From: Candidatus Peregrinibacteria bacterium
GTDB taxonomy: Bacteria > Patescibacteriota > Gracilibacteria > UBA1369
Direction: 5' to 3'
Assembly: GCA_963708185.1 (NCBI GenBank)
Contig: OY970195.1
Coordinates: forward strand, 1,344,001 to 1,408,000
DNA: 64,000 nt
Each line of letters starts with the position of its first letter. Position 1 is the first letter of the stretch. The position numbers and the translations under genes are program-made. The notes beneath the pieces are model-generated. The model made no database searches. It had not been told where the DNA came from and saw only the letters and a program-made list of their open reading frames with translations. This document shows positions 1-64,000 of this stretch, in pieces.

Positions 1-639
1 AAACTCGAGGCGCAGGGTATGGAGTTCGCTTCAGAAATGATCATCAAGGCCGGGATTCTTCATCTTAAAATACAGGAGATCGCTGTGACGCTTTACCAGG
101 ATAAGCGTGGCAGGAAGCCGCACCTCAACACCTGGCGTGACGGATGGAGACATCTGAAGTTCATGCTGCTGTACGCTCCGAATTTTTTGTTTATTTACCC
201 CGGAGTCGTGGCTTTCGTCATCGGTTCGGTCCTTACTCTGACCCAGTTTAACGGACCCTTTACCCTCGGTCCGGTTTTTTGGGATATTCACATGATGATT
301 TTGGGTCTGACGTTGAGTCTCCTCGGGGTTTTTGTTTTTCAGATGGGCATGATCATCAAGCTGTTGTCTTCTTTGCAGCACTATTATACGAGAGACCGCC
401 TGGTGCAGTGGCTAAAGAAAGTCAGTCTGGAAAAGCAGCTGGTGGCCGGCATTTTTTTTGTACTTGTTGGGCTCGGCATCGACGGATACATCTTCTGGGT
501 CTGGATCGGTCACGATTTCAAAGATATTTTCATGCCTCAAAAAGCCATCGTCAGCCTGTATTTTCTTTTTATCGGGCTCTCGTTGATTTTTTTCGGATTT
601 TTCAGGGCTATTTTGGATAAACAAGATGATGCATCATGA
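1..639 (+). CDS. Glycosyltransferase family 2 (DPM1-like) with C-terminal membrane domain, 5'-truncated by window
   Basis: Frame open from base 1 (KLEAQGMEFASEMIIKA...R.G...HLNTWRDGWRHL), followed by about 4 hydrophobic helices. Confidence 0.8.
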   Translation, partial: KLEAQGMEFASEMIIKAGILHLKIQEIAVTLYQDKRGRKPHLNTWRDGWRHLKFMLLYAPNFLFIYPGVVAFVIGSVLTLTQFNGPFTLGPVFWDIHMMILGLTLSLLGVFVFQMGMIIKLLSSLQHYYTRDRLVQWLKKVSLEKQLVAGIFFVLVGLGIDGYIFWVWIGHDFKDIFMPQKAIVSLYFLFIGLSLIFFGFFRAILDKQDDAS

Positions 640-2021
640 AGAAAAACATCCAACAACAATCAAGGAATAAATTTTTACACGGTTTAAAAGTTTTCGGTTA
701 TTTGCTTGTCGCCAGTTTGATTTTCCTGATCCCGAGCATCTGGAACGGCTATCCGCTCGTTTTTTCGGACACCGGATCGTACATATATTCCGCTTTTTCC
801 TTGAAGGTTCCCCTGGACCGTCCAATCGGATACGGTTATTTCATCAGGCTTTTTTCGCTCGGTGCGAGCTTGTGGTTCGTGGTTTACGCACAGGCTTTTT
901 TCACGGTTTATCTCGTCTGGAAAACCCTGCGCGTTTTTGTGTCGAAGCGTCCGTTCCTGACTCATTTTTGTCTGACAGTTCTTCTGGCCTGCCTTACCAC
1001 AGCCTCTTGGATAGCGAGCCAGGTGATGCCGGACGCTTTCCCGGCACTGATGTTGCTTATTGTTTTCGTTTTTATTACCGGCAAGAACTCCGTGGCTGAG
1101 CGGATTTTCTTGGCCCTGTTACTGATGTTTTTCCTCGTGACGCACAACGCGAATTTCCTTTTGCTGCTTGGAGTTTTGTTTTTGTCTTTTCTTATGGTCT
1201 TTTTTTTCAGGCGTTTTTCAAAGCACCGTTCCGAATACCTTTCAAGAATGGGTATGCTGGCGGTGACAGCGCTCTTTGCACCGGTCTTTTTCCTCGTCAG
1301 TAACAATGCCCAGGGATACGGCACGGTTTTAAGTCCGTCCTCGGATGTTTTCATGATGTCCCGCGTGAACGACGCCGGAATTCTGGATGATTTTCTTTCG
1401 AGCCACTGCAGCCAGGTTCATTATTACCTCTGTCTTTATGCAGGGAATTTCCCCCAGGGCGACGCTTTCATCTGGAACAACGACAGTCCGGTCAATATTC
1501 GCGGATGGCAGGAATCCCGCGACGAGTTCGATATGATCCTTCGTCAGGTTTTCGCGAATCCTTCCTATGTCGCGGATTTTGTTGGGGACAGCTTTTACCG
1601 TTCGGTGAAACTGTTGTTCATGTTCGGCATGGATTCCTACTATCCCTACGATGCGTCCGGGCCGATCTATCCCCAGATCATGAATTTCTTCCCACAGGAA
1701 CTTCCGCAGTACGTTCGAGCCCGGCAGTACCGAGGCGATTTGCAGACCGTTCATGGGTTCGATCTTCTTTTTATGCTGACGGGTTTTGCCGGTTTTCTCT
1801 ATCTTTTGTGGAATCTTTTCGGATCGCGTCTTCTCGACGAAAAAGGCCGTTTTTTTGTCCTGCAGATTTTTTCGTTGTTGCTCGTTAATGCTTCGGTTAT
1901 GGCTACTTTTTCCGGCGTCTACGGACGCTACCAGGAACGTTTGGCTTGGCTTCTGCCTTTTGCGGGCGCTCTTTTTTTGCTGAAGAGAATCTTTTCTCAA
2001 GAAAAGATTTTGAGGAAGTGA
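636..2021 (+). CDS. Polytopic membrane protein, possibly a GT-C-type glycosyltransferase
   Basis: About 11 TM segments, N-terminal loop NGYPLVFSDTGSY...DRPIGY, C-terminal RYQER; 4-nt overlap with the GT2 gene. Confidence 0.55.
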   Translation: MKKNIQQQSRNKFLHGLKVFGYLLVASLIFLIPSIWNGYPLVFSDTGSYIYSAFSLKVPLDRPIGYGYFIRLFSLGASLWFVVYAQAFFTVYLVWKTLRVFVSKRPFLTHFCLTVLLACLTTASWIASQVMPDAFPALMLLIVFVFITGKNSVAERIFLALLLMFFLVTHNANFLLLLGVLFLSFLMVFFFRRFSKHRSEYLSRMGMLAVTALFAPVFFLVSNNAQGYGTVLSPSSDVFMMSRVNDAGILDDFLSSHCSQVHYYLCLYAGNFPQGDAFIWNNDSPVNIRGWQESRDEFDMILRQVFANPSYVADFVGDSFYRSVKLLFMFGMDSYYPYDASGPIYPQIMNFFPQELPQYVRARQYRGDLQTVHGFDLLFMLTGFAGFLYLLWNLFGSRLLDEKGRFFVLQIFSLLLVNASVMATFSGVYGRYQERLAWLLPFAGALFLLKRIFSQEKILRK

Positions 2022-2075
2022 CTTGCCGCCCATGGAATCTATGGTATCCTTGGGCTGATTTTACCCTTTGAGCTC

Positions 2076-3497
2076 ATGGGCGTTGTGTTATCGGCCCTTT
2101 GTGAAGGCATGAGTCCATCCGATTCGGATCGAGTGGGCCGGGTTTATGCGTTCGCAAAAAAATATCTTCGAACGGTCCGAAGGCGCAGCGGTGAAAGTTA
2201 CTTCCAGCATGGGTGCGAGGTTGCACGTACGGCGCTTGAAGTCCGTCGTGACCCTCTCTACGCGGTTTCGGCGATTCTTCATGACGTCCAAGTCCATCCT
2301 CTGGGCGAAGAACTGCTCAAGCAGGCCTCGGTCGATGATGACGAACGTTTTTTGATCCGGGAAATGCACGTATTGAGACGTCTGCACATCGATGCGAGTA
2401 CCCAGGATCTCGATAAGGTCATCAGCGCTTTTTCAACAGATTCGCGTTTGCTGCTTTTACGTATGGCCCATCGTTTGAACGACGTGAGACATCTTGAGCG
2501 TTTCACCGGCAAGCTCCGCCGTGATCTCGCAAGCGAAACGCTCCATATGTACGCGCCCATCGCGGGAAGGTTGGGTTTTTACGCCTGGAGATACGAGATG
2601 GAAGATTTTTCTTTTGCCGTGCTCCAGCCTAAACTCGACGCGAAGCTGAGGAAAAAGTTCAGCAACCTCAGGCCTTTTGACCTGACCTGCCTCCGCCAGA
2701 CACAGAGGTTTCTCCGGCAGAAACTGAAAGATGCCGGAATTCATGCCGATATCGATTTCAGGATCAAAAGTGTTTATTCAACGTACAGGAAAATGCTTTT
2801 GAAACACCGCAAATTTGAGGAGCTTACCGACCGTCTGGCCTTGAGGGTCATTGTTCCCGATATCAACGCCTGCTATGCCGCTCTGGGTATCGTCCACCAG
2901 ATGATGCATCCAGTACCGGGAAAGCTGAAGGATTATATCGGTGCTCCGAAAGAAAACGGGTACCGCTCGATACATACGGCCGTCTATCCTATGCCGGGCG
3001 TAACCGACCAACCAATGGAGATTCAGATCCGCACCGCGGCGATGCATCAGGAATGTGAGTTCGGTGCGGCCGCCCACAGCGATTACAAACATATGCGCTA
3101 CCGGCTTTCCACAAAGACTTCGCGGGTCGACATTTTCAGGAATCTTGAAACGCTCCGTCTTGAAGCGAATTCTCCGGAAAAGTTCGAGCAAACCCTGAGA
3201 ACCTATTTCCGTCAGGACCACCTCGTCATTTTTGACGAAAAGAACAATATCTCCCATATTAAAAAGCCGGCGACGGCCATGGACTATATCTGTCTGGCCA
3301 AACCTGAGCGTTGTCGTTTTCTCAAAGAGGTGAAAGTAAACGGAAAAATTGACCATTTCGACACCGTGCTCAAAGACGGGGATGTCATTGAGGCGAGATT
3401 CGGCCGTCGGATTTCCGTCCGTCCCGAATGGATGTATATGTGCCGGCAAAACTATTCCAGACTTTTTTTGAAAAAACATTTTTTGGTAAAATCATGA
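2076..3497 (+). CDS. RelA/SpoT homologue (degenerate HD + synthetase + TGS)
   Basis: RRSGESY..H, LHD, APIAGRLG, RIKSVYS, KDYIGAPKENGYRSIHT, EIQIRT, GAAAH; TGS-like KVNGK at C-terminus. Confidence 0.88.
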   Translation: MGVVLSALCEGMSPSDSDRVGRVYAFAKKYLRTVRRRSGESYFQHGCEVARTALEVRRDPLYAVSAILHDVQVHPLGEELLKQASVDDDERFLIREMHVLRRLHIDASTQDLDKVISAFSTDSRLLLLRMAHRLNDVRHLERFTGKLRRDLASETLHMYAPIAGRLGFYAWRYEMEDFSFAVLQPKLDAKLRKKFSNLRPFDLTCLRQTQRFLRQKLKDAGIHADIDFRIKSVYSTYRKMLLKHRKFEELTDRLALRVIVPDINACYAALGIVHQMMHPVPGKLKDYIGAPKENGYRSIHTAVYPMPGVTDQPMEIQIRTAAMHQECEFGAAAHSDYKHMRYRLSTKTSRVDIFRNLETLRLEANSPEKFEQTLRTYFRQDHLVIFDEKNNISHIKKPATAMDYICLAKPERCRFLKEVKVNGKIDHFDTVLKDGDVIEARFGRRISVRPEWMYMCRQNYSRLFLKKHFLVKS

Positions 3498-3554
3498 AAT
3501 TGTCATGAATAAGCTATGGAACGGTTTTATAATCGTTTCCATTTACGTTTTTTT

Positions 3555-3950
3555 ATGACAGAATACAGCAGACTCATTGATGGTGGATTTTCCGATAAAA
3601 TAACTCTTCTTGAGTCTTCCGCGGTTGACGAGTTGCGCCGTGAGCAGATGAAACGGATTTTTCAGATTTCGGAAGAAACCGTCCGGAATATCGTTGAGAG
3701 TGCGGGATATGAACATGACTGGTGGAAATCCGAGAATGATCTTGAGTACGTGTGGGGCCAGTTGGACTTTAATATTCTGGTTGGAGACGAAGCTGCCTTC
3801 AGAGGGAAGCTTTCCCGTGTTCTCGGGCGTGACGTCGTTCCTGGCGCTCCGCTGGATTGCGATCTTCTCAAAAAGGAATTGCGAATGAAATATCCGGATT
3901 TTTCTTTTGACGAGGTTGTCAAGAAATCTCTCATTCCTCCGGAAGCTTAG
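3555..3950 (+). CDS. Hypothetical protein
   Basis: Intergenic ORF, ATG after a T-run (ORF track start 3516); no motif recognised. Confidence 0.5.
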   Translation: MTEYSRLIDGGFSDKITLLESSAVDELRREQMKRIFQISEETVRNIVESAGYEHDWWKSENDLEYVWGQLDFNILVGDEAAFRGKLSRVLGRDVVPGAPLDCDLLKKELRMKYPDFSFDEVVKKSLIPPEA

Positions 3951-3969
3951 CCGGCCATTCGTTTGGCTC

Positions 3970-4485
3970 TTACAGTTTCAACCCCCTGAATACTTCGAAA
4001 ATCCTGGTTGTTTTTACCGTACTGTCGTTTGTTTTTCTTGTAATGACCCCCGGTTTCGGGATCATGAGTTTTCCGAGGTCGCTGTTGATGACCTGCCATT
4101 CTTCTCCGTCCACGACGAATTTTTTCCTTGGGAGCCAGCGGGAAAGATGGGAAATAAAATACAGGCTTTGTTTCGTGTTTCTCCCTGAGTCGCTTTCTTT
4201 TATTTCTTTGAGCGCCGCATGAAACGATGCTTCGGTCGCACCTTCTTTTTGGGCTTCGAAAATCAGGTTCGCGAACGAGACGCCAAGTTCCGCGTTTCTG
4301 TCTGAGATGTAAGGATCAACAATAATCGTTTTCGTTATCGCGAGCCTCAGCTTGGTTTCGTCGTTCACTTTTTGGATTTCGCCTGATTTTGCTTTGGCTT
4401 CTGAAAGGCAGCGTTCTTCTTTTGAAAGAACATTATCCGTGTTTTCGCGATTGGGGCCTATTGATATTTCAGGCTTCAGCGGCAT
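3970..4485 (-). CDS. Hypothetical protein
   Basis: 171-aa ORF filling the gap, convergent with the previous ORF. Confidence 0.5.
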   Translation of the reverse strand: MPLKPEISIGPNRENTDNVLSKEERCLSEAKAKSGEIQKVNDETKLRLAITKTIIVDPYISDRNAELGVSFANLIFEAQKEGATEASFHAALKEIKESDSGRNTKQSLYFISHLSRWLPRKKFVVDGEEWQVINSDLGKLMIPKPGVITRKTNDSTVKTTRIFEVFRGLKL

Positions 4486-4545
4486 GTGGAAAATGGAAAT
4501 GGCTTTTCTAATACTTTCTAGAAGATCGTTTTTGTTCTGTCAACG

Positions 4546-6039
4546 TTAAGCTTCCACGTGCACCGTGACGTTTTTGTTCATGGTGATGTCCCCGATGCCG
4601 AAGGCCAGGATCGCACCGATGAACACGATGGCCGCGGAAACCAGGAACACCGTGTGGTAGCCGAAGATCTGGGCTTTCAGAGAAATGAGCCCCACGTACT
4701 GCTGGTAGTCTGCGATGTTTCCGCCGTTGAAATGACTGAGTTTCGATATCTGGATGACGTTATCTTCGATTGAGTTGTTGAGCAGCGTTCCGAAGATGGC
4801 AATACCGAACGCTCCGGCGATGTTCCGCGCCAGTGCGAGAATCGAGGAAGCGATCCCTACTTCGTGTATTGGGACGACCGCCGCGATGATGTTCGTCCGT
4901 TGCGCCATGCCGAAACCCATGCCGAAGGCCATGATGCTCAGAGGAATGATGATGTCGAGGCTCGTCGAACGGGGATCGAGTGCCGAGAAAAGGTACAGCC
5001 CCACGGCCGCCACGGCGGTGCTGGCAATGATGACATATCTGGGTTGTATGGATCCGGTATATCTTCCCCCGAGCGGCGCGCCGATCATGAGCGCCGCCGC
5101 CATGGGGATGAAGAGGTAGCCGGTGGCCGTGGCGTCGTATCCCAGGAAGGTCTGCGCGAAAATGGGAATAAGGAAAATGCTCCCCATCATTCCCATGAAA
5201 ATAATGAAGTTGTTCAGAAGCGTCTGGACGAAAATGGGGTTCTTGAAAAATTTGAGGTCGATGATCGGTTCCTTGTGATTTTTTTCGATTTTCAAAAAGT
5301 ACAGGAGGCTTGCGATCGTCACGATGTACGAGGTGACGCTGTTGAGGGAAAGCCATCCCCAGTCTTGTCCTTTATCCAGTACCAGGACGAGCGAAGAGAG
5401 GGATATGCCGAGCACGATGGCTCCCTTGATGTCGAACGACTGGTTCTGAACCTTTGATTTTGATTCGGCAACAAAGGCCATGGCCATCAATAGTCCGATG
5501 ATGCCGATCGGCAGGTTGATGAGAAAGACGGAGCGCCATCCGAAGTAGTCGATGAGCGGACCGCCGATCAAAGGGCCGAAGACGGCCGCCGCGGCAAACG
5601 ATGCCGACCAGATTCCGAGGGCCTGGGCCCGTTCGCGGTCGTCCGTATAGGTAATGGCCAGGATGGCCATGGCCGTCGGGTAGTCAGCCGATCCGGCGAT
5701 GGCCTGGATGACGCGAAAAACGATCATGGATTCCAGGTTCCAGGCAAAACCTGCGAGGATCGATCCGATGATGAAAATGGTGAAGCCGAGGATGTAGATT
5801 TTTTTTCTTCCGAGGGTGTCACCGAGTTTTCCCCAGACCGGAACGAAAACCGCATTGGCGAGAATGTAGGCCGTGGCTATCCATCCCGCGGATGTCACAG
5901 TGATACTGAAGTCCTGGATGATCTTCGGAAGCGCGAGGTTGACGATGGTCTGGTCCAGTCTTCCCAAAAATGTCCCGATGATGACGGTAAGCAAAATCAG
6001 TCCTTTTGGAGGGCCTTTTTTGGTTTCAGCTTCAGCCAT
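4546..6039 (-). CDS. DHA2 family MFS efflux permease (EmrB/QacA-like)
   Basis: LDQTIVNLALP, WGKLGDTLGRKK, GPLIGG, WRSVFLINLPIG; about 14 TMs. Confidence 0.92.
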   Translation of the reverse strand: MAEAETKKGPPKGLILLTVIIGTFLGRLDQTIVNLALPKIIQDFSITVTSAGWIATAYILANAVFVPVWGKLGDTLGRKKIYILGFTIFIIGSILAGFAWNLESMIVFRVIQAIAGSADYPTAMAILAITYTDDRERAQALGIWSASFAAAAVFGPLIGGPLIDYFGWRSVFLINLPIGIIGLLMAMAFVAESKSKVQNQSFDIKGAIVLGISLSSLVLVLDKGQDWGWLSLNSVTSYIVTIASLLYFLKIEKNHKEPIIDLKFFKNPIFVQTLLNNFIIFMGMMGSIFLIPIFAQTFLGYDATATGYLFIPMAAALMIGAPLGGRYTGSIQPRYVIIASTAVAAVGLYLFSALDPRSTSLDIIIPLSIMAFGMGFGMAQRTNIIAAVVPIHEVGIASSILALARNIAGAFGIAIFGTLLNNSIEDNVIQISKLSHFNGGNIADYQQYVGLISLKAQIFGYHTVFLVSAAIVFIGAILAFGIGDITMNKNVTVHVEA

Positions 6040-6050
6040 CGGGCGGTTGG

Positions 6051-6728
6051 TTACTTGATAATCCAGACCCTGGCTGACATTCCGTTTTGAAAAGGCGGCG
6101 TTGTCGCCCGGTCATAGGCGATTTTTATTTCGTACTGCTGTTCCTGGCGTTTGTCGGAAATATTGAAGACCACGTCGCCGGCCTTGTTGGTCGGGGAAAC
6201 TTCTTCGACCGTTCCATCGAACTGGCGTGAGCCGTAGGCGTCCACGGTGAAGCGCGCTTTCTGGCCGATGTGGATATCCGTCAGTCCTTTGTCTTCTTCA
6301 ATACTCGCCACGACCCTCATCGCTTGAGGCTCGATCATGGTGACGACCGGTTGTCCGGGATTATATACCGCGCCGATATCGTGTTTTACGGTAATAGCAG
6401 TGCCCGCGACCTCGGTGGTGATCATTTCGTTTCCGACTCTGGCAACGGGTTCGTGGGCCCGGAGGCCGTCTCCTTCCCGGACGAGCACGGCTTTGAGCAC
6501 CCCTGGAGTCTGGGGGGTTAATTGGATCAGCGGGGCGCTTATGGAAGCGTCTTCGGTATAGATATACTGACTTTGGTCCAACCAATACCAGATTCCGCCG
6601 CCGATCAAAACAACGCCGAGGATGATCATCGCCGGGACGGCAAATTTTCTCAGGTTGTTTCCTTTCGATTTTTTCGGGTCGGTTGCGGCTGGTGCGGAGC
6701 TTGAGGGAGTAGCTTTTTCGGCGTTCAT
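6051..6728 (-). CDS. HlyD/EmrA-family membrane fusion protein (short, no long coiled coil)
   Basis: N-terminal TM, biotinyl-like halves, IGQKARFTVDAY, GMSARVWI; adjacent to the MFS gene. Confidence 0.82.
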   Translation of the reverse strand: MNAEKATPSSSAPAATDPKKSKGNNLRKFAVPAMIILGVVLIGGGIWYWLDQSQYIYTEDASISAPLIQLTPQTPGVLKAVLVREGDGLRAHEPVARVGNEMITTEVAGTAITVKHDIGAVYNPGQPVVTMIEPQAMRVVASIEEDKGLTDIHIGQKARFTVDAYGSRQFDGTVEEVSPTNKAGDVVFNISDKRQEQQYEIKIAYDRATTPPFQNGMSARVWIIK

Positions 6729-6802
6729 GGCCTTGCTGTTAAGGAAAGTAATAATAGATTTTTTTTAGATTTTGTCAACGTTCATGTGCCACGGTTGACT
6801 TC

Positions 6803-6828
6803 AAAAGGGGCCGGAAGGCCCCTTTTTT
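6803..6828. terminator. Intrinsic terminator, likely bidirectional
   Basis: AAAAGGGGCC-GGAA-GGCCCCTTTTTT downstream of the minus-strand cupredoxin gene. Confidence 0.75.
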
Positions 6829-6853
6829 GATATCTTTGAATGGATGCGATGCG

Positions 6854-7360
6854 TTATTCCACGATAAGGGTGCCTTTCATGCCCATCTGGCGGTGTTTTC
6901 CGACGTTACAGTAGTATTCGAATGTCCCGGCTTTATCGGCTACGAACTGAAGGGGAGTGACCTCCGGGGTCATGCTGGGTTCCGTGGTGAGGTTGAATTC
7001 GTCGAGAATGAAATCGTGCTTTCCGCCGTCATTTTTGAAATTGATGATAACCGTATCGCCTTTCTTCACCTTGATCATATTGGGAACAAAGTAGAAGTTT
7101 CCTCCGTCAACCGTGAAGGTCAGGGTTTTTGGCGAATGGTCGGACGCTCCGTCTTCGAGCTGCTGTGACTGTTCAGCCGTGAGATCAGGAGGCGTTTGGG
7201 GTTCCATGTTCATTTTTTGTTGGCTTCCCTGTGCCTGCGTAGAGCCAGTATTGTCCGTGCCCGCCGTGTTCTGGGAAGAGTCCGTTCCCGGGGCGCATCC
7301 CGCCATGACGAGGGTGAGTGAAAGAAACAGTGCCGGTGCGATCAACCTGGATTTTTTCAT
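6854..7360 (-). CDS. Cupredoxin (plastocyanin/azurin-like) lipoprotein
   Basis: Lipobox MAGC; type-1 Cu ligands H(DF)...YYC..GKH...GM. Confidence 0.85.
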   Translation of the reverse strand: MKKSRLIAPALFLSLTLVMAGCAPGTDSSQNTAGTDNTGSTQAQGSQQKMNMEPQTPPDLTAEQSQQLEDGASDHSPKTLTFTVDGGNFYFVPNMIKVKKGDTVIINFKNDGGKHDFILDEFNLTTEPSMTPEVTPLQFVADKAGTFEYYCNVGKHRQMGMKGTLIVE

Positions 7361-7396
7361 AAGAAATAATAAAAGAGATAAGTAAGGTGTCGTTTT

Positions 7397-7654
7397 TCAG
7401 ATGGATGCCGTGAGTATAACCGTCAACGTGTCGTGGGCAAAGTGGCAGAAACCGCTCGAGATGTCCATGGTTTCCGGTTCTTCATCGTCTTTTCGGATGC
7501 TGATGATGCCTTTTTTCAAGAGTTGGAAGAGCTCGGCGTGTTTCGAAAGGACCTGGATTTCTCCTTTTGCTCCCGGGAGAGTGACGGAGCGGATGTCGTT
7601 GTAGGTTATGCAGGCGCCGGTGGTGAGGATCTGACAGGTCATGGTCAAAAGCAT
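7397..7654 (-). CDS. atpC: ATP synthase epsilon subunit (N-terminal beta domain only)
   Basis: VTLPGAKGEIQVLSKHA, ISSGF; last gene of the atp operon; start codon uncertain. Confidence 0.8.
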   Translation of the reverse strand: MLLTMTCQILTTGACITYNDIRSVTLPGAKGEIQVLSKHAELFQLLKKGIISIRKDDEEPETMDISSGFCHFAHDTLTVILTASI

Positions 7655-7661
7655 CAAAAAA

Positions 7662-9875
<2,214 letters not shown>

Positions 9876-9898
<23 letters not shown>

Positions 9899-11378
9899 CG
9901 GTTGTTTCGTTAGGTTCGGTTTCGAGGTAAAAATTATTTTTGAAATCTTCGACGATTTCATGGATTTTTGCTTTGACGTCATCATCGAACTTTCCTTTTT
10001 TGATTTTGAGGAGAACGTCTTTGTAACGGTTCTTGATGAAATCCAGGAGAAATTTTTCAGCTTTGACCCATTTGTCCTTGCCAATGTCGTCAAAATATCC
10101 TTCCTGGACGGCGAAAAAGAGGATGACCTGTTTTTCCCAAATGACCTGAACGTGTTTTTCCTGCTTGAGCAGTTCGAGCGTCAGGTCGCCGCGGTGGATT
10201 TTTTTCTTGGCTTCTTCACTGACCTTGGTTTCCAGCTGGGCAAGTTTTTGAAGTTCTTTGTGCTGCGACAGCGCGAGGCGTATCCCGTTGGTGACTTCTT
10301 TCAACGGCGGCGGTTGCACTTTGGAGCCGATGCGTGATACGGAAAGTCCCACGTTGACGGCCGGAAGGAAATCGTTCTGGAAAAGTCCGCGTTCAAGGTA
10401 GATCTGTCCGTCGGTGATGGAAATGAGGTTGGTTGAAATATAGGCGCTGATGTCTCCTTCCTGCGTTTCCACGATGGGCAGTGCGGTCAGTGATCCGCCG
10501 CCGTTCTCTTTGGAAAGCTTGGAAGGTCTTTCGAGGAGTTGGCCGTGCAATGAAAAAATGTCTCCGGGATAGGCCTCGCGTCCCGGAGCTCTTTCCAGGA
10601 GGAGCGCGATATCGCGGTAGGTTTTGGCGTGTTTGGAAAGGTCATCGTAAATGACGAGGGCGTCCTGGCCGTTGTCGCGATAGTACTCGGCGATAGTGGA
10701 TCCTACGAAGGGAGCGAGGTACTGCGAAGCGAAAGAGTCGTTCGCCGTCGCTGCGACGACGGTGGTGTAGCTGAAAGCGTTTTGCTGGCGCAGAAGTTCC
10801 AGCAGCTCCTGGAGCTGCTTCTTTTTCTGCCCGCAGATGACGTAGACGCAATGGATGGGTGGATCCGCGTTGATCTGGTTGAGGATGGTGTCGACGGCAA
10901 TGGTGCTTTTGCCGAGTTTCCTGTCGCCGATGATGAGTTCGCGCTGTCCGCGTCCGATGGGAAGTGTGGTGTCGACAAGTTTTATTCCGGTGGAAACGGG
11001 GACGAGCACCGGTTGGCGGTTGATGATGGTCGGAGCGGGCCTGAAGACAGGCATAAGGTCTCCTTCGATCTCACCGAGCTCGTCGATCGGTTTGCCGATG
11101 CCGTTGACCGTTCTTCCGGCGTAGTCTGCGGAAAAAGGGATCGAGAAGATTTTTTTGCTGCGGAAGATAGGCTGGTTGGCGTCAATTTTTTCGTCGAAGA
11201 AAACCGCCTCCACGTGTTTTTCATCGAAACCGACGACGATGCCGATCGGTTCGTCCTTTGCGTTGACGAGGGTTTCGTGAAGAAAGACATTGGGGAGGCC
11301 CACGATTTTTCCCACGCCGGAATAGTACGAAATAAGATGTCCTATTTCCTTGATTTTACTCCGAAGTTTCTGTGGCAT
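9876..11378 (-). CDS. atpA: ATP synthase alpha subunit
   Basis: PIGRGQRELIIGD, YDDLSKHA, PGREAYPGD, SITDGQIYL, SVSRIG. Confidence 0.96.
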
Positions 11379-12123
11379 TGGCGAGTTCTACAAAAAGATT
11401 GTTTTCGATTTCCCGTCCGTTGATTTCGAGACGGTATCCGCTGATGAGGTCGGGGGTTGTTTTTTCGGTAATTTTGACCTCTTTGCTGAATTTTTTGGAA
11501 AGGGCTTGTTCGAGTTGCGATTTTTGGCTTTCTTCAAGAGGATAGGCCGTTTCCAGCGTAACGGAGGGATTGTCTTCCTTAAAGGTTTCGGGGGGAAAGT
11601 TGTCGATGTCTTGCGGGATGTTCCTGGTAAAGTATTTCTGGAACTCCTGTCCCGCCGACGGAGACGCGCCGACTATTTTTTTTGCGGTTTCAATGACGTT
11701 GTTGAAAATCTGTTTTTTGGTGGTCGTGAGCAGTTCGTTTTTGAGGCTGGTTTGCCTCGATTTCAGCTGTTTTTTCATTTGCGTGATCATGGTGTTGACC
11801 TCTTTTTCCGCTTCGGTTTTCGCCTGGGTCTTGATATCTTCGGCGACTTTTTCCGCCTCGACGATTTTTGAGCGGGTGGATTTTTTCGCCTTGGCGAGTT
11901 CGGATTTTTTTTGTGCGGCAAAGGCTTCCTTGTCCTGGGCAAGCTGATCCTGGAGGTCTTTGGCTTCTTCAAGCTCTTTTTCGTCGTTCTCAATTTTGTC
12001 GACGATAGGTTTGTAGATGAATTTTTTCAGGATGAAGAGCAGTATCCCGAAATTGACGATTTGGGCGATGAGCAGATAAACGTCGATGCCGACCTGTCCG
12101 AGGATTTTGATAAATTGATCCAT
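11356..12123 (-). CDS. atpF: ATP synthase subunit b fused to a delta-like C-terminal domain
   Basis: AQIVNFGILLFILKKFIYKPI plus coiled coil, then TAYPL...PDLISGYRLEI...IEN (delta C-terminal signature). Confidence 0.88.
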   Translation of the reverse strand: MDQFIKILGQVGIDVYLLIAQIVNFGILLFILKKFIYKPIVDKIENDEKELEEAKDLQDQLAQDKEAFAAQKKSELAKAKKSTRSKIVEAEKVAEDIKTQAKTEAEKEVNTMITQMKKQLKSRQTSLKNELLTTTKKQIFNNVIETAKKIVGASPSAGQEFQKYFTRNIPQDIDNFPPETFKEDNPSVTLETAYPLEESQKSQLEQALSKKFSKEVKITEKTTPDLISGYRLEINGREIENNLFVELANATETSE

Positions 12124-12332
12124 CAGGGTACAAATTTAAGAATGAGTGCGACGACGAGGGCGTAAATGGCGATGGCTTCGGCAAATGCGATCGCAATGAT
12201 CATGGCGATCTGGATTTTGTCGGAGTTTTCCGGATTTCTCGCCATGGCGAGAAGGGCGGCGGCTCCGATGGCTCCGATGGCGAGGCCCGGGCCGATCGTT
12301 CCGATGCCCATGGCGAATGCGGAGGGATTCAT
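12123..12332 (-). CDS. atpE: ATP synthase subunit c
   Basis: ARNPE loop, AEAIAIY carboxylate. Confidence 0.95.
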   Translation of the reverse strand: MNPSAFAMGIGTIGPGLAIGAIGAAALLAMARNPENSDKIQIAMIIAIAFAEAIAIYALVVALILKFVP

Positions 12333-12344
12333 AGGGTTGAATGG

Positions 12345-13106
12345 TTAAGAATTAGTAGTTTTTTTTGTTGGTTCGACGTGATTGATGGTGCTTGATTTGA
12401 TGAAAGAGAGCGTCAGCATGGCAAAGATGAAGGCCTGGATGACCCCGACGAACACTTCCAGGAACATGAAGGGGAGCGGGATGATATAGGGTACGAGGAA
12501 TGCGATGACGAGGAGCAGTACCTCCCCCGCAAAGATATTTCCAAACAACCTGAATGAAAAGGAAAGTACTTTGACCCCTTCGGAAATCATTTCAAAGAAA
12601 CCGAGAATAAATTTAATCGGATTGGCAAAATTCAGAAAGCGGCTGATGTATTTTTTCAGGCCGAGGCTTTGTAACGAAAAAAACTGGATGGCTATGACTG
12701 AAAAAATCGCAAGCGCAAGCGTCGTCGTCAGATCGCTGTTCGGCGATCTGAGGAGAGGTACCGCGTGTCCGCCGTTCATGACGAAAAGCGATCCCAAAAA
12801 CCCCGGAATCAGTGAGATGAGGTTTGCGGTGACGATAAAAATGAAAAACGTTGATATGAGCGGGAGAATTTTTTTGGTGAGTTCACGGTCTCTGGTGACG
12901 ACGTCCGTGAGCTGCATCAGTTCGTAGATAAGGACGCGGATGCTGTTGATGATGATGTTGTGCTTCCATTTGTTTTTCTTGAAGTAGAACGTCAGCGAAA
13001 GGATGATGAGGATGACGCTCACCACGACGGAGGTCAGGAACGTGTTTGTGATCTGGAAGTTCCCGATGGCAAGGACGTATTCCGGTTGTAGCGTGATGTT
13101 AATCAT
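12345..13106 (-). CDS. atpB: ATP synthase subunit a
   Basis: SFRLFGNIFAGE, FVGVIQAFIF. Confidence 0.95.
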   Translation of the reverse strand: MINITLQPEYVLAIGNFQITNTFLTSVVVSVILIILSLTFYFKKNKWKHNIIINSIRVLIYELMQLTDVVTRDRELTKKILPLISTFFIFIVTANLISLIPGFLGSLFVMNGGHAVPLLRSPNSDLTTTLALAIFSVIAIQFFSLQSLGLKKYISRFLNFANPIKFILGFFEMISEGVKVLSFSFRLFGNIFAGEVLLLVIAFLVPYIIPLPFMFLEVFVGVIQAFIFAMLTLSFIKSSTINHVEPTKKTTNS

Positions 13107-13335
13107 GTTTCTCGTTTTTGGATATCAACGGAACCAGATAGCTGTACACTTCGTAAATGTTAATGGCGATTCCTCCGATGACGCCGCTTATGACAAGCAT
13201 CGGAGAGGTATGGAAGATCTGATCAAGCCAGAAGCCCAAGAGGATCAGGATGGTCAGCGGCGCCGCGATCAAAAATCCGAGTTGCCAGGCGAAAGACAGT
13301 GCGTAAAGTATCTTAAATTGACCTTTTTTTGACAT
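13099..13335 (-). CDS. AtpZ/AtpI-family small membrane protein
   Basis: Two TMs with GFWLD...TSP motif, first gene of the atp operon. Confidence 0.8.
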   Translation of the reverse strand: MSKKGQFKILYALSFAWQLGFLIAAPLTILILLGFWLDQIFHTSPMLVISGVIGGIAINIYEVYSYLVPLISKNEKHD

Positions 13336-13503
13336 ATTTCAGCACAGGGAATCTCCGGTCTTTTTTGAATTATACCACTAATACCCGAGAAGGAAATTCT
13401 TTTCTTGCGGTTTATTTTTCGCTGGTCCCGGAAACACCGCGAAATTGATTTCACTCGAGAACGGGAGTAGTTTTTCATTGTACAATTTTTTCATAATAAA
13501 TTT

Positions 13504-14304
13504 ATGGAAACACTTCAGGAACTTTTTGAGCTCTCGGGCTTGACCGCCGTCGTTACCGGAGGGTCTCGCGGGATCGGATTCGGCATAGCCTATCGTCTGG
13601 CGGAAGCCGGCGCGAACGTCGTCGTCGCCAGTCTTCACGAGGATGAAATGGAACATGCAGTCAAAGAAATCAACGCAAAAGGGTGGAAGGCAGGGTTCGT
13701 GAAAGTCGATGTTTCAAAAGAAGAGGACGTTGAAAAGATGGTCGAATTTGCGGTGAAGAGTTTTGGTTCCATCGATATTCTCGTCAATAATGCGGGAATT
13801 TTCCCGTCCGTCTCCATCGCGAAAATGACAAAGCAGGATTTTGAAAAGGTCATTTCCGTGAACCTCGAAGGTGTGTTCCTGTGCACCAAATACGTGAGCG
13901 AACAGATGATCAAGCAGGGGAAGGGAGGCAAGATCATCAATATTTCGTCGATTGACGCGCTTCATCCGTCATCGATCGGTCTGGCACATTACGACGCGTC
14001 CAAGCACGGAGTCTGGGGTTTTACCAAAAACAGTGCTCTAGAGCTTGCCCAGCATAAGATCTGGGTCAACGCCATCGCGCCGGGCGCCATTGCCACTCCG
14101 GGCGTGCAGGAAATGCAAAAAGACACCAAAGGCAAGCCGGTGGACATGGGCAAGGTCCTTGAATCGTTCATGCAGAAAATTCCCATGCGGCGAATGGGGG
14201 AGCCTGACGATATCGGGCGTGCGGCTCTGTTCCTGGCTTCGGGACTTTCGTCCTACATGACGGGAGCCCAGATCGTCGTCGACGGAGGGTATCTGCTCTC
14301 CTAA
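13504..14304 (+). CDS. SDR family NAD(P)-dependent oxidoreductase
   Basis: TGGSRGIG, NNAG, YDASK, VNAIAPG, VDGG. Confidence 0.95.
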   Translation: METLQELFELSGLTAVVTGGSRGIGFGIAYRLAEAGANVVVASLHEDEMEHAVKEINAKGWKAGFVKVDVSKEEDVEKMVEFAVKSFGSIDILVNNAGIFPSVSIAKMTKQDFEKVISVNLEGVFLCTKYVSEQMIKQGKGGKIINISSIDALHPSSIGLAHYDASKHGVWGFTKNSALELAQHKIWVNAIAPGAIATPGVQEMQKDTKGKPVDMGKVLESFMQKIPMRRMGEPDDIGRAALFLASGLSSYMTGAQIVVDGGYLLS

Positions 14305-14999
14305 AGCAGTTTGTTGTTTTCAGCTTTTTCTTCCTTCTCCTCTTTTTTGATCTGTTTGTTGGCGACGTTCCTTTTGACGTGGAAATTCATCAGTGAAAAT
14401 ACGAGGATGGCGGCAAACATGATGCCGACGATGTTGCCCGCGAAAAGGAGAAATGCGTTGCTGATCATATGCCAGTCGAGTCTGGCGGTGCCGATTCCCA
14501 CGACGGCGAGCGGCGGAATGATCGCCGCAGAGATGGCGATGCCGGGGAAAGTTTCGTTCAATTCGGGTTTGACCATGGCGAACGAAGCCGCGGCGCCTGC
14601 GATGAAGGCTATGGCGAGGTCCATGATGCTGATGCTTTCACGTGCGGCAATTTCAGTCAGGCTCGTGAAGTCCATTTCCAGTGCGAAGAGTCCCACGATC
14701 GACGAGGCGATGAGGCCGACGAGTATGGCCAGGCCGAGCGTTTTGAGAGAGCGGAAGATGACGTGCGAATCCGACATGACGATGCCCATGGCAAGTCCCA
14801 GGATGGGGTAAAGCACCGGCGCGATGAGCATGCTGCCGATGATGATGGCGATGTTGTTCTTGAGTAAACCGAAGGTCGCCATGAGAATGGCCAGAATGAC
14901 GAAAAGGAAAAAGTCTTTTTTTGGAGAGCTTTTGCTTATGACCTGTTCCACCGCGTCGGTTTTGTCGTTTTCCTTGAAGTTTTCGAAAAGTCCCAGCAT
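14301..14999 (-). CDS. DUF389/TIGR00341-type membrane protein
   Basis: IIGSMLIAP, PGIAISAAIIPPL. Confidence 0.85.
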   Translation of the reverse strand: MLGLFENFKENDKTDAVEQVISKSSPKKDFFLFVILAILMATFGLLKNNIAIIIGSMLIAPVLYPILGLAMGIVMSDSHVIFRSLKTLGLAILVGLIASSIVGLFALEMDFTSLTEIAARESISIMDLAIAFIAGAAASFAMVKPELNETFPGIAISAAIIPPLAVVGIGTARLDWHMISNAFLLFAGNIVGIMFAAILVFSLMNFHVKRNVANKQIKKEEKEEKAENNKLL

Positions 15000-15058
15000 T
15001 GCGTAAAAAAGAAAAGAAAGTATATCTTCACTTTTTATATCATAAATTTTTCTTCAAG

Positions 15059-17260
15059 TCATTGCCCTTTGCTCAAGGCCTTAAGAAGTTCACGGACATC
15101 CTGGTGATTGTTGACGAAAAATTTGGCGGAGGACTGCCCTCCGCCGACTTTTATGGTGTCGGCGCTGGCAGGTAAGGATTTGAACATGTCTTCGTCCGTC
15201 GTGTCGTCGCCGATGCAGAGAATGAAGTCGCAGTGATGATCTTTCAGGTAATGGAGCATGGCATTGCCTTTGTCCGCTCCCGCGTTCCTGATTTCAATGA
15301 CCCTGTTGCCCTGGATAATGTGCAAATCCAGATTCACGGTGAGATGCAGTAGAACGTTGGCAAGGTCCTGGGCTCGCTGGAGCGCCAGCTCGGGGTCCGC
15401 CGCGCGGTAGTGCCAGGCCACCGAAAACTCTTTTTCTTCGATGATCGATCCCGGAAGTCTGTCCCGGTAACGCCGGAGGATGGGAATGACGATTTTTTTC
15501 CAGGTATTGTCGAACGGCTTGATCATCTTCCATCGGTCTTTTTTTTCTCGTTTCCAGATGCCGTGTTCGGCGATAAGGTCGATGTTGGCGGCTTTAAACC
15601 ATTTTGAGAGGGTCGTTCTGTCCCGGCCGCTGATGAGGACGACGTTCGTGTCCGGCATTTTGGCGATTTTTGTCAGGATTTTTTTAAGGCCGTCGTCAGG
15701 TTTCGCCAGTTGAGGATGTCTGCTGAAAGGGACAAGAGTGCCGTCATAATCGAGAACGATCAGTCTTTTGCTGCTTTCATAAAATTTTTTCATGATGCTT
15801 TTCCGTGCCGCAGCCGTGATGAATTTACGTTCGCGTTCCTTGTTCTGCTTGAGTTTGAAATCCTGCAGTTCATAGATGAAGTCATCCGCCCAGCGCTGGA
15901 CGGAATATGCTTTGAGCCTTTCCTGCATGGCGGTATTGCGTTCGCGTTGTTCCTTGGGTTTTTCGGTCAGGGATCTCTTGATGGTGTTCGCGACCTGTTC
16001 GACGTCAAGGGGATTGATGATGAAGGCTTCTCCCAATTCCTGCGCCGCGCCGGCCATTTCGCTGAGAATAAGGGTGCCGTTTTTTTCGGTCTGTGACGCC
16101 AGATACTCTTTTGCGATGAGATTCATGCCGTCGCGGAGCGGCGTTACCAGGGCGACGTCGCTCATGTTGTACATCGCAGAAAGTTCGTGGAAGGGCAGCG
16201 TCCGGTATTGGTAGATAATCGGCGTCCAAGTCAGGGTGCTGTAGGTGCCGTTGATCTTTCCGATCATGCCATCAATGATTTTTTTCATTTTCTGGTAACG
16301 GTCCACTCCGGTTCTCGAGGGAATGATGGTCAGCATGAGCACGGCCTTGCCGCGCCACTGAGGGTTTTTTTTAAGGAACAGTTCGTAGGCCTCCAGCCGT
16401 TTCGGAATGCCTTTCGTGTAATCCAGGCGGTCGATCGACAGAATGATCTTGAGCTCTTTTGTGACTTTTTTGAGCTCTTTCTTTTTTTTAAGTGTCCCCG
16501 CGGAGATCGCTCCCTGGTGAAATTTTTTGTAATCGATTCCCATGGGAATAACGTCGACTTTGACGTTGTGATCGACCGCGCTGATGACGCCCATGTGGTG
16601 TTCGAAGCCCAAAAGCCTCTGGACGCAGCCGATGAAGTAACGCGAATAGTCGTAGGTATGGAACCCCACCAGGTCTGCCCCCAGCATTCCTTCCAGGATT
16701 TCACGGCGCCATTTGACCGGCAGCAGACGGAATATCTCGAAAACGGGAAAAGGGATGTGAAGGAAAAATCCGATCGTCAGCCCCGGCATTTTTTTGCGAA
16801 GCATTCCCGGCAGGAGCATCAAGTGGTAGTCGTGGATCCAGACAGTGTCGTCCGGTTTAAGCTTCTTGATAAGCGTTTCGCAGTACTTTTCGTTGATTTT
16901 TTTGTAGGCTTCCCACTGCCGGGTATTGTAGGAGACGTACGAGGAAAAATAATGGAAGAGCGGCCAGATGGTGTCGTTGCAGAAACCGTTGTAGAAATCT
17001 TCCACCTCTTTTTTTTCAAGGGGGACTCCCACGAGTTTTTGCTGGGAAATCTGGCGGACGATTTCCGGAGTGATTTTTTTTGTGTCGGTGCCGTTCCATC
17101 CAAACCAGCGGTAATCACGGAACGGCGCGTTTTTCGGAGGATTATGAAGATACGAGTTCAGCCCGGTGACGAGCCCTCCGTTACTTTTTCCCAGTCGGGG
17201 CTTTCCGTCCCGCTGGACAATCGAAACAGGTATCCTGTTTGATACAATGATGAGTCTCAT
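15059..17260 (-). CDS. Bifunctional trehalose-6-phosphate synthase/phosphatase (OtsA-OtsB fusion)
   Basis: VSNRIP, GGL, WIHDYHL, HIPFP, DRLDYTKG, DGMNL; HAD motifs LDYDGTL and GDDTTDEDMF. Confidence 0.95.
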   Translation of the reverse strand: MRLIIVSNRIPVSIVQRDGKPRLGKSNGGLVTGLNSYLHNPPKNAPFRDYRWFGWNGTDTKKITPEIVRQISQQKLVGVPLEKKEVEDFYNGFCNDTIWPLFHYFSSYVSYNTRQWEAYKKINEKYCETLIKKLKPDDTVWIHDYHLMLLPGMLRKKMPGLTIGFFLHIPFPVFEIFRLLPVKWRREILEGMLGADLVGFHTYDYSRYFIGCVQRLLGFEHHMGVISAVDHNVKVDVIPMGIDYKKFHQGAISAGTLKKKKELKKVTKELKIILSIDRLDYTKGIPKRLEAYELFLKKNPQWRGKAVLMLTIIPSRTGVDRYQKMKKIIDGMIGKINGTYSTLTWTPIIYQYRTLPFHELSAMYNMSDVALVTPLRDGMNLIAKEYLASQTEKNGTLILSEMAGAAQELGEAFIINPLDVEQVANTIKRSLTEKPKEQRERNTAMQERLKAYSVQRWADDFIYELQDFKLKQNKERERKFITAAARKSIMKKFYESSKRLIVLDYDGTLVPFSRHPQLAKPDDGLKKILTKIAKMPDTNVVLISGRDRTTLSKWFKAANIDLIAEHGIWKREKKDRWKMIKPFDNTWKKIVIPILRRYRDRLPGSIIEEKEFSVAWHYRAADPELALQRAQDLANVLLHLTVNLDLHIIQGNRVIEIRNAGADKGNAMLHYLKDHHCDFILCIGDDTTDEDMFKSLPASADTIKVGGGQSSAKFFVNNHQDVRELLKALSKGQ

Positions 17261-18033
17261 GGAATCCCTTAACAGTTTGGGCACTCAAAAAGCCGTCTTT
17301 GTTTTTTCTTCTCTTGTTTAAGTTATAGTGCAATTTTTCAGGTATGGCAAGTGAGCTGCGGGCCGGGTTTTTGTGGAAACTGATTTATCATCAATTTTTT
17401 CTTCCAGCGGATTGACGCCGGAGGATAAATGGGTGTATCATTTAATGATACGTTCATTGAAAACAAGGCAAAAAAAAGTTTTGGGAAGAGTCGAGAGGTT
17501 AACATTAACCGTTGACCATTCAACCCTTCCTAAAATTTTCCTCCTCAGTAATATGGGTAGGTTTCATAAGAGAACCTGGTGTTAAAATTAAGCTTCGTGC
17601 TTACTCGCTTTTGTGGTTTCGAAAGGGATCATAAAGGACGTTCATCAGGGATTGTTCCTTTTTATGGTTGTTTTCGGGAGGGCCTGAAGGATGGCCGTAA
17701 AAAGAGTTGAATTTGAACTGGTTGGTATTGTGAGGGTGTCAACGATCCTTATTGTCGCAAGGTTTTAAGGAAGAAGACATTCTGTGATTGCAGCAAGAAC
17801 ACCGGTAACGGTTTTCAAGCAAAGATCATGGAGGTATGGATATCTGGGAAGAAAGTCTTTCCATGGGTTCGTATCTTGGCAGTATTGATTATTCGCGGAT
17901 CGCTGTAGCGCAAGTTACGGTCGTCACGGGGAGAAGTTCGATTGCGAAGCTAGGTGCAATGTAATCTTTGTACTGAACTTTGAGGCCAGTCTTTAAACAT
18001 CTTATGGGACAGGGGAAGATTTGGGCAGGGGAC

Positions 18034-18066
18034 AAAAGGGGCCATCCGCAAAGATGGCCCTTTTTT
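18034..18066 (+). terminator. Intrinsic terminator
   Basis: GGGCCATC-CGCAAA-GATGGCCC-TTTTTT with an upstream A-tract. Confidence 0.7.
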
Positions 18067-18123
18067 AAAAAAAATGATATAATTTTACAATAAAAGTGAG
18101 TCATAAAATCTTTGAGGAAATTC

Positions 18124-19401
18124 ATGCATACGAAACTTCATCCCAACAAAAAGAATATTGTGGTCCTTGGCGCCGGCTACTGCGGAGTCCAAATCGTGAA
18201 AGAGTTGGCGAAATCATTTCAAAATCGTCGTGATTATCAGATCGTACTCGTGAATTCAGGATTGATGCACGTTTGCAGCCCTGATCTTTACGAAGTGGCG
18301 ACTGCTTATTATCCGAAGATCACAAACTCCTGCATGAAAGAGTTGGCGGATACGTCATACATCCCTTTGCATGTCATTATGAAGAATCTGGACGTTGTTT
18401 TTTTGGAAGACAACGTCGAATCGATTGATTATGAGTCGAAGAAAGTTTCTTTGAAGAAAAACGGATCGCTGGATTTTGAATATTTGGCCGTCACGCTCGG
18501 CAGCGTCACGAATTTCTATCACCTTCCGGGGGTTGAAGAGAACTCTTTTCCGCTCAAAACGATTCAAGACGCACTTGATCTGAACTGTTATCTCGAACAG
18601 TTTTTTAAAGATCGCTGGGAGAAAAAACACCACAACAAAGTGCATCTGGTCGTTGGAGGAGGCGGTTTTACCGGTGTCGAATTCGCCTGTGAACTGAGAG
18701 AATTCATCAGGAAACTCGAAGGGAAATACGGTTTTCAAGAAAACGAGGTTGATATTTCGGTTGTCCAGGGAAGGGACGAGCTCATCGGACTCGGGAAAAA
18801 GATTTCCAATATTGCCCTCAAACGTTTCAAGAAACTCGGGATCCGGGCGATTTTCAATTCCAGAATTGCTTCGTATAAAGACAAAAAACTCGAACTTTCG
18901 GTAAAAGGGAAGAATCATACCGAGTTTATTCCCGCGGATGTTCTGGTCTGGACGGCGGGGGTTCATCCGAATCCCGTTTTGCGTTCATTCAAGATCTTGA
19001 ATCCGAGCGGGGCGCTTGAAGTCCTGCCGACGCTGGAGGCCGCCCACTACCCCCAGGTTTTTGCGGGAGGGGATAACGCGGATATCTTTGATCCAGAACA
19101 TCACAGTTTTTTGCCGAAGCTCGCACAGTTGGCGATGCAGGAAGGGATTACGATTGCCCATAACATTCGCGCGGCCATTGAAACCGGACCTCAAAAGGTT
19201 TATAAGCCCCATTTTAAAGGATTTATTATCGCCATGGGGGGCAAGTATTTTGTTTATAAAGGTTTTGTTACTTTTGGGGGCATCCTCCCATGGATGATGA
19301 GACGCGTATTGGATCTGTTATATTTTGTCGGACTCATGCCCCTGAAGATGGCGTGCAAAAAATGGATCAAGACAGAAGAGATTTTCATGCAAAATGACTA
19401 A
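18124..19401 (+). CDS. Type II NADH dehydrogenase-family FAD oxidoreductase
   Basis: VVLGAGYCG, GGGFTGVEFACE, WTAGV, VFAGGD, AQLAMQEG. Confidence 0.85.
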   Translation: MHTKLHPNKKNIVVLGAGYCGVQIVKELAKSFQNRRDYQIVLVNSGLMHVCSPDLYEVATAYYPKITNSCMKELADTSYIPLHVIMKNLDVVFLEDNVESIDYESKKVSLKKNGSLDFEYLAVTLGSVTNFYHLPGVEENSFPLKTIQDALDLNCYLEQFFKDRWEKKHHNKVHLVVGGGGFTGVEFACELREFIRKLEGKYGFQENEVDISVVQGRDELIGLGKKISNIALKRFKKLGIRAIFNSRIASYKDKKLELSVKGKNHTEFIPADVLVWTAGVHPNPVLRSFKILNPSGALEVLPTLEAAHYPQVFAGGDNADIFDPEHHSFLPKLAQLAMQEGITIAHNIRAAIETGPQKVYKPHFKGFIIAMGGKYFVYKGFVTFGGILPWMMRRVLDLLYFVGLMPLKMACKKWIKTEEIFMQND

Positions 19402-19404
19402 GTG

Positions 19405-19896
19405 TTATTTTACATCAATCGTTCTGGACGTCTCCATGTAGGTACCGTTGACTGAATAGACGCTGTGGTCGTTGTTGAACAGCCCTACTTTGATGGTATG
19501 GACCCCGGGGGAAAGCGCATGAATGTGATACCAGGGGCCGAGCATGATGATAAGATGGTTGTCGATATAGAGGTGAACGTGCCCCTCTCCGGGAATGGGG
19601 GCTCCGTTTATGTGTTCGGGAGTGAACGTGAAATTGGTCGTTGTGACGCGGACTTCCCAGGAGTTCATCGAATCTTCGTTGATATCGAACGAGATCGAGG
19701 GGGTTGGTTCGTCCGGCTGGACGTCAAAGGTTTTCAGTGTCATCCCCAGTGGTAACTGAGACGCGGGCGTTACAGGTACCCCGACCTCATACGGCAGCAC
19801 TAAAGAGTTTACATTGTATATTTCAACGAGCAGGATGCTTGCCAAGACGATGAAAGCCAGGACGACGAGGAGGAAAACCGTTTTATGTATTTTCAT
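19405..19896 (-). CDS. Membrane-anchored hypothetical protein with His motifs
   Basis: N-terminal TM, GEGHVHLYID, NNDH; possible metal binding. Confidence 0.65.
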   Translation of the reverse strand: MKIHKTVFLLVVLAFIVLASILLVEIYNVNSLVLPYEVGVPVTPASQLPLGMTLKTFDVQPDEPTPSISFDINEDSMNSWEVRVTTTNFTFTPEHINGAPIPGEGHVHLYIDNHLIIMLGPWYHIHALSPGVHTIKVGLFNNDHSVYSVNGTYMETSRTIDVK

Positions 19897-19943
19897 GTTG
19901 AATGCATTACCGTTTATGCTGAGAGTATGTTACTCTATTGAGC

Positions 19944-20417
19944 ATGAAAAATAAATTTTTTCTCATTCCGATCGTACTTATTGTTTTGGGAGGCCTATCG
20001 TATTGGGTTTATCAATTTTCGCTCACTCAGTCGCAATACTTGGGGCTTCCGGTGGTTTCATGTATCGATCCGACGTTATCCGTTGTCCAGGATTTTACGT
20101 TTACGCTCAATGTGACGGTGGAAGGGAAGCCTTTTGCTTTGGATTCTATGGTTGGTCATGATCCCGGGAAATGTCTGAGGGTCATTCATGCCGATGACTC
20201 AAGCGGACAGGTCCGCGTGCAGTCGAATGATTCGATGACGTATACTCTTGGTCAGTTTTTCAACGTTTGGCACAAAGAATTCAGCGGCGACAATTTCATG
20301 GGTTCTCCTTTGAACGATCAACATAAACTGACCGTCACGGTGGATGGGGTTCAGGTTTCAACATTGGCCGATACTCCGTTGCGGGCAAACGAAACGATTT
20401 CGGTTGATTATCGATAA
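19944..20417 (+). CDS. Exported hypothetical protein (two Cys)
   Basis: N-terminal TM; CLRVIHADDSSG...YTLGQFFNVW. Confidence 0.65.
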   Translation: MKNKFFLIPIVLIVLGGLSYWVYQFSLTQSQYLGLPVVSCIDPTLSVVQDFTFTLNVTVEGKPFALDSMVGHDPGKCLRVIHADDSSGQVRVQSNDSMTYTLGQFFNVWHKEFSGDNFMGSPLNDQHKLTVTVDGVQVSTLADTPLRANETISVDYR

Positions 20418-20424
20418 CCGTTTT

Positions 20425-21462
20425 TTATTTTTTTGCGTGAAAAATACGTTTGAGCAAAGGTCGGATTTTTGCGTCGATGGTGAAACGATCGCGTGAGTTG
20501 ATCATTAAAGATATTGAAATGCCGTACAGGATGAGGTGAGGCCAGAGCATTTCCTGGAAATAGATGAGAGAAAGCGTGATGAAGACCAGGGAAATGAAGA
20601 CCGTCCAGCGGACGAAAAATCCTACGAGAATAAACACACCGATCATGATTTCGGCAAGCCCCGCTCCTGCGGCAATAAAACCCGCCGATGCGTGGAAGAA
20701 GTCAACGAGGTGATATTGATTATAGACATCGATGGTGAGCTGTTGATGGGCGAATTTTATCGAATAGCCGGCGTACGTCAGTGCGATTCCGTAGAGTATC
20801 CGCACGATCGGAACTTCCAGGTCCTTGTATTTTTTGAGTTTTTTGATCCATAGCCGTTTTTTAAAAATGAAGCCGTCGACCGACCAGGTGCGGGAACCGA
20901 ACAGGAGCAGGACAATGAGTTCGCCCAGGTAGTTGCTGTAGGTAAACATATATAACCCGAAATGAGCAGTGACGACGGCGAACATGGCAATGCCGATCAA
21001 GGCGGCAAGTTCGGTGAGCGTGCCCGTCAGGATCATGAGTGAGGTTAAAAAGAGCAGGAACCGGAAGAGGGGGGCATAAGACAGGCCGTCCAGTTGGAGT
21101 TCCGGACCGAGGATGACATTGCTGAGCGCTGAGTAAAAGAACGCCGCGCTCACCGCCAGGCGGATCAATATGGGTCCCACCACAGCAGCTTTCCTTGCGA
21201 GTTTATCAAGGGCATCCGACGCTTTGCTCGTCGACCACCAGGCCACAAGAAAATACGCAAGCGCCACGAGGACTGAGATCAAAAGGAATGTTTGCCAGTG
21301 CGTCGGGTCGATCAGCGGGGCAAATGGGTTTTGTGCGAATACGGAAAGGCCGGCGTTGAATTCACTCGCCGGGAGTACGTACGCTTCGTGAGCGAATAAC
21401 GGCTGTCCAAAGAGGAGCAGAGATATTAAAACGGCACATGTTGTCAGAATGACTCGCTTCAT
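20425..21462 (-). CDS. DoxX-family membrane protein (tandem DoxX-like halves)
   Basis: Signal peptide then AHEAY, RILYG...K, EIMIG; multiple TMs. Confidence 0.7.
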   Translation of the reverse strand: MKRVILTTCAVLISLLLFGQPLFAHEAYVLPASEFNAGLSVFAQNPFAPLIDPTHWQTFLLISVLVALAYFLVAWWSTSKASDALDKLARKAAVVGPILIRLAVSAAFFYSALSNVILGPELQLDGLSYAPLFRFLLFLTSLMILTGTLTELAALIGIAMFAVVTAHFGLYMFTYSNYLGELIVLLLFGSRTWSVDGFIFKKRLWIKKLKKYKDLEVPIVRILYGIALTYAGYSIKFAHQQLTIDVYNQYHLVDFFHASAGFIAAGAGLAEIMIGVFILVGFFVRWTVFISLVFITLSLIYFQEMLWPHLILYGISISLMINSRDRFTIDAKIRPLLKRIFHAKK

Positions 21463-21531
21463 GTATCAAACAATATCTCATCTTCAACCGGCGGGGCAAG
21501 CTGTAGGGTCCCAGTGGATGGTTTTTGAAGT

Positions 21532-21539
21532 TGGCAGGG
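21532..21539 (+). repeat. att core, left junction (TGGCAGGG)
   Basis: Identical to the reverse complement of the tRNA-Trp 3' end at 37450-37457; followed by tRNA-like GGA...TCGAACC. Confidence 0.75.
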
Positions 21540-21646
21540 GCGGCTGGAGGAAATTCGAACCTATTTTACCACGGGGCGGAGTTTGTGTCCCTGTGTTTAG
21601 ATGAGGGACAGAGAGTCCGCTGGGTATAGTTATAGCCATAAACAAC

Positions 21647-21724
21647 TGCATAGTCTCATGTATTTATGCATAATTTTGCATAGTTTCATAAAAACTTGCA
21701 TAGTTTTGCATAGTTTGATAGTAT
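21647..21724 (+). promoter_or_regulatory. Sigma70 promoter overlapped by five phased TGCATA repeats
   Basis: TGCATA at 21647, 21667, 21677, 21697, 21707; -35 TTGCAT 21696-21701, 17-bp spacer, TGn-TAGTAT -10 at 21719-21724. Confidence 0.7.
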
Positions 21725-21749
21725 AAGGCTACAATCATTTATTAGTATC

Positions 21750-22478
21750 ATGGATAAAATCTTATTAAATATTACAGAGGCGGCTCAATTCATAGGTGTA
21801 TCGGTTGATACGCTTAGAAGGTGGGATAAAGATGGAAAAGTAATAGCTATTCGTGCAGGCGGAAAAGGCACGCATAGATTTTATAGAAAATCCGATTTAG
21901 AGCTTTTCTTAAAAGACCCCTTTAGTCTAGCAAAGTCATGGGCATTTAGCCCAAATCCATTTGAGCCTGAGAAGGAATTTTATTGTCCAAATAGCTCAGT
22001 TTTTCAAGGAAGGCTTACAAAACTAGAAGCAATACTGCAAAAAACGAAAGAACTTGAAACAGATTTTTCCCTTATAACATCCATTACTGGTGAAATTGGC
22101 AATAACTCTTTTGACCACAACCTTGGGAACTGGCCTGACATAAACGGAATATTTTTTGCTTACGATATCAATAAACGAATGGTCGTTTTGGCTGATCGTG
22201 GAATTGGAATATTGCAAAGTCTGAAAAGGGTAAGGGAAAGTTTAACAGACGATAAAGCTGCGCTTGAAGTTGCGTTTACCGAAATAATTACAGGTAGAGC
22301 TCCAGAAGATCGTGGGAATGGACTTAAATATGTAAGAAAAGTTATTGAAAAAAGTTCAATGAGTCTATTTTTTGAAACTGGAGATGCTCAACTTGAACAA
22401 AAACCACATTCGTATGATATCCATTTACAAAAAAGTGGAGACAATTTCCATGGATGCTTAGCTCTTATAAGATTTTAA
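21750..22478 (+). CDS. MerR/excisionase-type HTH fused to a GHKL (anti-sigma-kinase-like) domain
   Basis: AAQFIGVSVDTLRRWD...HRFY; N-box EIGNNSFDH, G1 DRGIG, G2 RGNGL. Confidence 0.8.
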   Translation: MDKILLNITEAAQFIGVSVDTLRRWDKDGKVIAIRAGGKGTHRFYRKSDLELFLKDPFSLAKSWAFSPNPFEPEKEFYCPNSSVFQGRLTKLEAILQKTKELETDFSLITSITGEIGNNSFDHNLGNWPDINGIFFAYDINKRMVVLADRGIGILQSLKRVRESLTDDKAALEVAFTEIITGRAPEDRGNGLKYVRKVIEKSSMSLFFETGDAQLEQKPHSYDIHLQKSGDNFHGCLALIRF

Positions 22479-22490
22479 TCTTACTAAAAT

Positions 22491-22784
22491 ATGAAAATTG
22501 ATCTTAAAAAATTCGGTACGACACTTACTTCAAGGCAACTTGGCAAAGAAGCATTCGCAGCATTTCGACCTATACTCGAAAATATCAATGAAAGTGAAAT
22601 TATTGAAGTAGATTTTGAAGGTGTAAATACATTTTCACCTTCCTGGGGAGCTGAATTTTTGACACCTCTTGAGAACATGTTTCCAGGGAGAGTATTTCTT
22701 GATTATACTAAGAACCCATCAGTAAAAATCACACTTGAATTATTAGAGAATATTATTGGAAAAAAATTCCAAATCAGACAATAA
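22491..22784 (+). CDS. STAS-like (DUF4325-type) protein
   Basis: LTSRQLG, VDFEGVNTFSPSW; 97 aa directly after the GHKL gene. Confidence 0.8.
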   Translation: MKIDLKKFGTTLTSRQLGKEAFAAFRPILENINESEIIEVDFEGVNTFSPSWGAEFLTPLENMFPGRVFLDYTKNPSVKITLELLENIIGKKFQIRQ

Positions 22785-22787
22785 TCT

Positions 22788-23672
22788 ATGGCAACCAATA
22801 TCCCTCAATCATTTCAAAAATTAAAGCAAAACCTTGAAATTACTGATTTGCAAGGTACGACAGTTTCAACACGACAACAAAATGTCCGTAAGGTAATGGA
22901 AGCGGGAATGCAAGTACTTGATTCATTCCTTACAGGTTCATACGCACGCAGTACGATGATTGCTCCTTTAAAAGAAGCAGATGTGGATATTTTTATAGTC
23001 TTGGACCCTAAATATTATTTTCACTACAACAATGGACAAAATGGGGGACAAGGCGGTTTGCTCGATTTAGTAAAAGGTACTTTGCGGAAAACGTATACCA
23101 ATACACCTGATATAAGCAGAAACGGACAAGCTGTAACAATTAGATTTGAAGATTTTGTAGTTGATGTTGTGCCAAGTTTTCATAGGCAAGGTGGTGGTTT
23201 TTTAATACCAAATTCCATAAATCAAAGCTGGATTGAGACAGATCCTAAAAAACATGTTGATATTATGGTTGCCGCAAACCAAACACACAATGGCGACCTT
23301 GTCCCTTTAGTCAAAATGATCAAATGCTGGAACAGAAATAACGGGAAATATTTTAGCTCATTTCATTTGGAAGTATTGGCTCTCCAAATTTTACAAGGCG
23401 TCACTATTTCAAACTTTTGGACTGGAATGCGCTATTATTTTGATAAAGGACGGACAATGATTGCCCAAAGAACACCTGATCCTGCAGGTTACAGCGGTAA
23501 TATTGGAGGCTATATCAATACACAAGAAAAACTACAAGAATCCATTGCGAAATTTCAACTCGCATACAGTAGAGCAATTAAAGCCGAAGAGTTTGGCCTT
23601 CGTGGAAACACAAGAGATAATATTGAAATGTGGATTAAAATATTTGGTAATTACTTCCCTTCCTATGGATAA
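22788..23672 (+). CDS. cGAS/DncV-like nucleotidyltransferase (SMODS/CD-NTase)
   Basis: GSYARST...DVD, DVVP, WIETDP..H, LVKMIKCWN, SFHLE, DPAG. Confidence 0.88.
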   Translation: MATNIPQSFQKLKQNLEITDLQGTTVSTRQQNVRKVMEAGMQVLDSFLTGSYARSTMIAPLKEADVDIFIVLDPKYYFHYNNGQNGGQGGLLDLVKGTLRKTYTNTPDISRNGQAVTIRFEDFVVDVVPSFHRQGGGFLIPNSINQSWIETDPKKHVDIMVAANQTHNGDLVPLVKMIKCWNRNNGKYFSSFHLEVLALQILQGVTISNFWTGMRYYFDKGRTMIAQRTPDPAGYSGNIGGYINTQEKLQESIAKFQLAYSRAIKAEEFGLRGNTRDNIEMWIKIFGNYFPSYG

Positions 23673-24207
23673 TCAAACCCGCACAACTGCCGAGAGGGCT
23701 GTTTCAAAAACCAAAAAAGAAATCATTAAAGAAGCAAAGCGTATTGAAGAAAGCCTGCTACATTCATCTAAGGGACATTTTGCTGCAGCTCATACTTGGA
23801 GCCATTTTCATCTAATTATTGGAATACCAATGGTTTTACTTTCTGGCATTGCGGGGGCATCAGCTCTTGTACAATTTGATCCCTCCCATGTATACGCTGG
23901 TAGCATTTCAATATTAGTTGCAGCATTATCGGGGGTAATGACATTCTTAAATCCAAATGAAAAGACGAGTATTCATCTGGAAGCGGGCAATGATTACGAT
24001 TCATTGATGAACAAAGTTAGAATATTTTCGTCTATTGATTGTTGGCGTGATGAATCTGAACAAGTCTTAACAGAAAAATTGAAATACTTTTCAGAACAAA
24101 AGGACAATTTGAATAAAAAACATCCTCAAATACCTTTTTGGGCTTATTTTAGAGCTAAAAGGGGCATTAAAAATGGAGAAGGGGATTACATGGTGGATAA
24201 AAAATGA
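23665..24207 (+). CDS. SLATT-domain 2-TM effector
   Basis: SSKGHF.AA..W, two TM helices, FLNP...H..AG..Y..L, AKRGI; 8-nt overlap with the CD-NTase. Confidence 0.82.
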   Translation: MDNQTRTTAERAVSKTKKEIIKEAKRIEESLLHSSKGHFAAAHTWSHFHLIIGIPMVLLSGIAGASALVQFDPSHVYAGSISILVAALSGVMTFLNPNEKTSIHLEAGNDYDSLMNKVRIFSSIDCWRDESEQVLTEKLKYFSEQKDNLNKKHPQIPFWAYFRAKRGIKNGEGDYMVDKK

Positions 24208-24276
24208 TCTCCAAATTTCTTTCTAATAAGCCCATTTTACGTGTGATTTTATAAAATTATTATCTAAATTATTTCA

Positions 24277-25056
24277 ATGACCAATGGCGAACTTTCTAAT
24301 CTGATACCCGAATTTCTTTATGATAAACGAGCCTATTCCAGCCAATTTTTTAATAGTACGGGGATTCCTGAAGAATTTCGTCAGTTTGTTAATAAAAAGG
24401 GACTAACTATTGATGACTCAGACTCATCTAGATTTCGTGAAGCATTTTGGCGGCTAGTCTCACGCGATTTAGTGGCTCCTGGTAATGAAAAAGGTGGCGT
24501 GGCTCGACTCCCCTTCGTATCAATTACGGAATATGGCATAAAATGTTTTGAAGAAGGGAAAATTTTACCCTATGATCCTGATCATTTCATAAATTCACTC
24601 GTTGCTGCCATCCCAGGCATAGATGACATAATAATGCTGTATTTTGAGGAATCCGTTAATTGTTTTACAAATATGAGTTATCTAGCAAGCGCTGTCTTAA
24701 CAGGATGCTCCATTGAGAGAATGGTTATCTTTTTAACCGAGGAATTTTTTAAAAAAATTGATCCAAGTCTACAGACAAACTATCAAAAAAATGTATTACA
24801 TTACGAAAAAGTCGGCAAAAGAACAGAAAAGTTCATACACTTTATTGATACGAATCAACTTGATAATAGTTTTCCTATATCAGATCAAGAGAAATTAAGG
24901 GCTCTTCTCCCGTCTATTGTTAACCTCATTCGTATTACTCGTAATGAAGCAGGACATCCTACTGGTCGAGTTCTAGAACGAGATGAGGCGCAAGCCAACC
25001 TACTACTTGCAAAAGAAGGAATAAAATTTTCCTATCATTTTCTTTCAAAATTTTGA
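24277..25056 (+). CDS. Putative wHTH + HEPN-like protein
   Basis: EAFWRLVSRDLV..ITEYG wHTH-like N-terminus; EESVNCF...ASAVLTG and RNEAGH (RxxxxH). Confidence 0.6.
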   Translation: MTNGELSNLIPEFLYDKRAYSSQFFNSTGIPEEFRQFVNKKGLTIDDSDSSRFREAFWRLVSRDLVAPGNEKGGVARLPFVSITEYGIKCFEEGKILPYDPDHFINSLVAAIPGIDDIIMLYFEESVNCFTNMSYLASAVLTGCSIERMVIFLTEEFFKKIDPSLQTNYQKNVLHYEKVGKRTEKFIHFIDTNQLDNSFPISDQEKLRALLPSIVNLIRITRNEAGHPTGRVLERDEAQANLLLAKEGIKFSYHFLSKF

Positions 25057-25067
25057 AGGAAGTGCAA

Positions 25068-25217
25068 CTACAAGTCATTTGGCTTTTTGCTAATTAGGCT
25101 ATAAAAACTGAGAAGCTCTTGCCCCATTTCTTCTGCTTCTGCAAAGGTTAATTCTTTGCCAAACTCCTTTTTATAGATTTCTATGAATTCTTGAACAGAT
25201 TTAGGGTTTAGTTTCAT
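25068..25217 (-). CDS. 49-aa small protein (paralogue of 31704-31856)
   Basis: MKLNPKSVQEFIEIYKKEFGKELTFAEAEEMGQELLSFYSLISKKPNDL; ATGA overlap with the mrr stop; below the ORF-track cutoff. Confidence 0.7.
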   Translation of the reverse strand: MKLNPKSVQEFIEIYKKEFGKELTFAEAEEMGQELLSFYSLISKKPNDL

Positions 25218-26110
25218 TCCTCAGTAAAATAATCCGTATCAATATCTTTGATCTGGTAAGTTTTCTTGGTCGTAACACCCAAATCGTGGTCAATCATCAG
25301 GTCAACAAGCTTTTGCCCGTCAATGATGACAATATTTTTACGGGCAATTTTCAGGAGATTTTCGGCATCCCTGGGAAAACGTGAGGTCGTGATAAACACG
25401 CCTTTGCTGACGCCGTTTAGTTCCAACGTGCCGACAAAATCACGAACCATGGAAGCAGACACTGGATTGCCCTCCTTGAAGCGTTTTGCCTGAAATAAGA
25501 TCGTATCTAAGCCTAATTTGTCCTGAGTTATTAAACCGTCAACTCCGCCATCCCCTGATCTTCCAGTAACTCGTCCCTTCCCGTATCCCATGGCAGTCAG
25601 CAAATCCAAAACAACCTGCTCAAAAAATGCTGGCGAATTGGCTTTGAGTCTTTCAAGCAAGTTTGAGGCTAGGGCAGCCCTTAATCGCAGATAGCCCTCT
25701 TCCAGCAGTTCATCAGGTGTTTCGGTTTCATTGATAGTTTTTGGTTCTTCTTTTTCATCTTGTTTTGATACATTTCTAACTTCCAGAAAATCAGGAAATT
25801 GTTCCAAATATTTAGCGTTGATAGCTTTAATTCCTGTTTTCAAAACACGCATGCCATCATCCGTTATTTGTACCATCCCTCTGTTTGGAGAAATTATTAG
25901 CCCAGCTTGTTTCAGATAAGTCCTAGCCCAAGACACTCTATCTTTCGCAATTAAACCATTACCACTTGGGTACATTGCTGTCTTTTCCGCTTCGGATAGC
26001 TTCAAATCGCTTAACAGCTCCTCGGAGATCTCCTTCATGCTTTTTTGCTTTCCATCCTCCAGTTTTTTGAGCAGAGGAAACATAAATTCATGGTATTTCG
26101 GAATTGGCAT
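25214..26110 (-). CDS. mrr: Mrr-family type IV restriction endonuclease
   Basis: Mrr_N (RVSWARTYLKQAG) plus catalytic DGGVDG...QAKR...GVFITTS. Confidence 0.92.
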   Translation of the reverse strand: MPIPKYHEFMFPLLKKLEDGKQKSMKEISEELLSDLKLSEAEKTAMYPSGNGLIAKDRVSWARTYLKQAGLIISPNRGMVQITDDGMRVLKTGIKAINAKYLEQFPDFLEVRNVSKQDEKEEPKTINETETPDELLEEGYLRLRAALASNLLERLKANSPAFFEQVVLDLLTAMGYGKGRVTGRSGDGGVDGLITQDKLGLDTILFQAKRFKEGNPVSASMVRDFVGTLELNGVSKGVFITTSRFPRDAENLLKIARKNIVIIDGQKLVDLMIDHDLGVTTKKTYQIKDIDTDYFTEE

Positions 26111-26119
26111 GGGGAGATT

Positions 26120-26329
26120 TTAAAAAATTAAATGATGAAATCGTGTCATTAAAAAGCCAAAAACTGGGACAATGACTAAAAGAAAAGTACAACCCATCAT
26201 GCGGCCGAATTTCCTTTGCCTGCCCTGCTTGGTGAGTGGAACACCAATAGCGCGTGATAGTTTGCCCTTTGCGGCTGAAATGCCGAGCGCACGTTTCCAA
26301 GAGAAAGAAAATCCAAACTTTCTGGCCAT
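26120..26329 (-). CDS. Small basic protein with C-terminal TM
   Basis: GFSFSWKRALGIS..K...GVPLTKQGRQRKFG; sits in line between the R-M gene and mrr. Confidence 0.7.
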   Translation of the reverse strand: MARKFGFSFSWKRALGISAAKGKLSRAIGVPLTKQGRQRKFGRMMGCTFLLVIVPVFGFLMTRFHHLIF

Positions 26330-26346
26330 ATAAATTTACAAAGAAA

Positions 26347-29300
26347 TTAAGACTTCAAAACGATCTCTCTCTCTTCGGGAGTGAGGTCATAGAGGTCAAA
26401 AACCATGTTGTCAATAGTCTGGTCTTCTTGTTCGATTTTAGTTTTGAGATTCAAAATTTCTTGTTTGTTTTTTTCAAAGAAATCAAGAAGCTCACCTTTC
26501 TTTTTAAGGTCCAATTTTTTGATACCGAGGGCCTTGATGAAGCTGTCAAAATCGAGTTCATAGAATTTTTCAAGCTTTGTGCTTACTTTTTGGAGCTGGA
26601 ATTCTTGTTGAAGGAGTTTGAGGGATTTTTGGAGTTTTTCATAAAAGTTTTCCGATAACGATAGCATGATGTTGGCCTTCTCTATAAATGGATTTTGAGA
26701 TCCACGTGGTATTATTTTTATAGAAAATTGATCTAAATGTTTTCGTTTTATATAAGGGAAAACTTCAGCATTGGTGATGAAAAATTTATTGTAAATATAT
26801 GTAAACAGACTGGAATTTAACAGTGACAATATGTAGTTTTCATCGTATTTCTCAGATTTTAAAACGATATTATAAAGCGACTGGATGGTAAAATATTGAT
26901 TAGTATCAAGTGTTGCTATCAATTTTCGCCCTGTTTTTCTTAAAAGAATTTTCTTTTTTGCTAAAAAAACTTCTTCATTGTCATTGCTGTGAATTTTTGA
27001 TTTATCGAAATTGATGTACATCCCAGCATCAAAATAATGCCATTTTTCAATATCTTTTCCACTTAATACCTTTTTACTATTTGAAAAAATTGGAGAAGTG
27101 GCAAGCATCGTATCTTGGTCACCGGTCATTATGCCGATGTAATTTAATGCTATTTCCCCTAATTGAATCGATCCAATCTTCATTTTTTGCAATATTTTGT
27201 CTTCGTTTTCCTCTGCTGGAAAATCAAAGATAAAATTTTCATTCGTATAATATTTACCTTGCTGCATCTTCTTGCCTTTTTCACTGTCACCTTCAAATGA
27301 AATCAGTCCATTTTTGATTCCTGTTTCTTTCTTAAAAATGGAAATAACGCTATCTACAACAACATTTTCAAATACTTTTGAATGAGGCTTAAAGAAAAAT
27401 TCAATTTGGCAATTATCTAGAATAAATTTTCTGATTTTGAAAGAATAAAAATTTTTCATAAAATTCCATGGAGTAATGAGTCCAATTTTTCCTCCATTTT
27501 TTGTGAGCTTTATTGATTTCTCAATGAATAAAGTATAAAGGTCAATTTTGTCGTAAGCTGTTTCAAATTTAGAAAGAAAAGTTTCTTTAAGTTTTTTGTT
27601 TATCTTTTCGTACTTGCTTGTTACGTACGGCGGATTCCCAACAATCACATCAAATCCTCCATTTTTAATGATTTCCGAAAATTCTGATTCCCATTTAAAC
27701 TCACGCTTACCTGCAATAGTGGGGTCATCAATTAAACTATTCCCGCATTTAATATTGTTTTTGAGGCTAACAAGTTTTTCTCCTTTTCTGGCTGTTTTGA
27801 GCCACAATGAAAGCTTTGTGATTTCAACGCTTTCAGGATTCAAATCAACACCGTAAATATTGTTTTGGAGGAGTGACTTGATGTAACTTTCAACATTGAA
27901 TAAGTCACCCTTCCCCCCTGAAATGTCGGTTAAAATAGCCCCAATTCTTTTATTTTCAGCCAAAAAATAATCATAAACTTTAACAAGGAATGCGCCGCTT
28001 CCGCAAGCGGGGTCAAGAACCTTGATGTTTCTTAATTTTTCTCTGTATTCTTCGTAAGCCGTTCTCATGCGCTTATAGTAATTTTCATCTGTTAAATCGG
28101 TATTAACTCCGTGTTTGGTTAAAATGAACTGTTCCTGTTCTTCCAGATACCTCCCAAGTGAGTTTTTAACGATGTAATCGACGATATAATCGGGAGTATA
28201 GTAAATTCCATCCTTCTTACGTTTGGACGTTTTTAAATGGGCTTCAGGCTCTTCGGTTGTTTTTTCAGCAATACTTTTGAGTTCTTCAAGGTCGCTAATG
28301 GATTGTTCAAATATATGACCAAGGATGTTGACGCTCAGGTCTTCGCCAAAATCATACTTTCCAAGCTCAACAAATTTTTTGCAGATTTCATCATCAATTT
28401 TCAGGCCATTTAATGCTTCATCTTCTTTGAAAAGTTCGCCGTTGTAACCGTCGGGAATGCCAAGTTTTTCACTTCCGCGATCAATGGCCGTAAAAAAGCT
28501 TTTCATAATATCCCAAATTGGAATGGTCAAACCAAGCTTTTCCGTATGGAAAACAACCTCCTGCAATTTGTCGTCTGGCAAAAGGTCCAAGTCTTCACAA
28601 AAGCAAACAAAGACAAGGCGATCAATGATCTTTTGAGCTTTTTCAACAGCTAGAACATAGAAGCTTTCTCGGAGCCGCGCTTCCTGGTTGTTTTTCAGAA
28701 TGTTCTTGATGAGCTCTTGTCTTAAATCTCGATATTTTCGGTAAAATTCCTTGGTGATTTGTTCCTGCTCAATACGAATGTCGGAAAGAAGCTTGAGCGT
28801 GTTCGTTTCGCCACTTTTGGCAATGAAATTTTCAGCATTGAGGAGGTAGTAAAATTTGCGAAACTGGAAATAATTGTCTTTTGGGTCAACAAGGCTTTCA
28901 AGCGTGAAACTTTCAAAATCGAGCTGGTTATCTTTGAGGAGGCGGATTTCAAAAAAGTTTGTGGCAATCACAAAGTCACATTCCTTGTATTGTGGCTTAT
29001 ATTTAAAGGCCTGTTGAACTGGACTCAAACTTCCCTCGCGCTTTTGAGATTTGTCGAGAGAAGTGTTTACGTCCTTAATTTCTACAACGGCAATGACGCG
29101 CCGTTTTTCTTCGCTAAAATAGCCAAGAATAGCGTCAGGCTTTTGTCCGCCTGCCTCAACATTTCCTTTTGGGTCGATAGTATAGATTTCATTGGGAAAC
29201 CCCTTGTATCCAAGGATTTCAATGAAGAAACTTTGATTGAAGGCTTGTTCGCACTGGCTTTCAGATTTTTTATGAAGTGACTTGTTTTCATAGGCTTCAT

Positions 29301-29400
29301 GCCACGCTTTGACTTTGGCTAATTTTAAATCAAAATCGGGAATCTCATATCCTTCGAGTTTGGCTTTGATAGCCTTATTTTTAAAAAGTCCTGAAGTCAA
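26347..29400 (-). CDS. Type IIG restriction-modification enzyme (endonuclease + N6-MTase + TaqI-like TRD)
   Basis: PDAILG...VVEIK nuclease, GIYYTP, VLDPACGSGAF, GNPPY; probable TTG start at 29400 (ORF track 29439). Confidence 0.92.
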   Translation of the reverse strand: MTSGLFKNKAIKAKLEGYEIPDFDLKLAKVKAWHEAYENKSLHKKSESQCEQAFNQSFFIEILGYKGFPNEIYTIDPKGNVEAGGQKPDAILGYFSEEKRRVIAVVEIKDVNTSLDKSQKREGSLSPVQQAFKYKPQYKECDFVIATNFFEIRLLKDNQLDFESFTLESLVDPKDNYFQFRKFYYLLNAENFIAKSGETNTLKLLSDIRIEQEQITKEFYRKYRDLRQELIKNILKNNQEARLRESFYVLAVEKAQKIIDRLVFVCFCEDLDLLPDDKLQEVVFHTEKLGLTIPIWDIMKSFFTAIDRGSEKLGIPDGYNGELFKEDEALNGLKIDDEICKKFVELGKYDFGEDLSVNILGHIFEQSISDLEELKSIAEKTTEEPEAHLKTSKRKKDGIYYTPDYIVDYIVKNSLGRYLEEQEQFILTKHGVNTDLTDENYYKRMRTAYEEYREKLRNIKVLDPACGSGAFLVKVYDYFLAENKRIGAILTDISGGKGDLFNVESYIKSLLQNNIYGVDLNPESVEITKLSLWLKTARKGEKLVSLKNNIKCGNSLIDDPTIAGKREFKWESEFSEIIKNGGFDVIVGNPPYVTSKYEKINKKLKETFLSKFETAYDKIDLYTLFIEKSIKLTKNGGKIGLITPWNFMKNFYSFKIRKFILDNCQIEFFFKPHSKVFENVVVDSVISIFKKETGIKNGLISFEGDSEKGKKMQQGKYYTNENFIFDFPAEENEDKILQKMKIGSIQLGEIALNYIGIMTGDQDTMLATSPIFSNSKKVLSGKDIEKWHYFDAGMYINFDKSKIHSNDNEEVFLAKKKILLRKTGRKLIATLDTNQYFTIQSLYNIVLKSEKYDENYILSLLNSSLFTYIYNKFFITNAEVFPYIKRKHLDQFSIKIIPRGSQNPFIEKANIMLSLSENFYEKLQKSLKLLQQEFQLQKVSTKLEKFYELDFDSFIKALGIKKLDLKKKGELLDFFEKNKQEILNLKTKIEQEDQTIDNMVFDLYDLTPEEREIVLKS

Positions 29401-29408
29401 AATAATAC

Positions 29409-29548
29409 AAAAAGGGCCACCTAGACGTAGCACCAACAATTAGCAAGCCGTAAGGCTCTCCAAATGTTGTACGCTAGGTAACCCCAGCTTGTTCATTTGG
29501 AGAGCAAAAAAACGAGTTTTTGCCTTATAACTTACGAATTGTTGGTGC
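29409..29548 (-). ncRNA. Putative structured 5' leader RNA of the R-M operon
   Basis: Two perfect 12-bp inverted repeats plus a 15-bp loop-to-3'-flank pairing with G-U pairs on the minus strand. Confidence 0.55.
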
Positions 29549-29681
29549 GATTGAAATATACGTTAAACGAGAGTTCTATTCAAGAAACAATCCTGAGTAA
29601 TTTTCTTTCGGAAAAGTTGTTGCTATAAGCCTAAATAGGGCTAAAATTCGGGAGAAAAGGTTTAAAGTAAATTTAGATGTA

Positions 29682-31346
29682 ATGAAAGATGTAAACCCTA
29701 AACAATACAGAGTATCTGTTCGTCGAAAGCTCATTGATGCAGCAATTCAGAACAGAGAAAAACCCCACACCGTTACTACCTCCACGGGAGAAGAGGTGAT
29801 TTTGGGTTTAATTGGGGCTACATACGCAATTGATGGGGACTCTTTTTATGCAAATCCGCGATATGAAGATTTCTATTTTCGAGAAATACAAAATGACAAA
29901 ACCTTATGGAATTTTTATAATCGGTGGATTCTTTTAGGAATCAATCATGATTTTTCCGCAGAGGAAAAGCTAAAATTTGTACTTTATTGCAGCCAAAAAT
30001 TAAAAGAACACATTCCTCGCAAACAGCAAATGGTGATTTTATGGCTTTTCTTTGATGTTTTTCATGATCTTATTAGTGCTTTAATCCAGCGCGCTGATCT
30101 CTATTATGAAAAATATATTCCCGAATATCTCCAAAGAATAAACTGTATTTCTGCCGTTTTACGTAAAGTATTGGTTGCTTTTCCTGTTGAAGACTTCAAC
30201 AGTATTTTGCAGAAAATACAGACATTCGCTACCGATCTCAAAAAAAATCTTAAAGTCTTGGGTGAGTTGAAAGATGAATATGACTATAAAGTCGGATCAA
30301 TAGGGGTCATACTTCAAGAATCCTTTAAGCGATTTTATTTTGAAGAAATTTTTCAGAATAACATTTTTTCTATATCTCCAATTTTAGGTGAAAGGGATGA
30401 TTTTAAAATCGCGTTTGAAAAAAAATGGCAAGACCTAAAGCTATATCAAAATAGCAGCTATGGATTTTGGGTGGTCCCATTTATAAATCCAGCTGATTAT
30501 TTTCGATATTTAGAATTCACTTTGGTAGCTGTCGAAAACGTTGAAAAACAGGCTGTTGCTTATCAGGTTTTGGATTTTTTGACCTATGATGTTTTTTCTA
30601 AAAATCCTTATAACAAGCCATATTATGAATATATAATCAACCGACTGATAATTTTTATCGAAAAAAGGTACGTCAAACCGTTTCTTAAAAAAGTTGCAAA
30701 AAATTTAAAACCCCAAAGACAAGTTTCTGACCTTGAAAAAGATGAAGAATTTTTAAAGCCATTGGCGAAAATTGTTAATGATTACGATCCATTTTTTCTC
30801 TTATTTGAGGCAAAATCTTCAAAGCGCTTGAAAGGTTTTGATGATGGATTGTTTGCGCCTATAGGAAAAAACGGAAAGTTATTTTTACTCGGGAATTTGA
30901 GTGAGGGACGTGGTTTTGCTTTTATAGCTTATATTAAGGCAAAAATACGCACTTTGGTGAAAGAATTTATCGGTCTTAAAGAATGGAAAAATAAAAGAAA
31001 ATTGTCATTAGATCAAAGCATATCGAGTGACCAGGATGATCTAACATTAGAAGATATTTTGGCTTTTGAGAAAGATTTAGTTTCTGAAGATCAAGAAGAA
31101 GATTCAAATGACTATGCGTATCCACCTTGTGATACTCAAGATAATGAGTGGTATATTGATAAATTTGCAGAAATAATTGAAGTAGCCCCAAAAACTTTGA
31201 GACGGTGGGATAAAGAAGACTCATTCACTCCTCATAGGAGAACAAGAGGCAAGAAAGGCATTCGCTGCTATATTGAAAGTCAGATTCCTGAAGCTCGAAG
31301 AATCAAAGCTCTAAAAGAGCGAAGACAAAAACACCAAGTCATTTAA
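29682..31346 (+). CDS. Hypothetical protein with sigma70-like region 2/3 motifs and C-terminal MerR-type HTH
   Basis: FIAYIKAKIR, LSLDQSISSDQDDLTLEDIL, FAEIIEVAPKTLRRWD...IRCY. Confidence 0.55.
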   Translation: MKDVNPKQYRVSVRRKLIDAAIQNREKPHTVTTSTGEEVILGLIGATYAIDGDSFYANPRYEDFYFREIQNDKTLWNFYNRWILLGINHDFSAEEKLKFVLYCSQKLKEHIPRKQQMVILWLFFDVFHDLISALIQRADLYYEKYIPEYLQRINCISAVLRKVLVAFPVEDFNSILQKIQTFATDLKKNLKVLGELKDEYDYKVGSIGVILQESFKRFYFEEIFQNNIFSISPILGERDDFKIAFEKKWQDLKLYQNSSYGFWVVPFINPADYFRYLEFTLVAVENVEKQAVAYQVLDFLTYDVFSKNPYNKPYYEYIINRLIIFIEKRYVKPFLKKVAKNLKPQRQVSDLEKDEEFLKPLAKIVNDYDPFFLLFEAKSSKRLKGFDDGLFAPIGKNGKLFLLGNLSEGRGFAFIAYIKAKIRTLVKEFIGLKEWKNKRKLSLDQSISSDQDDLTLEDILAFEKDLVSEDQEEDSNDYAYPPCDTQDNEWYIDKFAEIIEVAPKTLRRWDKEDSFTPHRRTRGKKGIRCYIESQIPEARRIKALKERRQKHQVI

Positions 31347-31413
31347 ATGGCTTAAATCCATCATGGCTTTGTCCATATTTTCCAGATAGTGAACAACACT
31401 ATCTGTATTTTAA

Positions 31414-31707
31414 ATGAACGAAGTAACGACCACTCAAACTCAAGTCACTGAGGTCCAAATAATACCTGTGAAGCCCACTAATGGCCTCATAGCTTTTGCG
31501 AGCTGCGTTATTGATGGCAAGCTTCTTTTAAGTTCGATTGGTGTTTTTACGAAGTTGGATGGTTCTGGGTATCGTATTACGTTCCCGACAAAAAAGGTCG
31601 GGCGGGAAGGTTTTAACGTGAACGTTTTTAACCCTATCAACAAAGAGGCCTGTGAAGCCATCACGCGGGCGATTTTGGCGAAGGTCGGTAATCTATTTGA
31701 AATATGA
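31414..31707 (+). CDS. SpoVG-family nucleic-acid-binding protein
   Basis: VTEVQI...GLIAFASCVIDG...ITFPTKK...FNPINKE. Confidence 0.78.
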   Translation: MNEVTTTQTQVTEVQIIPVKPTNGLIAFASCVIDGKLLLSSIGVFTKLDGSGYRITFPTKKVGREGFNVNVFNPINKEACEAITRAILAKVGNLFEI

Positions 31708-31856
31708 AAATCCCCAAAGAAGCAGTTAGCCAGTTTCAAGAGCTTTACCGTGTGAAATACGGTAAGGAGCTGACTTTTGAGGAGGCTGAGATTGAGGCGC
31801 GCGAATTACTGAATTTATACGCATTGTCACAAAATAAAAACATTTTTTATGAATAG
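31704..31856 (+). CDS. 50-aa small protein (paralogue of 25068-25217)
   Basis: MKIPKEAVSQFQELYRVKYGKELTFEEAEIEARELLNLYALSQNKNIFYE; overlaps both neighbours. Confidence 0.7.
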   Translation: MKIPKEAVSQFQELYRVKYGKELTFEEAEIEARELLNLYALSQNKNIFYE

Positions 31857-32397
31857 AGAGCTTGAAATCCAGCTTATGAAAGATTCTGAAATTGTCGTGC
31901 TTTTAAAGTCCCTTATTTTGGAGAAGGCGAGCAGGCATGAGGCGGTTTTAAAGGTTGTTCAAGGCTGTCCTGATAGCAAAATTGATCAAATTTTAAGTGG
32001 TCCAGCGACCGAAGCGGACATACGGCTTATTTTTGAGCGATTTGAGGCTGATTTGGAGATTAAACGGCTTGAAATTGATCTGGCGAACATGTGCTATGCC
32101 TTGAACAGCAATAAAACGGACCATAAAAATATAACCGACTGGGACCGTGCTTATGAACATGCTACATGCGGCGTTAGTATTGATCGGGTAGTGAGCTTTT
32201 TGTTAGGTATTGATCGTTTCAATCGCAATATTAAGTGTCCTTTCCATGATGACGGTAAAGCTTCATTGAAAGTTTACGTGAAAAACAACCGTTTTGTGTG
32301 TTTTGGATGTGGTATTCGTGGCTCTCCAATTGATTTTGTTATGTATCACAAAAACTGCTCCTTCCGCGAAGCAGTTCTGTTTCTTTCTAATCTGTAA
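31849..32397 (+). CDS. CHC2 zinc-finger (primase Zn-binding domain) protein
   Basis: CPFHDDGKASL...FVCFGCG...IDFVM...SFREAV. Confidence 0.85.
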   Translation: MNRELEIQLMKDSEIVVLLKSLILEKASRHEAVLKVVQGCPDSKIDQILSGPATEADIRLIFERFEADLEIKRLEIDLANMCYALNSNKTDHKNITDWDRAYEHATCGVSIDRVVSFLLGIDRFNRNIKCPFHDDGKASLKVYVKNNRFVCFGCGIRGSPIDFVMYHKNCSFREAVLFLSNL

Positions 32398-32410
32398 TTC
32401 CATTTTAGTT

Positions 32411-33808
32411 ATGACCAATAAATATGTCAAAAATACTATTCAGAACTTAAAAGAAGAGATGGCAGAAAATGCCATTTCTTCAGGTCCGCCCGATTTATCC
32501 GATTCTACAAAGGAGGGGAAACAAGACCCTATACCCAGCGGACTCTCTGTCCCTCCTCAAGTAACAGGGACACAAACTCCGCCTGGTATAGAGAGTGTTC
32601 TTGAAGCTGTCAGACAAACGGGAGAAAAACATGATTATGTTATCAAGGCTATTCTTGCTGTTTTCGCGTCAACTTTTCTTGTACGCAAAGACCCGATTTG
32701 GCTTTTGATTGTTGGTAATCCTTCCTCAAATAAAACAACTCTTGTCGATTTGATTTCTGGGCATGTTGATGTTTATCGACTTGATACGCTCACTGCTAAT
32801 CCTTTCAGTTCTGGGCAGAGGGAGAAAGAGAAACCGAAAGATCTTTTGCCATTATTGGATGGAAAGTGTTTTGTAATCAAAGAATATGCGACTATCTTTG
32901 GTAGAAGCGATGAAATGGTTAAGCAGCTCATTAGCGACCTTGTCGCTATTTATGACGGTGAATACGCAAAGCATTCTCCGACACGCGGCACGATTCGTTA
33001 TAAATCGTTTTTTTCTCATGTAGGATGCGTGACACCCATGGCTTTAAATTCACGGCAAGTCTATATGAGTGCGGTCGGGGCACGTTTTCTTTTTTTAAGG
33101 ATTGATTCACTTTCTGATGAAGAAAGAGACGATTCGATGAATGAAATTTTCTCTAATTCAAGAAAAAGTAACGCCGAAATTGTAGATGTTGTTTCCGCAT
33201 ATTGTCGCGTTATAAAGGATGTTATTCAGCAGGGCAACATTCCACAGATACCTTCCGAAGTGTTCAGCAAGTTAAAAGTGTTTGCCAGATTGATGGCGCG
33301 AGCGAGGGGAATCGTTATTACAAATCCAGTGAGTTATGAAGGGAATGACGGTAAAAAGCGGATTCATTATGAGGTTGATGATATTCAGATTGAAGAGCCT
33401 TTCAGGGCCTTAAAACAGCTCAAGAAATTCGCTGAATGTTTGGCTATTGTGAATGGTTCAAATGTTGTTGGCGAGGAGGAAATATCAATCGTGCAGCGGG
33501 TTGTTCTTTCTTCTATGCCAGTTCGAAGAGCCGATATATTGCGGGTTTTTGAAAAAGGAATTTTGTTTACCGTGAAAGAAGCGGCGGAAAAGCTTGATAA
33601 GAACAACAAGACTGTCAGGCGCAATTTGGATGAACTGGTGTCGTTGGGTGTCCTTGATACTGTGAAGGAAAGCGATACTCAGGCAAAAGCATATTTTATG
33701 AAGGAAGAGTATGCGGATGTTTTGGGTTTTAGTATTCAGCAAACAGAAACGGTCCAAGCCAATTCGCCTGAAAATTCAGCGGAAACTAAAGAGAAATTGC
33801 CTTTTTAA
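32411..33808 (+). CDS. AAA+/MCM-like ATPase (putative helicase) with C-terminal wHTH
   Basis: WLLIVGNPSSNKTT (variant Walker A), IYDG, GARFL arginine finger, AEKLDKNNKTVRRNLDELV. Confidence 0.65.
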   Translation: MTNKYVKNTIQNLKEEMAENAISSGPPDLSDSTKEGKQDPIPSGLSVPPQVTGTQTPPGIESVLEAVRQTGEKHDYVIKAILAVFASTFLVRKDPIWLLIVGNPSSNKTTLVDLISGHVDVYRLDTLTANPFSSGQREKEKPKDLLPLLDGKCFVIKEYATIFGRSDEMVKQLISDLVAIYDGEYAKHSPTRGTIRYKSFFSHVGCVTPMALNSRQVYMSAVGARFLFLRIDSLSDEERDDSMNEIFSNSRKSNAEIVDVVSAYCRVIKDVIQQGNIPQIPSEVFSKLKVFARLMARARGIVITNPVSYEGNDGKKRIHYEVDDIQIEEPFRALKQLKKFAECLAIVNGSNVVGEEEISIVQRVVLSSMPVRRADILRVFEKGILFTVKEAAEKLDKNNKTVRRNLDELVSLGVLDTVKESDTQAKAYFMKEEYADVLGFSIQQTETVQANSPENSAETKEKLPF

Positions 33809-33855
33809 TTCGTGGGCGCTTAACACAACCTATTATTTTTTATTTTTTTCACTTT

Positions 33856-34158
33856 ATGACACCATCAACCATCAAGGAAGTTTGCACACTTTGTAATGCC
33901 CTTTCTCATAAACTAGCCGAATGCCTGCAAACATGTACGCGTTATGCGGTAGAAGCAAATTGTGTGCCTTCTTTCTTTTACTGTGAAGCTTTGACTTTAC
34001 ATGCATCAGCCGAAATAAAAGGTGATGATGGAGCATTTGTTGATCTATGTAGGCTTCAACCTTTTTTGGCTTTAGCGGCTAAACATGGGGCATACATCAC
34101 TCCAGATTCAATCACGAAAAATGGAAACACTATCACCGTTGAGGTCACCATATGTTAA
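33856..34158 (+). CDS. Hypothetical protein
   Basis: 100-aa ORF co-oriented within the element. Confidence 0.45.
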   Translation: MTPSTIKEVCTLCNALSHKLAECLQTCTRYAVEANCVPSFFYCEALTLHASAEIKGDDGAFVDLCRLQPFLALAAKHGAYITPDSITKNGNTITVEVTIC

Positions 34159-34203
34159 TACCGTCTGTAACAATTAACTTTATATCTTTTACGCTTAAAA
34201 ACT

Positions 34204-34377
34204 ATGTCCTATAATCCAAACCACTATCAGTCCAAGAACGTTTATCTTCCAAAGGAGCTGTGCGCTTTTGCTGAGAAGAAAGCCAAAAGTCAGTTCATGA
34301 ATTTCAGTGTCTATATCAGGTCACTTATTGTTGAAGACCTGAAGAAAGAAACCCTGAATGCAAGGCCAATTACGTAA
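34204..34377 (+). CDS. Ribbon-helix-helix (CopG-like) protein, 57 aa
   Basis: SKNVYLPKELCAFAEKKAKSQFMNFSVYIRSLIVEDL; missed by the ORF track. Confidence 0.65.
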   Translation: MSYNPNHYQSKNVYLPKELCAFAEKKAKSQFMNFSVYIRSLIVEDLKKETLNARPIT

Positions 34378-34492
34378 TAATATCTACTGAATGAAACCTG
34401 CATGGAAGCTCTTATTCAGTTGGATTTAGGGCTTCGGTTCAATCTCTAATGATTTCGGCAAAAAATTTGAATATTTTTTAATTCTAACCTTC

Positions 34493-35014
34493 ATGACAAC
34501 ATCAAAAAAACAGCTTCTTGCGAATCAACAAAACGCCAAACTTGGTGGCGTAAAGACGGAAACTGGCAAGGAAGTCAGCAAGTTAAACTCTACGAAGCAT
34601 GGCTTATTGAGCCAGGAAGTTTTGTTAAAAGATGAAAACAAACCTGAGCTTGCCACTTTACGTCAACAATTAAATGACTATTTCCAGCCCGAAACAGGCA
34701 TGGAGCAAATCTTGGTGGATCGAATCATTGCCAATGTTTGGAGACTTAAAAGGGTGCTTAAAATTGAAACCGAAATGATTGAGAACGATTGTAAGCCTGG
34801 ATTTATGGAAAATGAGAAAAAGGGCTTGGGCACTGCTTTAAGTTACGATTTTGCGAATAATGATACTTACGGCAAACTTATTCGCTATGAGACCAGTATT
34901 GAGAGAGGACTCTATCGTGCGCTCCATGAATTACAAAGGATGCAGGCGCAACGGAAAGGTCAACAAGTACCTCTACCCGTTGTTATAGACGTGGAAATGA
35001 ATAAGGAAGAATAA
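34493..35014 (+). CDS. Conserved hypothetical protein of mobile elements
   Basis: KQLLANQQNA..GVKTETGK..S..N..KHGL and RYETSIERGLYRALHEL pattern. Confidence 0.7.
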   Translation: MTTSKKQLLANQQNAKLGGVKTETGKEVSKLNSTKHGLLSQEVLLKDENKPELATLRQQLNDYFQPETGMEQILVDRIIANVWRLKRVLKIETEMIENDCKPGFMENEKKGLGTALSYDFANNDTYGKLIRYETSIERGLYRALHELQRMQAQRKGQQVPLPVVIDVEMNKEE

Positions 35015-35042
35015 ATGGGTTCGTTTCGTAAAATTATTTTTT

Positions 35043-35657
35043 ATGGGTAGACACTATTATAGTAAAAAGGATACGGTCGAAGATTGTCTTATTGTGGGTG
35101 TCTTTTGGTTGAAGAGAAATGGGTATCTTGATGGTTACAAGCATGGCGGAATCACTTGGACCTCTGGCTCTGGAAGTCAAAGTACCATTGGGATCACGGT
35201 TTCCACCTGCATAGATTATAAATTCCTTCGGTTCAATTACACATTGACCCAAAATGAGAAGAAAGAGAATTACAATTATGTTGTAAGGATTGTTACTTCT
35301 AGGTGTAATTTCAAAGGAAGGAGATTTTGGTTTCTTTGTCCTCTTTTGAAAGGTGATCGTCCATGTGAAAGGCGTGTGGCGAAGCTCTATTTGCCACCTG
35401 GAGGAAAGTATTTTGGGTGTAGACAATGCTATGATTTGAGCTATAACACGAGAAATAAATATGATGGACGGTTTGCTGAATTCGGCAAGGTTCTTGATTA
35501 CGAAGCAAAGATGGAGAAGTTGAAAGATGTGGTCAAAAGAAAATATTACAACGGCAGGATGACAAAAAAATATAAAAGGTATCTGCAATGTGTTCAGGAG
35601 TTCAATCACGCCGCTCCGCTTCTTGCTGAAAGGATGAATAGATTATTATCTAACTAA
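35043..35657 (+). CDS. Hypothetical Cys-rich (Zn-finger) protein
   Basis: CNFKGRRFWFLCP...CERRVAKLY...FGCRQCYDLSY. Confidence 0.7.
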   Translation: MGRHYYSKKDTVEDCLIVGVFWLKRNGYLDGYKHGGITWTSGSGSQSTIGITVSTCIDYKFLRFNYTLTQNEKKENYNYVVRIVTSRCNFKGRRFWFLCPLLKGDRPCERRVAKLYLPPGGKYFGCRQCYDLSYNTRNKYDGRFAEFGKVLDYEAKMEKLKDVVKRKYYNGRMTKKYKRYLQCVQEFNHAAPLLAERMNRLLSN

Positions 35658-35673
35658 GTGCTAATATATGCTC

Positions 35674-35796
35674 GCAGTCCAAAATTCAGTTAATTTGTTG
35701 AGGGAGTATTTGTTTTGTTGCCTTTAGTGGGGCAACTGTGCCAATAAAGAATCCCTCAAGGAAACTGAATTGGACTGCCACGGTTGCTCCTCTTTG
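35674..35796 (+). ncRNA. Putative structured 5' leader RNA of the recombinase
   Basis: Nested stems plus a 12-bp loop-to-3'-flank pairing with G-U pairs on the plus strand. Confidence 0.55.
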
Positions 35797-35817
35797 AGGT
35801 CATTTACTTTATCTTTT

Positions 35818-37482
35818 ATGGAAAATATTAAATTTGCAATTTACGCTCGTAAATCCTCAACAGGTGAGGACCGTCAGGTACTTTCTATAGAATCTCAATT
35901 GGATGAGATGAAGGATTTGGCGCAAAAACTTGGGATTAGAAATTATCAGGTGTTTACCGACTCTCAAACTGCTCACAAGCCATATTTGAGGCCTGAATTT
36001 ATGAAAATGATTGCAGCGATTGATAGTGGAGAAATCCAGGGAGTGCTTTGCTGGAAAGCGGACCGTTTAGCACGGAATCCCCTTGAAGGGGGGAATATCA
36101 CCTATCTTTTGCAGAACAGCAAATTGAAGGTCATCCAAACCCCTTACAGTCGATATTTACCAACAGATAACACTCTGCCTTTAACGATTGAGCTTGGAAT
36201 GGCGAATCAATACAGTCTTGATCTTTCTAAGAATGTGAAAAGAGGTAATAAAACTAAAGTTGCCAATGGCGGTTATACAGGCGTTGCTCCTCATGGTTAT
36301 TTGAACGATCTTATTAACCATACCATTCTTCCAGATCCTGACCGCTTTGATCTGGTCCGAAAAATGTGGGACCTCTATTTGAAAGGAACGTATTCTTTAA
36401 ATCAAATATGCAAAATTGCAAATGAAGAGTGGGGGTTCCTAACATATCGAAGAAAACAAACGGGTGGTGCAAAATTGTGTATTTCGAGCCTTTACACAAT
36501 TTTCACAAATCGTTTTTATTATGGATGGATTCAATCTGGTGAAAATGCAAACTATGGCATTCATAAGCCAATGATTACCATAGCTGAGTTTGAGAAAGTT
36601 CAAGAACTATTGAGAAGACAGGGGAGGAAAGGGGAAACAAGTTACGAGTTTTCATTTACGGGTTGTATTAAATGCGGAGAGTGCAGTGCTTCAATAACAG
36701 CTGAGGAGAAAGTGAAATATGCTTGTCCTGGTTGTAGAAAACAGAATTCGGCTAAAAATCCGCATCGTTGCGGACGTTGTGGTTACAGTATTGCCAAAGA
36801 AGACGTAGCACATGGTCATTGGTATAAATATTATCGCTGCACAAAAAAGAAAGGTGCATGTTCACAGAAATGCTTTACTGCTGATGCTCTGGAAGGGCAA
36901 TTTGTTGATACTCTCTCCAAGATTGAAATAGACCCCGATTTTGAGCGTTGGGCTTTGCAGTGGTATAAATTCCTCAATCAAAACTCCTTTGATGAGAAAC
37001 AGGGGCAGAACGAATTATTTTACAGCAATTATCAAAAAGCTGAGGAGAAAATAAAGCGGTTAGTTGATATGCGGGCTGATGGTGAGATTGATAAAGATCG
37101 TTTTATTGCTTCCAAAGCTGAAGCGGAAACTGACCTTGCCCATTGGAAAAGCAAATTGAGCGAGGCTGAGAAGACAAGGAATCAATCATTAGCGGAGATT
37201 GAAGAGGCGCTTGGATTTATCCAAGGTATCCAGAAACGCTTTAGGGAAGGCTCCGTCCGTGACAAGAAATATATTTTTATGAAGGTTGGCTCGAACTTTC
37301 TTCTAAAGGACCGAATACTTACTTTAGATACCCAAAAAGCCTATTTAGCCTTTCGAGAGCTTCAAGATGACGTTGATACTCGGATCGAACCTAAAGATTT
37401 GCCTTCCATAAAAGAAAATAACCCCCTTTTGTATGAGAGGGTTTTAACATGGCAGGGCCAGAAGGAATCGAACCCTCGTTAA
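35818..37482 (+). CDS. Large serine recombinase (integrase)
   Basis: YARKSS catalytic Ser, DRLARN, recombinase domain, Zn ribbon (CGEC...YYRC), coiled coil; 3' end overlaps the tRNA. Confidence 0.93.
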   Translation: MENIKFAIYARKSSTGEDRQVLSIESQLDEMKDLAQKLGIRNYQVFTDSQTAHKPYLRPEFMKMIAAIDSGEIQGVLCWKADRLARNPLEGGNITYLLQNSKLKVIQTPYSRYLPTDNTLPLTIELGMANQYSLDLSKNVKRGNKTKVANGGYTGVAPHGYLNDLINHTILPDPDRFDLVRKMWDLYLKGTYSLNQICKIANEEWGFLTYRRKQTGGAKLCISSLYTIFTNRFYYGWIQSGENANYGIHKPMITIAEFEKVQELLRRQGRKGETSYEFSFTGCIKCGECSASITAEEKVKYACPGCRKQNSAKNPHRCGRCGYSIAKEDVAHGHWYKYYRCTKKKGACSQKCFTADALEGQFVDTLSKIEIDPDFERWALQWYKFLNQNSFDEKQGQNELFYSNYQKAEEKIKRLVDMRADGEIDKDRFIASKAEAETDLAHWKSKLSEAEKTRNQSLAEIEEALGFIQGIQKRFREGSVRDKKYIFMKVGSNFLLKDRILTLDTQKAYLAFRELQDDVDTRIEPKDLPSIKENNPLLYERVLTWQGQKESNPR

Positions 37483-37523
37483 CGGTTTTGGAGACCGCTG
37501 TATTGCCACTATACGATGGCCCT
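37450..37523 (-). tRNA. tRNA-Trp (CCA)
   Basis: AGGGCCA TCGTATAGTGGCAATACA GCGGT CTCCAAA ACCGT TAAC GAGGGTTCGATTCCTTC TGGCCCT GCCA; anticodon CCA, encoded 3' CCA. Confidence 0.96.
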
Positions 37524-37669
37524 AAGTTCAGGGGTTTTGCTTGCGCACTATAGCAATTCTCTCTTTTTTTTTCCAGTCAAAGAGCTCGGCTTCAAATGTC
37601 ACAATTTTTGATACTCTTGCAATTTTGGCGGGAAGTGATAAACTATCTCTCAACCACATATTTTAATTT

Positions 37670-39208
37670 ATGTCAATCAGCTTGGAGGAGAGGTTCGATA
37701 CGCTTGTTGAGAAAGTTCTTGAGAAACGTCCCGTCCTCCGTGAAATCATCCAGAAACGTGGGCAAAAAAATCTTTACGATTACGCCAAAGATTATATCAA
37801 CGTGAATTTGAATCCTCCGATTCAGCAGCGTCAGGATGAGATCATCGGGACTTTTCAGTCTGAGGTTGAAAGGCTTTTGGGGAAACAGATCGCCCAGGAG
37901 GCCGCGGACCAGCTGGCGGCGCACTATTACGTTTCGACGGCGGACCATCACGGTCCGGTTACCCATCCGTTTTTCATTAATTCCAATTTACTGACCGCTG
38001 CGCCGTTTTTTGAACATTCGGACCCGGTCCTCAAGAACGTCATCGTCTTTGCCTGCGGCAGCATCTCCCTCAATAACTCATCCTGGCCCCGCGGGCTTTT
38101 ATTTAATACCTGCATGGACAACAAGATCCAGACCCAGCGTCTGTCGTTTTTTCCTGCAAAAGACCGTTTGTGCCCCGTCTTCAACTACCGTTCCTATACC
38201 AAAGAGGATATTGAAAGGGCGCGCGCATCCCTGTTGACGATGATCAAGGAAGGGCAGGTTCCCGCCGATGAGGGGAAGAAGGTTGAAGCTTTGCTCGACG
38301 AAATTTACCTGCGGCCGGAAATGCTCGAATGCGACAATTTCTCTGACCAGGTGACCAAGACGAATTTCCATCTGTGGAAGCGTTTTTTCGGCCAGAAGTA
38401 TGAGAGCGAGGCTCCGAATCTTATTTATCTCGAGCAGGAAAGTCTCGTCTCGAAACTTATCGTTCAGCATCATCTTGAGAGCGATACCACGATTACGCAC
38501 ATCCTTTTTGATCCGGCTTACGAACTTCTCCTCTCGAACTATTTTGAAGGTATTCAGGGAGCTTTCGACCGCAAGGCGGACTATGGAACCTATCTTTTCT
38601 GGGCGTTGCCGAAGGGCGGAAAATACCGTGTTCAGATGTGGAAACAGGGCAGCAAACTTGTCACTGAAGACGGGTCTTACAGCCTGGAACTGACTCCGGC
38701 GAACATCAAAAAGGCGCTTGAAGCCAAGGAGATCATTCCAAGCATGATGCTCTGTTATATCGTGCTGGCTTTTTACTACGGGTTGAAATGTCTCGGCGGA
38801 TTCAGCCAGGTGAACTACCTGACCTTCATGAAGAACGCATACATCAAGATGCAGGTCGATCGCGGGAACTACCGCAGTATCGAAGTCTGCGCGCGTTCCC
38901 AGACCAAAGAGATGGGAGGGGATTTCACGCTCGCTTTCATGGAAGGTCCAAACGGCGAACTCGTTCCTTCGACGGGCCTGGATTTGATGCTCTACGGGAC
39001 CGATGAAACCTGGCCGTGTCTCGTTGAACAGTCCAGGCTCATTTCGCTTCAGGAAGGTGTGTATTCGCTTATGCCCGAGTTTTATCACATCCTGTATCTG
39101 GAAACGGAACGTGATCCTGAACTCGCGAGCATCACCGCCGAAGACGTCACCAAACTGATGAAACTTGATCAGAAAATGAAAGCCTGCACCAAGATCAAGC
39201 CCTACTAA
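37670..39208 (+). CDS. Conserved hypothetical protein (512 aa)
   Basis: Long ORF with host-like codon usage; enzyme-like STADHHGP and CLGGFSQVNY motifs; family not recognised. Confidence 0.65.
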   Translation: MSISLEERFDTLVEKVLEKRPVLREIIQKRGQKNLYDYAKDYINVNLNPPIQQRQDEIIGTFQSEVERLLGKQIAQEAADQLAAHYYVSTADHHGPVTHPFFINSNLLTAAPFFEHSDPVLKNVIVFACGSISLNNSSWPRGLLFNTCMDNKIQTQRLSFFPAKDRLCPVFNYRSYTKEDIERARASLLTMIKEGQVPADEGKKVEALLDEIYLRPEMLECDNFSDQVTKTNFHLWKRFFGQKYESEAPNLIYLEQESLVSKLIVQHHLESDTTITHILFDPAYELLLSNYFEGIQGAFDRKADYGTYLFWALPKGGKYRVQMWKQGSKLVTEDGSYSLELTPANIKKALEAKEIIPSMMLCYIVLAFYYGLKCLGGFSQVNYLTFMKNAYIKMQVDRGNYRSIEVCARSQTKEMGGDFTLAFMEGPNGELVPSTGLDLMLYGTDETWPCLVEQSRLISLQEGVYSLMPEFYHILYLETERDPELASITAEDVTKLMKLDQKMKACTKIKPY

Positions 39209-39217
39209 TCAATACGA

Positions 39218-41512
39218 TTATTTTTTGTCCGGAGGGATGCTGTAATAGTTGAAGAGGTATTCGGCGAGGTCGTGATAGAGAACCGCAGTCGTCGAGTCGG
39301 CCCATTCTGACGTTCTGGGTCGGGTCATTTTGACGAGAATGACGAACTTAGGATCGTTGATGGGAGCGAAGCCGAGGACGGTGACCACCGTCGTACCTAC
39401 ACCGCTGACAGCGGCTCCGTATTTATAGGTCTGGGCCGTTCCGGTTTTGGCCCCGATGTAGTGATCCGGAAGTTTGATTTTCCCGTAACTGTCTCCGTTT
39501 TCAACATTGTTGACGAGCATGGCCGTCATGGTGTTGGCGGTTTCTTCGCTGATGACCCTCTGAACGGCAACCGGGTCCGTTTTGGTGGTTTTGCCGCCTT
39601 TTTGCACGATACTGTCGACGATGTGGGGTTCCATGAGTACGCCTTTGTTGGCGACCGCCGCGTAGGCGGTGACCATCTGGATCGGTGTGGCAAGAATACC
39701 CTGGCCGAAGGCGTGGTTGGCAAGTTCACTGTCCGTCCAGGTGTCGAACTGGGTGATCTTTCCCGGGCTTTCGTCGTCGAATTCGATACCGGTTCTTTCG
39801 TTGAATCCGAACTTGAGCATATAATTATAGAAAAGGTTGCGGCCCATCTTGCGCGCCACGAAGGAGATACCGGTGTTACAGGAGTTCTGGATGACCCAGG
39901 TCATGGTGGAGCGTCCGGTACATTTTGAGGAAACGTTTTTGATCATGGCGTCGTAATGCTGACCGTCGGGTCCAACGTGCGGACCGTTGGGGTTCTTGTC
40001 GAGATAGAGCACTCCGGGGTCGGTGAAACTCGTCGACGGTTTGACGTCGCCGTCGTCGATGGCGGAAGACATGGTGATGATTTTATAGACCGACCCGGGT
40101 TCATAAGGGAGCGATACGGCTAGGTTCTGATAGGCCGAAGGCCCGACGTTGTTCTTGTATTTCTTGTAAATGACGCTCCCGTCCGATTCAGTTTCTTTAA
40201 AGACTTCGAAACGGTCGTCCTGCTGGACGTTGCGATAGAACCAGAAGGCATTGTCGGTCCCGGCGATGGGCACCAGGTTCTTGATGTCGTCGGCGCTCAG
40301 GTTGACGGGTTCGGTGTCGTAGACCGCGCTGTAGTCGTTGGGGTCGAAGGTCGGGTAGTCTGCCATGGCGATGATATTTCCGGTTTTGGGATCCATGACG
40401 ATGACCTGTCCGTCGTTTGCCCTGAAGTCCTGGACGTATTTTGCAAGGAGCTGTTCGACCTCCATCTGGATGGAACGGTCGATGGTCAGGACGATGTCGT
40501 CGCCGTCAACGGCGGGCTGGATGATGTTGTTGTCGCCGACGGTGATCTGGCGTCCGATACTGTCTTTCTGCGTCTGGAAGACGCCTTTTTTCCCCTGAAG
40601 CTGCGTGTTGTATTTGCTTTCGATGCCGTACTGTCCGATGCCCTGGGGAGTGACGAAGCCCAGGACGTTGGCGGCGAGCTGCCCTTCGGGGTAATAACGG
40701 AAATATTCTTCCTGAAGCCCCAGTCCGCTGAAGCTTTTCGTCTTGTCGTCGGTGATGAGCTTTTTGATCTGCGCGGAAATTTCGGGACTGAGTTTGCGTT
40801 TCAGAATGACGTAACGGTTCAGTCCTTTGAGGATGCTTTCCAGTTCGGAAGGAGGAAGTTCAAGGATCGGACTCAGCGCGACGGCTACGGCGTGACGGTC
40901 GGCGATCTGCGCCGGGTAGGCGTTCAGTTGGCCTTCGTTGACTTCTATTCCGGTGAGTTTCATGCCGTCGATCTGTTCCAGGGTCTGTTGGTCAAGGTCG
41001 TTGCTCAGCAAAATCTGCGAACGCGTTTCCTGACTGATTTTATCCAGAAGGTCGGCCGAAAACTGCTGGAAAAGCTCTTCATCGGTCAACGATTTGACCT
41101 GCGCTTTTTCTTCAGGGGTTTTGGCTTTGGCGAGGTCGACCTGGACTCTTTTTGCGTCTGTGTCGCGGGCCTCCTTGAGGTCGAAAATCATCGGAGCTAT
41201 CCTGTCGGCGACCAGTTTTTTGTTGGTGATAAGCGTCGGGTCGGCATAGAGAAGATCCAGGGTGATGTTCGTCGCCACGCGGACCTGATCTCCCGAAGCG
41301 TAATCTTTGATGAAGATTTCACCGCGTCTGGCAGGGAGTTCGCTGTAGCCGTAGTGTTCCTTTGCGGCCACGGTTTCGTAGTAATCGTAACGCATGACCT
41401 GCAGGTAGAAAAGTCTCACGAGGATCACCGCCGTCATGAAGATCATGAAGGCCATCAGCCACGCCAGCCGGCTTCCGGGTTTTGAAGGTCGCTGTGCTCT
41501 TTTTTTTGCCAT
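39218..41512 (-). CDS. Class B penicillin-binding protein (FtsI/PBP2-like)
   Basis: ARRGEI, RYYP, EPGSVYK (SxxK), SCN, KTGTAQ. Confidence 0.93.
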   Translation of the reverse strand: MAKKRAQRPSKPGSRLAWLMAFMIFMTAVILVRLFYLQVMRYDYYETVAAKEHYGYSELPARRGEIFIKDYASGDQVRVATNITLDLLYADPTLITNKKLVADRIAPMIFDLKEARDTDAKRVQVDLAKAKTPEEKAQVKSLTDEELFQQFSADLLDKISQETRSQILLSNDLDQQTLEQIDGMKLTGIEVNEGQLNAYPAQIADRHAVAVALSPILELPPSELESILKGLNRYVILKRKLSPEISAQIKKLITDDKTKSFSGLGLQEEYFRYYPEGQLAANVLGFVTPQGIGQYGIESKYNTQLQGKKGVFQTQKDSIGRQITVGDNNIIQPAVDGDDIVLTIDRSIQMEVEQLLAKYVQDFRANDGQVIVMDPKTGNIIAMADYPTFDPNDYSAVYDTEPVNLSADDIKNLVPIAGTDNAFWFYRNVQQDDRFEVFKETESDGSVIYKKYKNNVGPSAYQNLAVSLPYEPGSVYKIITMSSAIDDGDVKPSTSFTDPGVLYLDKNPNGPHVGPDGQHYDAMIKNVSSKCTGRSTMTWVIQNSCNTGISFVARKMGRNLFYNYMLKFGFNERTGIEFDDESPGKITQFDTWTDSELANHAFGQGILATPIQMVTAYAAVANKGVLMEPHIVDSIVQKGGKTTKTDPVAVQRVISEETANTMTAMLVNNVENGDSYGKIKLPDHYIGAKTGTAQTYKYGAAVSGVGTTVVTVLGFAPINDPKFVILVKMTRPRTSEWADSTTAVLYHDLAEYLFNYYSIPPDKK

Positions 41513-41611
41513 AACAGTGAAAGTGATTGCGGGATGGTATTATAGAGGGATTTTTATAAAATTTCCAACGTGGTATAATACCCCAGAGTTTTAGCCCTTA
41601 TTATTACGAAA

Positions 41612-42880
41612 ATGTCACGGAAGACCACCCTTGAAAACGGCTTGCGGATAGTCACAAAAGAACTTGATAATACCAAATCGGTGACGGTGCTCATTCTTGT
41701 GGGAGCGGGCTCCCGCTATGAGGTGAAGGAGATCAACGGCATCTCACATTTCTTGGAGCACATGTTTTTTAAAGGCGCGAAGAAGTATAAAAATACGAAA
41801 GAGGTTTCCGAAGCGATCGACGGGGTCGGCGGGGATTTCAATGCTTTTACGGGTAAAGAGTATGCCGGTTACTACGTGAAGGTCGCGGACAAGCATGTCG
41901 GTTTGGCCCTCGACGTGCTCGGAGACATGCTTATCCATTCCAAATTTGATCCCGTTGAGATCGACAAGGAACGCGGCGTCATCATGGAGGAGTACAACAT
42001 GTATCAGGACACGCCGATGTACCAGATCGGATGGGATTTTGAACGGCTCATCTACGGGGATCAGCCCATCGGATGGGACCAGGTCGGCACCAAAGAGGTG
42101 ATCATGGGCGTCCAGCAAAAGGATTTTTTGAAATATCGCAGCGAACTCTATACTCCGGAAAATACCGTCATCGCCATCGCCGGTAACGTCGATCATGACA
42201 ACGTCGTCGAACAGATCGAAAAACTTTTTGAGTTCGAAAAAAAGAAAAAAGATTACAACTTTCTTCCGGTGAAGGAGTTCAATACGGGCTCCAGGCTTTA
42301 TTTGAGAACCAAGAAGACGGAACAGGCTCACCTGATGCTCGGTTTCCCGGGATACCCTGAACAACATAAGGACCACTACACAGCCAGACTGTTGGCCGTC
42401 GCCCTCGGCGGAAACATGAGTTCGCGCATGTTCCTTTCCGTCCGTGAACAGCAGGGCCTTGCCTACTACATCAATTCGACCACCGACGAATATACGGATA
42501 CCGGGACGTTCACCACGAATGCCGGCGTCTCTTTGGACGGCATAGACAAGGCGATCGTGGCCATCATGAAGGAGTACAAGAAAATCATGGATGAACCCGT
42601 GCCTCCGGCTGAACTGAAAAAAGCCCAGGAATTCCTGAAAGGGAAAATGGTGCTGAGGCTTGAGGATTCGGAAGAGTACGCCCATTTGCTGGGAAAATAC
42701 GAACTTCTCTACTCCAAAATGAGAAGTCCGGAAGAGATCATGAAGCAGATCGACAAGGTCACGGTGAAAGACCTGCAGCGCGTCGCACAGGATCTTTTCA
42801 AGGAAGATGCGGTCCGTCTTGCCGTGATCGGGCCCTATGAAGATCAGGAACGCTTTTTGAAACTGTTGAAATTCTCCTGA
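41612..42880 (+). CDS. M16 (pitrilysin-family) zinc peptidase
   Basis: GISHFLEHMFFKG, NAFT, SSRMF...GLAY. Confidence 0.93.
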   Translation: MSRKTTLENGLRIVTKELDNTKSVTVLILVGAGSRYEVKEINGISHFLEHMFFKGAKKYKNTKEVSEAIDGVGGDFNAFTGKEYAGYYVKVADKHVGLALDVLGDMLIHSKFDPVEIDKERGVIMEEYNMYQDTPMYQIGWDFERLIYGDQPIGWDQVGTKEVIMGVQQKDFLKYRSELYTPENTVIAIAGNVDHDNVVEQIEKLFEFEKKKKDYNFLPVKEFNTGSRLYLRTKKTEQAHLMLGFPGYPEQHKDHYTARLLAVALGGNMSSRMFLSVREQQGLAYYINSTTDEYTDTGTFTTNAGVSLDGIDKAIVAIMKEYKKIMDEPVPPAELKKAQEFLKGKMVLRLEDSEEYAHLLGKYELLYSKMRSPEEIMKQIDKVTVKDLQRVAQDLFKEDAVRLAVIGPYEDQERFLKLLKFS

Positions 42881-42934
42881 TCATCAGTATTATAGTGCGT
42901 GTTTAAGGTTTATTCATTAATCGATTCATATTCT

Positions 42935-43423
42935 ATGGCTATGGATTTTAAGGGAGTCAAAGAGAAAACATTGGTGCTTATCAAGCCGGACGGCATTCAG
43001 CGCGGTCTGGTGGGAGAAGTCATGGCGCGTTTTGAACGGAAAGGTCTGAAACTCGCGGGCTTGAAGATGATGACCCTGGATGAAGCCGTATTACGTGAAC
43101 ATTACGCTCATATCGCTGACAAGCCTTTCTTCCCGGGCGTCAGCCAGTTCATGCAGAGTTCTCCGGTTGTGGCCATGTGTTGGGAAGGTCTTGAAGTCGT
43201 GCAGGCAGTGAGAATTTTGTGCGGTGTCACCAAGTCGCGCGCGGCCGATGCAGGTTCCATCCGCGGTGATTTCGCCATGAGCGTGGCATGCAACGTCATC
43301 CATGCGTCCGATTCCGTTGAAACGGCGATGAAGGAGGTCCCGCGTTTCTTCAATCCCGATGAAGTTTTTGAATACAAGAAATCCGAGTACGAGCATGTCT
43401 ACATGGAGGATGAAAAGTCCTAG
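42935..43423 (+). CDS. ndk: Nucleoside diphosphate kinase
   Basis: TLVLIKPDG, GSIRGDF, NVIHASDS. Confidence 0.96.
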   Translation: MAMDFKGVKEKTLVLIKPDGIQRGLVGEVMARFERKGLKLAGLKMMTLDEAVLREHYAHIADKPFFPGVSQFMQSSPVVAMCWEGLEVVQAVRILCGVTKSRAADAGSIRGDFAMSVACNVIHASDSVETAMKEVPRFFNPDEVFEYKKSEYEHVYMEDEKS

Positions 43424-43432
43424 TTCTTTTGT

Positions 43433-44821
43433 ATGCCTTTTTTAAAGCTCGCCTCCCTTAAGCGGAAGCTTTCGCAAGGCGAGAATGATATCAGTATTTT
43501 TGAAAGCGTGCGCGGCAGGTCAGCTTTTCTGTTGCACGGCGCCGAAGGAAGATACAGTTTTATCGGATACGATCCTTTCGCAAAAATCTGGAGCAGGAAA
43601 GGGGTGACCCAGCTTGAAAAGCTCAAAGATTTCTATGATTGGAAAAAGTCAGATTCCATCCAGATGTTCGAAGGGGATCCCATCGGAGTTTTACGTAAAC
43701 TGTCGGCGCATTTTCGTTATAACGGCAAGTCCCCGGTTCCGTTTTGCGGAGGTTTGGCCGGATATTTCAGCTACGATTTCGGAGCTTCCATGGGCGGTGT
43801 CCGTCAGAAAGTTTTCGACGACCTCGAGCTTCCGGATTTCGTTTTCTGTTTCGTCAATAAGCTGCTGGCGATAGATCATGAACTTTCCGAGCTTCATTTG
43901 CTGGCGCTCGCTCCGACGGACGCAAGGGCGGAATACGTTTTGAAATCTATGGAGGCTGACCTTGAAGGGACTTCCGACCTTATCGCTGCCGGGGATATCG
44001 GCGAGATCCAGTCCAATCTCAGTTTCGAAAAGTACTCTTTGAAACTTGCGAAGATCCGCCACTATCTGGAGGAAGGGGAGACGTATCAGGTAAATTTTTC
44101 CCAGCGTTTTTCCGCGTCGAGTACTCGTGATCCCTGGTCCGTTTATAAATCTCTGGATAAGATCAATCCGGCGGATTACGGCTGTTTTTTCGATTTCGAA
44201 GATTTTCAGATCGTAAGTTCCTCACCCGAACTGCTGCTGAAAAAAAACGGGTCTTCGATCGTGACGAAACCTATCAAGGGGACCGTGGCGAAAGGGAAAA
44301 ACAATCGGGAAGATGAGGAAAACATTGAGGTTCTCAGAAGGTCGAAAAAAGATGCGGCGGAGCTGGCGATGATCGTCGATCTTGAACGCAACGATATCGG
44401 AAAGGTATGTGAACCCGGTACTGTAAGAGTAAAATCGCATCGGGAAGTGAAAAAACTGGCGCGGGTTATTCACACGCTCTCGACCGTTGAAGGGAAGCTT
44501 CACCACAACAGAGACTTTCTTGATGCTTTCGAGGCACTGTTCCCCGGGGGGTCCATTACCGGTTGTCCCAAAAAGCGGACCATGGAGATCATCGACGAGC
44601 TTGAGGATTTCAGGCGGGGCATTTACACCGGCTCGGCCGGATATCTGGGATTTGACGGAAACGGCGAGATGAACATTCTTATCAGGACTCTGCTCGTGAA
44701 GGACGGCCGGTTGTATTTTCAGGCTGGAGGAGGCATCGTCATCGATTCGGATGCCGGGAAAGAGTATGAGGAAAGTTTTCGAAAAGCTTTGGCCATCAAT
44801 GAGGCTTTAGGGAAATCATGA
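43433..44821 (+). CDS. pabB: Aminodeoxychorismate synthase component I
   Basis: SSSPE, PIKGT (PabB-type Lys), MIVDLERND, FPGGSITG; folate-gene context. Confidence 0.88.
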   Translation: MPFLKLASLKRKLSQGENDISIFESVRGRSAFLLHGAEGRYSFIGYDPFAKIWSRKGVTQLEKLKDFYDWKKSDSIQMFEGDPIGVLRKLSAHFRYNGKSPVPFCGGLAGYFSYDFGASMGGVRQKVFDDLELPDFVFCFVNKLLAIDHELSELHLLALAPTDARAEYVLKSMEADLEGTSDLIAAGDIGEIQSNLSFEKYSLKLAKIRHYLEEGETYQVNFSQRFSASSTRDPWSVYKSLDKINPADYGCFFDFEDFQIVSSSPELLLKKNGSSIVTKPIKGTVAKGKNNREDEENIEVLRRSKKDAAELAMIVDLERNDIGKVCEPGTVRVKSHREVKKLARVIHTLSTVEGKLHHNRDFLDAFEALFPGGSITGCPKKRTMEIIDELEDFRRGIYTGSAGYLGFDGNGEMNILIRTLLVKDGRLYFQAGGGIVIDSDAGKEYEESFRKALAINEALGKS

Positions 44822-44919
44822 TAATGTCATAAAAAGATGCTGCCGTCATTTATATTGACTAATTCAGCTATTGCATTTTGATTTTCCTGCTGTAGTATGC
44901 TTGGTGGTAAGTTTTGTTT

Positions 44920-45309
44920 ATGCCTTCAAGTACACCAGCACCGGCTCCGCAGGAAAATCTATTGCCTGATGAACCCCTCAATACGGGGGTCAGGCTTATT
45001 TCACCGATTTCTCCGGAGCCTCACGACACGGTTCAGGATCTTGAACCTTCACTCGAAGACGGGTCGGTGGAAGGCGTTGCCGGGCAGATTCATCTTTTAG
45101 CTTCTGCTGCGCTTAAACCCCAGCCCGTGCCGGATATGGACGAGGAGGTTGATGCGAATGTTTTTGTCGAAATGTTTATGCGCGACCCCGACGATTTTTC
45201 GGAAACGACCGAGGTCACCCAGGCTCCCTTCAAGGTTGTTGCGGAGAGCTCCACTGACGAAGAAGAGAACATCGATCTGGTCCGTCCGGATTTGGAAGAC
45301 GTCGATTAA
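44920..45309 (+). CDS. Hypothetical acidic low-complexity protein
   Basis: D/E/P-rich ORF, co-oriented. Confidence 0.5.
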   Translation: MPSSTPAPAPQENLLPDEPLNTGVRLISPISPEPHDTVQDLEPSLEDGSVEGVAGQIHLLASAALKPQPVPDMDEEVDANVFVEMFMRDPDDFSETTEVTQAPFKVVAESSTDEEENIDLVRPDLEDVD

Positions 45310-45326
45310 ATTTTTGTTTTTTTTCT

Positions 45327-45689
45327 ATGGCAAGTTCAACGCCGCCGGCATACCTCCGGGAACCAACGGAAAATGATCCGGGGTCTACGAAAGTGGAGGT
45401 TCCGGAGACCTGTAAATCGGGAGTTCATGCCGCCGAGGATTTTATCAAAGCCCACGTTGACGTGAGCAAACCGGTTCGCATAAAAATTGCCAGGGTCATC
45501 CGCATGAAAGAGATTCGGGAAGTGAGCAGGCGGGAACTGGAACGTGAAGAAGAGGTGGTTTTCCCGAGCCAGGAGCTTCTTGAAAAAATCGAGCATTGCA
45601 GATCTGCCGAAGATTTTTTGGGAGTCATTGACGCCATGTTCCTGGAAGATGATAAAATAAAAGCAGAAAAGAAAAAGAGGGGGTTCTGA
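45327..45689 (+). CDS. Hypothetical protein
   Basis: 120-aa co-oriented ORF. Confidence 0.5.
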   Translation: MASSTPPAYLREPTENDPGSTKVEVPETCKSGVHAAEDFIKAHVDVSKPVRIKIARVIRMKEIREVSRRELEREEEVVFPSQELLEKIEHCRSAEDFLGVIDAMFLEDDKIKAEKKKRGF

Positions 45690-45701
45690 TAAAAAATCTC
45701 T

Positions 45702-46562
45702 ATGGTTGTTTTTTTGAACGGTCGGTTCGTGGACGTCCGAACAGCGAAAGTTTCTGTTTTTGATCACGGTTTTTTGTATGCCGACGGGGTCTACGAGACC
45801 TTGCGCACGTACGGTGGTTTTGTGTGGCAGCCCGGTGAACATTTGGGAAGGATGCGGAGATCCGCGAAGATGATCGGCCTTGATGTGCCGTGGACGCTCG
45901 AACAGATGGAGCGATGGATCCTGGAGGCCGTCAAACGCAACGGTTTCAGGGAATCGAGAATTCGCGTTACGGTGACGCGCGGCGAGAACGGTTTTGATTT
46001 CGGCAAAGCGATGAAGCCGACGATCTGTATTCAGGTCCAGAAGCTGGTTCCGCAACCCGGGTCGGTGTATCAAAAGGGTGTGGACGCGGTGGTTTTCCGC
46101 GGGAAAAGGATTTTGCCCGAAGCAAAAACGCTCAATCTGCTGCCGATGGTCATGGCTCAGCGTTTCATGAAAGAACACAACGCGTATGAAGCTTTTTTTG
46201 TTGACGGGAAAGGGAATGTGAAAGAGGGAACGGTCACGAATATTTTTATGGTCCGCAAGGGCGTACTCGTGACTCCGGGGAAGGGCATACTTGCGGGAAC
46301 GACGCGTGATGTTTTGTTGAAGGTGGCGCGGCGCCTGCGTTTGAAAGTACGGGTGCGGGACATCAAACTCCGCGAAATGTACCATGCCGAAGAGCTTTTT
46401 ATCACCAACGCGCCGCGCGGCATCGTGCCGGTGCGCAGAGTGAAAGGTTATGCGATAGGCTCCGAAAAATGGAAAGCCGTGAAATGTCCCGGACCTGTGA
46501 CGAAAATGCTCATGAAGGCTTTTCAAGCCAAGATTGAAGAGTTTATTGCTGGACAGTCCTGA
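45702..46562 (+). CDS. Class IV PLP enzyme (ADC lyase PabC / branched-chain aminotransferase family)
   Basis: DHGFLYADGVYET, AKTLN, EGTVTN, ILAGTTR; lies between pabB and folP. Confidence 0.88.
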   Translation: MVVFLNGRFVDVRTAKVSVFDHGFLYADGVYETLRTYGGFVWQPGEHLGRMRRSAKMIGLDVPWTLEQMERWILEAVKRNGFRESRIRVTVTRGENGFDFGKAMKPTICIQVQKLVPQPGSVYQKGVDAVVFRGKRILPEAKTLNLLPMVMAQRFMKEHNAYEAFFVDGKGNVKEGTVTNIFMVRKGVLVTPGKGILAGTTRDVLLKVARRLRLKVRVRDIKLREMYHAEELFITNAPRGIVPVRRVKGYAIGSEKWKAVKCPGPVTKMLMKAFQAKIEEFIAGQS

Positions 46563-46589
46563 TTTCGGGTATCATCTGATCCTGTTTTT

Positions 46590-47441
46590 ATGTTTATGGA
46601 TCATTTGCTGATAAGCCGCGAAAAAAAGCTTTCTTTCGAGAAGCCTCTGGTGATGGGGATTTTGAACGTCACTCCCGATTCTTTTTCCGACGGCGGTCAA
46701 TTCCATAATGCCGGTGAAGCGGTTGAGCATGCTTTGAAGATGATTGAAGAAGGGGCCGACATCATTGATATGGGCGGTGAGTCCACCGGGCCGGGTTCCA
46801 AAGACGTCAGCATGGATGAAGAGCTTTTCCGCGTTATGCCGGTGTTTGAAGCTTTACGCAAACGGACGGAGGCGTGGATTTCCGTTGATACGTATAAATC
46901 CGGTGTGGCCAAGGCGGTTCTGGACGGTGGAGCGGATATGATCAATGACGTCACGGCTTTGCGAGGGGATTCGAAGATGGCAGAGCTTCTTGCCGCCGGC
47001 GACGTTCCCGTGGTGCTGATGTATTCCAAGGATTCAACGGCTCGGACGACGCGTGAAGAAACGCATTACGATGACGTTGTGGCAACGGTGAAGAAATTTT
47101 TTGAAGAACGCCTGAAGTATGCCGAGGAATCGGGTCTGGCAAAAAGCCGTTTGATTCTTGATCCGGGGATGGGGGCTTTCGTCAGCGCCGACCCAAAGTA
47201 CAGCCTGCAGCTCTTAAAAAGGCTTCGTGAGTTTGATCCGTTCGGTTTGCCGGTTCTGGTCGGTCCTTCACGGAAATCTTTCATCGGGCAGGTGCTGGCT
47301 GTTCCTTTGCATCAGCGCCTGGAAGGAACGCTTGCAGCCTGCGCGGCTGCCGTGATGAACGGGGCTTCCATTTTACGCGTTCATGATGTACAAGAAACTC
47401 GGCGCACGGTGGATATGATCCGCGCCATCATGACTTCCTAA
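46590..47441 (+). CDS. folP: Dihydropteroate synthase
   Basis: MGILNVTPDSFSDGG, DPG.G, SRKSF, RVHDV. Confidence 0.96.
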   Translation: MFMDHLLISREKKLSFEKPLVMGILNVTPDSFSDGGQFHNAGEAVEHALKMIEEGADIIDMGGESTGPGSKDVSMDEELFRVMPVFEALRKRTEAWISVDTYKSGVAKAVLDGGADMINDVTALRGDSKMAELLAAGDVPVVLMYSKDSTARTTREETHYDDVVATVKKFFEERLKYAEESGLAKSRLILDPGMGAFVSADPKYSLQLLKRLREFDPFGLPVLVGPSRKSFIGQVLAVPLHQRLEGTLAACAAAVMNGASILRVHDVQETRRTVDMIRAIMTS

Positions 47442-47449
47442 CCGCCATT

Positions 47450-47905
47450 ATGTTCGTTACCAAAGAGTTCACTTTTGATTCCGCCCATTTTCTCACCAAC
47501 TATTACGGTAAGTGTGAGCGTGTTCACGGGCATACGTTCCGGCTGCAGGTGACGGTGGACGGGAAAGTCCAGAGCAACGGCCTGGTGATCGATTTTGTGG
47601 TGCTCAAACGTATCGTCAAACGGCAGGTTCTTGATAAGCTCGACCATCATCTCCTCAACGACATCGTGGGAAATCCTTCCGCGGAAAGACTCGTCGTCTG
47701 GATCTGGGATCAGTTGAAAGATCTGCGCAAACTGCTCGAGAAAGAGTTCGATGATCCGAACCTCGGGGAAGATCTCAAAAAATATTTCGATAAGAAACAT
47801 TCGGAACAAGAGCTGGCACCTTTCCCATTTGACCAGGCGCTGCGTCTCCATGAGGTCAAACTCTGGGAAACCGCGTCGAGCTGCGTCACGTACCGCGGAG
47901 AATAG
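47450..47905 (+). CDS. 6-pyruvoyl-tetrahydropterin synthase family (QueD / PTPS-III-like)
   Basis: FDSAH, CERVHGH, LDHHLLND, PSAE, LWET. Confidence 0.88.
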   Translation: MFVTKEFTFDSAHFLTNYYGKCERVHGHTFRLQVTVDGKVQSNGLVIDFVVLKRIVKRQVLDKLDHHLLNDIVGNPSAERLVVWIWDQLKDLRKLLEKEFDDPNLGEDLKKYFDKKHSEQELAPFPFDQALRLHEVKLWETASSCVTYRGE

Positions 47906-47918
47906 TTTTTCAACCGTC

Positions 47919-48401
47919 ATGAACGACATTTTTTTAAGTCTGGGATCGAACGTCGGTAACCGAGGGGCGAACCTCCAGACCGCTTTGGTGAATCTGGAGC
48001 AGTGGGAGGTTCGGGTGCTGCGGAGTTCTTCCATTTACGAGACCGAGCCCTTCGGGAAGAAGGATCAGGGGAATTTTTTCAATCTTGCGGTTCAGGTTAA
48101 AACCGACCGGACGCCCGAAGACCTTTTGATGGTGCTTCATGCCATCGAGCGCAGCATGGGGAGGGAACGCAAGGAGCCGTGGGGGCCGCGCACCATAGAC
48201 CTCGATATTCTTTTTTACGGCGATAAGGTCAAAAACGACGACCATCTCACCATTCCGCACCGCCATCTTGCTGATCGCAGGTTCGTCCTGGAGCCGCTCG
48301 CGGAGATAGCCCCGGGTTTTGTTCATCCTGTTCTCAAAAAAACCGTTGAGCAGCTCTTGAAGGAGTGCACGGATAAAGGTACAGTGACCCTGCTTTCTTA
48401 A
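47919..48401 (+). CDS. folK: 6-hydroxymethyl-dihydropterin pyrophosphokinase
   Basis: LSLGSNVG, WGPRTIDLDIL, RRFVLEPL. Confidence 0.96.
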   Translation: MNDIFLSLGSNVGNRGANLQTALVNLEQWEVRVLRSSSIYETEPFGKKDQGNFFNLAVQVKTDRTPEDLLMVLHAIERSMGRERKEPWGPRTIDLDILFYGDKVKNDDHLTIPHRHLADRRFVLEPLAEIAPGFVHPVLKKTVEQLLKECTDKGTVTLLS

Positions 48402-48411
48402 GTTTTTATCC

Positions 48412-49299
48412 ATGGACGCCGTCGTTCCAACCATTGAATCTTTTCGCGACCATTTGAAGTTCCTTCGCAAGAAGTCACTGGAGATGCGCATCGAATTCCT
48501 GAAGATGACGAACAAAGCGCAGTTCGGGCATACCGGGAGCGCTCTTTCGGCCGTGGATATCCTGGTGACGCTTTACTACGGGAAGTTCCATGACCGTCCG
48601 GTGATGCAGTTCGACCCGCAGAAACCCGGTTGGGACGGTCAGGATTATTTTATTCTTTCCAAAGGACATGCCTGCCCCGCTCTTTATGCCATTCTGGCGG
48701 ATTTCGGTTTTTTCCCGAAAGAGGAACTTAACCATCTTTTCCAGATGAACAGCCTGCTTCAGGGGCATCCGGTCAAGAAAATTCCCGGGATCGTCCTGAA
48801 TGCCGGTTCACTGGCCCACGGATTTTCGGGGGCGCTGGGACTGGCCATGGTGCTGAAAGCCGAGAAGCATTACAACCGCGTGTTTTGCTTTATGGGTGAC
48901 GGAGAGCTTCAGGAGGGCCAGGTGTGGGAGGCCGCCATGGCGGCGGCTCATTATAAACTGGATAACCTCGTCCTGCTCGTGGACGATAACGGTCTGCAGA
49001 TCGAAGGTCCAACGCGTTCGGTCATGAACGTCGATCCGATCGTGGACAAGTTTGAATCTTTCGGTTGGAAAACCGTGCCGGTCCGTGACGGTCATAATTT
49101 TGAGGAGCTGCTTTCCGGGCTGGAACGCGCGATTGAGGTCCAACGAAGACCTTCAGTCGTCATTGCCCGTACCGTGAAAGGGAAAGGCGTCGGGTTCGCG
49201 GAAAACAAGTCTTTCTACCACGGCGTTCCCTTGAGCGACGAAGAGATGGCCGTTGCCATTCCGGCCCTGGAACAGGAGATGGCGCTTCTGGATTTGTAA
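48412..49299 (+). CDS. Transketolase, N-terminal (ThDP-binding) subunit
   Basis: GH, SKGH, LQGHP, GDGELQEG...N, ARTVKGKG. Confidence 0.92.
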   Translation: MDAVVPTIESFRDHLKFLRKKSLEMRIEFLKMTNKAQFGHTGSALSAVDILVTLYYGKFHDRPVMQFDPQKPGWDGQDYFILSKGHACPALYAILADFGFFPKEELNHLFQMNSLLQGHPVKKIPGIVLNAGSLAHGFSGALGLAMVLKAEKHYNRVFCFMGDGELQEGQVWEAAMAAAHYKLDNLVLLVDDNGLQIEGPTRSVMNVDPIVDKFESFGWKTVPVRDGHNFEELLSGLERAIEVQRRPSVVIARTVKGKGVGFAENKSFYHGVPLSDEEMAVAIPALEQEMALLDL

Positions 49300-49308
49300 A
49301 AGCATGCT

Positions 49309-49830
49309 ATGGTTTTCGGTCCTTTCGTGTTTTACGCGATCATCAAGACATTTTTCTTTTCGCCGTTTCTGGTGGACGGGATTTCGATGATGCCGACGCT
49401 CCATAACGGCGAGTTTTTCATGGTGGACCGTCTGACTTATCGCGAGTCCGATCCCCAACGCGACGATATTGTGGTGTTTTCTCTGGATGAAGCCCCGACG
49501 TATTACTACGTCAAAAGAGTGATCGGGCTTCCCGGAGATCACATTCATCTTGAAAAAGACGGCGTGTACCTCGTGGATCCGCGGACAGGCGTTCGCCACA
49601 GGCTCAGCGAACCGTTTGTTCTTTCCGATCCCAATCCGCCCGATAAGTTTTTGTCCGACACCAATGAACTGGGGCAGGATTTTACCGTGCCGCAGGACAG
49701 TTATTTTGTCCTTGGAGACAACCGCGAGCACAGCAAAGATTCCAGATATTTTGCCAATCCGTTCATTCCGCGCAAGAATATCGTTGGGGAATTCGGTTTT
49801 GAAATCGACGACTTGGCGAAAATACTTTGA
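49309..49830 (+). CDS. lepB: Signal peptidase I
   Basis: GISMMPTL, YVKRVIGLPGD, GDNREHSKDSR. Confidence 0.92.
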   Translation: MVFGPFVFYAIIKTFFFSPFLVDGISMMPTLHNGEFFMVDRLTYRESDPQRDDIVVFSLDEAPTYYYVKRVIGLPGDHIHLEKDGVYLVDPRTGVRHRLSEPFVLSDPNPPDKFLSDTNELGQDFTVPQDSYFVLGDNREHSKDSRYFANPFIPRKNIVGEFGFEIDDLAKIL

Positions 49831-49847
49831 AATTTTATCAATTTTCC

Positions 49848-50405
49848 ATGAAAATCTTACGGACGACACTTTGCATTTTGGCGCTTTGCACCTATGCTGG
49901 GTGTACCGCCAATCAACCTTCAGCTTCAACCTTGTCCTACATCGCCAATTCTCAACAAACGGGGGAAATCTTTCAGACACAGCAGGCCGGTGATCCTGCT
50001 TCAGCAGCCGGCCGGCCCCAGCAGCTTCCAACACAGCAGCTGACGGTCAGTACGCCGGACGGCGACGTTGCCTTCAGCGTGCAGGTGGCCAGGGACGAAC
50101 AGACCAGGGCCGAGGGCCTGATGTACCGTCAGGACATGCCCATGAACGAAGGCATGATTTTCCTTTTCGATAAAGAGCAGCCGTTAACCTTCTGGATGAA
50201 GAACACGCTCATTCCGCTTGATATGATTTACATGGACAAGGACTGGAAAGTGGTTTCGATCCAGAAACAGGCCCAGCCATGCACGGCAGACCCCTGTGTT
50301 CTGTATCCTTCCATGCAAGATGCCCAATATGTGCTTGAAATTAACGGCGGTTTGAGTGATAAACTAGGAATACGACAGGGATCGATGATACAGTTCCAAC
50401 CTTAA
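49848..50405 (+). CDS. DUF192-domain lipoprotein
   Basis: GLMYR, FWMKNTLIPLDMI, YVLEINGG; YAGC lipobox. Confidence 0.9.
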   Translation: MKILRTTLCILALCTYAGCTANQPSASTLSYIANSQQTGEIFQTQQAGDPASAAGRPQQLPTQQLTVSTPDGDVAFSVQVARDEQTRAEGLMYRQDMPMNEGMIFLFDKEQPLTFWMKNTLIPLDMIYMDKDWKVVSIQKQAQPCTADPCVLYPSMQDAQYVLEINGGLSDKLGIRQGSMIQFQP

Positions 50406-50426
50406 TGCGCCCAATGCGCGAAGAGT

Positions 50427-51389
50427 ATGACCTTAGGACTTTTTAACAAACCGGTCTATGACGAAGTGGCTTCAACGGCCAAGGCTTTTGGCGACGCCAT
50501 GCTCAGGTTCGGTTCGAAGTACAAAAACGTGGTGGTGCTGGACGCCAATGCAGGCCGCTTTTTGAACCTGGGGGGTTTTGCCAGAGCGTTTCCTGACCGG
50601 TATTTCAATTTCGGCAACGCCGAATCCAATATGATCGGCGCGGCCGCCGGATTTACCGTGCGCGGCAAGGTTCCTTTTCTCTGTTCATTTTCGATGTTCA
50701 TTACCGGCCGCGCCTGGGAGCAGATCCGCAATGCCGTGGCCTACCCGCATTTGAACGTGAAGGTCGTGGGGGCGTTCAGCGGGATACTGTGCGGAGAAGA
50801 CGGAGCAACGTACCAATCGCTTGAAGATATCGCCATCATGCGCGCCATTCCCAACATGAAGGTCGCGGCGCCGGCGGACGGCGTGGAAACCAAACAGGTT
50901 GTGGAAGCGAGCATGAACGACTACGGTCCTACCTACATCCGGCTCACGAACAAACCGACCATGAACCTGTATGACGAAACGCACGCTTTCCAGTTCGGGA
51001 AGAGTTCCATCTACAAGGCCGGCACCGATGTCTGCATTTTTTCCTGCGGCGACACTTTTCATTCCAGTCTGAAGGCTGCGGAAATGCTGGAACGCGACGG
51101 TGTTTCCACCATGGTCGTGAACGTTTCCTCTATCAAGCCGATGGATGATAACCTCATCACCGAATGCGCCAAACAGGCTTCACATGTGGTGACGGTTGAA
51201 GACCATCAGATTACCGGAGGACTGGGTTCCGCCGTTTCCGAAGTTCTCAGTTCAAACTATCCCGTGAAAGTTACCCGGCTCGGGACGGACGGTTTCGGCG
51301 AATCGGGAAAATCCGCCGATCTGTACAGAAAATACCGGCTGGATCCACAGGGGATTTATGAGCAGGTCAAAGGTTTGCTTCAGCGCTAG
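50427..51389 (+). CDS. Transketolase, C-terminal subunit (divergent)
   Basis: FPDRYFN.G.AE.NM, RAWEQIR, GEDGAT, EDH...GGLG. Confidence 0.88.
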   Translation: MTLGLFNKPVYDEVASTAKAFGDAMLRFGSKYKNVVVLDANAGRFLNLGGFARAFPDRYFNFGNAESNMIGAAAGFTVRGKVPFLCSFSMFITGRAWEQIRNAVAYPHLNVKVVGAFSGILCGEDGATYQSLEDIAIMRAIPNMKVAAPADGVETKQVVEASMNDYGPTYIRLTNKPTMNLYDETHAFQFGKSSIYKAGTDVCIFSCGDTFHSSLKAAEMLERDGVSTMVVNVSSIKPMDDNLITECAKQASHVVTVEDHQITGGLGSAVSEVLSSNYPVKVTRLGTDGFGESGKSADLYRKYRLDPQGIYEQVKGLLQR

Positions 51390-51392
51390 CCA

Positions 51393-51981
51393 TCACTGTT
51401 CGACGGTCCAGGAAAGCTGTTCTTCATCATCGGCGTTTTGTGCTGAAGCGGATTTCTGGTTTTGAAGGTTCGCACGCACTTTCTCACTGATGTCGTTCGT
51501 CATGCCGGTCATGCGGTCATGATTGCCGGGAAGCTCGAACTCGAACCAGAATTTTCTAAAAACACTGCCGTTCGAAGGAGCCCCGAGAACTTTAAAAATA
51601 CCTTTTCGCATGGCTTCCAGGATTCGGCGTTCCTTTTGAGGCTTCAATTCCATGAGTTTTCTGATCGTTTCGATGCTTTTTGGCGAAGGTTCGATTTCGT
51701 CGGCAAAATTTTTTTTTTTCTTCGTTGGGATCGAGTACTTTCATCACGTCCATTTCTCCCTTTATCAAGCGGCTGCCTTCGTCGCCGGCTGTCGTGATTT
51801 TGAGGTGGACCTCTTTCGTTGTCATGAAGAAGTCGTGGCCGTTCTGAGAATTCATGATTTTTTCGACCGGATCACCGAGTTTTTCAAACAATGACGCCAA
51901 AGCTTTTTGGAGGGCTTTTACTCCATGCCGTTCACTGTATTCAATTCTTTCTTCCTGGCGGTTATGGCTTTCGGGAATCAT
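51393..51981 (-). pseudogene. Hypothetical gene split by a frameshift in an A11 tract
   Basis: ORFs 51592-51981 and 51393-51653 join in frame if T11 at 51709-51719 is T10. Confidence 0.55.
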
Positions 51982-54518
51982 TTTTTCATTTTTTTATGCT
52001 TGTGTTTCGATGCAGGTTTTTTGGAACCTTTCGCCGGTTTTTTCATGTGAGGTTCGCACACCATGCCTTCGGGAATTTCCATGGGTTCGAACGGTCTTGT
52101 CCAGTGCCAGTTTTCGATTTCCGGCATGTCTTTGCCGTATTGAACGATGTATTTGGCGTGCTTGTCGAGCTCCTGCATGAAGTAGGCGGTAAGTTCGTCG
52201 GCCTTTTTTTTGAATTTTGGATTCTGTTTTGCGGCTTTTTCCAGGACGTCCATGCAGAGATGGTAGCGGTCGGTTTTGTTGACCACCATCATGTTGAACG
52301 GGGTGGTGGTGGTCCCTTCCTCTTCGTAGCCGTGGACGCTGATGCGGTCCATGGCATCGCGCCCGAAGATGAGTTTGCGGATGGCTTCGGGGTACCCGTG
52401 GAAGTTGTAGATGATGGGTTTGTCTTCGGTGAAGTAGCAGCAAAAATCTTCATGGCTCAGACTTAACGGGTGTTTTTCGTCGCCGACACCGAGTGCTGTA
52501 AGTTCGGAAACGTTGACGAAGCGGAGTTTGAGTTCCGGCATGAGTTTGCGCAAAAGCGAAATGGCGGCCATGGTTTCGTGGACGAGCGCGTCACCGGATG
52601 CGGCGAGCACGACGTCAGGATTCTTGGCACCTTCAGGATCGATCCAGTACCAGATTCCTACTCCGGTCTTGAGTTCTTCGCGGGCTTCGTCCAGGGTGAG
52701 CCATTGCGGCATGTACTGTTTGCCGGCCACGATGACGTTGATGCTGTCCTTGCGCATGAAGCAGTCTTCCAGAATTACAAGCAACTGGTTGGCGTCGGCG
52801 GGGAAGTAAACGCTGCAGAATTTGCCGTGCTTTTCCAGAATGCTGCTGATAAAGCTCGGGTTCTGGTGGGAATAGCCGTTATGTTCCTGTCTCCAGCCTA
52901 CGCTGGTGAGCAGGTAATTAAGCGCCGGTATTGGTTTTCTCCATGGAATGGCCTGGGACTGTTTGATGAATTTGGCGTACTGATCCACCATGCTTGAAAT
53001 GATGGTGGCGAACGCTTCGTACGTGGCAAAGATGCCGTAGCGGCCGGTGAGGGCGTAGCCCTGCATCCAACCCTGGAGGTTGTGTTCACTCAACACTTCC
53101 ATGACGCGGCCTTCAGGTCCGATGTTTTCGTCCCAGTTGTGGAGCGGCCACATGAAGGCGCGTTTGGTGACTTCGAACAGCGCTCCGAACTTGTTGGATT
53201 CGGTTTCGTCCGGGCAGAAGAAGCGAAAATTTTTGTCCTTGGCCGAAGTCTTGAAAATGTCACGCATGTATTCCGCGCTGACTCCGGTGTTCCTCATCTG
53301 GGGTTCGCCGCGTTTGGTGAGGTAAACGCGGTATTTTTTGAGGTCGGGGAGTTTGAGCTTTTTCATCATTTCTCCGCCGAGGGAGTATTTGTTCATGCCC
53401 ATGCGAAGGTCTCCTTTTGGCACAAACTCAAGAATTTCCGGAAGCGGGCAGCCGTGTGCGCTGACGAGCTCGGTGACTTTATAGCTTTCGAGCCATTTTT
53501 TGACGAGCTGAAAATGTTCGGGATTCTCCTTGGGATCGTTGATGGGGATGCCGTGGGAATGGTATGAACCTTCCACGCGGTGGCCGTCGGCACGTTTGAT
53601 GCCGGTCCATCCTTTGAGCGAACGGAGGATGATCATCGGCCAGCGCGGCTTGAGGAGAGGTTTTTTGGAACTGCGCGCTTTTTTCTGGATGGCGCGGATT
53701 CTCTGGTAGCAGTATTCAAGGGGCTGGATGAGTTTGCCGTAGACGTCTTCGTCGTAAGGGTCGCTGATGTCGACGATGAGCGGTTCATAGCCGTACCCGT
53801 TGAAAAGATCGATGAGTTCCTCGTTGCTCATGCTGGCGAAAATGGTCGGTCCGGTGATTTTGTAGCCGTTGGCGTGTAAAATGGGGAGAACGGCGCCGGA
53901 AGTTTTGGGATTGAGGTACTTGTTGGCGTGCCATGCGGTAGCCATCGGTCCGGTTTCGGCTTCGCCGTCACCGACCACACAGGTGACAATGAGGTCCGGA
54001 TTGTCGAGAACGGCTCCGAAGGAGGTCGAAAGGGAATACCCGAGTTCACCGCCTTCCACGATGGCGCCCGGAGTGCCCGGGTTCACGTGGCTTGGGAATC
54101 CGTCAGGCCAGCTGAACATTTTGATGAGCTTGCCGGTGCCTTCTTCGTCGCAGGTGAGTTCGGGGTAGTACTCCACCATCGTTTTTTCCGCGAAAACGTT
54201 CGAGATAACCGCCGGCGCACCGTGCCCCGGGCCCACCACGTACAGCATGGAGGGTTTGTGTTTGTAAATGAGATAGTCGAGGTTCGCGTAAATGAAGTTC
54301 AATCCCGGAACGGTTCCCCAGTGTCCGAGGATGCGGTCCTTGATGTGTTCGGTTTTCAGTTCTTCGCGAAGCAGGAAGTTGTCCTTGAGGTAGAGCTGTG
54401 CGGCACTGAGATAGTCCACGTAGCGGAGGTATTTTTTCATCCAGGCCACGGCGCGTTTATCCTGTGCGCTCAGGCCGGAAGCCTTGAAGACTTTGGTTCG
54501 GGGTGCTTTGTTTGCCAT
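51978..54518 (-). CDS. xfp: Phosphoketolase (XFP family)
   Basis: LGHWGTVPG, GPGHG, EGGELGY, GDGEAETGP, CPDETESN, QEHNGYSHQ. Confidence 0.96.
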   Translation of the reverse strand: MANKAPRTKVFKASGLSAQDKRAVAWMKKYLRYVDYLSAAQLYLKDNFLLREELKTEHIKDRILGHWGTVPGLNFIYANLDYLIYKHKPSMLYVVGPGHGAPAVISNVFAEKTMVEYYPELTCDEEGTGKLIKMFSWPDGFPSHVNPGTPGAIVEGGELGYSLSTSFGAVLDNPDLIVTCVVGDGEAETGPMATAWHANKYLNPKTSGAVLPILHANGYKITGPTIFASMSNEELIDLFNGYGYEPLIVDISDPYDEDVYGKLIQPLEYCYQRIRAIQKKARSSKKPLLKPRWPMIILRSLKGWTGIKRADGHRVEGSYHSHGIPINDPKENPEHFQLVKKWLESYKVTELVSAHGCPLPEILEFVPKGDLRMGMNKYSLGGEMMKKLKLPDLKKYRVYLTKRGEPQMRNTGVSAEYMRDIFKTSAKDKNFRFFCPDETESNKFGALFEVTKRAFMWPLHNWDENIGPEGRVMEVLSEHNLQGWMQGYALTGRYGIFATYEAFATIISSMVDQYAKFIKQSQAIPWRKPIPALNYLLTSVGWRQEHNGYSHQNPSFISSILEKHGKFCSVYFPADANQLLVILEDCFMRKDSINVIVAGKQYMPQWLTLDEAREELKTGVGIWYWIDPEGAKNPDVVLAASGDALVHETMAAISLLRKLMPELKLRFVNVSELTALGVGDEKHPLSLSHEDFCCYFTEDKPIIYNFHGYPEAIRKLIFGRDAMDRISVHGYEEEGTTTTPFNMMVVNKTDRYHLCMDVLEKAAKQNPKFKKKADELTAYFMQELDKHAKYIVQYGKDMPEIENWHWTRPFEPMEIPEGMVCEPHMKKPAKGSKKPASKHKHKKMKK

Positions 54519-54545
54519 AATTTTGGTGTGGTTAAATTTTTTTGT

Positions 54546-55205
54546 TTATTGAAGGAAGTCATCCGCGATTTCGTCGTAGCTTTTGACGATGTGGTCCGCG
54601 CCCGCAGCGAGGAGTTTTTCACGCGGCGTGGTGGTGAGGAGGGCGATGCATTTCATGCCGGCGTTCTTGGCCGCTTCCACGCCGTTGACCGCGTCCTCGA
54701 AGACGATGCATTCCTCCGGCATGAGTTTGAGCTCTTCCGCGGCCTTGAGAAAAATGTCGGGCGCGGGTTTGGAGTTTTTGACGTCTTTGTTGGTGACGAT
54801 ATATTGAAAATATTCCTGGAGCCCGACATGATCAAGCAGGAGTTTTGCGGGTTCAATGTGGTTGCCGGTCGCCATGGCGATGCTCATGCCTTTGTTTTTT
54901 TGTTTTTTGAGGAACTGTTCGACGCCCGGCACGTTTTGGATGGGCGCGTCTTTGATGATCTTCATGTAGAGTTCTCTTTTTTCCGCCGAATACTGCTCTA
55001 CCTGTTGGGGCGTGAGGGTGATGCCGTTTTCCTTGAAGAATTCGGGGAAGGTGCAGTGCGATCCTCGACCCGAATACCGGGCGTCGTCTTGAGGAGTGTA
55101 TGTGAGACCGTGTTTTTTGAAGATTTCAGCAAACGCTTGGGCGTGAAACTGCTGTGTCATTGTTACGGTGCCGTCGAGGTCGAAAATGAGTCCTTTGATA
55201 GCCAT
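54546..55205 (-). CDS. HAD-family phosphatase (beta-PGM/CbbY-like)
   Basis: FDLDGT, KPAPDIF, FEDAVNGVEAA. Confidence 0.9.
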   Translation of the reverse strand: MAIKGLIFDLDGTVTMTQQFHAQAFAEIFKKHGLTYTPQDDARYSGRGSHCTFPEFFKENGITLTPQQVEQYSAEKRELYMKIIKDAPIQNVPGVEQFLKKQKNKGMSIAMATGNHIEPAKLLLDHVGLQEYFQYIVTNKDVKNSKPAPDIFLKAAEELKLMPEECIVFEDAVNGVEAAKNAGMKCIALLTTTPREKLLAAGADHIVKSYDEIADDFLQ

Positions 55206-55311
55206 AATTTGTCTTTATTTTTTGTTATTACATTATACCATAATATTTTATTTACGGCAATTTGTGCTATAGTGTGCGTGTCATTACTTTTTAATTTTTT
55301 TCCGGCACCCT

Positions 55312-55731
55312 ATGGAACGCAATATAGCTCAGGTCGTCCCGACTTTATCCGAAAGACTCACCGAAGAATCTCCTGAGCGAATGACCGTCCAAAGGACATT
55401 GATTGCTTTTCTAGCCGACCAGCTGGCGGAATGTGTTCCTCACCAGGAATACAATACGTATGCCTGTTTTGTCATTGATAAGATCAGCGAGCGCTATCAG
55501 CAGTGGTTTGAAGGATTCGTCAAACGCGCTGACGCGACCGTTCAATCTTTCGTGAAAAAGTATCTTTATAATCCCTCGGCTTTGCTTGCCCAGATGTATC
55601 AGACGGAAGATTGTGAGCAGTTTGTCAGCAAGCTTGTCGCTGAATTTGTTGAATCTTTACGGCCAGATGAGGTTGAAAGAGCTTCCTACCTGACGTATGA
55701 TGAAGTCCGTAAAGTTTTCGAAAACAGTTGA
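55312..55731 (+). CDS. Hypothetical protein
   Basis: 139-aa ORF heading the prs cluster. Confidence 0.55.
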   Translation: MERNIAQVVPTLSERLTEESPERMTVQRTLIAFLADQLAECVPHQEYNTYACFVIDKISERYQQWFEGFVKRADATVQSFVKKYLYNPSALLAQMYQTEDCEQFVSKLVAEFVESLRPDEVERASYLTYDEVRKVFENS

Positions 55732-55741
55732 TAACTTCCGT

Positions 55742-56680
55742 ATGGCACTTCCACTCAAACTTTTTTCAGGCTCCTCACATCCCGAACTGGCGCATGCCAT
55801 TGCGAAGAACCTGCATATGAAGCTTTCGGAGATGGAGTTGAAGCGTTTTGCCTGCAATGAAATTTACGCGAAACCGTTGGAAACTGTCCGCGGCTGTGAC
55901 GTCTACATCGTCCAGACGGCTACGGCAAGCGTCAATGAGGATCTGATGGAGCTTTTCATCATGATCGATTCGCTCAAGCGGTCTTTCGCCGAAAGGATTC
56001 ACGTGATTATTCCGCATTACGGTTACGCGCGTCAGGATCGTGTAGCGACGCCCCGCGAACCGATCAGTGCTAAGCTCGTGGCCAATCTTATTTCAGCCGC
56101 CGGCGCCGGTCACGTCATTACGATCAACCTGCATTCCGACCAGGAGCAGGGTTTTTTCGACTTTCCGGTGGACAACCTCACGGCCAAGAAACTGTTCGTG
56201 GATTACTTCAAACGCAAGAAGCTCAAGGACCTTGTGGTGGTCGCACCGGACGCCGGCGCCGCCAAAGTCGCCAAGCGTTTTTCCGATACCATTGGTGCCG
56301 AACTCGCCATCATCCATAAAGTCAGACCGGAACACAACGTTGCCGAAGTACTGCATGTCGTGGGTGACGTTGCCGATAAAACCTGTCTTATTTTCGACGA
56401 TCTTATCGATACAGCGGGAACCGTGATTGCAGGCAAAGAGGCGCTTTTGAAAAAAGGCGCTCGCGATGAAGTTTATCTCGTGGCAACCCATGCGGTGTTT
56501 TCACATCCGGCCGTAGAACGGCTTCGGGCAGCCAAGTTCAAGGAGGTCGTCGTGACTGATACGATTCCTCTTCCCAGAGACAAGATGTTCCCGGGGCTGA
56601 ATATTCTTTCCGTTGCGCCACTTCTCGCAAAAACGATTCGCAACGTTCACGAATCCAAATCCGTTTCATCTGTTTTTTAA
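55742..56680 (+). CDS. prs: Ribose-phosphate pyrophosphokinase
   Basis: YGYARQDR, VVAPDAG, DDLIDTAGT. Confidence 0.96.
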   Translation: MALPLKLFSGSSHPELAHAIAKNLHMKLSEMELKRFACNEIYAKPLETVRGCDVYIVQTATASVNEDLMELFIMIDSLKRSFAERIHVIIPHYGYARQDRVATPREPISAKLVANLISAAGAGHVITINLHSDQEQGFFDFPVDNLTAKKLFVDYFKRKKLKDLVVVAPDAGAAKVAKRFSDTIGAELAIIHKVRPEHNVAEVLHVVGDVADKTCLIFDDLIDTAGTVIAGKEALLKKGARDEVYLVATHAVFSHPAVERLRAAKFKEVVVTDTIPLPRDKMFPGLNILSVAPLLAKTIRNVHESKSVSSVF

Positions 56681-56690
56681 TTTTTTCGTT

Positions 56691-56927
56691 ATGGACAACA
56701 ATACTCAACAGACCGTTTATTTTGGCAGTGACGACGATAGTCATGAGATCAAAAAACTTTTCAAGGAGTTCCTTGAAGAAAAGGGGATCAAGTTCGTGGA
56801 TCTCGGCAAGTTCAAAGATGACGATACGGATTTTGCCATCATCAAGAGGGAACTCGGCGAAAAGGTCCGCGAGGAAACCAATCCACTTGGTGTTTTGATG
56901 TTCGGTAAGAAGAATAATATTTTATGA
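56691..56927 (+). CDS. Truncated RpiB/LacAB-like protein
   Basis: VYFGSD....K......L...G..FVDLG...GVLMFG matches the RpiB N-terminal half; stops at 78 aa. Confidence 0.6.
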   Translation: MDNNTQQTVYFGSDDDSHEIKKLFKEFLEEKGIKFVDLGKFKDDDTDFAIIKRELGEKVREETNPLGVLMFGKKNNIL

Positions 56928-57607
56928 ACCTTAAAGAACAGGCAGCGGCGGAGGCTTTAAAGTACGTGAAAAGCGGTATGATTTTGGGGGTCGGCACGGG
57001 TTCGACGACCAGGTTTTTTACCCAAATGCTCGGCAAGGCTTTACAACAAGGCGAACTCAAAGACATCGTGGCCGTGCCGACTTCTGAAGACACCGCGGCA
57101 CTGGTGCGTGAACTTGGTATTCCTTTGACGACGCTGGATGAGCATGACGCGCTTGACCTCGTGGTGGACGGCGCGGACGAAGTTGATCCCAGGCTGAATC
57201 TGATCAAGGGTCTGGGGAGAGCTTTGCTCCGTGAAAAAATTGTGGAGGTCCACGCCAAGCAGTTTGTCGTTATCGTGGATGAGTCCAAACTTGTCGATCG
57301 TCTGGGGCAACATGTGGCCTTGCCGGTGGAAATCGTAAAATTCGCGGCGGGTGCCAACGTACGCTGGCTGAATTCCCTGGGCTGTGAAGCCAAACTGTTG
57401 CTGGAAGAAGACGGCAAACCCGCGGTGAGCGATAACGGCAACTATTTTGCGCATTGTACGTTCAAGGACGGCATTGAGGACGCCAACATTCTGGCTTCGG
57501 AACTGGCACAGTGGCCGGGGATCGTTGAACACGGCCTCTTTTTGGATATGGCCAATGTGGTGATTGTGGGAACGGAAAAAGGTCCAAAGGTGATGATGAA
57601 AAAATAA
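56924..57607 (+). CDS. rpiA: Ribose-5-phosphate isomerase A
   Basis: GVGTGST, DGADEVD, IKGLGRALLREK, PVE. Confidence 0.96.
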   Translation: MNLKEQAAAEALKYVKSGMILGVGTGSTTRFFTQMLGKALQQGELKDIVAVPTSEDTAALVRELGIPLTTLDEHDALDLVVDGADEVDPRLNLIKGLGRALLREKIVEVHAKQFVVIVDESKLVDRLGQHVALPVEIVKFAAGANVRWLNSLGCEAKLLLEEDGKPAVSDNGNYFAHCTFKDGIEDANILASELAQWPGIVEHGLFLDMANVVIVGTEKGPKVMMKK

Positions 57608-57696
57608 ATTCCGGAGTGATTTCAGGAAATCGTTGCTTGGCGGCTGGGCGAAAGGCCGTTTTTTTGTTATAATAGTGAGAAAATAAAAAATACATT

Positions 57697-58209
57697 ATGG
57701 ACGAAAAATTTCATCTGCCGGCGGGATTGGACAAGCAAAAATCACTGCCAAAAGGGAGCGGCCGTTATCACCACAACGATCTGAAAGCGGAAAGGGTGGA
57801 GAACGCGGAAGCCGTCTATGGCATCCTCGAAGGGAAAGCCCGGCTGCAGAAAGAGGGAAAGGATTACGATTTTCAGGGCTGCTTGACGAATTTGTTGAGG
57901 ATCGGCGCGCGCGGAGATGAAGCGGGTTTTGCCAAAAAGTACGCCCAGTATACAAAAAAATACCGTGATTTTCCCCAACGTCTCGCCAAGCGCCTCATTA
58001 ACCAAAAAATGCGCTTTTCACTTGATAAAAACGGTCTTCCGGGAAACGAGCATGGGAAGACGCTCTGGACGGTCGTTTCCTGTGAAGACATAGAAAAAGG
58101 GTACGTTGATCCGGTTATTGATATCCGGGAAGACGGTACGGGAAGAGAATACAGCCTTTTTCTGTTTCGGGTTCTGGGAAGTTTGGTCCACCCAAAACAA
58201 GGTTTTTAG
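57697..58209 (+). CDS. Hypothetical protein
   Basis: 170-aa co-oriented ORF. Confidence 0.5.
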   Translation: MDEKFHLPAGLDKQKSLPKGSGRYHHNDLKAERVENAEAVYGILEGKARLQKEGKDYDFQGCLTNLLRIGARGDEAGFAKKYAQYTKKYRDFPQRLAKRLINQKMRFSLDKNGLPGNEHGKTLWTVVSCEDIEKGYVDPVIDIREDGTGREYSLFLFRVLGSLVHPKQGF

Positions 58210-58240
58210 GGTATAATAGAGGCAACGATCACTTACCATC

Positions 58241-58867
58241 ATGAATATAAAAATCGCTCCATCCATTCTGTCTGCGGACTTCGGCAAGCTCAATGAAGAG
58301 ATTGCTTCGGTTGAACCGTACGTGGATTTGCTCCACGTGGACGTCATGGACGGGCATTTTGTTCCGAACATCACCATTGGCGCTCCGGTGGTGCGCTGCA
58401 TCAAGAGCAAACTGCCGCTGGATCTGCATTTGATGATCCAACATCCGGAAAGATTCCTGGAAGATTTTGTGAAAGCGGGAGCCGCCAGTATCACCGTGCA
58501 TCAGGAAGCCTGTGTTCATTTGCACCGGGTGGTTCAGCAGATCAAATCTTTAGGCGTCAAAGCCGCGGTGTCGATCAATCCCGCCACGCCGCTGGAAATG
58601 ATCGAGGAGGTGTTGGACGACGTGGATATGGTGCTGATCATGAGCGTGAATCCCGGTTTCGGGGGGCAGAAATTCATTGAGCACGTGCTCGGGAAAATTC
58701 GTGAACTGCGCAAGTTGAAGCCGGATCTGGACATTGAGGTTGACGGCGGCATCAACGCTGAAACCGCCAGGCAGTGCGTGGAAGGCGGCGCGAATATTTT
58801 GGTTGCGGGTTCGTATATTTTTGGCGCCGAGGATCGAAAAAAGGCGATCGAAAGTCTGCGGCCGTAG
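58241..58867 (+). CDS. rpe: Ribulose-phosphate 3-epimerase
   Basis: APSILSADF, HVDVMDGHFVPN, VNPGFGGQ, VDGG. Confidence 0.97.
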   Translation: MNIKIAPSILSADFGKLNEEIASVEPYVDLLHVDVMDGHFVPNITIGAPVVRCIKSKLPLDLHLMIQHPERFLEDFVKAGAASITVHQEACVHLHRVVQQIKSLGVKAAVSINPATPLEMIEEVLDDVDMVLIMSVNPGFGGQKFIEHVLGKIRELRKLKPDLDIEVDGGINAETARQCVEGGANILVAGSYIFGAEDRKKAIESLRP

Positions 58868-58891
58868 TTATTTGAGATTTCTTGGGAAAGA

Positions 58892-58919
58892 TCCGGCCCG
58901 CGTACACACGCGGGCCGGA
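58892..58919. terminator. GC-rich hairpin between convergent genes
   Basis: TCCGGCCCGCGT-ACAC-ACGCGGGCCGGA, 12-bp perfect stem, no clear U-tract. Confidence 0.5.
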
Positions 58920-58928
58920 CCAATGCCC

Positions 58929-59660
58929 TTATTCTTTGTAGTGTTGAAATGCCCCCGTCAGGGAGTCGACGATTTTCTCCGTTTTTTTGCCGAGCTTGAG
59001 CCGGGCGATAACGCTCAGGATTGCCATGACCATGGCGATGCCGAGCAGGGTGTTCGGGACCATGGTGCCGTAGTTCATCCAGTGCTGGTCCAGAGGCAGG
59101 CAGGTGAGAAGGCAGAAGAGTTGGATCAACGCCTTCAGCTTGCTGAATCCGGACGCGGAATTGGTGCGGACGCTGTTTTCGAAAAGACTGAACGGACGAC
59201 GGATGAGCGTGCCGCTGACTTCAGCGGCGATCATGACGGCGACGAAGTGTCCGATGAAGATGCCTTTCCACCAGAAGAAGACGATCGGGGGCAGAAACGT
59301 CAGCTTGTCGATCAAAGGATCGAGCCATTGCCCCGTTTCGGTCTTTCCCGGGTGTTGGGGGTCATTGAGGTTCGCGAGAGCGTTTGCGACCTTCCCGTCC
59401 ATGCGGTCCAGGACGCAGGCAAAGACGACAATACAGTACCCGATGAAGACGTTCATGCGAAAGTAGATCAGGTATCCGATCATCGTCGCGGGCAGGCGCC
59501 AGAAGGTGATCCAGTTCGGGGACAACCCGGGCAGCTTGCCGGTTTTCTGCAGTACTTTTTCGGGCATTCCCAGCAGCATCAGACCGATGATCAACCCCAC
59601 AGCGAGGTAGAACAGCGGCTTGAACTCAACGGGGAGATCAAACGGTTCGGAAGAACCCAT
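58929..59660 (-). CDS. CDP-alcohol phosphatidyltransferase (PgsA-like)
   Basis: PNWIT..R, DRMDGKVA...GQWLDPLIDK; SD GGAGGT before ATG 59660. Confidence 0.88.
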   Translation of the reverse strand: MGSSEPFDLPVEFKPLFYLAVGLIIGLMLLGMPEKVLQKTGKLPGLSPNWITFWRLPATMIGYLIYFRMNVFIGYCIVVFACVLDRMDGKVANALANLNDPQHPGKTETGQWLDPLIDKLTFLPPIVFFWWKGIFIGHFVAVMIAAEVSGTLIRRPFSLFENSVRTNSASGFSKLKALIQLFCLLTCLPLDQHWMNYGTMVPNTLLGIAMVMAILSVIARLKLGKKTEKIVDSLTGAFQHYKE

Positions 59661-59825
59661 GGGTTTACCTCCTTCCATAGGGCTTACGTCGGTTGACGGT
59701 GTTTTTTCAAAGAAACAAAGACAAGGGGAAGTCTCCGGGCAACACACTCAAGCAGAAGCAAAAGTCGTTGAACGGAAGGCTCAACTTTATGACTCTTCAG
59801 CGGAAAAATCAAGCGCGTTTTTGCC

Positions 59826-60509
59826 TTATTGCTTGACGATCTTGAAGTTGAACATCGGTGTTTTGAGCGCACCCCACAGACGGAGCCAGACGGGGAGCAT
59901 CATTTCCATGCCGCGTGCCGCGGTGATGTCGCCAAGGTCGTTGATGTTTTTCCAGCCGTAGCTCTTGAGGATTTCCGTGACTTTGGCCTTTGCGTCGGCG
60001 TCGTTGCCGCAGAGAAACATGTCGTGATCGGCATTCGCAAGCTGCTGAGGGTTCACCTGGAGCAGGGCGTTCGTGGTGTTGAACGTTTTGACGACTTTGG
60101 CTTCCGGAAACGTCCGCTGGACCTCTTCCCCAAGGGAGTCGGTATTGCACACCGTGAGGGTGGGCGGCATGCCTTTGGAAAAATCCAGGGGGTTGGCGAT
60201 GTCCACGATGATCTTGCCGTTGAGGTTCTCGGCTCCCACGCTTTTGAGTACGTCCAAAGCGCAGTCTCCTTTGAGGGCGTCATAGACGATTTCGCCGTGG
60301 GCGGCCGCGTCCCTGAAGGTTGCGAGTTTGACCGAGGGGTTTTTCTTCTGCCATTCCGGGAACGGCACGTTGTTCATGGCGTCGGTTTTGGTGTCGGCCA
60401 TTTTTTTAGCCACGTCTTCGGTTCCGATCATGACGTCGTGGCCAAGCGAGGCAAGTTTTTCAGCGTGGGAACGGCCAACGATTCCGGTGCCGAGTACTGC
60501 GATTTTCAT
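59826..60509 (-). CDS. NADP oxidoreductase, F420-dependent (Fno-like) family
   Basis: MKIAVLGTGIVG, DIANP, VVKTFNT, DLGDITAAR. Confidence 0.88.
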   Translation of the reverse strand: MKIAVLGTGIVGRSHAEKLASLGHDVMIGTEDVAKKMADTKTDAMNNVPFPEWQKKNPSVKLATFRDAAAHGEIVYDALKGDCALDVLKSVGAENLNGKIIVDIANPLDFSKGMPPTLTVCNTDSLGEEVQRTFPEAKVVKTFNTTNALLQVNPQQLANADHDMFLCGNDADAKAKVTEILKSYGWKNINDLGDITAARGMEMMLPVWLRLWGALKTPMFNFKIVKQ

Positions 60510-60539
60510 AGTGGTTGAGGTGAGAGGATTGAATGCGTT

Positions 60540-60890
60540 TTACTTTTGCAAATTTTCCTTTGCCCTGAACTTCACCATTTTGGCGATCAGTTCCAGGGGA
60601 AGCGGTTTGTCCAGAGGGAATTGGATCGCGCCTTTCGACATTTTATACGGAGAAAGTTCCTTCTTGAACGCTTTGATCGCCGAAGGTTTCGGGTAAAATC
60701 CAATGTGTTTCGCGTAGCCGGCGAACCACACCAGCATGCCGTTCAATTTGTAGCCGGGCATGCCGTAGCTGATGACCTCTTCGGCCTTCGGCGCGGCTTT
60801 TTTTATCGTTGCACGCAGCTGTTTGAGCATTTTCTGGGTGTTGCCGTGAAACGCGGCGATGTATGCGGTGACGAGGTCAGTTTTAGTCAT
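60540..60890 (-). CDS. DUF1801/YdhG-like protein
   Basis: EVISYGMP, HIGFYP, SKGAIQFPLDKPLP. Confidence 0.88.
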   Translation of the reverse strand: MTKTDLVTAYIAAFHGNTQKMLKQLRATIKKAAPKAEEVISYGMPGYKLNGMLVWFAGYAKHIGFYPKPSAIKAFKKELSPYKMSKGAIQFPLDKPLPLELIAKMVKFRAKENLQK

Positions 60891-60935
60891 GGACTTTAAT
60901 ATACCATTGATCGGAGTGAGAGTGCAGCATGGCTT

Positions 60936-61532
60936 TCATTCATCCCCAACATTTCCCGTCTTTACTTCTCCGGCCCGCTTGTAGTTCGCCATAATCACGC
61001 CGCCCGGGGTGACGGTGCTCTCCGTGAGAGTAAAGGCTGCAGGGATCGTGCCCTCCGCAAACAGCTTTTTGCCCTGGCCAAGTGTTAACGGGTAGGTTAC
61101 AAGCCGGAGTTCGTCAACGAGGTCGTTTTTTAGCAGCAGCTGAATGAGCTTGCTGCTGCCCCAAACATTGAGGTCGGAGCCGTCTGAGTTTTTGAGTTTC
61201 TTGATGTCTTCCAGGCTTTTGAGAAACGTGGTGTTTTTCCAGTCCGATTTTTCAAGAGTGTTGCTCAGAACGTACTTCATGCCGTCATTGATACCCGGCC
61301 ACACATCTGCGTGCTCCGGCCAGTAGCCGGCAAAAATTTCAAACGTTTTTCTGCCCAGCAGATACTCTGCGGGCTGCATATTTTTTTGGAAGAACTCACT
61401 CCCGTTGGCATTCGTATACGGGGCCGTCCAGCCGCCATATTTGAAACCTTCTGCCGTATCTTCCTTGGATCCGCCGGGTGCTTGCATCACCCCGTCCAGG
61501 GTCATCATTGTTATGACGATGATTTTTCTCAT
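60936..61532 (-). CDS. Dihydrofolate reductase-family (RibD C-terminal) protein
   Basis: TLDGVMQAPG, LLGRKTF, WGS..L, LVDELRL..YP..LG.GK. Confidence 0.9.
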   Translation of the reverse strand: MRKIIVITMMTLDGVMQAPGGSKEDTAEGFKYGGWTAPYTNANGSEFFQKNMQPAEYLLGRKTFEIFAGYWPEHADVWPGINDGMKYVLSNTLEKSDWKNTTFLKSLEDIKKLKNSDGSDLNVWGSSKLIQLLLKNDLVDELRLVTYPLTLGQGKKLFAEGTIPAAFTLTESTVTPGGVIMANYKRAGEVKTGNVGDE

Positions 61533-61632
61533 AATAGAATTTTTTAATTAATAATATTTTCATGTATTTTGGTGTTATCTGCACGGATCATCGGGTAAAC
61601 AGTATATAATTCCGCCGGCAGTGTAAGGGAAA

Positions 61633-62214
61633 TTAGTGTAATTTTTGTTGTTTCTTCATCATTTCCAGAAGAATTTGCATCCGTTTTTCTCTGGTCTCCG
61701 GCTTCTTTGCTGTTTGTAATCGCCAGGCAATTGCATATATGTTTGCCTTATTCAGTGTTTTAAAAAATTCGTAGGCCTTCCGGTCTTTTTTAAGTATCGC
61801 CAGGAAATCAGCGGGAATTTCCATTTGGCCGGGGGAATCGTAGGCCTTGTCCCATCTGCCATCTTTTTTCGCGGTCTCTATTTCTTTGAGTCCGGATGGT
61901 TGCATGCGCTTTTCTTCGATAAGCTGGATCGCTCGTGTTTTATTTCGTTTTGACCATATGCTCTTTGATCTGCGCGGCGTAAATTTTTGAAGCCAGGATT
62001 TTTCATCATAGGCTTTTTTCTGGCCGTCGATCCAGCCAAAGCAAAGCGCTTCATCCAATGCCTCGTCATAGGTGATCGTTGCCTCGGCGGAATTTTTCTT
62101 GAAAATTCGAAGCCAAATACCATTATTGGATATGGCATAATTTATTGCAAGCCATTCCTTCCATTGCTTTGAGGATGGAAACGATTTAATGGGGGTTTCA
62201 GTAACTTTCTCCAT
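61633..62214 (-). CDS. YdeI/OmpD-associated family protein
   Basis: ALCFGWIDG, FTPRR..S.WS..N, AKKPETR. Confidence 0.9.
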   Translation of the reverse strand: MEKVTETPIKSFPSSKQWKEWLAINYAISNNGIWLRIFKKNSAEATITYDEALDEALCFGWIDGQKKAYDEKSWLQKFTPRRSKSIWSKRNKTRAIQLIEEKRMQPSGLKEIETAKKDGRWDKAYDSPGQMEIPADFLAILKKDRKAYEFFKTLNKANIYAIAWRLQTAKKPETREKRMQILLEMMKKQQKLH

Positions 62215-62221
62215 AAAATTT

Positions 62222-62440
62222 TTATTTATTTTTTTCAGATGCTATCCAAAGATACATCAAAAAGGCCGGAACAATATATGGAAAAATTCCATACAAAGTA
62301 TCACTCACTGAATGGGAAGTGCTGTCCACGAATAAGAAAATACGCACGCAGAAAAATATAAACACGACGGTAATAATAATGCCCTGCCATGATGTGGGTA
62401 TATATGTCCAGCCTGTTTTTTTAAACCAGGAAGTTTTCAT
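62222..62440 (-). CDS. Small 2-TM membrane protein
   Basis: WFKKTGWTYIPTSWQG plus two TMs. Confidence 0.65.
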   Translation of the reverse strand: MKTSWFKKTGWTYIPTSWQGIIITVVFIFFCVRIFLFVDSTSHSVSDTLYGIFPYIVPAFLMYLWIASEKNK

Positions 62441-62494
62441 GATGTTGGTAATACATTAAAGTTTTTTATTATACTATGACAATCAAAATATGTC

Positions 62495-62613
62495 GCCTAA
62501 CGTTTCAGCATATGCGATATTTGCTGGTGGTATAATAGCGAATGAAGTGAGCCACCACCAGCAAATATGGGTGAGCGAAGTGCAATGAGCGAACCGTATA
62601 TGCCGTGTTAGCG
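62495..62613 (-). other. Solitary integron attC-like site
   Basis: Minus strand CGCTAAC...GTTAGGC ends, inner GCATAT/ATATGC boxes, 15-bp internal inverted repeat. Confidence 0.65.
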
Positions 62614-62717
62614 GGTGTACATTTCTTTATGAAATCTTTTGAGTACGGGAGCCACTTAACTCTATTGATTTACTGCCTCCAGCAATAGTATATTGCTGTT
62701 GTATTAATGTAAAAAAT

Positions 62718-63056
62718 ATGGTTGCTCTCAAACGAATATATGAAAAATCCGAAATGGGTGATGGTTATAGAATTTTGGTTGATAGATTGTGGCCACGAGG
62801 TGTTTCGAAAGAGAAGGCCGCTTTGAATTTGTGGCTCAAAGATGTTGCGCCGTCAAATGAACTCCGCGCATGGTTTGGGCATGACCCACAAAAATGGTCG
62901 GAATTTAAAAAACGGTATGAAAAAGAACTTGCGACCAATGTTGTTTTTGGCGAGCTGAAAAGTATTATTAAAAAGAGAAAAAATGTCACGCTCCTTTATG
63001 CAGCTAAAGATGAGGAACATAACGAAGCAGTTGTATTGAGGGATCTTGTATCATAA
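62718..63056 (+). CDS. DUF488/YeaO family protein
   Basis: KRIYE...DGYRILVDRLWPRG, APSNELR.WF.HD, HNEAVVL. Confidence 0.92.
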   Translation: MVALKRIYEKSEMGDGYRILVDRLWPRGVSKEKAALNLWLKDVAPSNELRAWFGHDPQKWSEFKKRYEKELATNVVFGELKSIIKKRKNVTLLYAAKDEEHNEAVVLRDLVS

Positions 63057-63077
63057 CGGAAAAGTACATATTGAAGC

Positions 63078-64000
63078 ATGATTTCCATTCAAAAAAACGT
63101 TTCGCTCAAAGAGCTCACAACTTTTAAGCTTGGGGGTGTTGCCGACTATTTTATTTCAGCTGGTAATCCTGAAATCTTACACGAGGCGCTCGTTTGGGCG
63201 CGCGAGCGGCAACAGCAGGTTTTTATATTTGGCGGAGGGAGTAATCTCCTCGTCAGTGATTCAGGTTTCAGAGGAACGGTTATTCAATATACGAACAAGT
63301 CTATGAATATCGACAATACCATGATTCACGTGGCTTCAGGTTGTTTGCTTTTGGATCTGGTAAATTTCGCTGGGGCGTCCGGCCTGTCGGGATTGCAAAA
63401 CCTAACCGGTGTCCCTGGCACGGTCGGTGGCGCTGTCCGTGGCAATGCTGGTGCATTTGGGGTGGAGATGAAAGATATTGTCTCCGAAGTTATTGCCTTA
63501 CATCAGTTCACGGGCAAAATAAAGACATTTACCGTTCAGATGTGTGAATTTGGATACCGGGATAGTTATTTTAAGGCACACCCCGAGTGGGTTATTCTCG
63601 AAGCAACCATTACTCTTCATGTCGGCAATCGGAGAAAGATACTTGCTGATGGTGCTTCAATTCTGGCACGGAGAAACGCCAAGCAGATTCAAAATATACA
63701 GAGTGCCGGTTCAACATTTATTAACCCCGTGGTGAACGGTGGACTAAGGAAACAATTTGAAACAGAAAAAAATGTTATCTCCCATGGCGGCCGTGTGCCG
63801 GCCGGTTGGCTCATAGAAAAGGCGGGCCTTCGCGGTGTGCGTATTGGTGGTGCCAGGAGCAGTGAAATGCATCCAAATTATCTCATCAATATGGGCGAAG
63901 CGACGAGTGCCAATGTGAAAGAGTTGATTGAACTGATCAAACAAAAGGTCACTGAAAGGTTTGGTGTCGAACTGAAAGAAGAAATCAAATATCTCGGGTA
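63078..64000 (+). CDS. murB: UDP-N-acetylmuramate dehydrogenase, stop codon not complete within the window
   Basis: TTFKLGGVA, GGGSNLLVSD, GVPGTVGGAV.GNAGA, FGYRDS, SAGSTF.NP; absent from the ORF track for lack of a stop. Confidence 0.93.
   Translation, partial: MISIQKNVSLKELTTFKLGGVADYFISAGNPEILHEALVWARERQQQVFIFGGGSNLLVSDSGFRGTVIQYTNKSMNIDNTMIHVASGCLLLDLVNFAGASGLSGLQNLTGVPGTVGGAVRGNAGAFGVEMKDIVSEVIALHQFTGKIKTFTVQMCEFGYRDSYFKAHPEWVILEATITLHVGNRRKILADGASILARRNAKQIQNIQSAGSTFINPVVNGGLRKQFETEKNVISHGGRVPAGWLIEKAGLRGVRIGGARSSEMHPNYLINMGEATSANVKELIELIKQKVTERFGVELKEEIKYLG

Follow-up and report, generated by a model that had tools for sequence, protein, structure and literature searches.

A CBASS operon in a Candidatus Peregrinibacteria genome is headed by two genes that resemble a kinase and its STAS partner, which raises the question of whether this pair (K, gene 1, and S, gene 2) governs the immune genes behind it or has simply come to lie in front of them. 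We analysed the locus within a 64-kb window, the whole stretch of DNA considered here. The host fits the CPR, as an earlier note on this DNA had supposed. We lean towards an autoregulated K-S switch, located on a serine-recombinase island, whose read-through transcription would drive CBASS. The computational support behind this model consists of the gene content, a conserved operator with protein-DNA covariation and a predicted K-S interface. The features of the locus are listed below.

21647-21716, + strand: operator array, five 10-nt direct repeats TGCATA(G/A)T(T/C)T
21706-21735, + strand: putative promoter, with -35-like TTGCAT at 21706-21711, an 18-nt spacer and -10-like TACAAT at 21730-21735
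21750-22478, + strand: K, ORF of 242 aa
22491-22784, + strand: S, ORF of 97 aa
22788-23672, + strand: CD-NTase (CBASS oligonucleotide cyclase), 294 aa, named from profile matches and motifs
23665-24207, + strand: SLATT-type 2-TM effector, 180 aa, its ATG within ORF 23461-24207
24277-25056, + strand: gene 5, uncharacterised, 259 aa, with RNEAGH (R-x4-H) at residues 222-227
25214-26110, - strand: Mrr-type type IV restriction endonuclease, convergent on the CBASS operon
26347-29439, - strand: type IIG restriction-modification enzyme (Eco57I/MmeI-like)
35770-37482, + strand: large serine recombinase, with which the low-GC island ends
37450-37523, - strand: tRNA-Trp, island boundary

The genes are tightly packed, and our ORF calls reproduce the order and the four gaps given in the earlier note (12 nt between K and S, 3 nt between S and the CD-NTase gene, an 8-nt overlap between the CD-NTase and SLATT genes, and 69 nt before gene 5). 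A scan of the + strand gave no terminator-like sites from K through the SLATT gene and no terminator ahead of gene 5, which may be co-transcribed with the CBASS operon. CBASS would be transcribed from the K promoter and, because 3 nt and no terminator lie between S and the CD-NTase gene, would inherit K-S control. It is possible that CBASS has its own promoter inside S; promoter-like matches do occur there, though overall they are no more frequent than in shuffles (15, with 13.6 expected). The operon belongs to a low-GC island of ~16 kb (about 21600 to 37500) whose contents include the serine recombinase, a primase-like gene and the tRNA-Trp. K, S and the CBASS genes have a common GC of 0.32-0.40, compared to ~0.50 in host DNA, and the fall starts near 21600.

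CD-NTases carry a nucleotidyltransferase motif of the form GS ... DxD ... D, and gene 3 has all of these residues (G50-S51, D65xD67 and D126). The gene matches SMODS (5.9e-27), the PADLOC cyclase profile (6.7e-100) and NCBIfam CBASS_cyclase_b (206 bits, with a cut-off of 200). Gene 4 encodes a 2-TM SLATT protein (PADLOC 2TM effector, 4.4e-64; NCBIfam SLATT_4, 3.5e-34). Profile searches of the neighbouring genes gave no match to the ancillary families Cap2/Cap3, HORMA or TRIP13. By these profiles the locus is a type I CBASS, with a CD-NTase and an adjacent membrane effector and without ancillary genes, as in other type I systems with a 2-TM/SLATT effector; the profile matches and the intact motif agree with the layout proposed earlier. 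CBASS regulators otherwise known are CapW and the CapH+CapP pair. A regulatory gene pair is upstream here too, but the regulator is of another type. CBASS is rare in the phylum sample, occurring in 8/401 genomes, the present one included. Gene 5 had been described as a HEPN-motif gene; the motif is present, but there is no significant family match (DUF4145 at E 0.061). In the Atlas it falls with uncharacterised clusters (0.97), with DUF4145 (0.87) and AF_1680 (0.89) as leads only, and a HEPN label would denote the motif alone.

K comprises a BldC/MerR-like HTH (1-55), a conserved helical linker (with W64 and C79) and a GHKL region (~80-242). The HTH matches Pfam HTH_17 (6.3e-9) and MerR (3.7e-7) and NCBIfam HTH_BldC (6.3e-5), and its best sequence relative in the PDB is BldC (6AMK, 5.6e-6; 6AMA, 8.6e-6). 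Beyond the HTH, no Pfam HATPase model matches K (the Pfam matches are to HTH families only), and the sequence search of the PDB retrieved no GHKL chains. Nevertheless, 23 aligned homologues share the N, G1 and G2 boxes without variation (E115/N119, D149xG151xG153 and G189xG191). The AF2 model (pLDDT 86.6) finds its best Foldseek matches in Hsp90/TRAP1 GHKL domains (E 1e-5, prob 1.00). SpoIIAB is not among the matches listed, which are Hsp90-type ATPases. PHROG 3364 matches K at 3.7e-12, and a prophage cousin of K touches HATPase_c_2 at 2e-5, below the cut-off. The HTH-GHKL fusion proposed in the earlier note is borne out, the HTH by Pfam and the GHKL region by the invariant boxes, AF2 with Foldseek, PHROG and the prophage cousin. 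Kinase activity is something we only infer, because neither a HATPase model nor a PDB GHKL chain matches by sequence and the Foldseek matches are Hsp90-type rather than SpoIIAB. Residues 57-105 form two helices in the model, with no STAS domain.

S is a single domain of 97 aa in which FS49-P-S51-W opens helix 2. It resembles DUF4325 'STAS-like' at 1.8e-4 (21.6 bits, under the 23-bit cut-off), and the best PDB folds for its AF2 model (pLDDT 95.9) are RsbS, TM1442 and SpoIIAA (TM 0.62-0.64, though with Foldseek E of at least 0.098). The STAS-like protein and FSPSW serine of the earlier note were found again, and Ser51 is invariant in 42/42 aligned sequences and 68/68 motif matches. Position 49 is S/T in 65/68 loci.

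Modelling K together with S, a check that had been suggested, predicts binding. The score of 0.87 (best of three controls, 0.00) may reflect the model's memory, because the complex resembles solved SpoIIAB-SpoIIAA structures; the mark for this score is reached by 58/80 solved complexes and 2/110 mismatched pairs. The runs share at least 95% of contacts, with a partner pLDDT of at least 91. The predicted interface joins K 105-118 and 179-201 with S 46-51 and 75-88, and Ser49/Ser51 of S are placed at the K ATP lid. K and S are thus predicted to bind with the conserved serine at the kinase site.

Five phased TGCATAGTTT direct repeats cover the promoter region of K, starting at 21647, 21667, 21677, 21697 and 21707 (spacing 20/10/20/10 nt). 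The 64-kb window has four exact TGCATAGT matches, 0.66 being expected, and all of them fall at 21647-21714. The feature described in the earlier note begins at 21647, the first of these TGCATAGT repeats. The K operator is the sole cluster in the 1.437-Mb genome with at least two same-strand repeat copies within 40 nt. At least two copies of TG[CT]ATAG occur within 150 nt upstream of K in 62/76 related loci, compared to 1/9278 background windows, and neighbouring repeats in those loci are 21 nt apart in 47/83 pairs. The putative -35 sits within the last repeat, and the ATG of K is 14 nt past the -10-like hexamer; a TAnn[AT]T hexamer follows exactly 22 nt past the last-repeat start in 25/72 loci. 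The promoter assignment is our reading of the sequence.

The third base of the repeat tracks residue 20 of K. Operators of the form TGCATA[GA] go with Asp (42/42, plus 4 single-copy loci), TGTATA[GA] with Gln, Met or Thr (24/24, plus 2 single-copy loci), and TGGGTAG with Asn (3/3). K very probably reads the upstream direct repeats, since this covariation has zero exceptions across 77 loci; on the best tree each trait changes 10 times, but with only 1 independent pair on supported branches, so that the covariation may not be independent across loci. Autoregulation, which the earlier note had proposed, fits with the conserved operator and the covariation. BldC of Streptomyces, the closest PDB sequence relative of the K HTH, is a stand-alone MerR-like wHTH protein of 68 residues and a global regulator. 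The available part of its description has it binding direct repeats head-to-tail (PMC5859096). The K operator likewise has helically phased direct repeats and no palindrome; unlike BldC, the K HTH is joined to a GHKL module, and a single cluster of its putative targets occurs in the genome.

The earlier note named a kinase/STAS pair, CapK/CapS, as reported upstream of immune operons with the DNA-binding domain on the STAS protein. The paper exists (PMC13373217; Chambers et al., EMBO J 2026) and CapS does bind DNA, but CapK carries an HTH too. In the portion of the paper available, CapK is an HTH-STAS-GHKL protein whose N-terminal HTH is dispensable in the published assays, and CapS is a STAS-wHTH repressor that binds palindromes. 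CapK W68 is required for ssDNA activation, and the internal STAS is half of the proposed ssDNA groove. The capKS genes are upstream of immune operons in 348/443 cases and of CBASS in 75/443, and R-M genes are beside ~20% of capKS loci (PMC13373217). Like CapK/CapS, K-S consists of a GHKL protein with an N-terminal HTH and, after it, a STAS-like protein whose conserved Ser lies on or at helix 2; it too heads an operon (CBASS here), with R-M genes nearby and probable autoregulation. It differs in that K has no internal STAS and S no wHTH; the sole DNA-binding domain is on K and faces direct repeats rather than palindromes. The K HTH covaries with its operator, whereas the CapK HTH is dispensable in the assays available, and the 348/443 capKS loci ahead of immune operons compare to 0/80 in the K-S family.

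The same paper describes VapKSC, a kinase/STAS pair within a toxin-antitoxin system, where VapS is a bare STAS antitoxin with a C-terminal tail, released by phosphorylation, VapK is a STAS-GHKL protein without HTH, and the third gene encodes the PIN toxin VapC (available portion of PMC13373217). VapKSC likewise has a bare STAS partner for a CapK-like kinase and is patchy and often in islands, but VapK lacks the HTH, and there is no gene for a toxin like VapC at the K-S/CBASS locus. K-S resembles the SpoIIAB-SpoIIAA and RsbW-RsbV switches in pairing a GHKL protein of small size, which has the N, G1 and G2 boxes, with a single-domain STAS-like protein whose Ser at the helix 2 start faces the ATP lid in the predicted interface. 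It differs from them in that a fused HTH on K replaces the sigma factor target and the similarity of K to HATPase_c_2 is not directly detectable by sequence. We found no sigma gene in or beside the K-S/CBASS operon. A dedicated PP2C phosphatase is missing from the operon, and two SpoIIE-type genes and one PP2C_2 gene are elsewhere in the genome.

The two-gene K-S module is patchily distributed in Patescibacteria: it occurs in 38/401 sampled phylum genomes and is absent from 7 genomes of the same order and from the 13 same-class genomes listed. S directly follows K in 78/80 loci and lies 228 nt after it in one; the last locus is cut by a contig end. The earlier note had taken the pair to be defence-linked, an idea to be abandoned if homologous pairs were mostly without defence genes, and this is what we found. 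CD-NTase, SLATT or gene 5 occur at 0/80 K-S loci, and K or S at 0/31 close CD-NTase loci. In the neighbourhood survey that it called for, downstream genes elsewhere are mutually unrelated (RadC, NUDIX, HIT, TatC, desulfoferrodoxin and others, with few defence genes), the 489 proteins neighbouring K-S loci fall into 411 clusters, and a convergent gene faces S in 21/69. Given 0/80, 0/31, the unrelated downstream genes and the convergent ones, K-S is not a dedicated immune regulator, and its use as a marker of defence loci is unsupported. Since many pairs are without a co-directional downstream gene, K-S has a role that needs no cargo. Co-directional neighbours of S are within 30 nt in only 15/46. 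Downstream of the nearest K-S pair available, in which K is 84% and S 83% identical to those here, come a ~300 nt spacer and an AAA-type ATPase gene. Distant GHKL + DUF4325 cousins are found in the region past the lysin gene of Streptococcus prophages. The combination of K-S with CBASS was seen in the present window only, among 80 K-S and 31 CD-NTase loci. The link is one juxtaposition, with a 3-nt gap and shared low GC.

K-S may be an autonomous self-regulating module (toxin-antitoxin-like, abortive-infection-like or a stress switch) whose output needs no downstream gene. CBASS would merely have been inserted behind it with its own expression signals, and immunity would be unaffected by the state of K-S. 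We consider this a rather improbable alternative. The patchy, accessory-like distribution, the variable contexts, the convergent genes, the lack of shared loci with CBASS elsewhere and the prophage cousins all favour it, as do the fact that the genome's only operator cluster is K's own and the VapKSC precedent of a kinase/STAS pair in a toxin-antitoxin system (PMC13373217, in the part available). It has to contend with the 3-nt gap and missing terminator, given which transcription could hardly stop short of the CD-NTase gene, and with the 15 other loci with a gene at most 30 nt from S, a recurrent layout for driving downstream genes. A toxin-like third gene or domain is not evident, and the low GC is common to K-S and CBASS.

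It seems unlikely that K-S is a genuine CapK/CapS system in trimmed form. Its logic and gene order match CapK-CapS ahead of CBASS (75/443 capKS loci; PMC13373217, available portion), CapK also has an N-terminal HTH, and R-M genes adjoin the operon as they do ~20% of capKS loci. The invariant W64 past the K HTH recalls CapK W68, a likeness in numbering only. However, K (242 aa) has only helices between HTH and GHKL in the AF2 model, and S, without a wHTH, cannot be a DNA-binding repressor. Longer K-like proteins numbered only 5, none annotated HTH-STAS-GHKL, and a search for longer S-like fusion proteins, which is weaker evidence, gave none. The S profile reaches VapS in the PDB at a non-significant E 0.42 and does not retrieve CapS, the family has no general tie to immune operons, and the available part of the paper mentions neither Patescibacteria nor DUF4325 nor MerR (PMC13373217). 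VapS, the bare STAS antitoxin that phosphorylation releases (PMC13373217, as far as available) and the top match of the S profile despite that E value, is also the precedent for a post-translational role, in which unphosphorylated S would hold the CD-NTase or SLATT protein inactive until phosphorylation by K released it. We regard such a role as very improbable. S is an ordinary family member, 47-67% identical to 41 relatives with no CBASS nearby, and shows no sign of adaptation to a CBASS partner; it lacks a VapS-like C-terminal tail, and relatives of the CD-NTase work without S (0/31 loci).

In the autoregulated switch that we prefer, the K HTH would bind the phased TGCATAGTTT repeats overlapping the -35 of its own promoter, with D20 reading base 3. 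S would dock on K at the N-box helix and ATP lid and be phosphorylated by it on Ser51, or possibly Ser49. The partner-switch state (bound or free) would set the grip of K on the operator and hence transcription. We slightly favour K as a repressor over K as an activator. Phosphotransfer, the sign of regulation, co-transcription and the signal are parts of the model that we infer only. A generic K-S module, elsewhere alone or ahead of unrelated genes, would here have been joined to CBASS.

More tentatively, K-S could stand for a class of partner-switch transcription factors that has gone undescribed, is encoded in one operon and is widespread among Patescibacteria. The anti-sigma-type Ser kinase would itself be the DNA-binding regulator: its BldC-like HTH would read phased direct repeats, with one residue setting specificity, and the bare STAS protein would serve as antagonist and substrate. 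Such a pair could be placed ahead of cargo of unrelated kinds, an abortive-infection system like CBASS among them. Compared with CapK/CapS it may be a simpler sibling, or a forerunner, and, if true, this reading gives a function to an HTH that is dispensable in the CapK assays available. If it works as proposed, K-S is a third kinase/STAS control layout, after sigma-factor switches and CapK/CapS, with the DNA-binding domain moved onto the kinase and a clear recognition code between operator base 3 and residue 20. It would also be among the few regulatory modules characterised for Patescibacteria, present in ~1 in 10 sampled genomes. For phage defence, it would be a case of a generic autoregulated switch being co-opted on a mobile island to control a membrane-disrupting CBASS, in a lineage that seldom carries CBASS. 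New here are the phased repeat array over the promoter, the repeats ahead of K in related loci, and the tracking of base 3 with residue 20.

The locus comprises five co-directional open reading frames, and their coordinates agree with the gene order and spacing proposed in the earlier note (12 and 3 nt, then an overlap of 8 nt, then 69 nt).

Co-directional open reading frames of the locus
21750-22478, ORF 1 of 5: K, an HTH-GHKL protein of 242 aa
22491-22784, ORF 2 of 5: S, a single-domain STAS protein of 97 aa
22788-23672, ORF 3 of 5: CD-NTase
23665-24207, ORF 4 of 5: SLATT protein
24277-25056, ORF 5 of 5: gene 5

The third gene matches SMODS (5.9e-27) and the PADLOC cyclase model (6.7e-100), scores 206 bits against the 200-bit cut-off of NCBIfam CBASS_cyclase_b, and has the motif residues G50S51, D65xD67 and D126; its identity as a CD-NTase is secure on sequence grounds. 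The effector is a 2-TM SLATT protein (PADLOC 4.4e-64; SLATT_4 3.5e-34). Family searches of the operon and its neighbours found no genes for Cap2/Cap3, HORMA or TRIP13, so the system is assigned to type I CBASS. The family matches and the motif bear out the layout of CD-NTase plus transmembrane effector suggested earlier. Gene 5, previously described as a HEPN-motif gene, does contain the motif (RNEAGH, residues 222-227); family searches gave no significant match, and the label describes the motif alone.

K begins with an HTH_17/MerR-type HTH (residues 1-55, 6.3e-9), and the profile of this HTH family has its best PDB matches in DNA complexes of BldC, a MerR-like wHTH protein of Streptomyces (6AMK, 5.6e-6; 6AMA, 8.6e-6). 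Sequence matches of K to the PDB are confined to the HTH, and no Pfam HATPase model matches the rest of the protein. We assign the residues after the HTH to a GHKL domain based on the boxes GEIGNNSFDHN, LADRGxGIL and RGNGLK (invariant across 23 K homologues), an AF2 model (pLDDT 86.6), a match to PHROG 3364 (3.7e-12) and a Streptococcus prophage cousin. With the full-length model, the Foldseek matches are Hsp90/TRAP1 domains of the GHKL type (E 1e-5, prob 1.00), at low TM because the model is multi-domain. The cousin, the only result of a plasmid search apart from HTH matches, is 26.5% identical over K residues 68-234, and matches HATPase_c_2 at 2e-5 (below the cut-off); the next gene after it encodes a clear DUF4325 protein (8.9e-11). 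In Streptococcus agalactiae (CP147646.1; L123, 3677-4866) a 298-aa GHKL gene annotated as sensor histidine kinase overlaps a 99-aa DUF4325 STAS-like gene. In temperate phages this distant cousin pair is placed immediately behind the lysin gene and close to a paratox gene; 7 Streptococcus phages have it as well.

Few relatives share the GHKL core: the family stands isolated, with 304 representatives (E <=0.001) among 1.84 billion. A search for fused or longer forms, which is weak evidence, returned only five longer K-like proteins (296-322 aa) and no longer S-like protein. Sister forms of about 190-200 aa within the GHKL core family (P0137, P0138, P0148, P0152, P0155, P0157 and P0185) lack the HTH and keep the conserved Trp, the linker, the YC motif and all GHKL boxes. 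W64 and C79 of K are invariant and lie in the helical linker between HTH and GHKL. The HTH-less forms retain both, and the two residues may belong to a ligand- or signal-sensing site.

The region upstream of K contains an array of direct repeats, five copies of the 10-nt TGCATA(G/A)T(T/C)T that start at 21647, 21667, 21677, 21697 and 21707. The 64-kb window contains four exact copies of TGCATAGT (expected 0.66), all in this array, and a regulon search of the whole genome found no second operator cluster. A -35-like TTGCAT is inside the last repeat, a -10-like TACAAT follows 18 nt on, and the ATG another 14 nt after that. At least two copies of TG[CT]ATAG occur within 150 nt upstream of K in 62 of 76 related loci, compared to 1 of 9278 background windows, and of 83 pairs of adjacent repeats 47 are spaced by 21 nt. 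The remaining 14 of the 76 loci have mostly variant repeats (for example TGGGTAG, TGTATAAG and TACATAG). Residue 20 of K, just before the invariant TLRRW, tracks the operator variant.

Operator variant and K residue 20 in related loci
TGCATA[GA]: residue 20 Asp in 42/42 loci with at least two copies; further, 4 single-copy loci and 1 with TACATAG
TGTATA[GA]: residue 20 Gln (13), Met (9) or Thr (2) in 24/24 loci with at least two copies; further, 2 single-copy loci and 1 with TGTAGAG, all Gln
TGGGTAG: residue 20 Asn in 2/2 loci with at least two copies; further, 1 single-copy locus

Recognition of the repeats by the HTH would be expected to give such covariation. In a tree of K without its HTH, the best topology has 10 changes in each trait, and a phylogenetically independent test was not significant; it had a single independent pair on supported branches, so shared ancestry could also be the source of the covariation. 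BldC, according to PMC5859096, binds head-to-tail on direct repeats, a likeness to the direct-repeat operator of K.

S is modelled (pLDDT 95.9) as a STAS-like beta-alpha fold in which P50 begins helix 2, and the PDB structures nearest to it in fold are RsbS, TM1442 and SpoIIAA (TM 0.62-0.64, Foldseek E at least 0.098). Ser51 is invariant (42/42 in the alignment, 68/68 motif matches) and position 49 varies (S 42, T 23, A 2 and G 1 among the 68), so we favour Ser51 as the probable phosphate acceptor. Modelling of the K-S complex, a step suggested in the earlier note, gave a score of 0.87, with 0.00 for the best of three controls. This passes a mark attained by 58 of 80 solved complexes versus 2 of 110 mismatched pairs; the pass indicates likeness and not proof, since the similar SpoIIAB-SpoIIAA complex is already solved. 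Between runs at least 95% of contacts recur, with partner pLDDT of at least 91, and S residues 46-51 are placed against the N-box helix (105-118) and the ATP lid (179-201) of K. The prediction supports binding of S by K.

We propose that K would sit on the repeats that cover its own promoter, that S would dock on the ATP lid of K and be phosphorylated on Ser51, and that this partner switch would tune transcription. CBASS would be expressed from the K-S promoter, given the 3-nt gap after S and the finding of no terminator-like site on the + strand between K and the end of the SLATT gene. As a whole, we regard this reading as reasonably probable. A repeat overlaps the -35 in the subfamily found here, and one lies in the -35/-10 spacer in another K subfamily, so we lean towards repression as the likely form of control. 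SpoIIE-type phosphatases are encoded elsewhere in the genome, and the operon has no link to any of them. In the chief rival reading, K-S works as an autonomous module behind which CBASS just happens to sit; we consider it rather unlikely, at well under even chances.

K has 4392 relatives at E <=0.001, and a search of species-representative genomes gave more than 557 loci. Its closest homologues (P0001-P0014) are 80-92% identical. The K-S pair is present in 38 of 401 sampled phylum genomes, and in 0 of 7 same-order and 0 of 13 listed same-class genomes; it is a patchy accessory module. In 78 of 80 loci S is the gene directly after K (it is 228 nt downstream in one, and one ends at a contig edge). 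No other conserved gene surrounds K-S: the 489 neighbouring proteins form 411 clusters, of which the largest is an artefact, an antisense ORF of S. The gene after S (n=69) is co-directional in 46 loci (within 30 nt in 15) and convergent in 21, with none in 2. Genes found close after S include RadC (2), HIT, NUDIX, PRiA4_ORF3, desulfoferrodoxin, an APH-like kinase, TatC, DUF167, GIY-YIG and unknowns. The 94 proteins downstream of K-S include at most 3 from any one Pfam family, and PADLOC identified AbiEi (3) and AbiEii (2). In the most similar K-S locus compared (L001, 84% and 83% identical) the pair is followed by a spacer of about 300 nt and an AAA-type ATPase gene. Viral contigs contain 1 K-like locus among 2.9 million, so K-S is not commonly phage-borne there.

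None of the 80 K-S loci encodes the CD-NTase, SLATT or gene 5, and neither K nor S was found in 31 metagenomic loci whose CD-NTase is 55-73% identical (a SLATT gene is present in 13, and most of these loci have 0.47-0.63 GC). CBASS is rare in the phylum sample, in 8 of 401 genomes. We found no defence association of K-S in the loci surveyed, with unrelated neighbours and few Abi genes: the operon and the module of the earlier note are real, but its view of the pair as a defence-linked regulator failed the neighbourhood survey that it had itself named. L091 (G145:C14, 2719-4630), from another phylum genome, is a decayed CBASS: the 75%-identical CD-NTase is a 173-aa C-terminal fragment only. A transposase-like gene adjoins this fragment, a DNA methyltransferase gene and a restriction-enzyme-like ORF lie upstream, and K-S is absent. 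Two metagenome loci (L120 and L121, GC 0.61-0.63) have 304-aa and 97-aa ORFs ahead of a CD-NTase that is 60% identical; by phmmer the shorter ORF does not resemble S, and the two ORFs may be another kind of upstream pair.

According to PMC13373217, CapK is an HTH-STAS-GHKL protein turned on by ssDNA between its STAS and GHKL domains, deletion of its HTH has no effect, and CapS is a STAS-wHTH repressor acting on palindromes. The earlier note placed the DNA-binding domain on the STAS protein; CapK too has an HTH. As far as that description goes, K differs in having no internal STAS and S in having no wHTH, K has the sole DNA-binding domain of the pair, the operator consists of direct repeats rather than palindromes, and the K-S family has no tie to immune operons. 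A likeness is the R-M genes beside the CBASS operon, as such genes adjoin about 20% of capKS loci in the same account. VapKSC, as described there, shares the bare STAS partner but needs the VapC toxin, which is absent at K-S here. Literature searches, with papers on DUF4325 judged by title and abstract, gave no earlier description of an HTH-GHKL plus bare STAS pair, and within them the K-S module looks undescribed; the supplementary datasets of PMC13373217 may list such loci.

The host genome searched is a single 1.437-Mb contig of 99% completeness, and the phylum sample has genomes of 0.5-2 Mb; this size and the named relatives of K, which are Patescibacteria/CPR lineages, fit the CPR host previously suggested. 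Around 21600 the GC content drops from about 0.50 to 0.32-0.40; it goes back up near 38000, and the low GC of CBASS is also seen in K and S.

Other features of the low-GC island
25214-29439, - strand: Mrr-type type IV restriction enzyme and 1030-aa type IIG R-M enzyme, each facing the CBASS operon in convergent orientation
29682-37523, rest of the island: 554-aa protein with a C-terminal MerR HTH; SpoVG-like protein of 97 aa; CHC2 zinc-finger (primase-like) protein; 504-aa protein with a wHTH; three ORFs without a family
35770-37482: large serine recombinase, its ORF overlapping tRNA-Trp by 33 nt on the opposite strand
37450-37523: tRNA-Trp, abutting the serine recombinase

This stretch looks like an integrated mobile element bearing defence genes. 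No att-type direct repeat bounding the island was found in its flanks, and a tRNA T-arm lookalike at 21540-21560 was rejected, as no tRNA or Rfam model matched it. At the GC boundary, directly upstream of the operator array (21573-21620), is an inverted repeat of 17 nt (GCGGAGTTTGTGTCCCT / AGGGACAGAGAGTCCGC) that has a T-rich tail and could insulate the island promoter against outside transcription.

Follow-up and report, generated by a model that had tools for sequence, protein, structure and literature searches.

A structured leader upstream of a large serine recombinase gene represents a widespread RNA family of candidate-phyla-radiation bacteria with a putative two-state fold

The recombinase locus and its genomic setting

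The window (the whole stretch of 64,000 nucleotides that was analysed) is part of a 1.44-Mb single-contig genome and contains an island of low G+C content at approximately 22000-37500 (33-42% vs about 50% in the surrounding DNA). The right end of the island is a tRNA-Trp gene on the minus strand (37450-37523), and its final gene, at 35818-37482 on the plus strand, encodes a large serine recombinase with Pfam matches to Resolvase (4.2e-17), Recombinase (6.8e-9) and Zn_ribbon_recom (4.8e-6). Besides the recombinase, the island cargo includes an MmeI-like restriction-modification gene, a gene with a C-terminal MerR helix-turn-helix, SpoVG and a primase zinc ribbon. The recombinase open reading frame (ORF) overlaps the 3' part of the opposite-strand tRNA-Trp gene by 33 nt. 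Peptide tails derived from tRNA sequence (...ESNPR, ...DSNQ) also end homologues of the recombinase, which suggests that this lineage is located at tRNA-gene junctions.

The leader described here occupies the 160-nt gap between the gene at 35043-35657 and the recombinase. Together with its neighbor at 34493-35014, the former gene constitutes a conserved module immediately upstream of the leader; relatives of 34493-35014 and 35043-35657 were present in 11 and 19 of the fetched loci, respectively. Neither gene matched a Pfam or NCBIfam family, the only PHROG match was a single weak one of unknown function, and the matches in the Atlas were restricted to 'hypothetical' clusters, some of them viral. 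Homologues of SpoVG, which the sequence-only reading had named as a speculative ligand, were found near five recombinase loci, of which only one (L140) has a match to the covariance model R1 described below. A second recombinase lineage, 38% identical, was seen at G000:C1:722003-722887 (L025) and in L008, L011, L026 and L027. The conserved sequence upstream of this lineage is a different one and includes GCCCAAAAGCGATAAC, and its frequent position at contig ends suggests a repeated mobile element.

Parts and predicted folds of the leader

All parts of the leader lie on the plus strand. A -10-like hexamer, TAATAT (35662-35667), which the sequence-only reading of this DNA had pointed out, ends 6 nt before the outer helix P1. 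In the minimum free energy (MFE) structure, the 5' strand of P1 (a, 35674-35691), presumably the first transcribed bases, pairs with the 3' strand (a', 35763-35778), leaving an AA bulge; the 3' strand is placed by covariation as well. Inside P1, helix P2 joins TTGAGGGA (35698-35705) to TCCCTCAA (35752-35759), P3a joins 35709-35714 to 35743-35748, and a local hairpin is formed by segment x, GTTGCCTT (35717-35724), with GGGGCAAC (35729-35736). In this rod-like fold, state A, x serves as the local partner of the loop arm c, GGGGCAACTGTG (35729-35740). The alternative partner of c is the tail arm c', CACGGTTGCTCC (35779-35790), which starts without a linker after P1; the two arms match over 12 bp, including two G.U pairs, and form helix B, the pairing of state B. 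As read from the sequence, state B allows the CCAAT that follows c (35741-35745) to pair with ATTGG (35770-35774). A U-rich tail, TCTTTGAGG (35791-35799), lies 3' of c', and the recombinase ATG at 35818 is 27 nt past the tail arm. Every pairing named in the sequence-only reading was thus recovered at its place within 35674-35790.

The MFE of the leader is -54.4 kcal/mol, compared with -36.9 +/- 4.0 kcal/mol for 200 dinucleotide shuffles (z -4.40), and none of the 200 was as good. The opposite strand folds less stably in absolute terms (-45.2 kcal/mol), with a similar z.

A second leader with the same plan lies on the minus strand at 29408-29560 (leader 1), before the MmeI-like type IIG restriction-modification gene (Eco57I, 6.9e-42; MmeI_Mtase, 5.4e-17). 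Its fold of -63.6 kcal/mol (z -7.08) was likewise matched by 0 of 200 shuffles, so that the suggested shuffle test was passed by both leaders. The order of parts is the same: a -10 hexamer TATATT, read from sequence at 29560-29555, P1 formed by 29548-29537 with 29441-29430, a loop arm at 29485-29470 and a tail arm at 29429-29414, followed by TTTTTG.

A widespread family of structured leaders

Of 61 related genomes, counting that of the window itself, 21 contain homologues of the recombinase. Their upstream regions exhibit, both by eye and in folds, a common plan of an outer P1, inner stems, an apical G-rich c, a complementary c' directly after P1, and a short U-run. A scan with a recombinase alignment, using one genome per species, yielded 80 loci, whose record titles name Magasanik-, Falkow-, Uhr-, Parcu-, Sacchari- and other candidate-phyla-radiation bacteria together with some other phyla. 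A covariance model (R1), from which helix B is absent, was built from 28 sequences of related loci. With E-values up to 0.01, R1 matched 45 places in 100 sources, including 27 of the 80 recombinase loci; among 151 genomes of the same order, 29 had matches, at 32 places in total, and so did 10 of 150 genomes sampled elsewhere in the phylum. Genomes with the element carry one or two copies, and more than 60 copies of the leader are known in total. A descriptor scan that required adjacent arms, a P1 of 8 bp or more and a helix B of 10 bp or more matched 33 of the 80 loci. It was set aside as evidence of specificity, several hits, such as those in L038 and L046 (the first hits), L095, L099 and L107, being plainly due to chance. 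Among viral contigs, the P1/c' junction consensus pattern was seen in one contig only, and the recombinase protein scan returned one distant locus.

The family does not correspond to a known RNA. A scan of the whole window with Rfam 15 at gathering thresholds returned only tRNA, and the best match of either leader in permissive Rfam 15 scans reached 18.7 bits (E 0.33) against a gathering score of 40; c4, int-alpA and other motifs of mobile elements were among the families compared. The sequence-only reading had proposed both this comparison and the search for homologues in CPR genomes that proved productive here. No description of such a leader was found in the parts of the full-text literature that were accessible, PMC5737381 included, although supplements could still list such motifs. 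On these sequence comparisons, the recombinase leader belongs to a widespread family of structured leaders of candidate-phyla-radiation (Patescibacteria) bacteria for which no earlier description was found. The initial proposal of an undescribed cis-regulatory RNA class therefore stands as far as a structured family absent from Rfam is concerned, whereas its cis-regulatory role is something that we infer from position.

The relationship between the two leaders of the window is closer in architecture than in sequence. In the window's own genome, R1 identified only 35669-35802, leader 1 scoring just 6.2 bits. A second model, R2, contains the helix-B structure and 52 sequences, with L142 included and leader 1 and L145 left out; in a search of the window with this leave-out model, with E up to 10 and filters off, leader 1 was not recovered. 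Together with the 6.2 bits of R1, this means that the membership of leader 1 is not shown by a naive model. Leader 1 has two homologues, L145 (genome G026) and L142 (G024), with compensatory changes. The G026 homologue is 78% identical, carries compensatory changes in P1, P2 and B, and precedes an Mrr-type restriction endonuclease gene, while the L142 homologue precedes a small ORF and a recombinase. R1 matches L142 weakly (E 5.9e-4) and, reciprocally, model R3, built from the three sequences of leader 1 and its two homologues only, weakly matches one R1 member (G061, E 1.1e-3). R3 also matches six more copies that represent a third subtype; the genes that follow them encode either proteins of 350-370 residues that faintly match NucS or SLH-domain proteins. 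The two SLH-domain (cell-surface) cases are L153 and L155, and the class is accordingly not confined to DNA-handling genes. The claim that the two leaders of the window share one topology was thus borne out for architecture and short motifs, whereas no single model joined the two leaders and sequence homology is represented by the two weak reciprocal matches. We conclude that assignment of both leaders to one class is well supported by architecture and weakly by homology.

Covariation supports two helices on the gene-sense strand

Covariation was assessed on a 45-sequence alignment (A5) and on a structure-blind MAFFT alignment of 52 sequences (A7). Double-sided changes were found in 7 of the 9 pairs of P1 on A5 (8 of 9 on A7), and double changes in 10 of the 14 pairs of helix B on A5 (11 of 14 on A7), where 92-97% of the cells of helix B are paired on A5. 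As helix B lies outside R1, the alignment was not fitted to it. Paired cells amounted to 91% on A5, vs 34-51% with the partners slid, and to 93% on A7; for all five measures on A5, none of 500 shuffles reached the observed value. Since related genomes are not independent, the underlying evolutionary events are fewer than these counts suggest. P1 and B are each backed by compensatory changes, in keeping with the mutually exclusive pairings first noticed in the single sequence. In P3a, to which the alignment was fitted, 79% of cells are paired on A5 and all five pairs show double changes. By inspection, a helix is seen at the position of P2 in the nine listed seed loci and in leader 1, with a different sequence each time.

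G.U pairs outnumber A.C combinations by 64 to 7 in helix B and by 5 to 0 in P1, and one G.U position is conserved (GU in 32 and GC in 11 of the 45 sequences). The excess of G.U over A.C in helix B indicates that the gene-sense strand is the structured one.

The CCA/UGG columns of the small inner helix are 97.7% pairable across the family and nearly invariant; being compatible with pairing yet almost without variation, this helix is unproven. Nearly invariant segments have two potential partners each: UGG in a' is complementary to two CCA segments, and GGG in c to two CCC segments. Such invariance is what is expected from competing pairings. Conserved unpaired stretches (a U-rich bulge, CUGCCAGCAAA and the GGGGCGG loop) could alternatively form a pocket whose ligand, a small molecule or second messenger, would choose between states A and B. 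This riboswitch interpretation would account for two covarying, exclusive folds with conserved unpaired stretches and agrees with the lack of an Rfam match. It is nonetheless an improbable one, because the downstream genes (recombinase, methylase, restriction enzymes and SLH-domain proteins) share no metabolic theme and few unpaired bases are common to the three subtypes.

Promoter spacing and downstream genes

In all 45 copies, a -10-like hexamer ends 3-10 nt before P1, the distance being exactly 6 nt in 36 of them; 28 of the 45 hexamers are a perfect TATAAT. The placement noted in the single sequence is therefore a property of the family, and leader 1, its relatives and the third subtype are spaced likewise. 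The fixed 6-nt distance suggests that the RNA starts at the first paired base of P1, and the transcription start is placed there in what follows, on the strength of this spacing.

At all 29 loci that were inspected, the motif is followed within about 75 nt by the start of an ORF on the same strand. This ORF is a serine recombinase in 23 loci, a small ORF followed by a recombinase in two (L140 and L142), an N6/N4 DNA methylase in two (L135 and L138) and a small unnamed ORF in two (L134 and L136). The end of helix B lies 8 to 46 nt from the start codon in 26 of 27 loci, the corresponding value for L090 being -2. A Shine-Dalgarno sequence is missing from most start codons. The variable distance between B and the start codon, combined with the lack of Shine-Dalgarno sequences at most start codons, implies that translational occlusion is not a general explanation.

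These gene associations bear on three further interpretations. The element might be a trans-acting short RNA of about 125-135 nt, extending from P1 to the U-run, with expression of the gene resulting from read-through. A promoter of its own and an end that resembles a terminator would fit this, and state B, with a free 5' region and a terminal hairpin, resembles the usual layout of bacterial small RNAs. Nevertheless, we regard this as decidedly unlikely: an ORF follows directly on the same strand in 29 of 29 loci, a conserved seed or target was not found, and A is the favored fold.

Alternatively, the element could act at the DNA level, as a single-strand hairpin serving as a recombinase or replication site (att-like, primase site or single-strand promoter). 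G.T wobbles are tolerated in single-stranded DNA too, and the island encodes a primase-like zinc ribbon. However, the leader also precedes methylase, Mrr and SLH genes, the junction of the island is the tRNA, 1.7 kb away, and the -10 box is located outside the hairpin, where its spacing suits an RNA start; moreover, the longest match between leader and junction is 8 nt, against a mean of 7.8 nt for shuffled sequences. A DNA-level function thus appears very improbable. A single-strand DNA promoter of the Frpo type in particular was rejected, as it requires -35 and -10 boxes inside the stem, and the conserved -10 box of the leader is outside it, 6 nt upstream.

Least plausible, and in our view barely credible, is a guide or bridge-like RNA that programs the serine recombinase. 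The idea draws on the position of the element directly 5' of the recombinase gene, like that of the IS110 bridge RNAs, but the partner is a large serine recombinase and not an IS110 enzyme, complementarity to the att side is not above chance, and the same RNA precedes genes other than recombinases. The 8-nt match, the longest of the leader to the tRNA-side junction, is no better than in shuffles, and the guide-RNA idea was dropped.

A putative two-state switch

The arrangement of the parts suggests how the leader might work. In 44 of the 45 rows of A5, the linker between P1 and c' is 0 nt, c itself lies inside P1, and P1 encloses a further 20-38 bp. On geometric grounds, a full rod and a full helix B should therefore be unable to coexist. 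State A is favored by a median of 7.8 kcal/mol and is the MFE structure of 41 of the 52 sequences; in 9 of the 52, the two states are within 2 kcal/mol. The base of helix B is G+C-rich (GGGGCGG with CCGUCCC) and is followed by a U-run: 74% of the first 4 nt after B are U, and the first 8 nt contain 4.25 U on average, vs 30% T overall, with at least four U in 40 of the 52 sequences. The two best terminator candidates of the host end alike (...CCC CUUUUG and ...GCCGA CUUUUA). A simple consensus terminator scan called nothing at the leader; the two arms of helix B are separated by 38-60 nt, and the U-run is partly engaged in pairing with an A-run (B2). Inspection of the aligned sequences by eye revealed neither a conserved leader peptide nor a convincing antisense promoter.

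We therefore consider, with about even confidence, that the leader is a two-state, attenuator-like switch of the recombinase mRNA, in which the rod would be the ON state and the terminator-like helix B the OFF state. In this model, the element would be the 5' leader of the recombinase mRNA, transcribed from the first base of P1. State A would be a 5'-terminal rod of about 30-45 bp, composed of P1, P2, P3a and the apical hairpin, which would bury the 5' end and keep c in the apical part. In state B, c would pair with c' over 11-22 bp, closed by the small CCA/UGG inner helix and followed by the short U-run, an arrangement that resembles a long intrinsic terminator. Because A would form first and is usually more stable, read-through and expression would be the default, and B, disfavored both kinetically and thermodynamically, would need a putative trigger. 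We infer both this trigger and the terminator role of B from the predicted folds. A trans factor (protein, RNA or small ligand) that blocks or opens the rod might allow B to form, whereupon transcription would stop before the gene or the mRNA would be silenced otherwise. The proteins encoded at 34493-35014 and 35043-35657 are candidates for the putative trans factor.

The same two folds could operate after transcription. The 5' rod may shield the mRNA from 5'-end-dependent decay, with refolding setting its lifetime or translation, such that B would free the 5' end or mask the ribosome landing zone on an mRNA without a Shine-Dalgarno sequence. A 5' end inside a helix is a hallmark of 5' stabilizer hairpins, and the -10 spacing would place it within P1 in 45 of 45 copies. 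In state B, the 5' strand of P1 is on average 68% unpaired, and the shortage of Shine-Dalgarno sequences fits as well. Nevertheless, B stops 8-46 nt before the start codon (26 of 27 loci), often too far away to mask it, and in most members the more stable fold is A, which leaves a decay or translation switch possible though unlikely.

Comparison with known regulatory RNAs

The attenuator-like reading places the leader near known attenuators with competing hairpins, such as the pT181 and pIP501 rep leaders, riboswitch expression platforms and trp-type leaders. Like these, it is promoter-proximal and its exclusive helices share a strand, and its helix B, a terminator-like stem with a G+C-rich base and a short U-run, lies just before the gene. 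Exclusive helices that share sequence and are each under selection characterize such systems; P1 and B both covary here, and their exclusivity follows from the predicted geometry. In contrast to the known attenuators, the apical loop of the 5' rod contains the 5' arm of the terminator-like helix that competes with it, the loop of that helix contains the 3' strand of the rod, and the arms are 38-60 nt apart; the leader is also unrelated in sequence to the families of Rfam 15.

The 5'-terminal stem-loops of the ompA and aprE leaders are stabilizers of mRNA. They resemble the leader in that the helix begins at or within one base of the presumed 5' end, but the rod of the leader is much longer (about 30-45 bp) and is coupled to a covarying alternative helix. 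The rep activators of IncI and IncB plasmids form loop-to-downstream pseudoknots with a complement of 4-8 nt. There, too, bases of a hairpin loop match a complementary stretch farther downstream, whereas the complement in the leader measures 11-22 nt and is not adjacent to a ribosome-binding site. A 0-nt linker after a rod of at least 25 bp makes a true pseudoknot sterically implausible. An H-type pseudoknot was discarded by the same geometric argument, as a 0-nt linker with 20-38 bp inside P1 does not provide the loop lengths needed for coexisting stems.

IS110 bridge RNAs (seekRNAs) are likewise structured RNAs of mobile elements, where they are encoded on the 5' side of the recombinase gene. 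They differ in the recombinase family, and the leader has no guide-like target match and precedes other types of genes too. An IS110-type bridge RNA, which calls for an IS110 (DEDD/Tnp) partner and for loops complementary to target and donor DNA, was rejected, given a partner with Resolvase, Recombinase and Zn_ribbon_recom domains and a junction match at chance level. The c4-type and other phage- or integrase-associated Rfam motifs are comparable as structured RNAs of mobile elements, but the leaders score nowhere near their thresholds. We regard the leader as one of a known kind, the structured leader or attenuator, with an unusual, interleaved layout and an unusual set of genes in a poorly studied phylum.

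Possible biological role

A structured leader that precedes recombinase, methylase, restriction and surface-protein genes offers a first handle on the control of risky genes by these minimal cells and their mobile elements. We speculate, as a rather unlikely scenario, that in candidate-phyla-radiation bacteria this family serves mobile and defence genes as an 'arrival switch'. Upon entry of the element into a naive cell, the first integrase, methylase and restriction transcripts would pass; an accumulating factor of the element or the host would then flip the leader to the terminator-like fold. Such a factor might be a small ligand or a conserved unnamed protein encoded just upstream. If true, the arrival switch would represent a new class of sensing RNA whose parts are interleaved in an unusual way. 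RNA regulation in candidate-phyla-radiation bacteria is almost unexplored, and genome engineers prize the large serine recombinases. With a length of about 125 nt, the leader is a clean, testable two-state RNA, and its covariance model can serve as a marker for integrative elements and recombinase genes in metagenomes.

Several minor features were seen around the family. R2 weakly matches 18026-18109 on the minus strand of the window, a candidate for a canonical hairpin terminator ending in CUUUUG, because its 3' half resembles c' and the tail. In L004, L005 and L007, a C-run with the palindrome ATTACTTAAGTAAT (or a close variant) is located about 60-80 nt upstream of P1, just past the stop codon of the upstream gene, and may be an operator or a terminator. 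Finally, two loci only, L009 and L010, contain a second c-like copy (GGCGGTT and GGGCGGT, respectively) just upstream of the -10 box, which can pair with c' in read-through transcripts.
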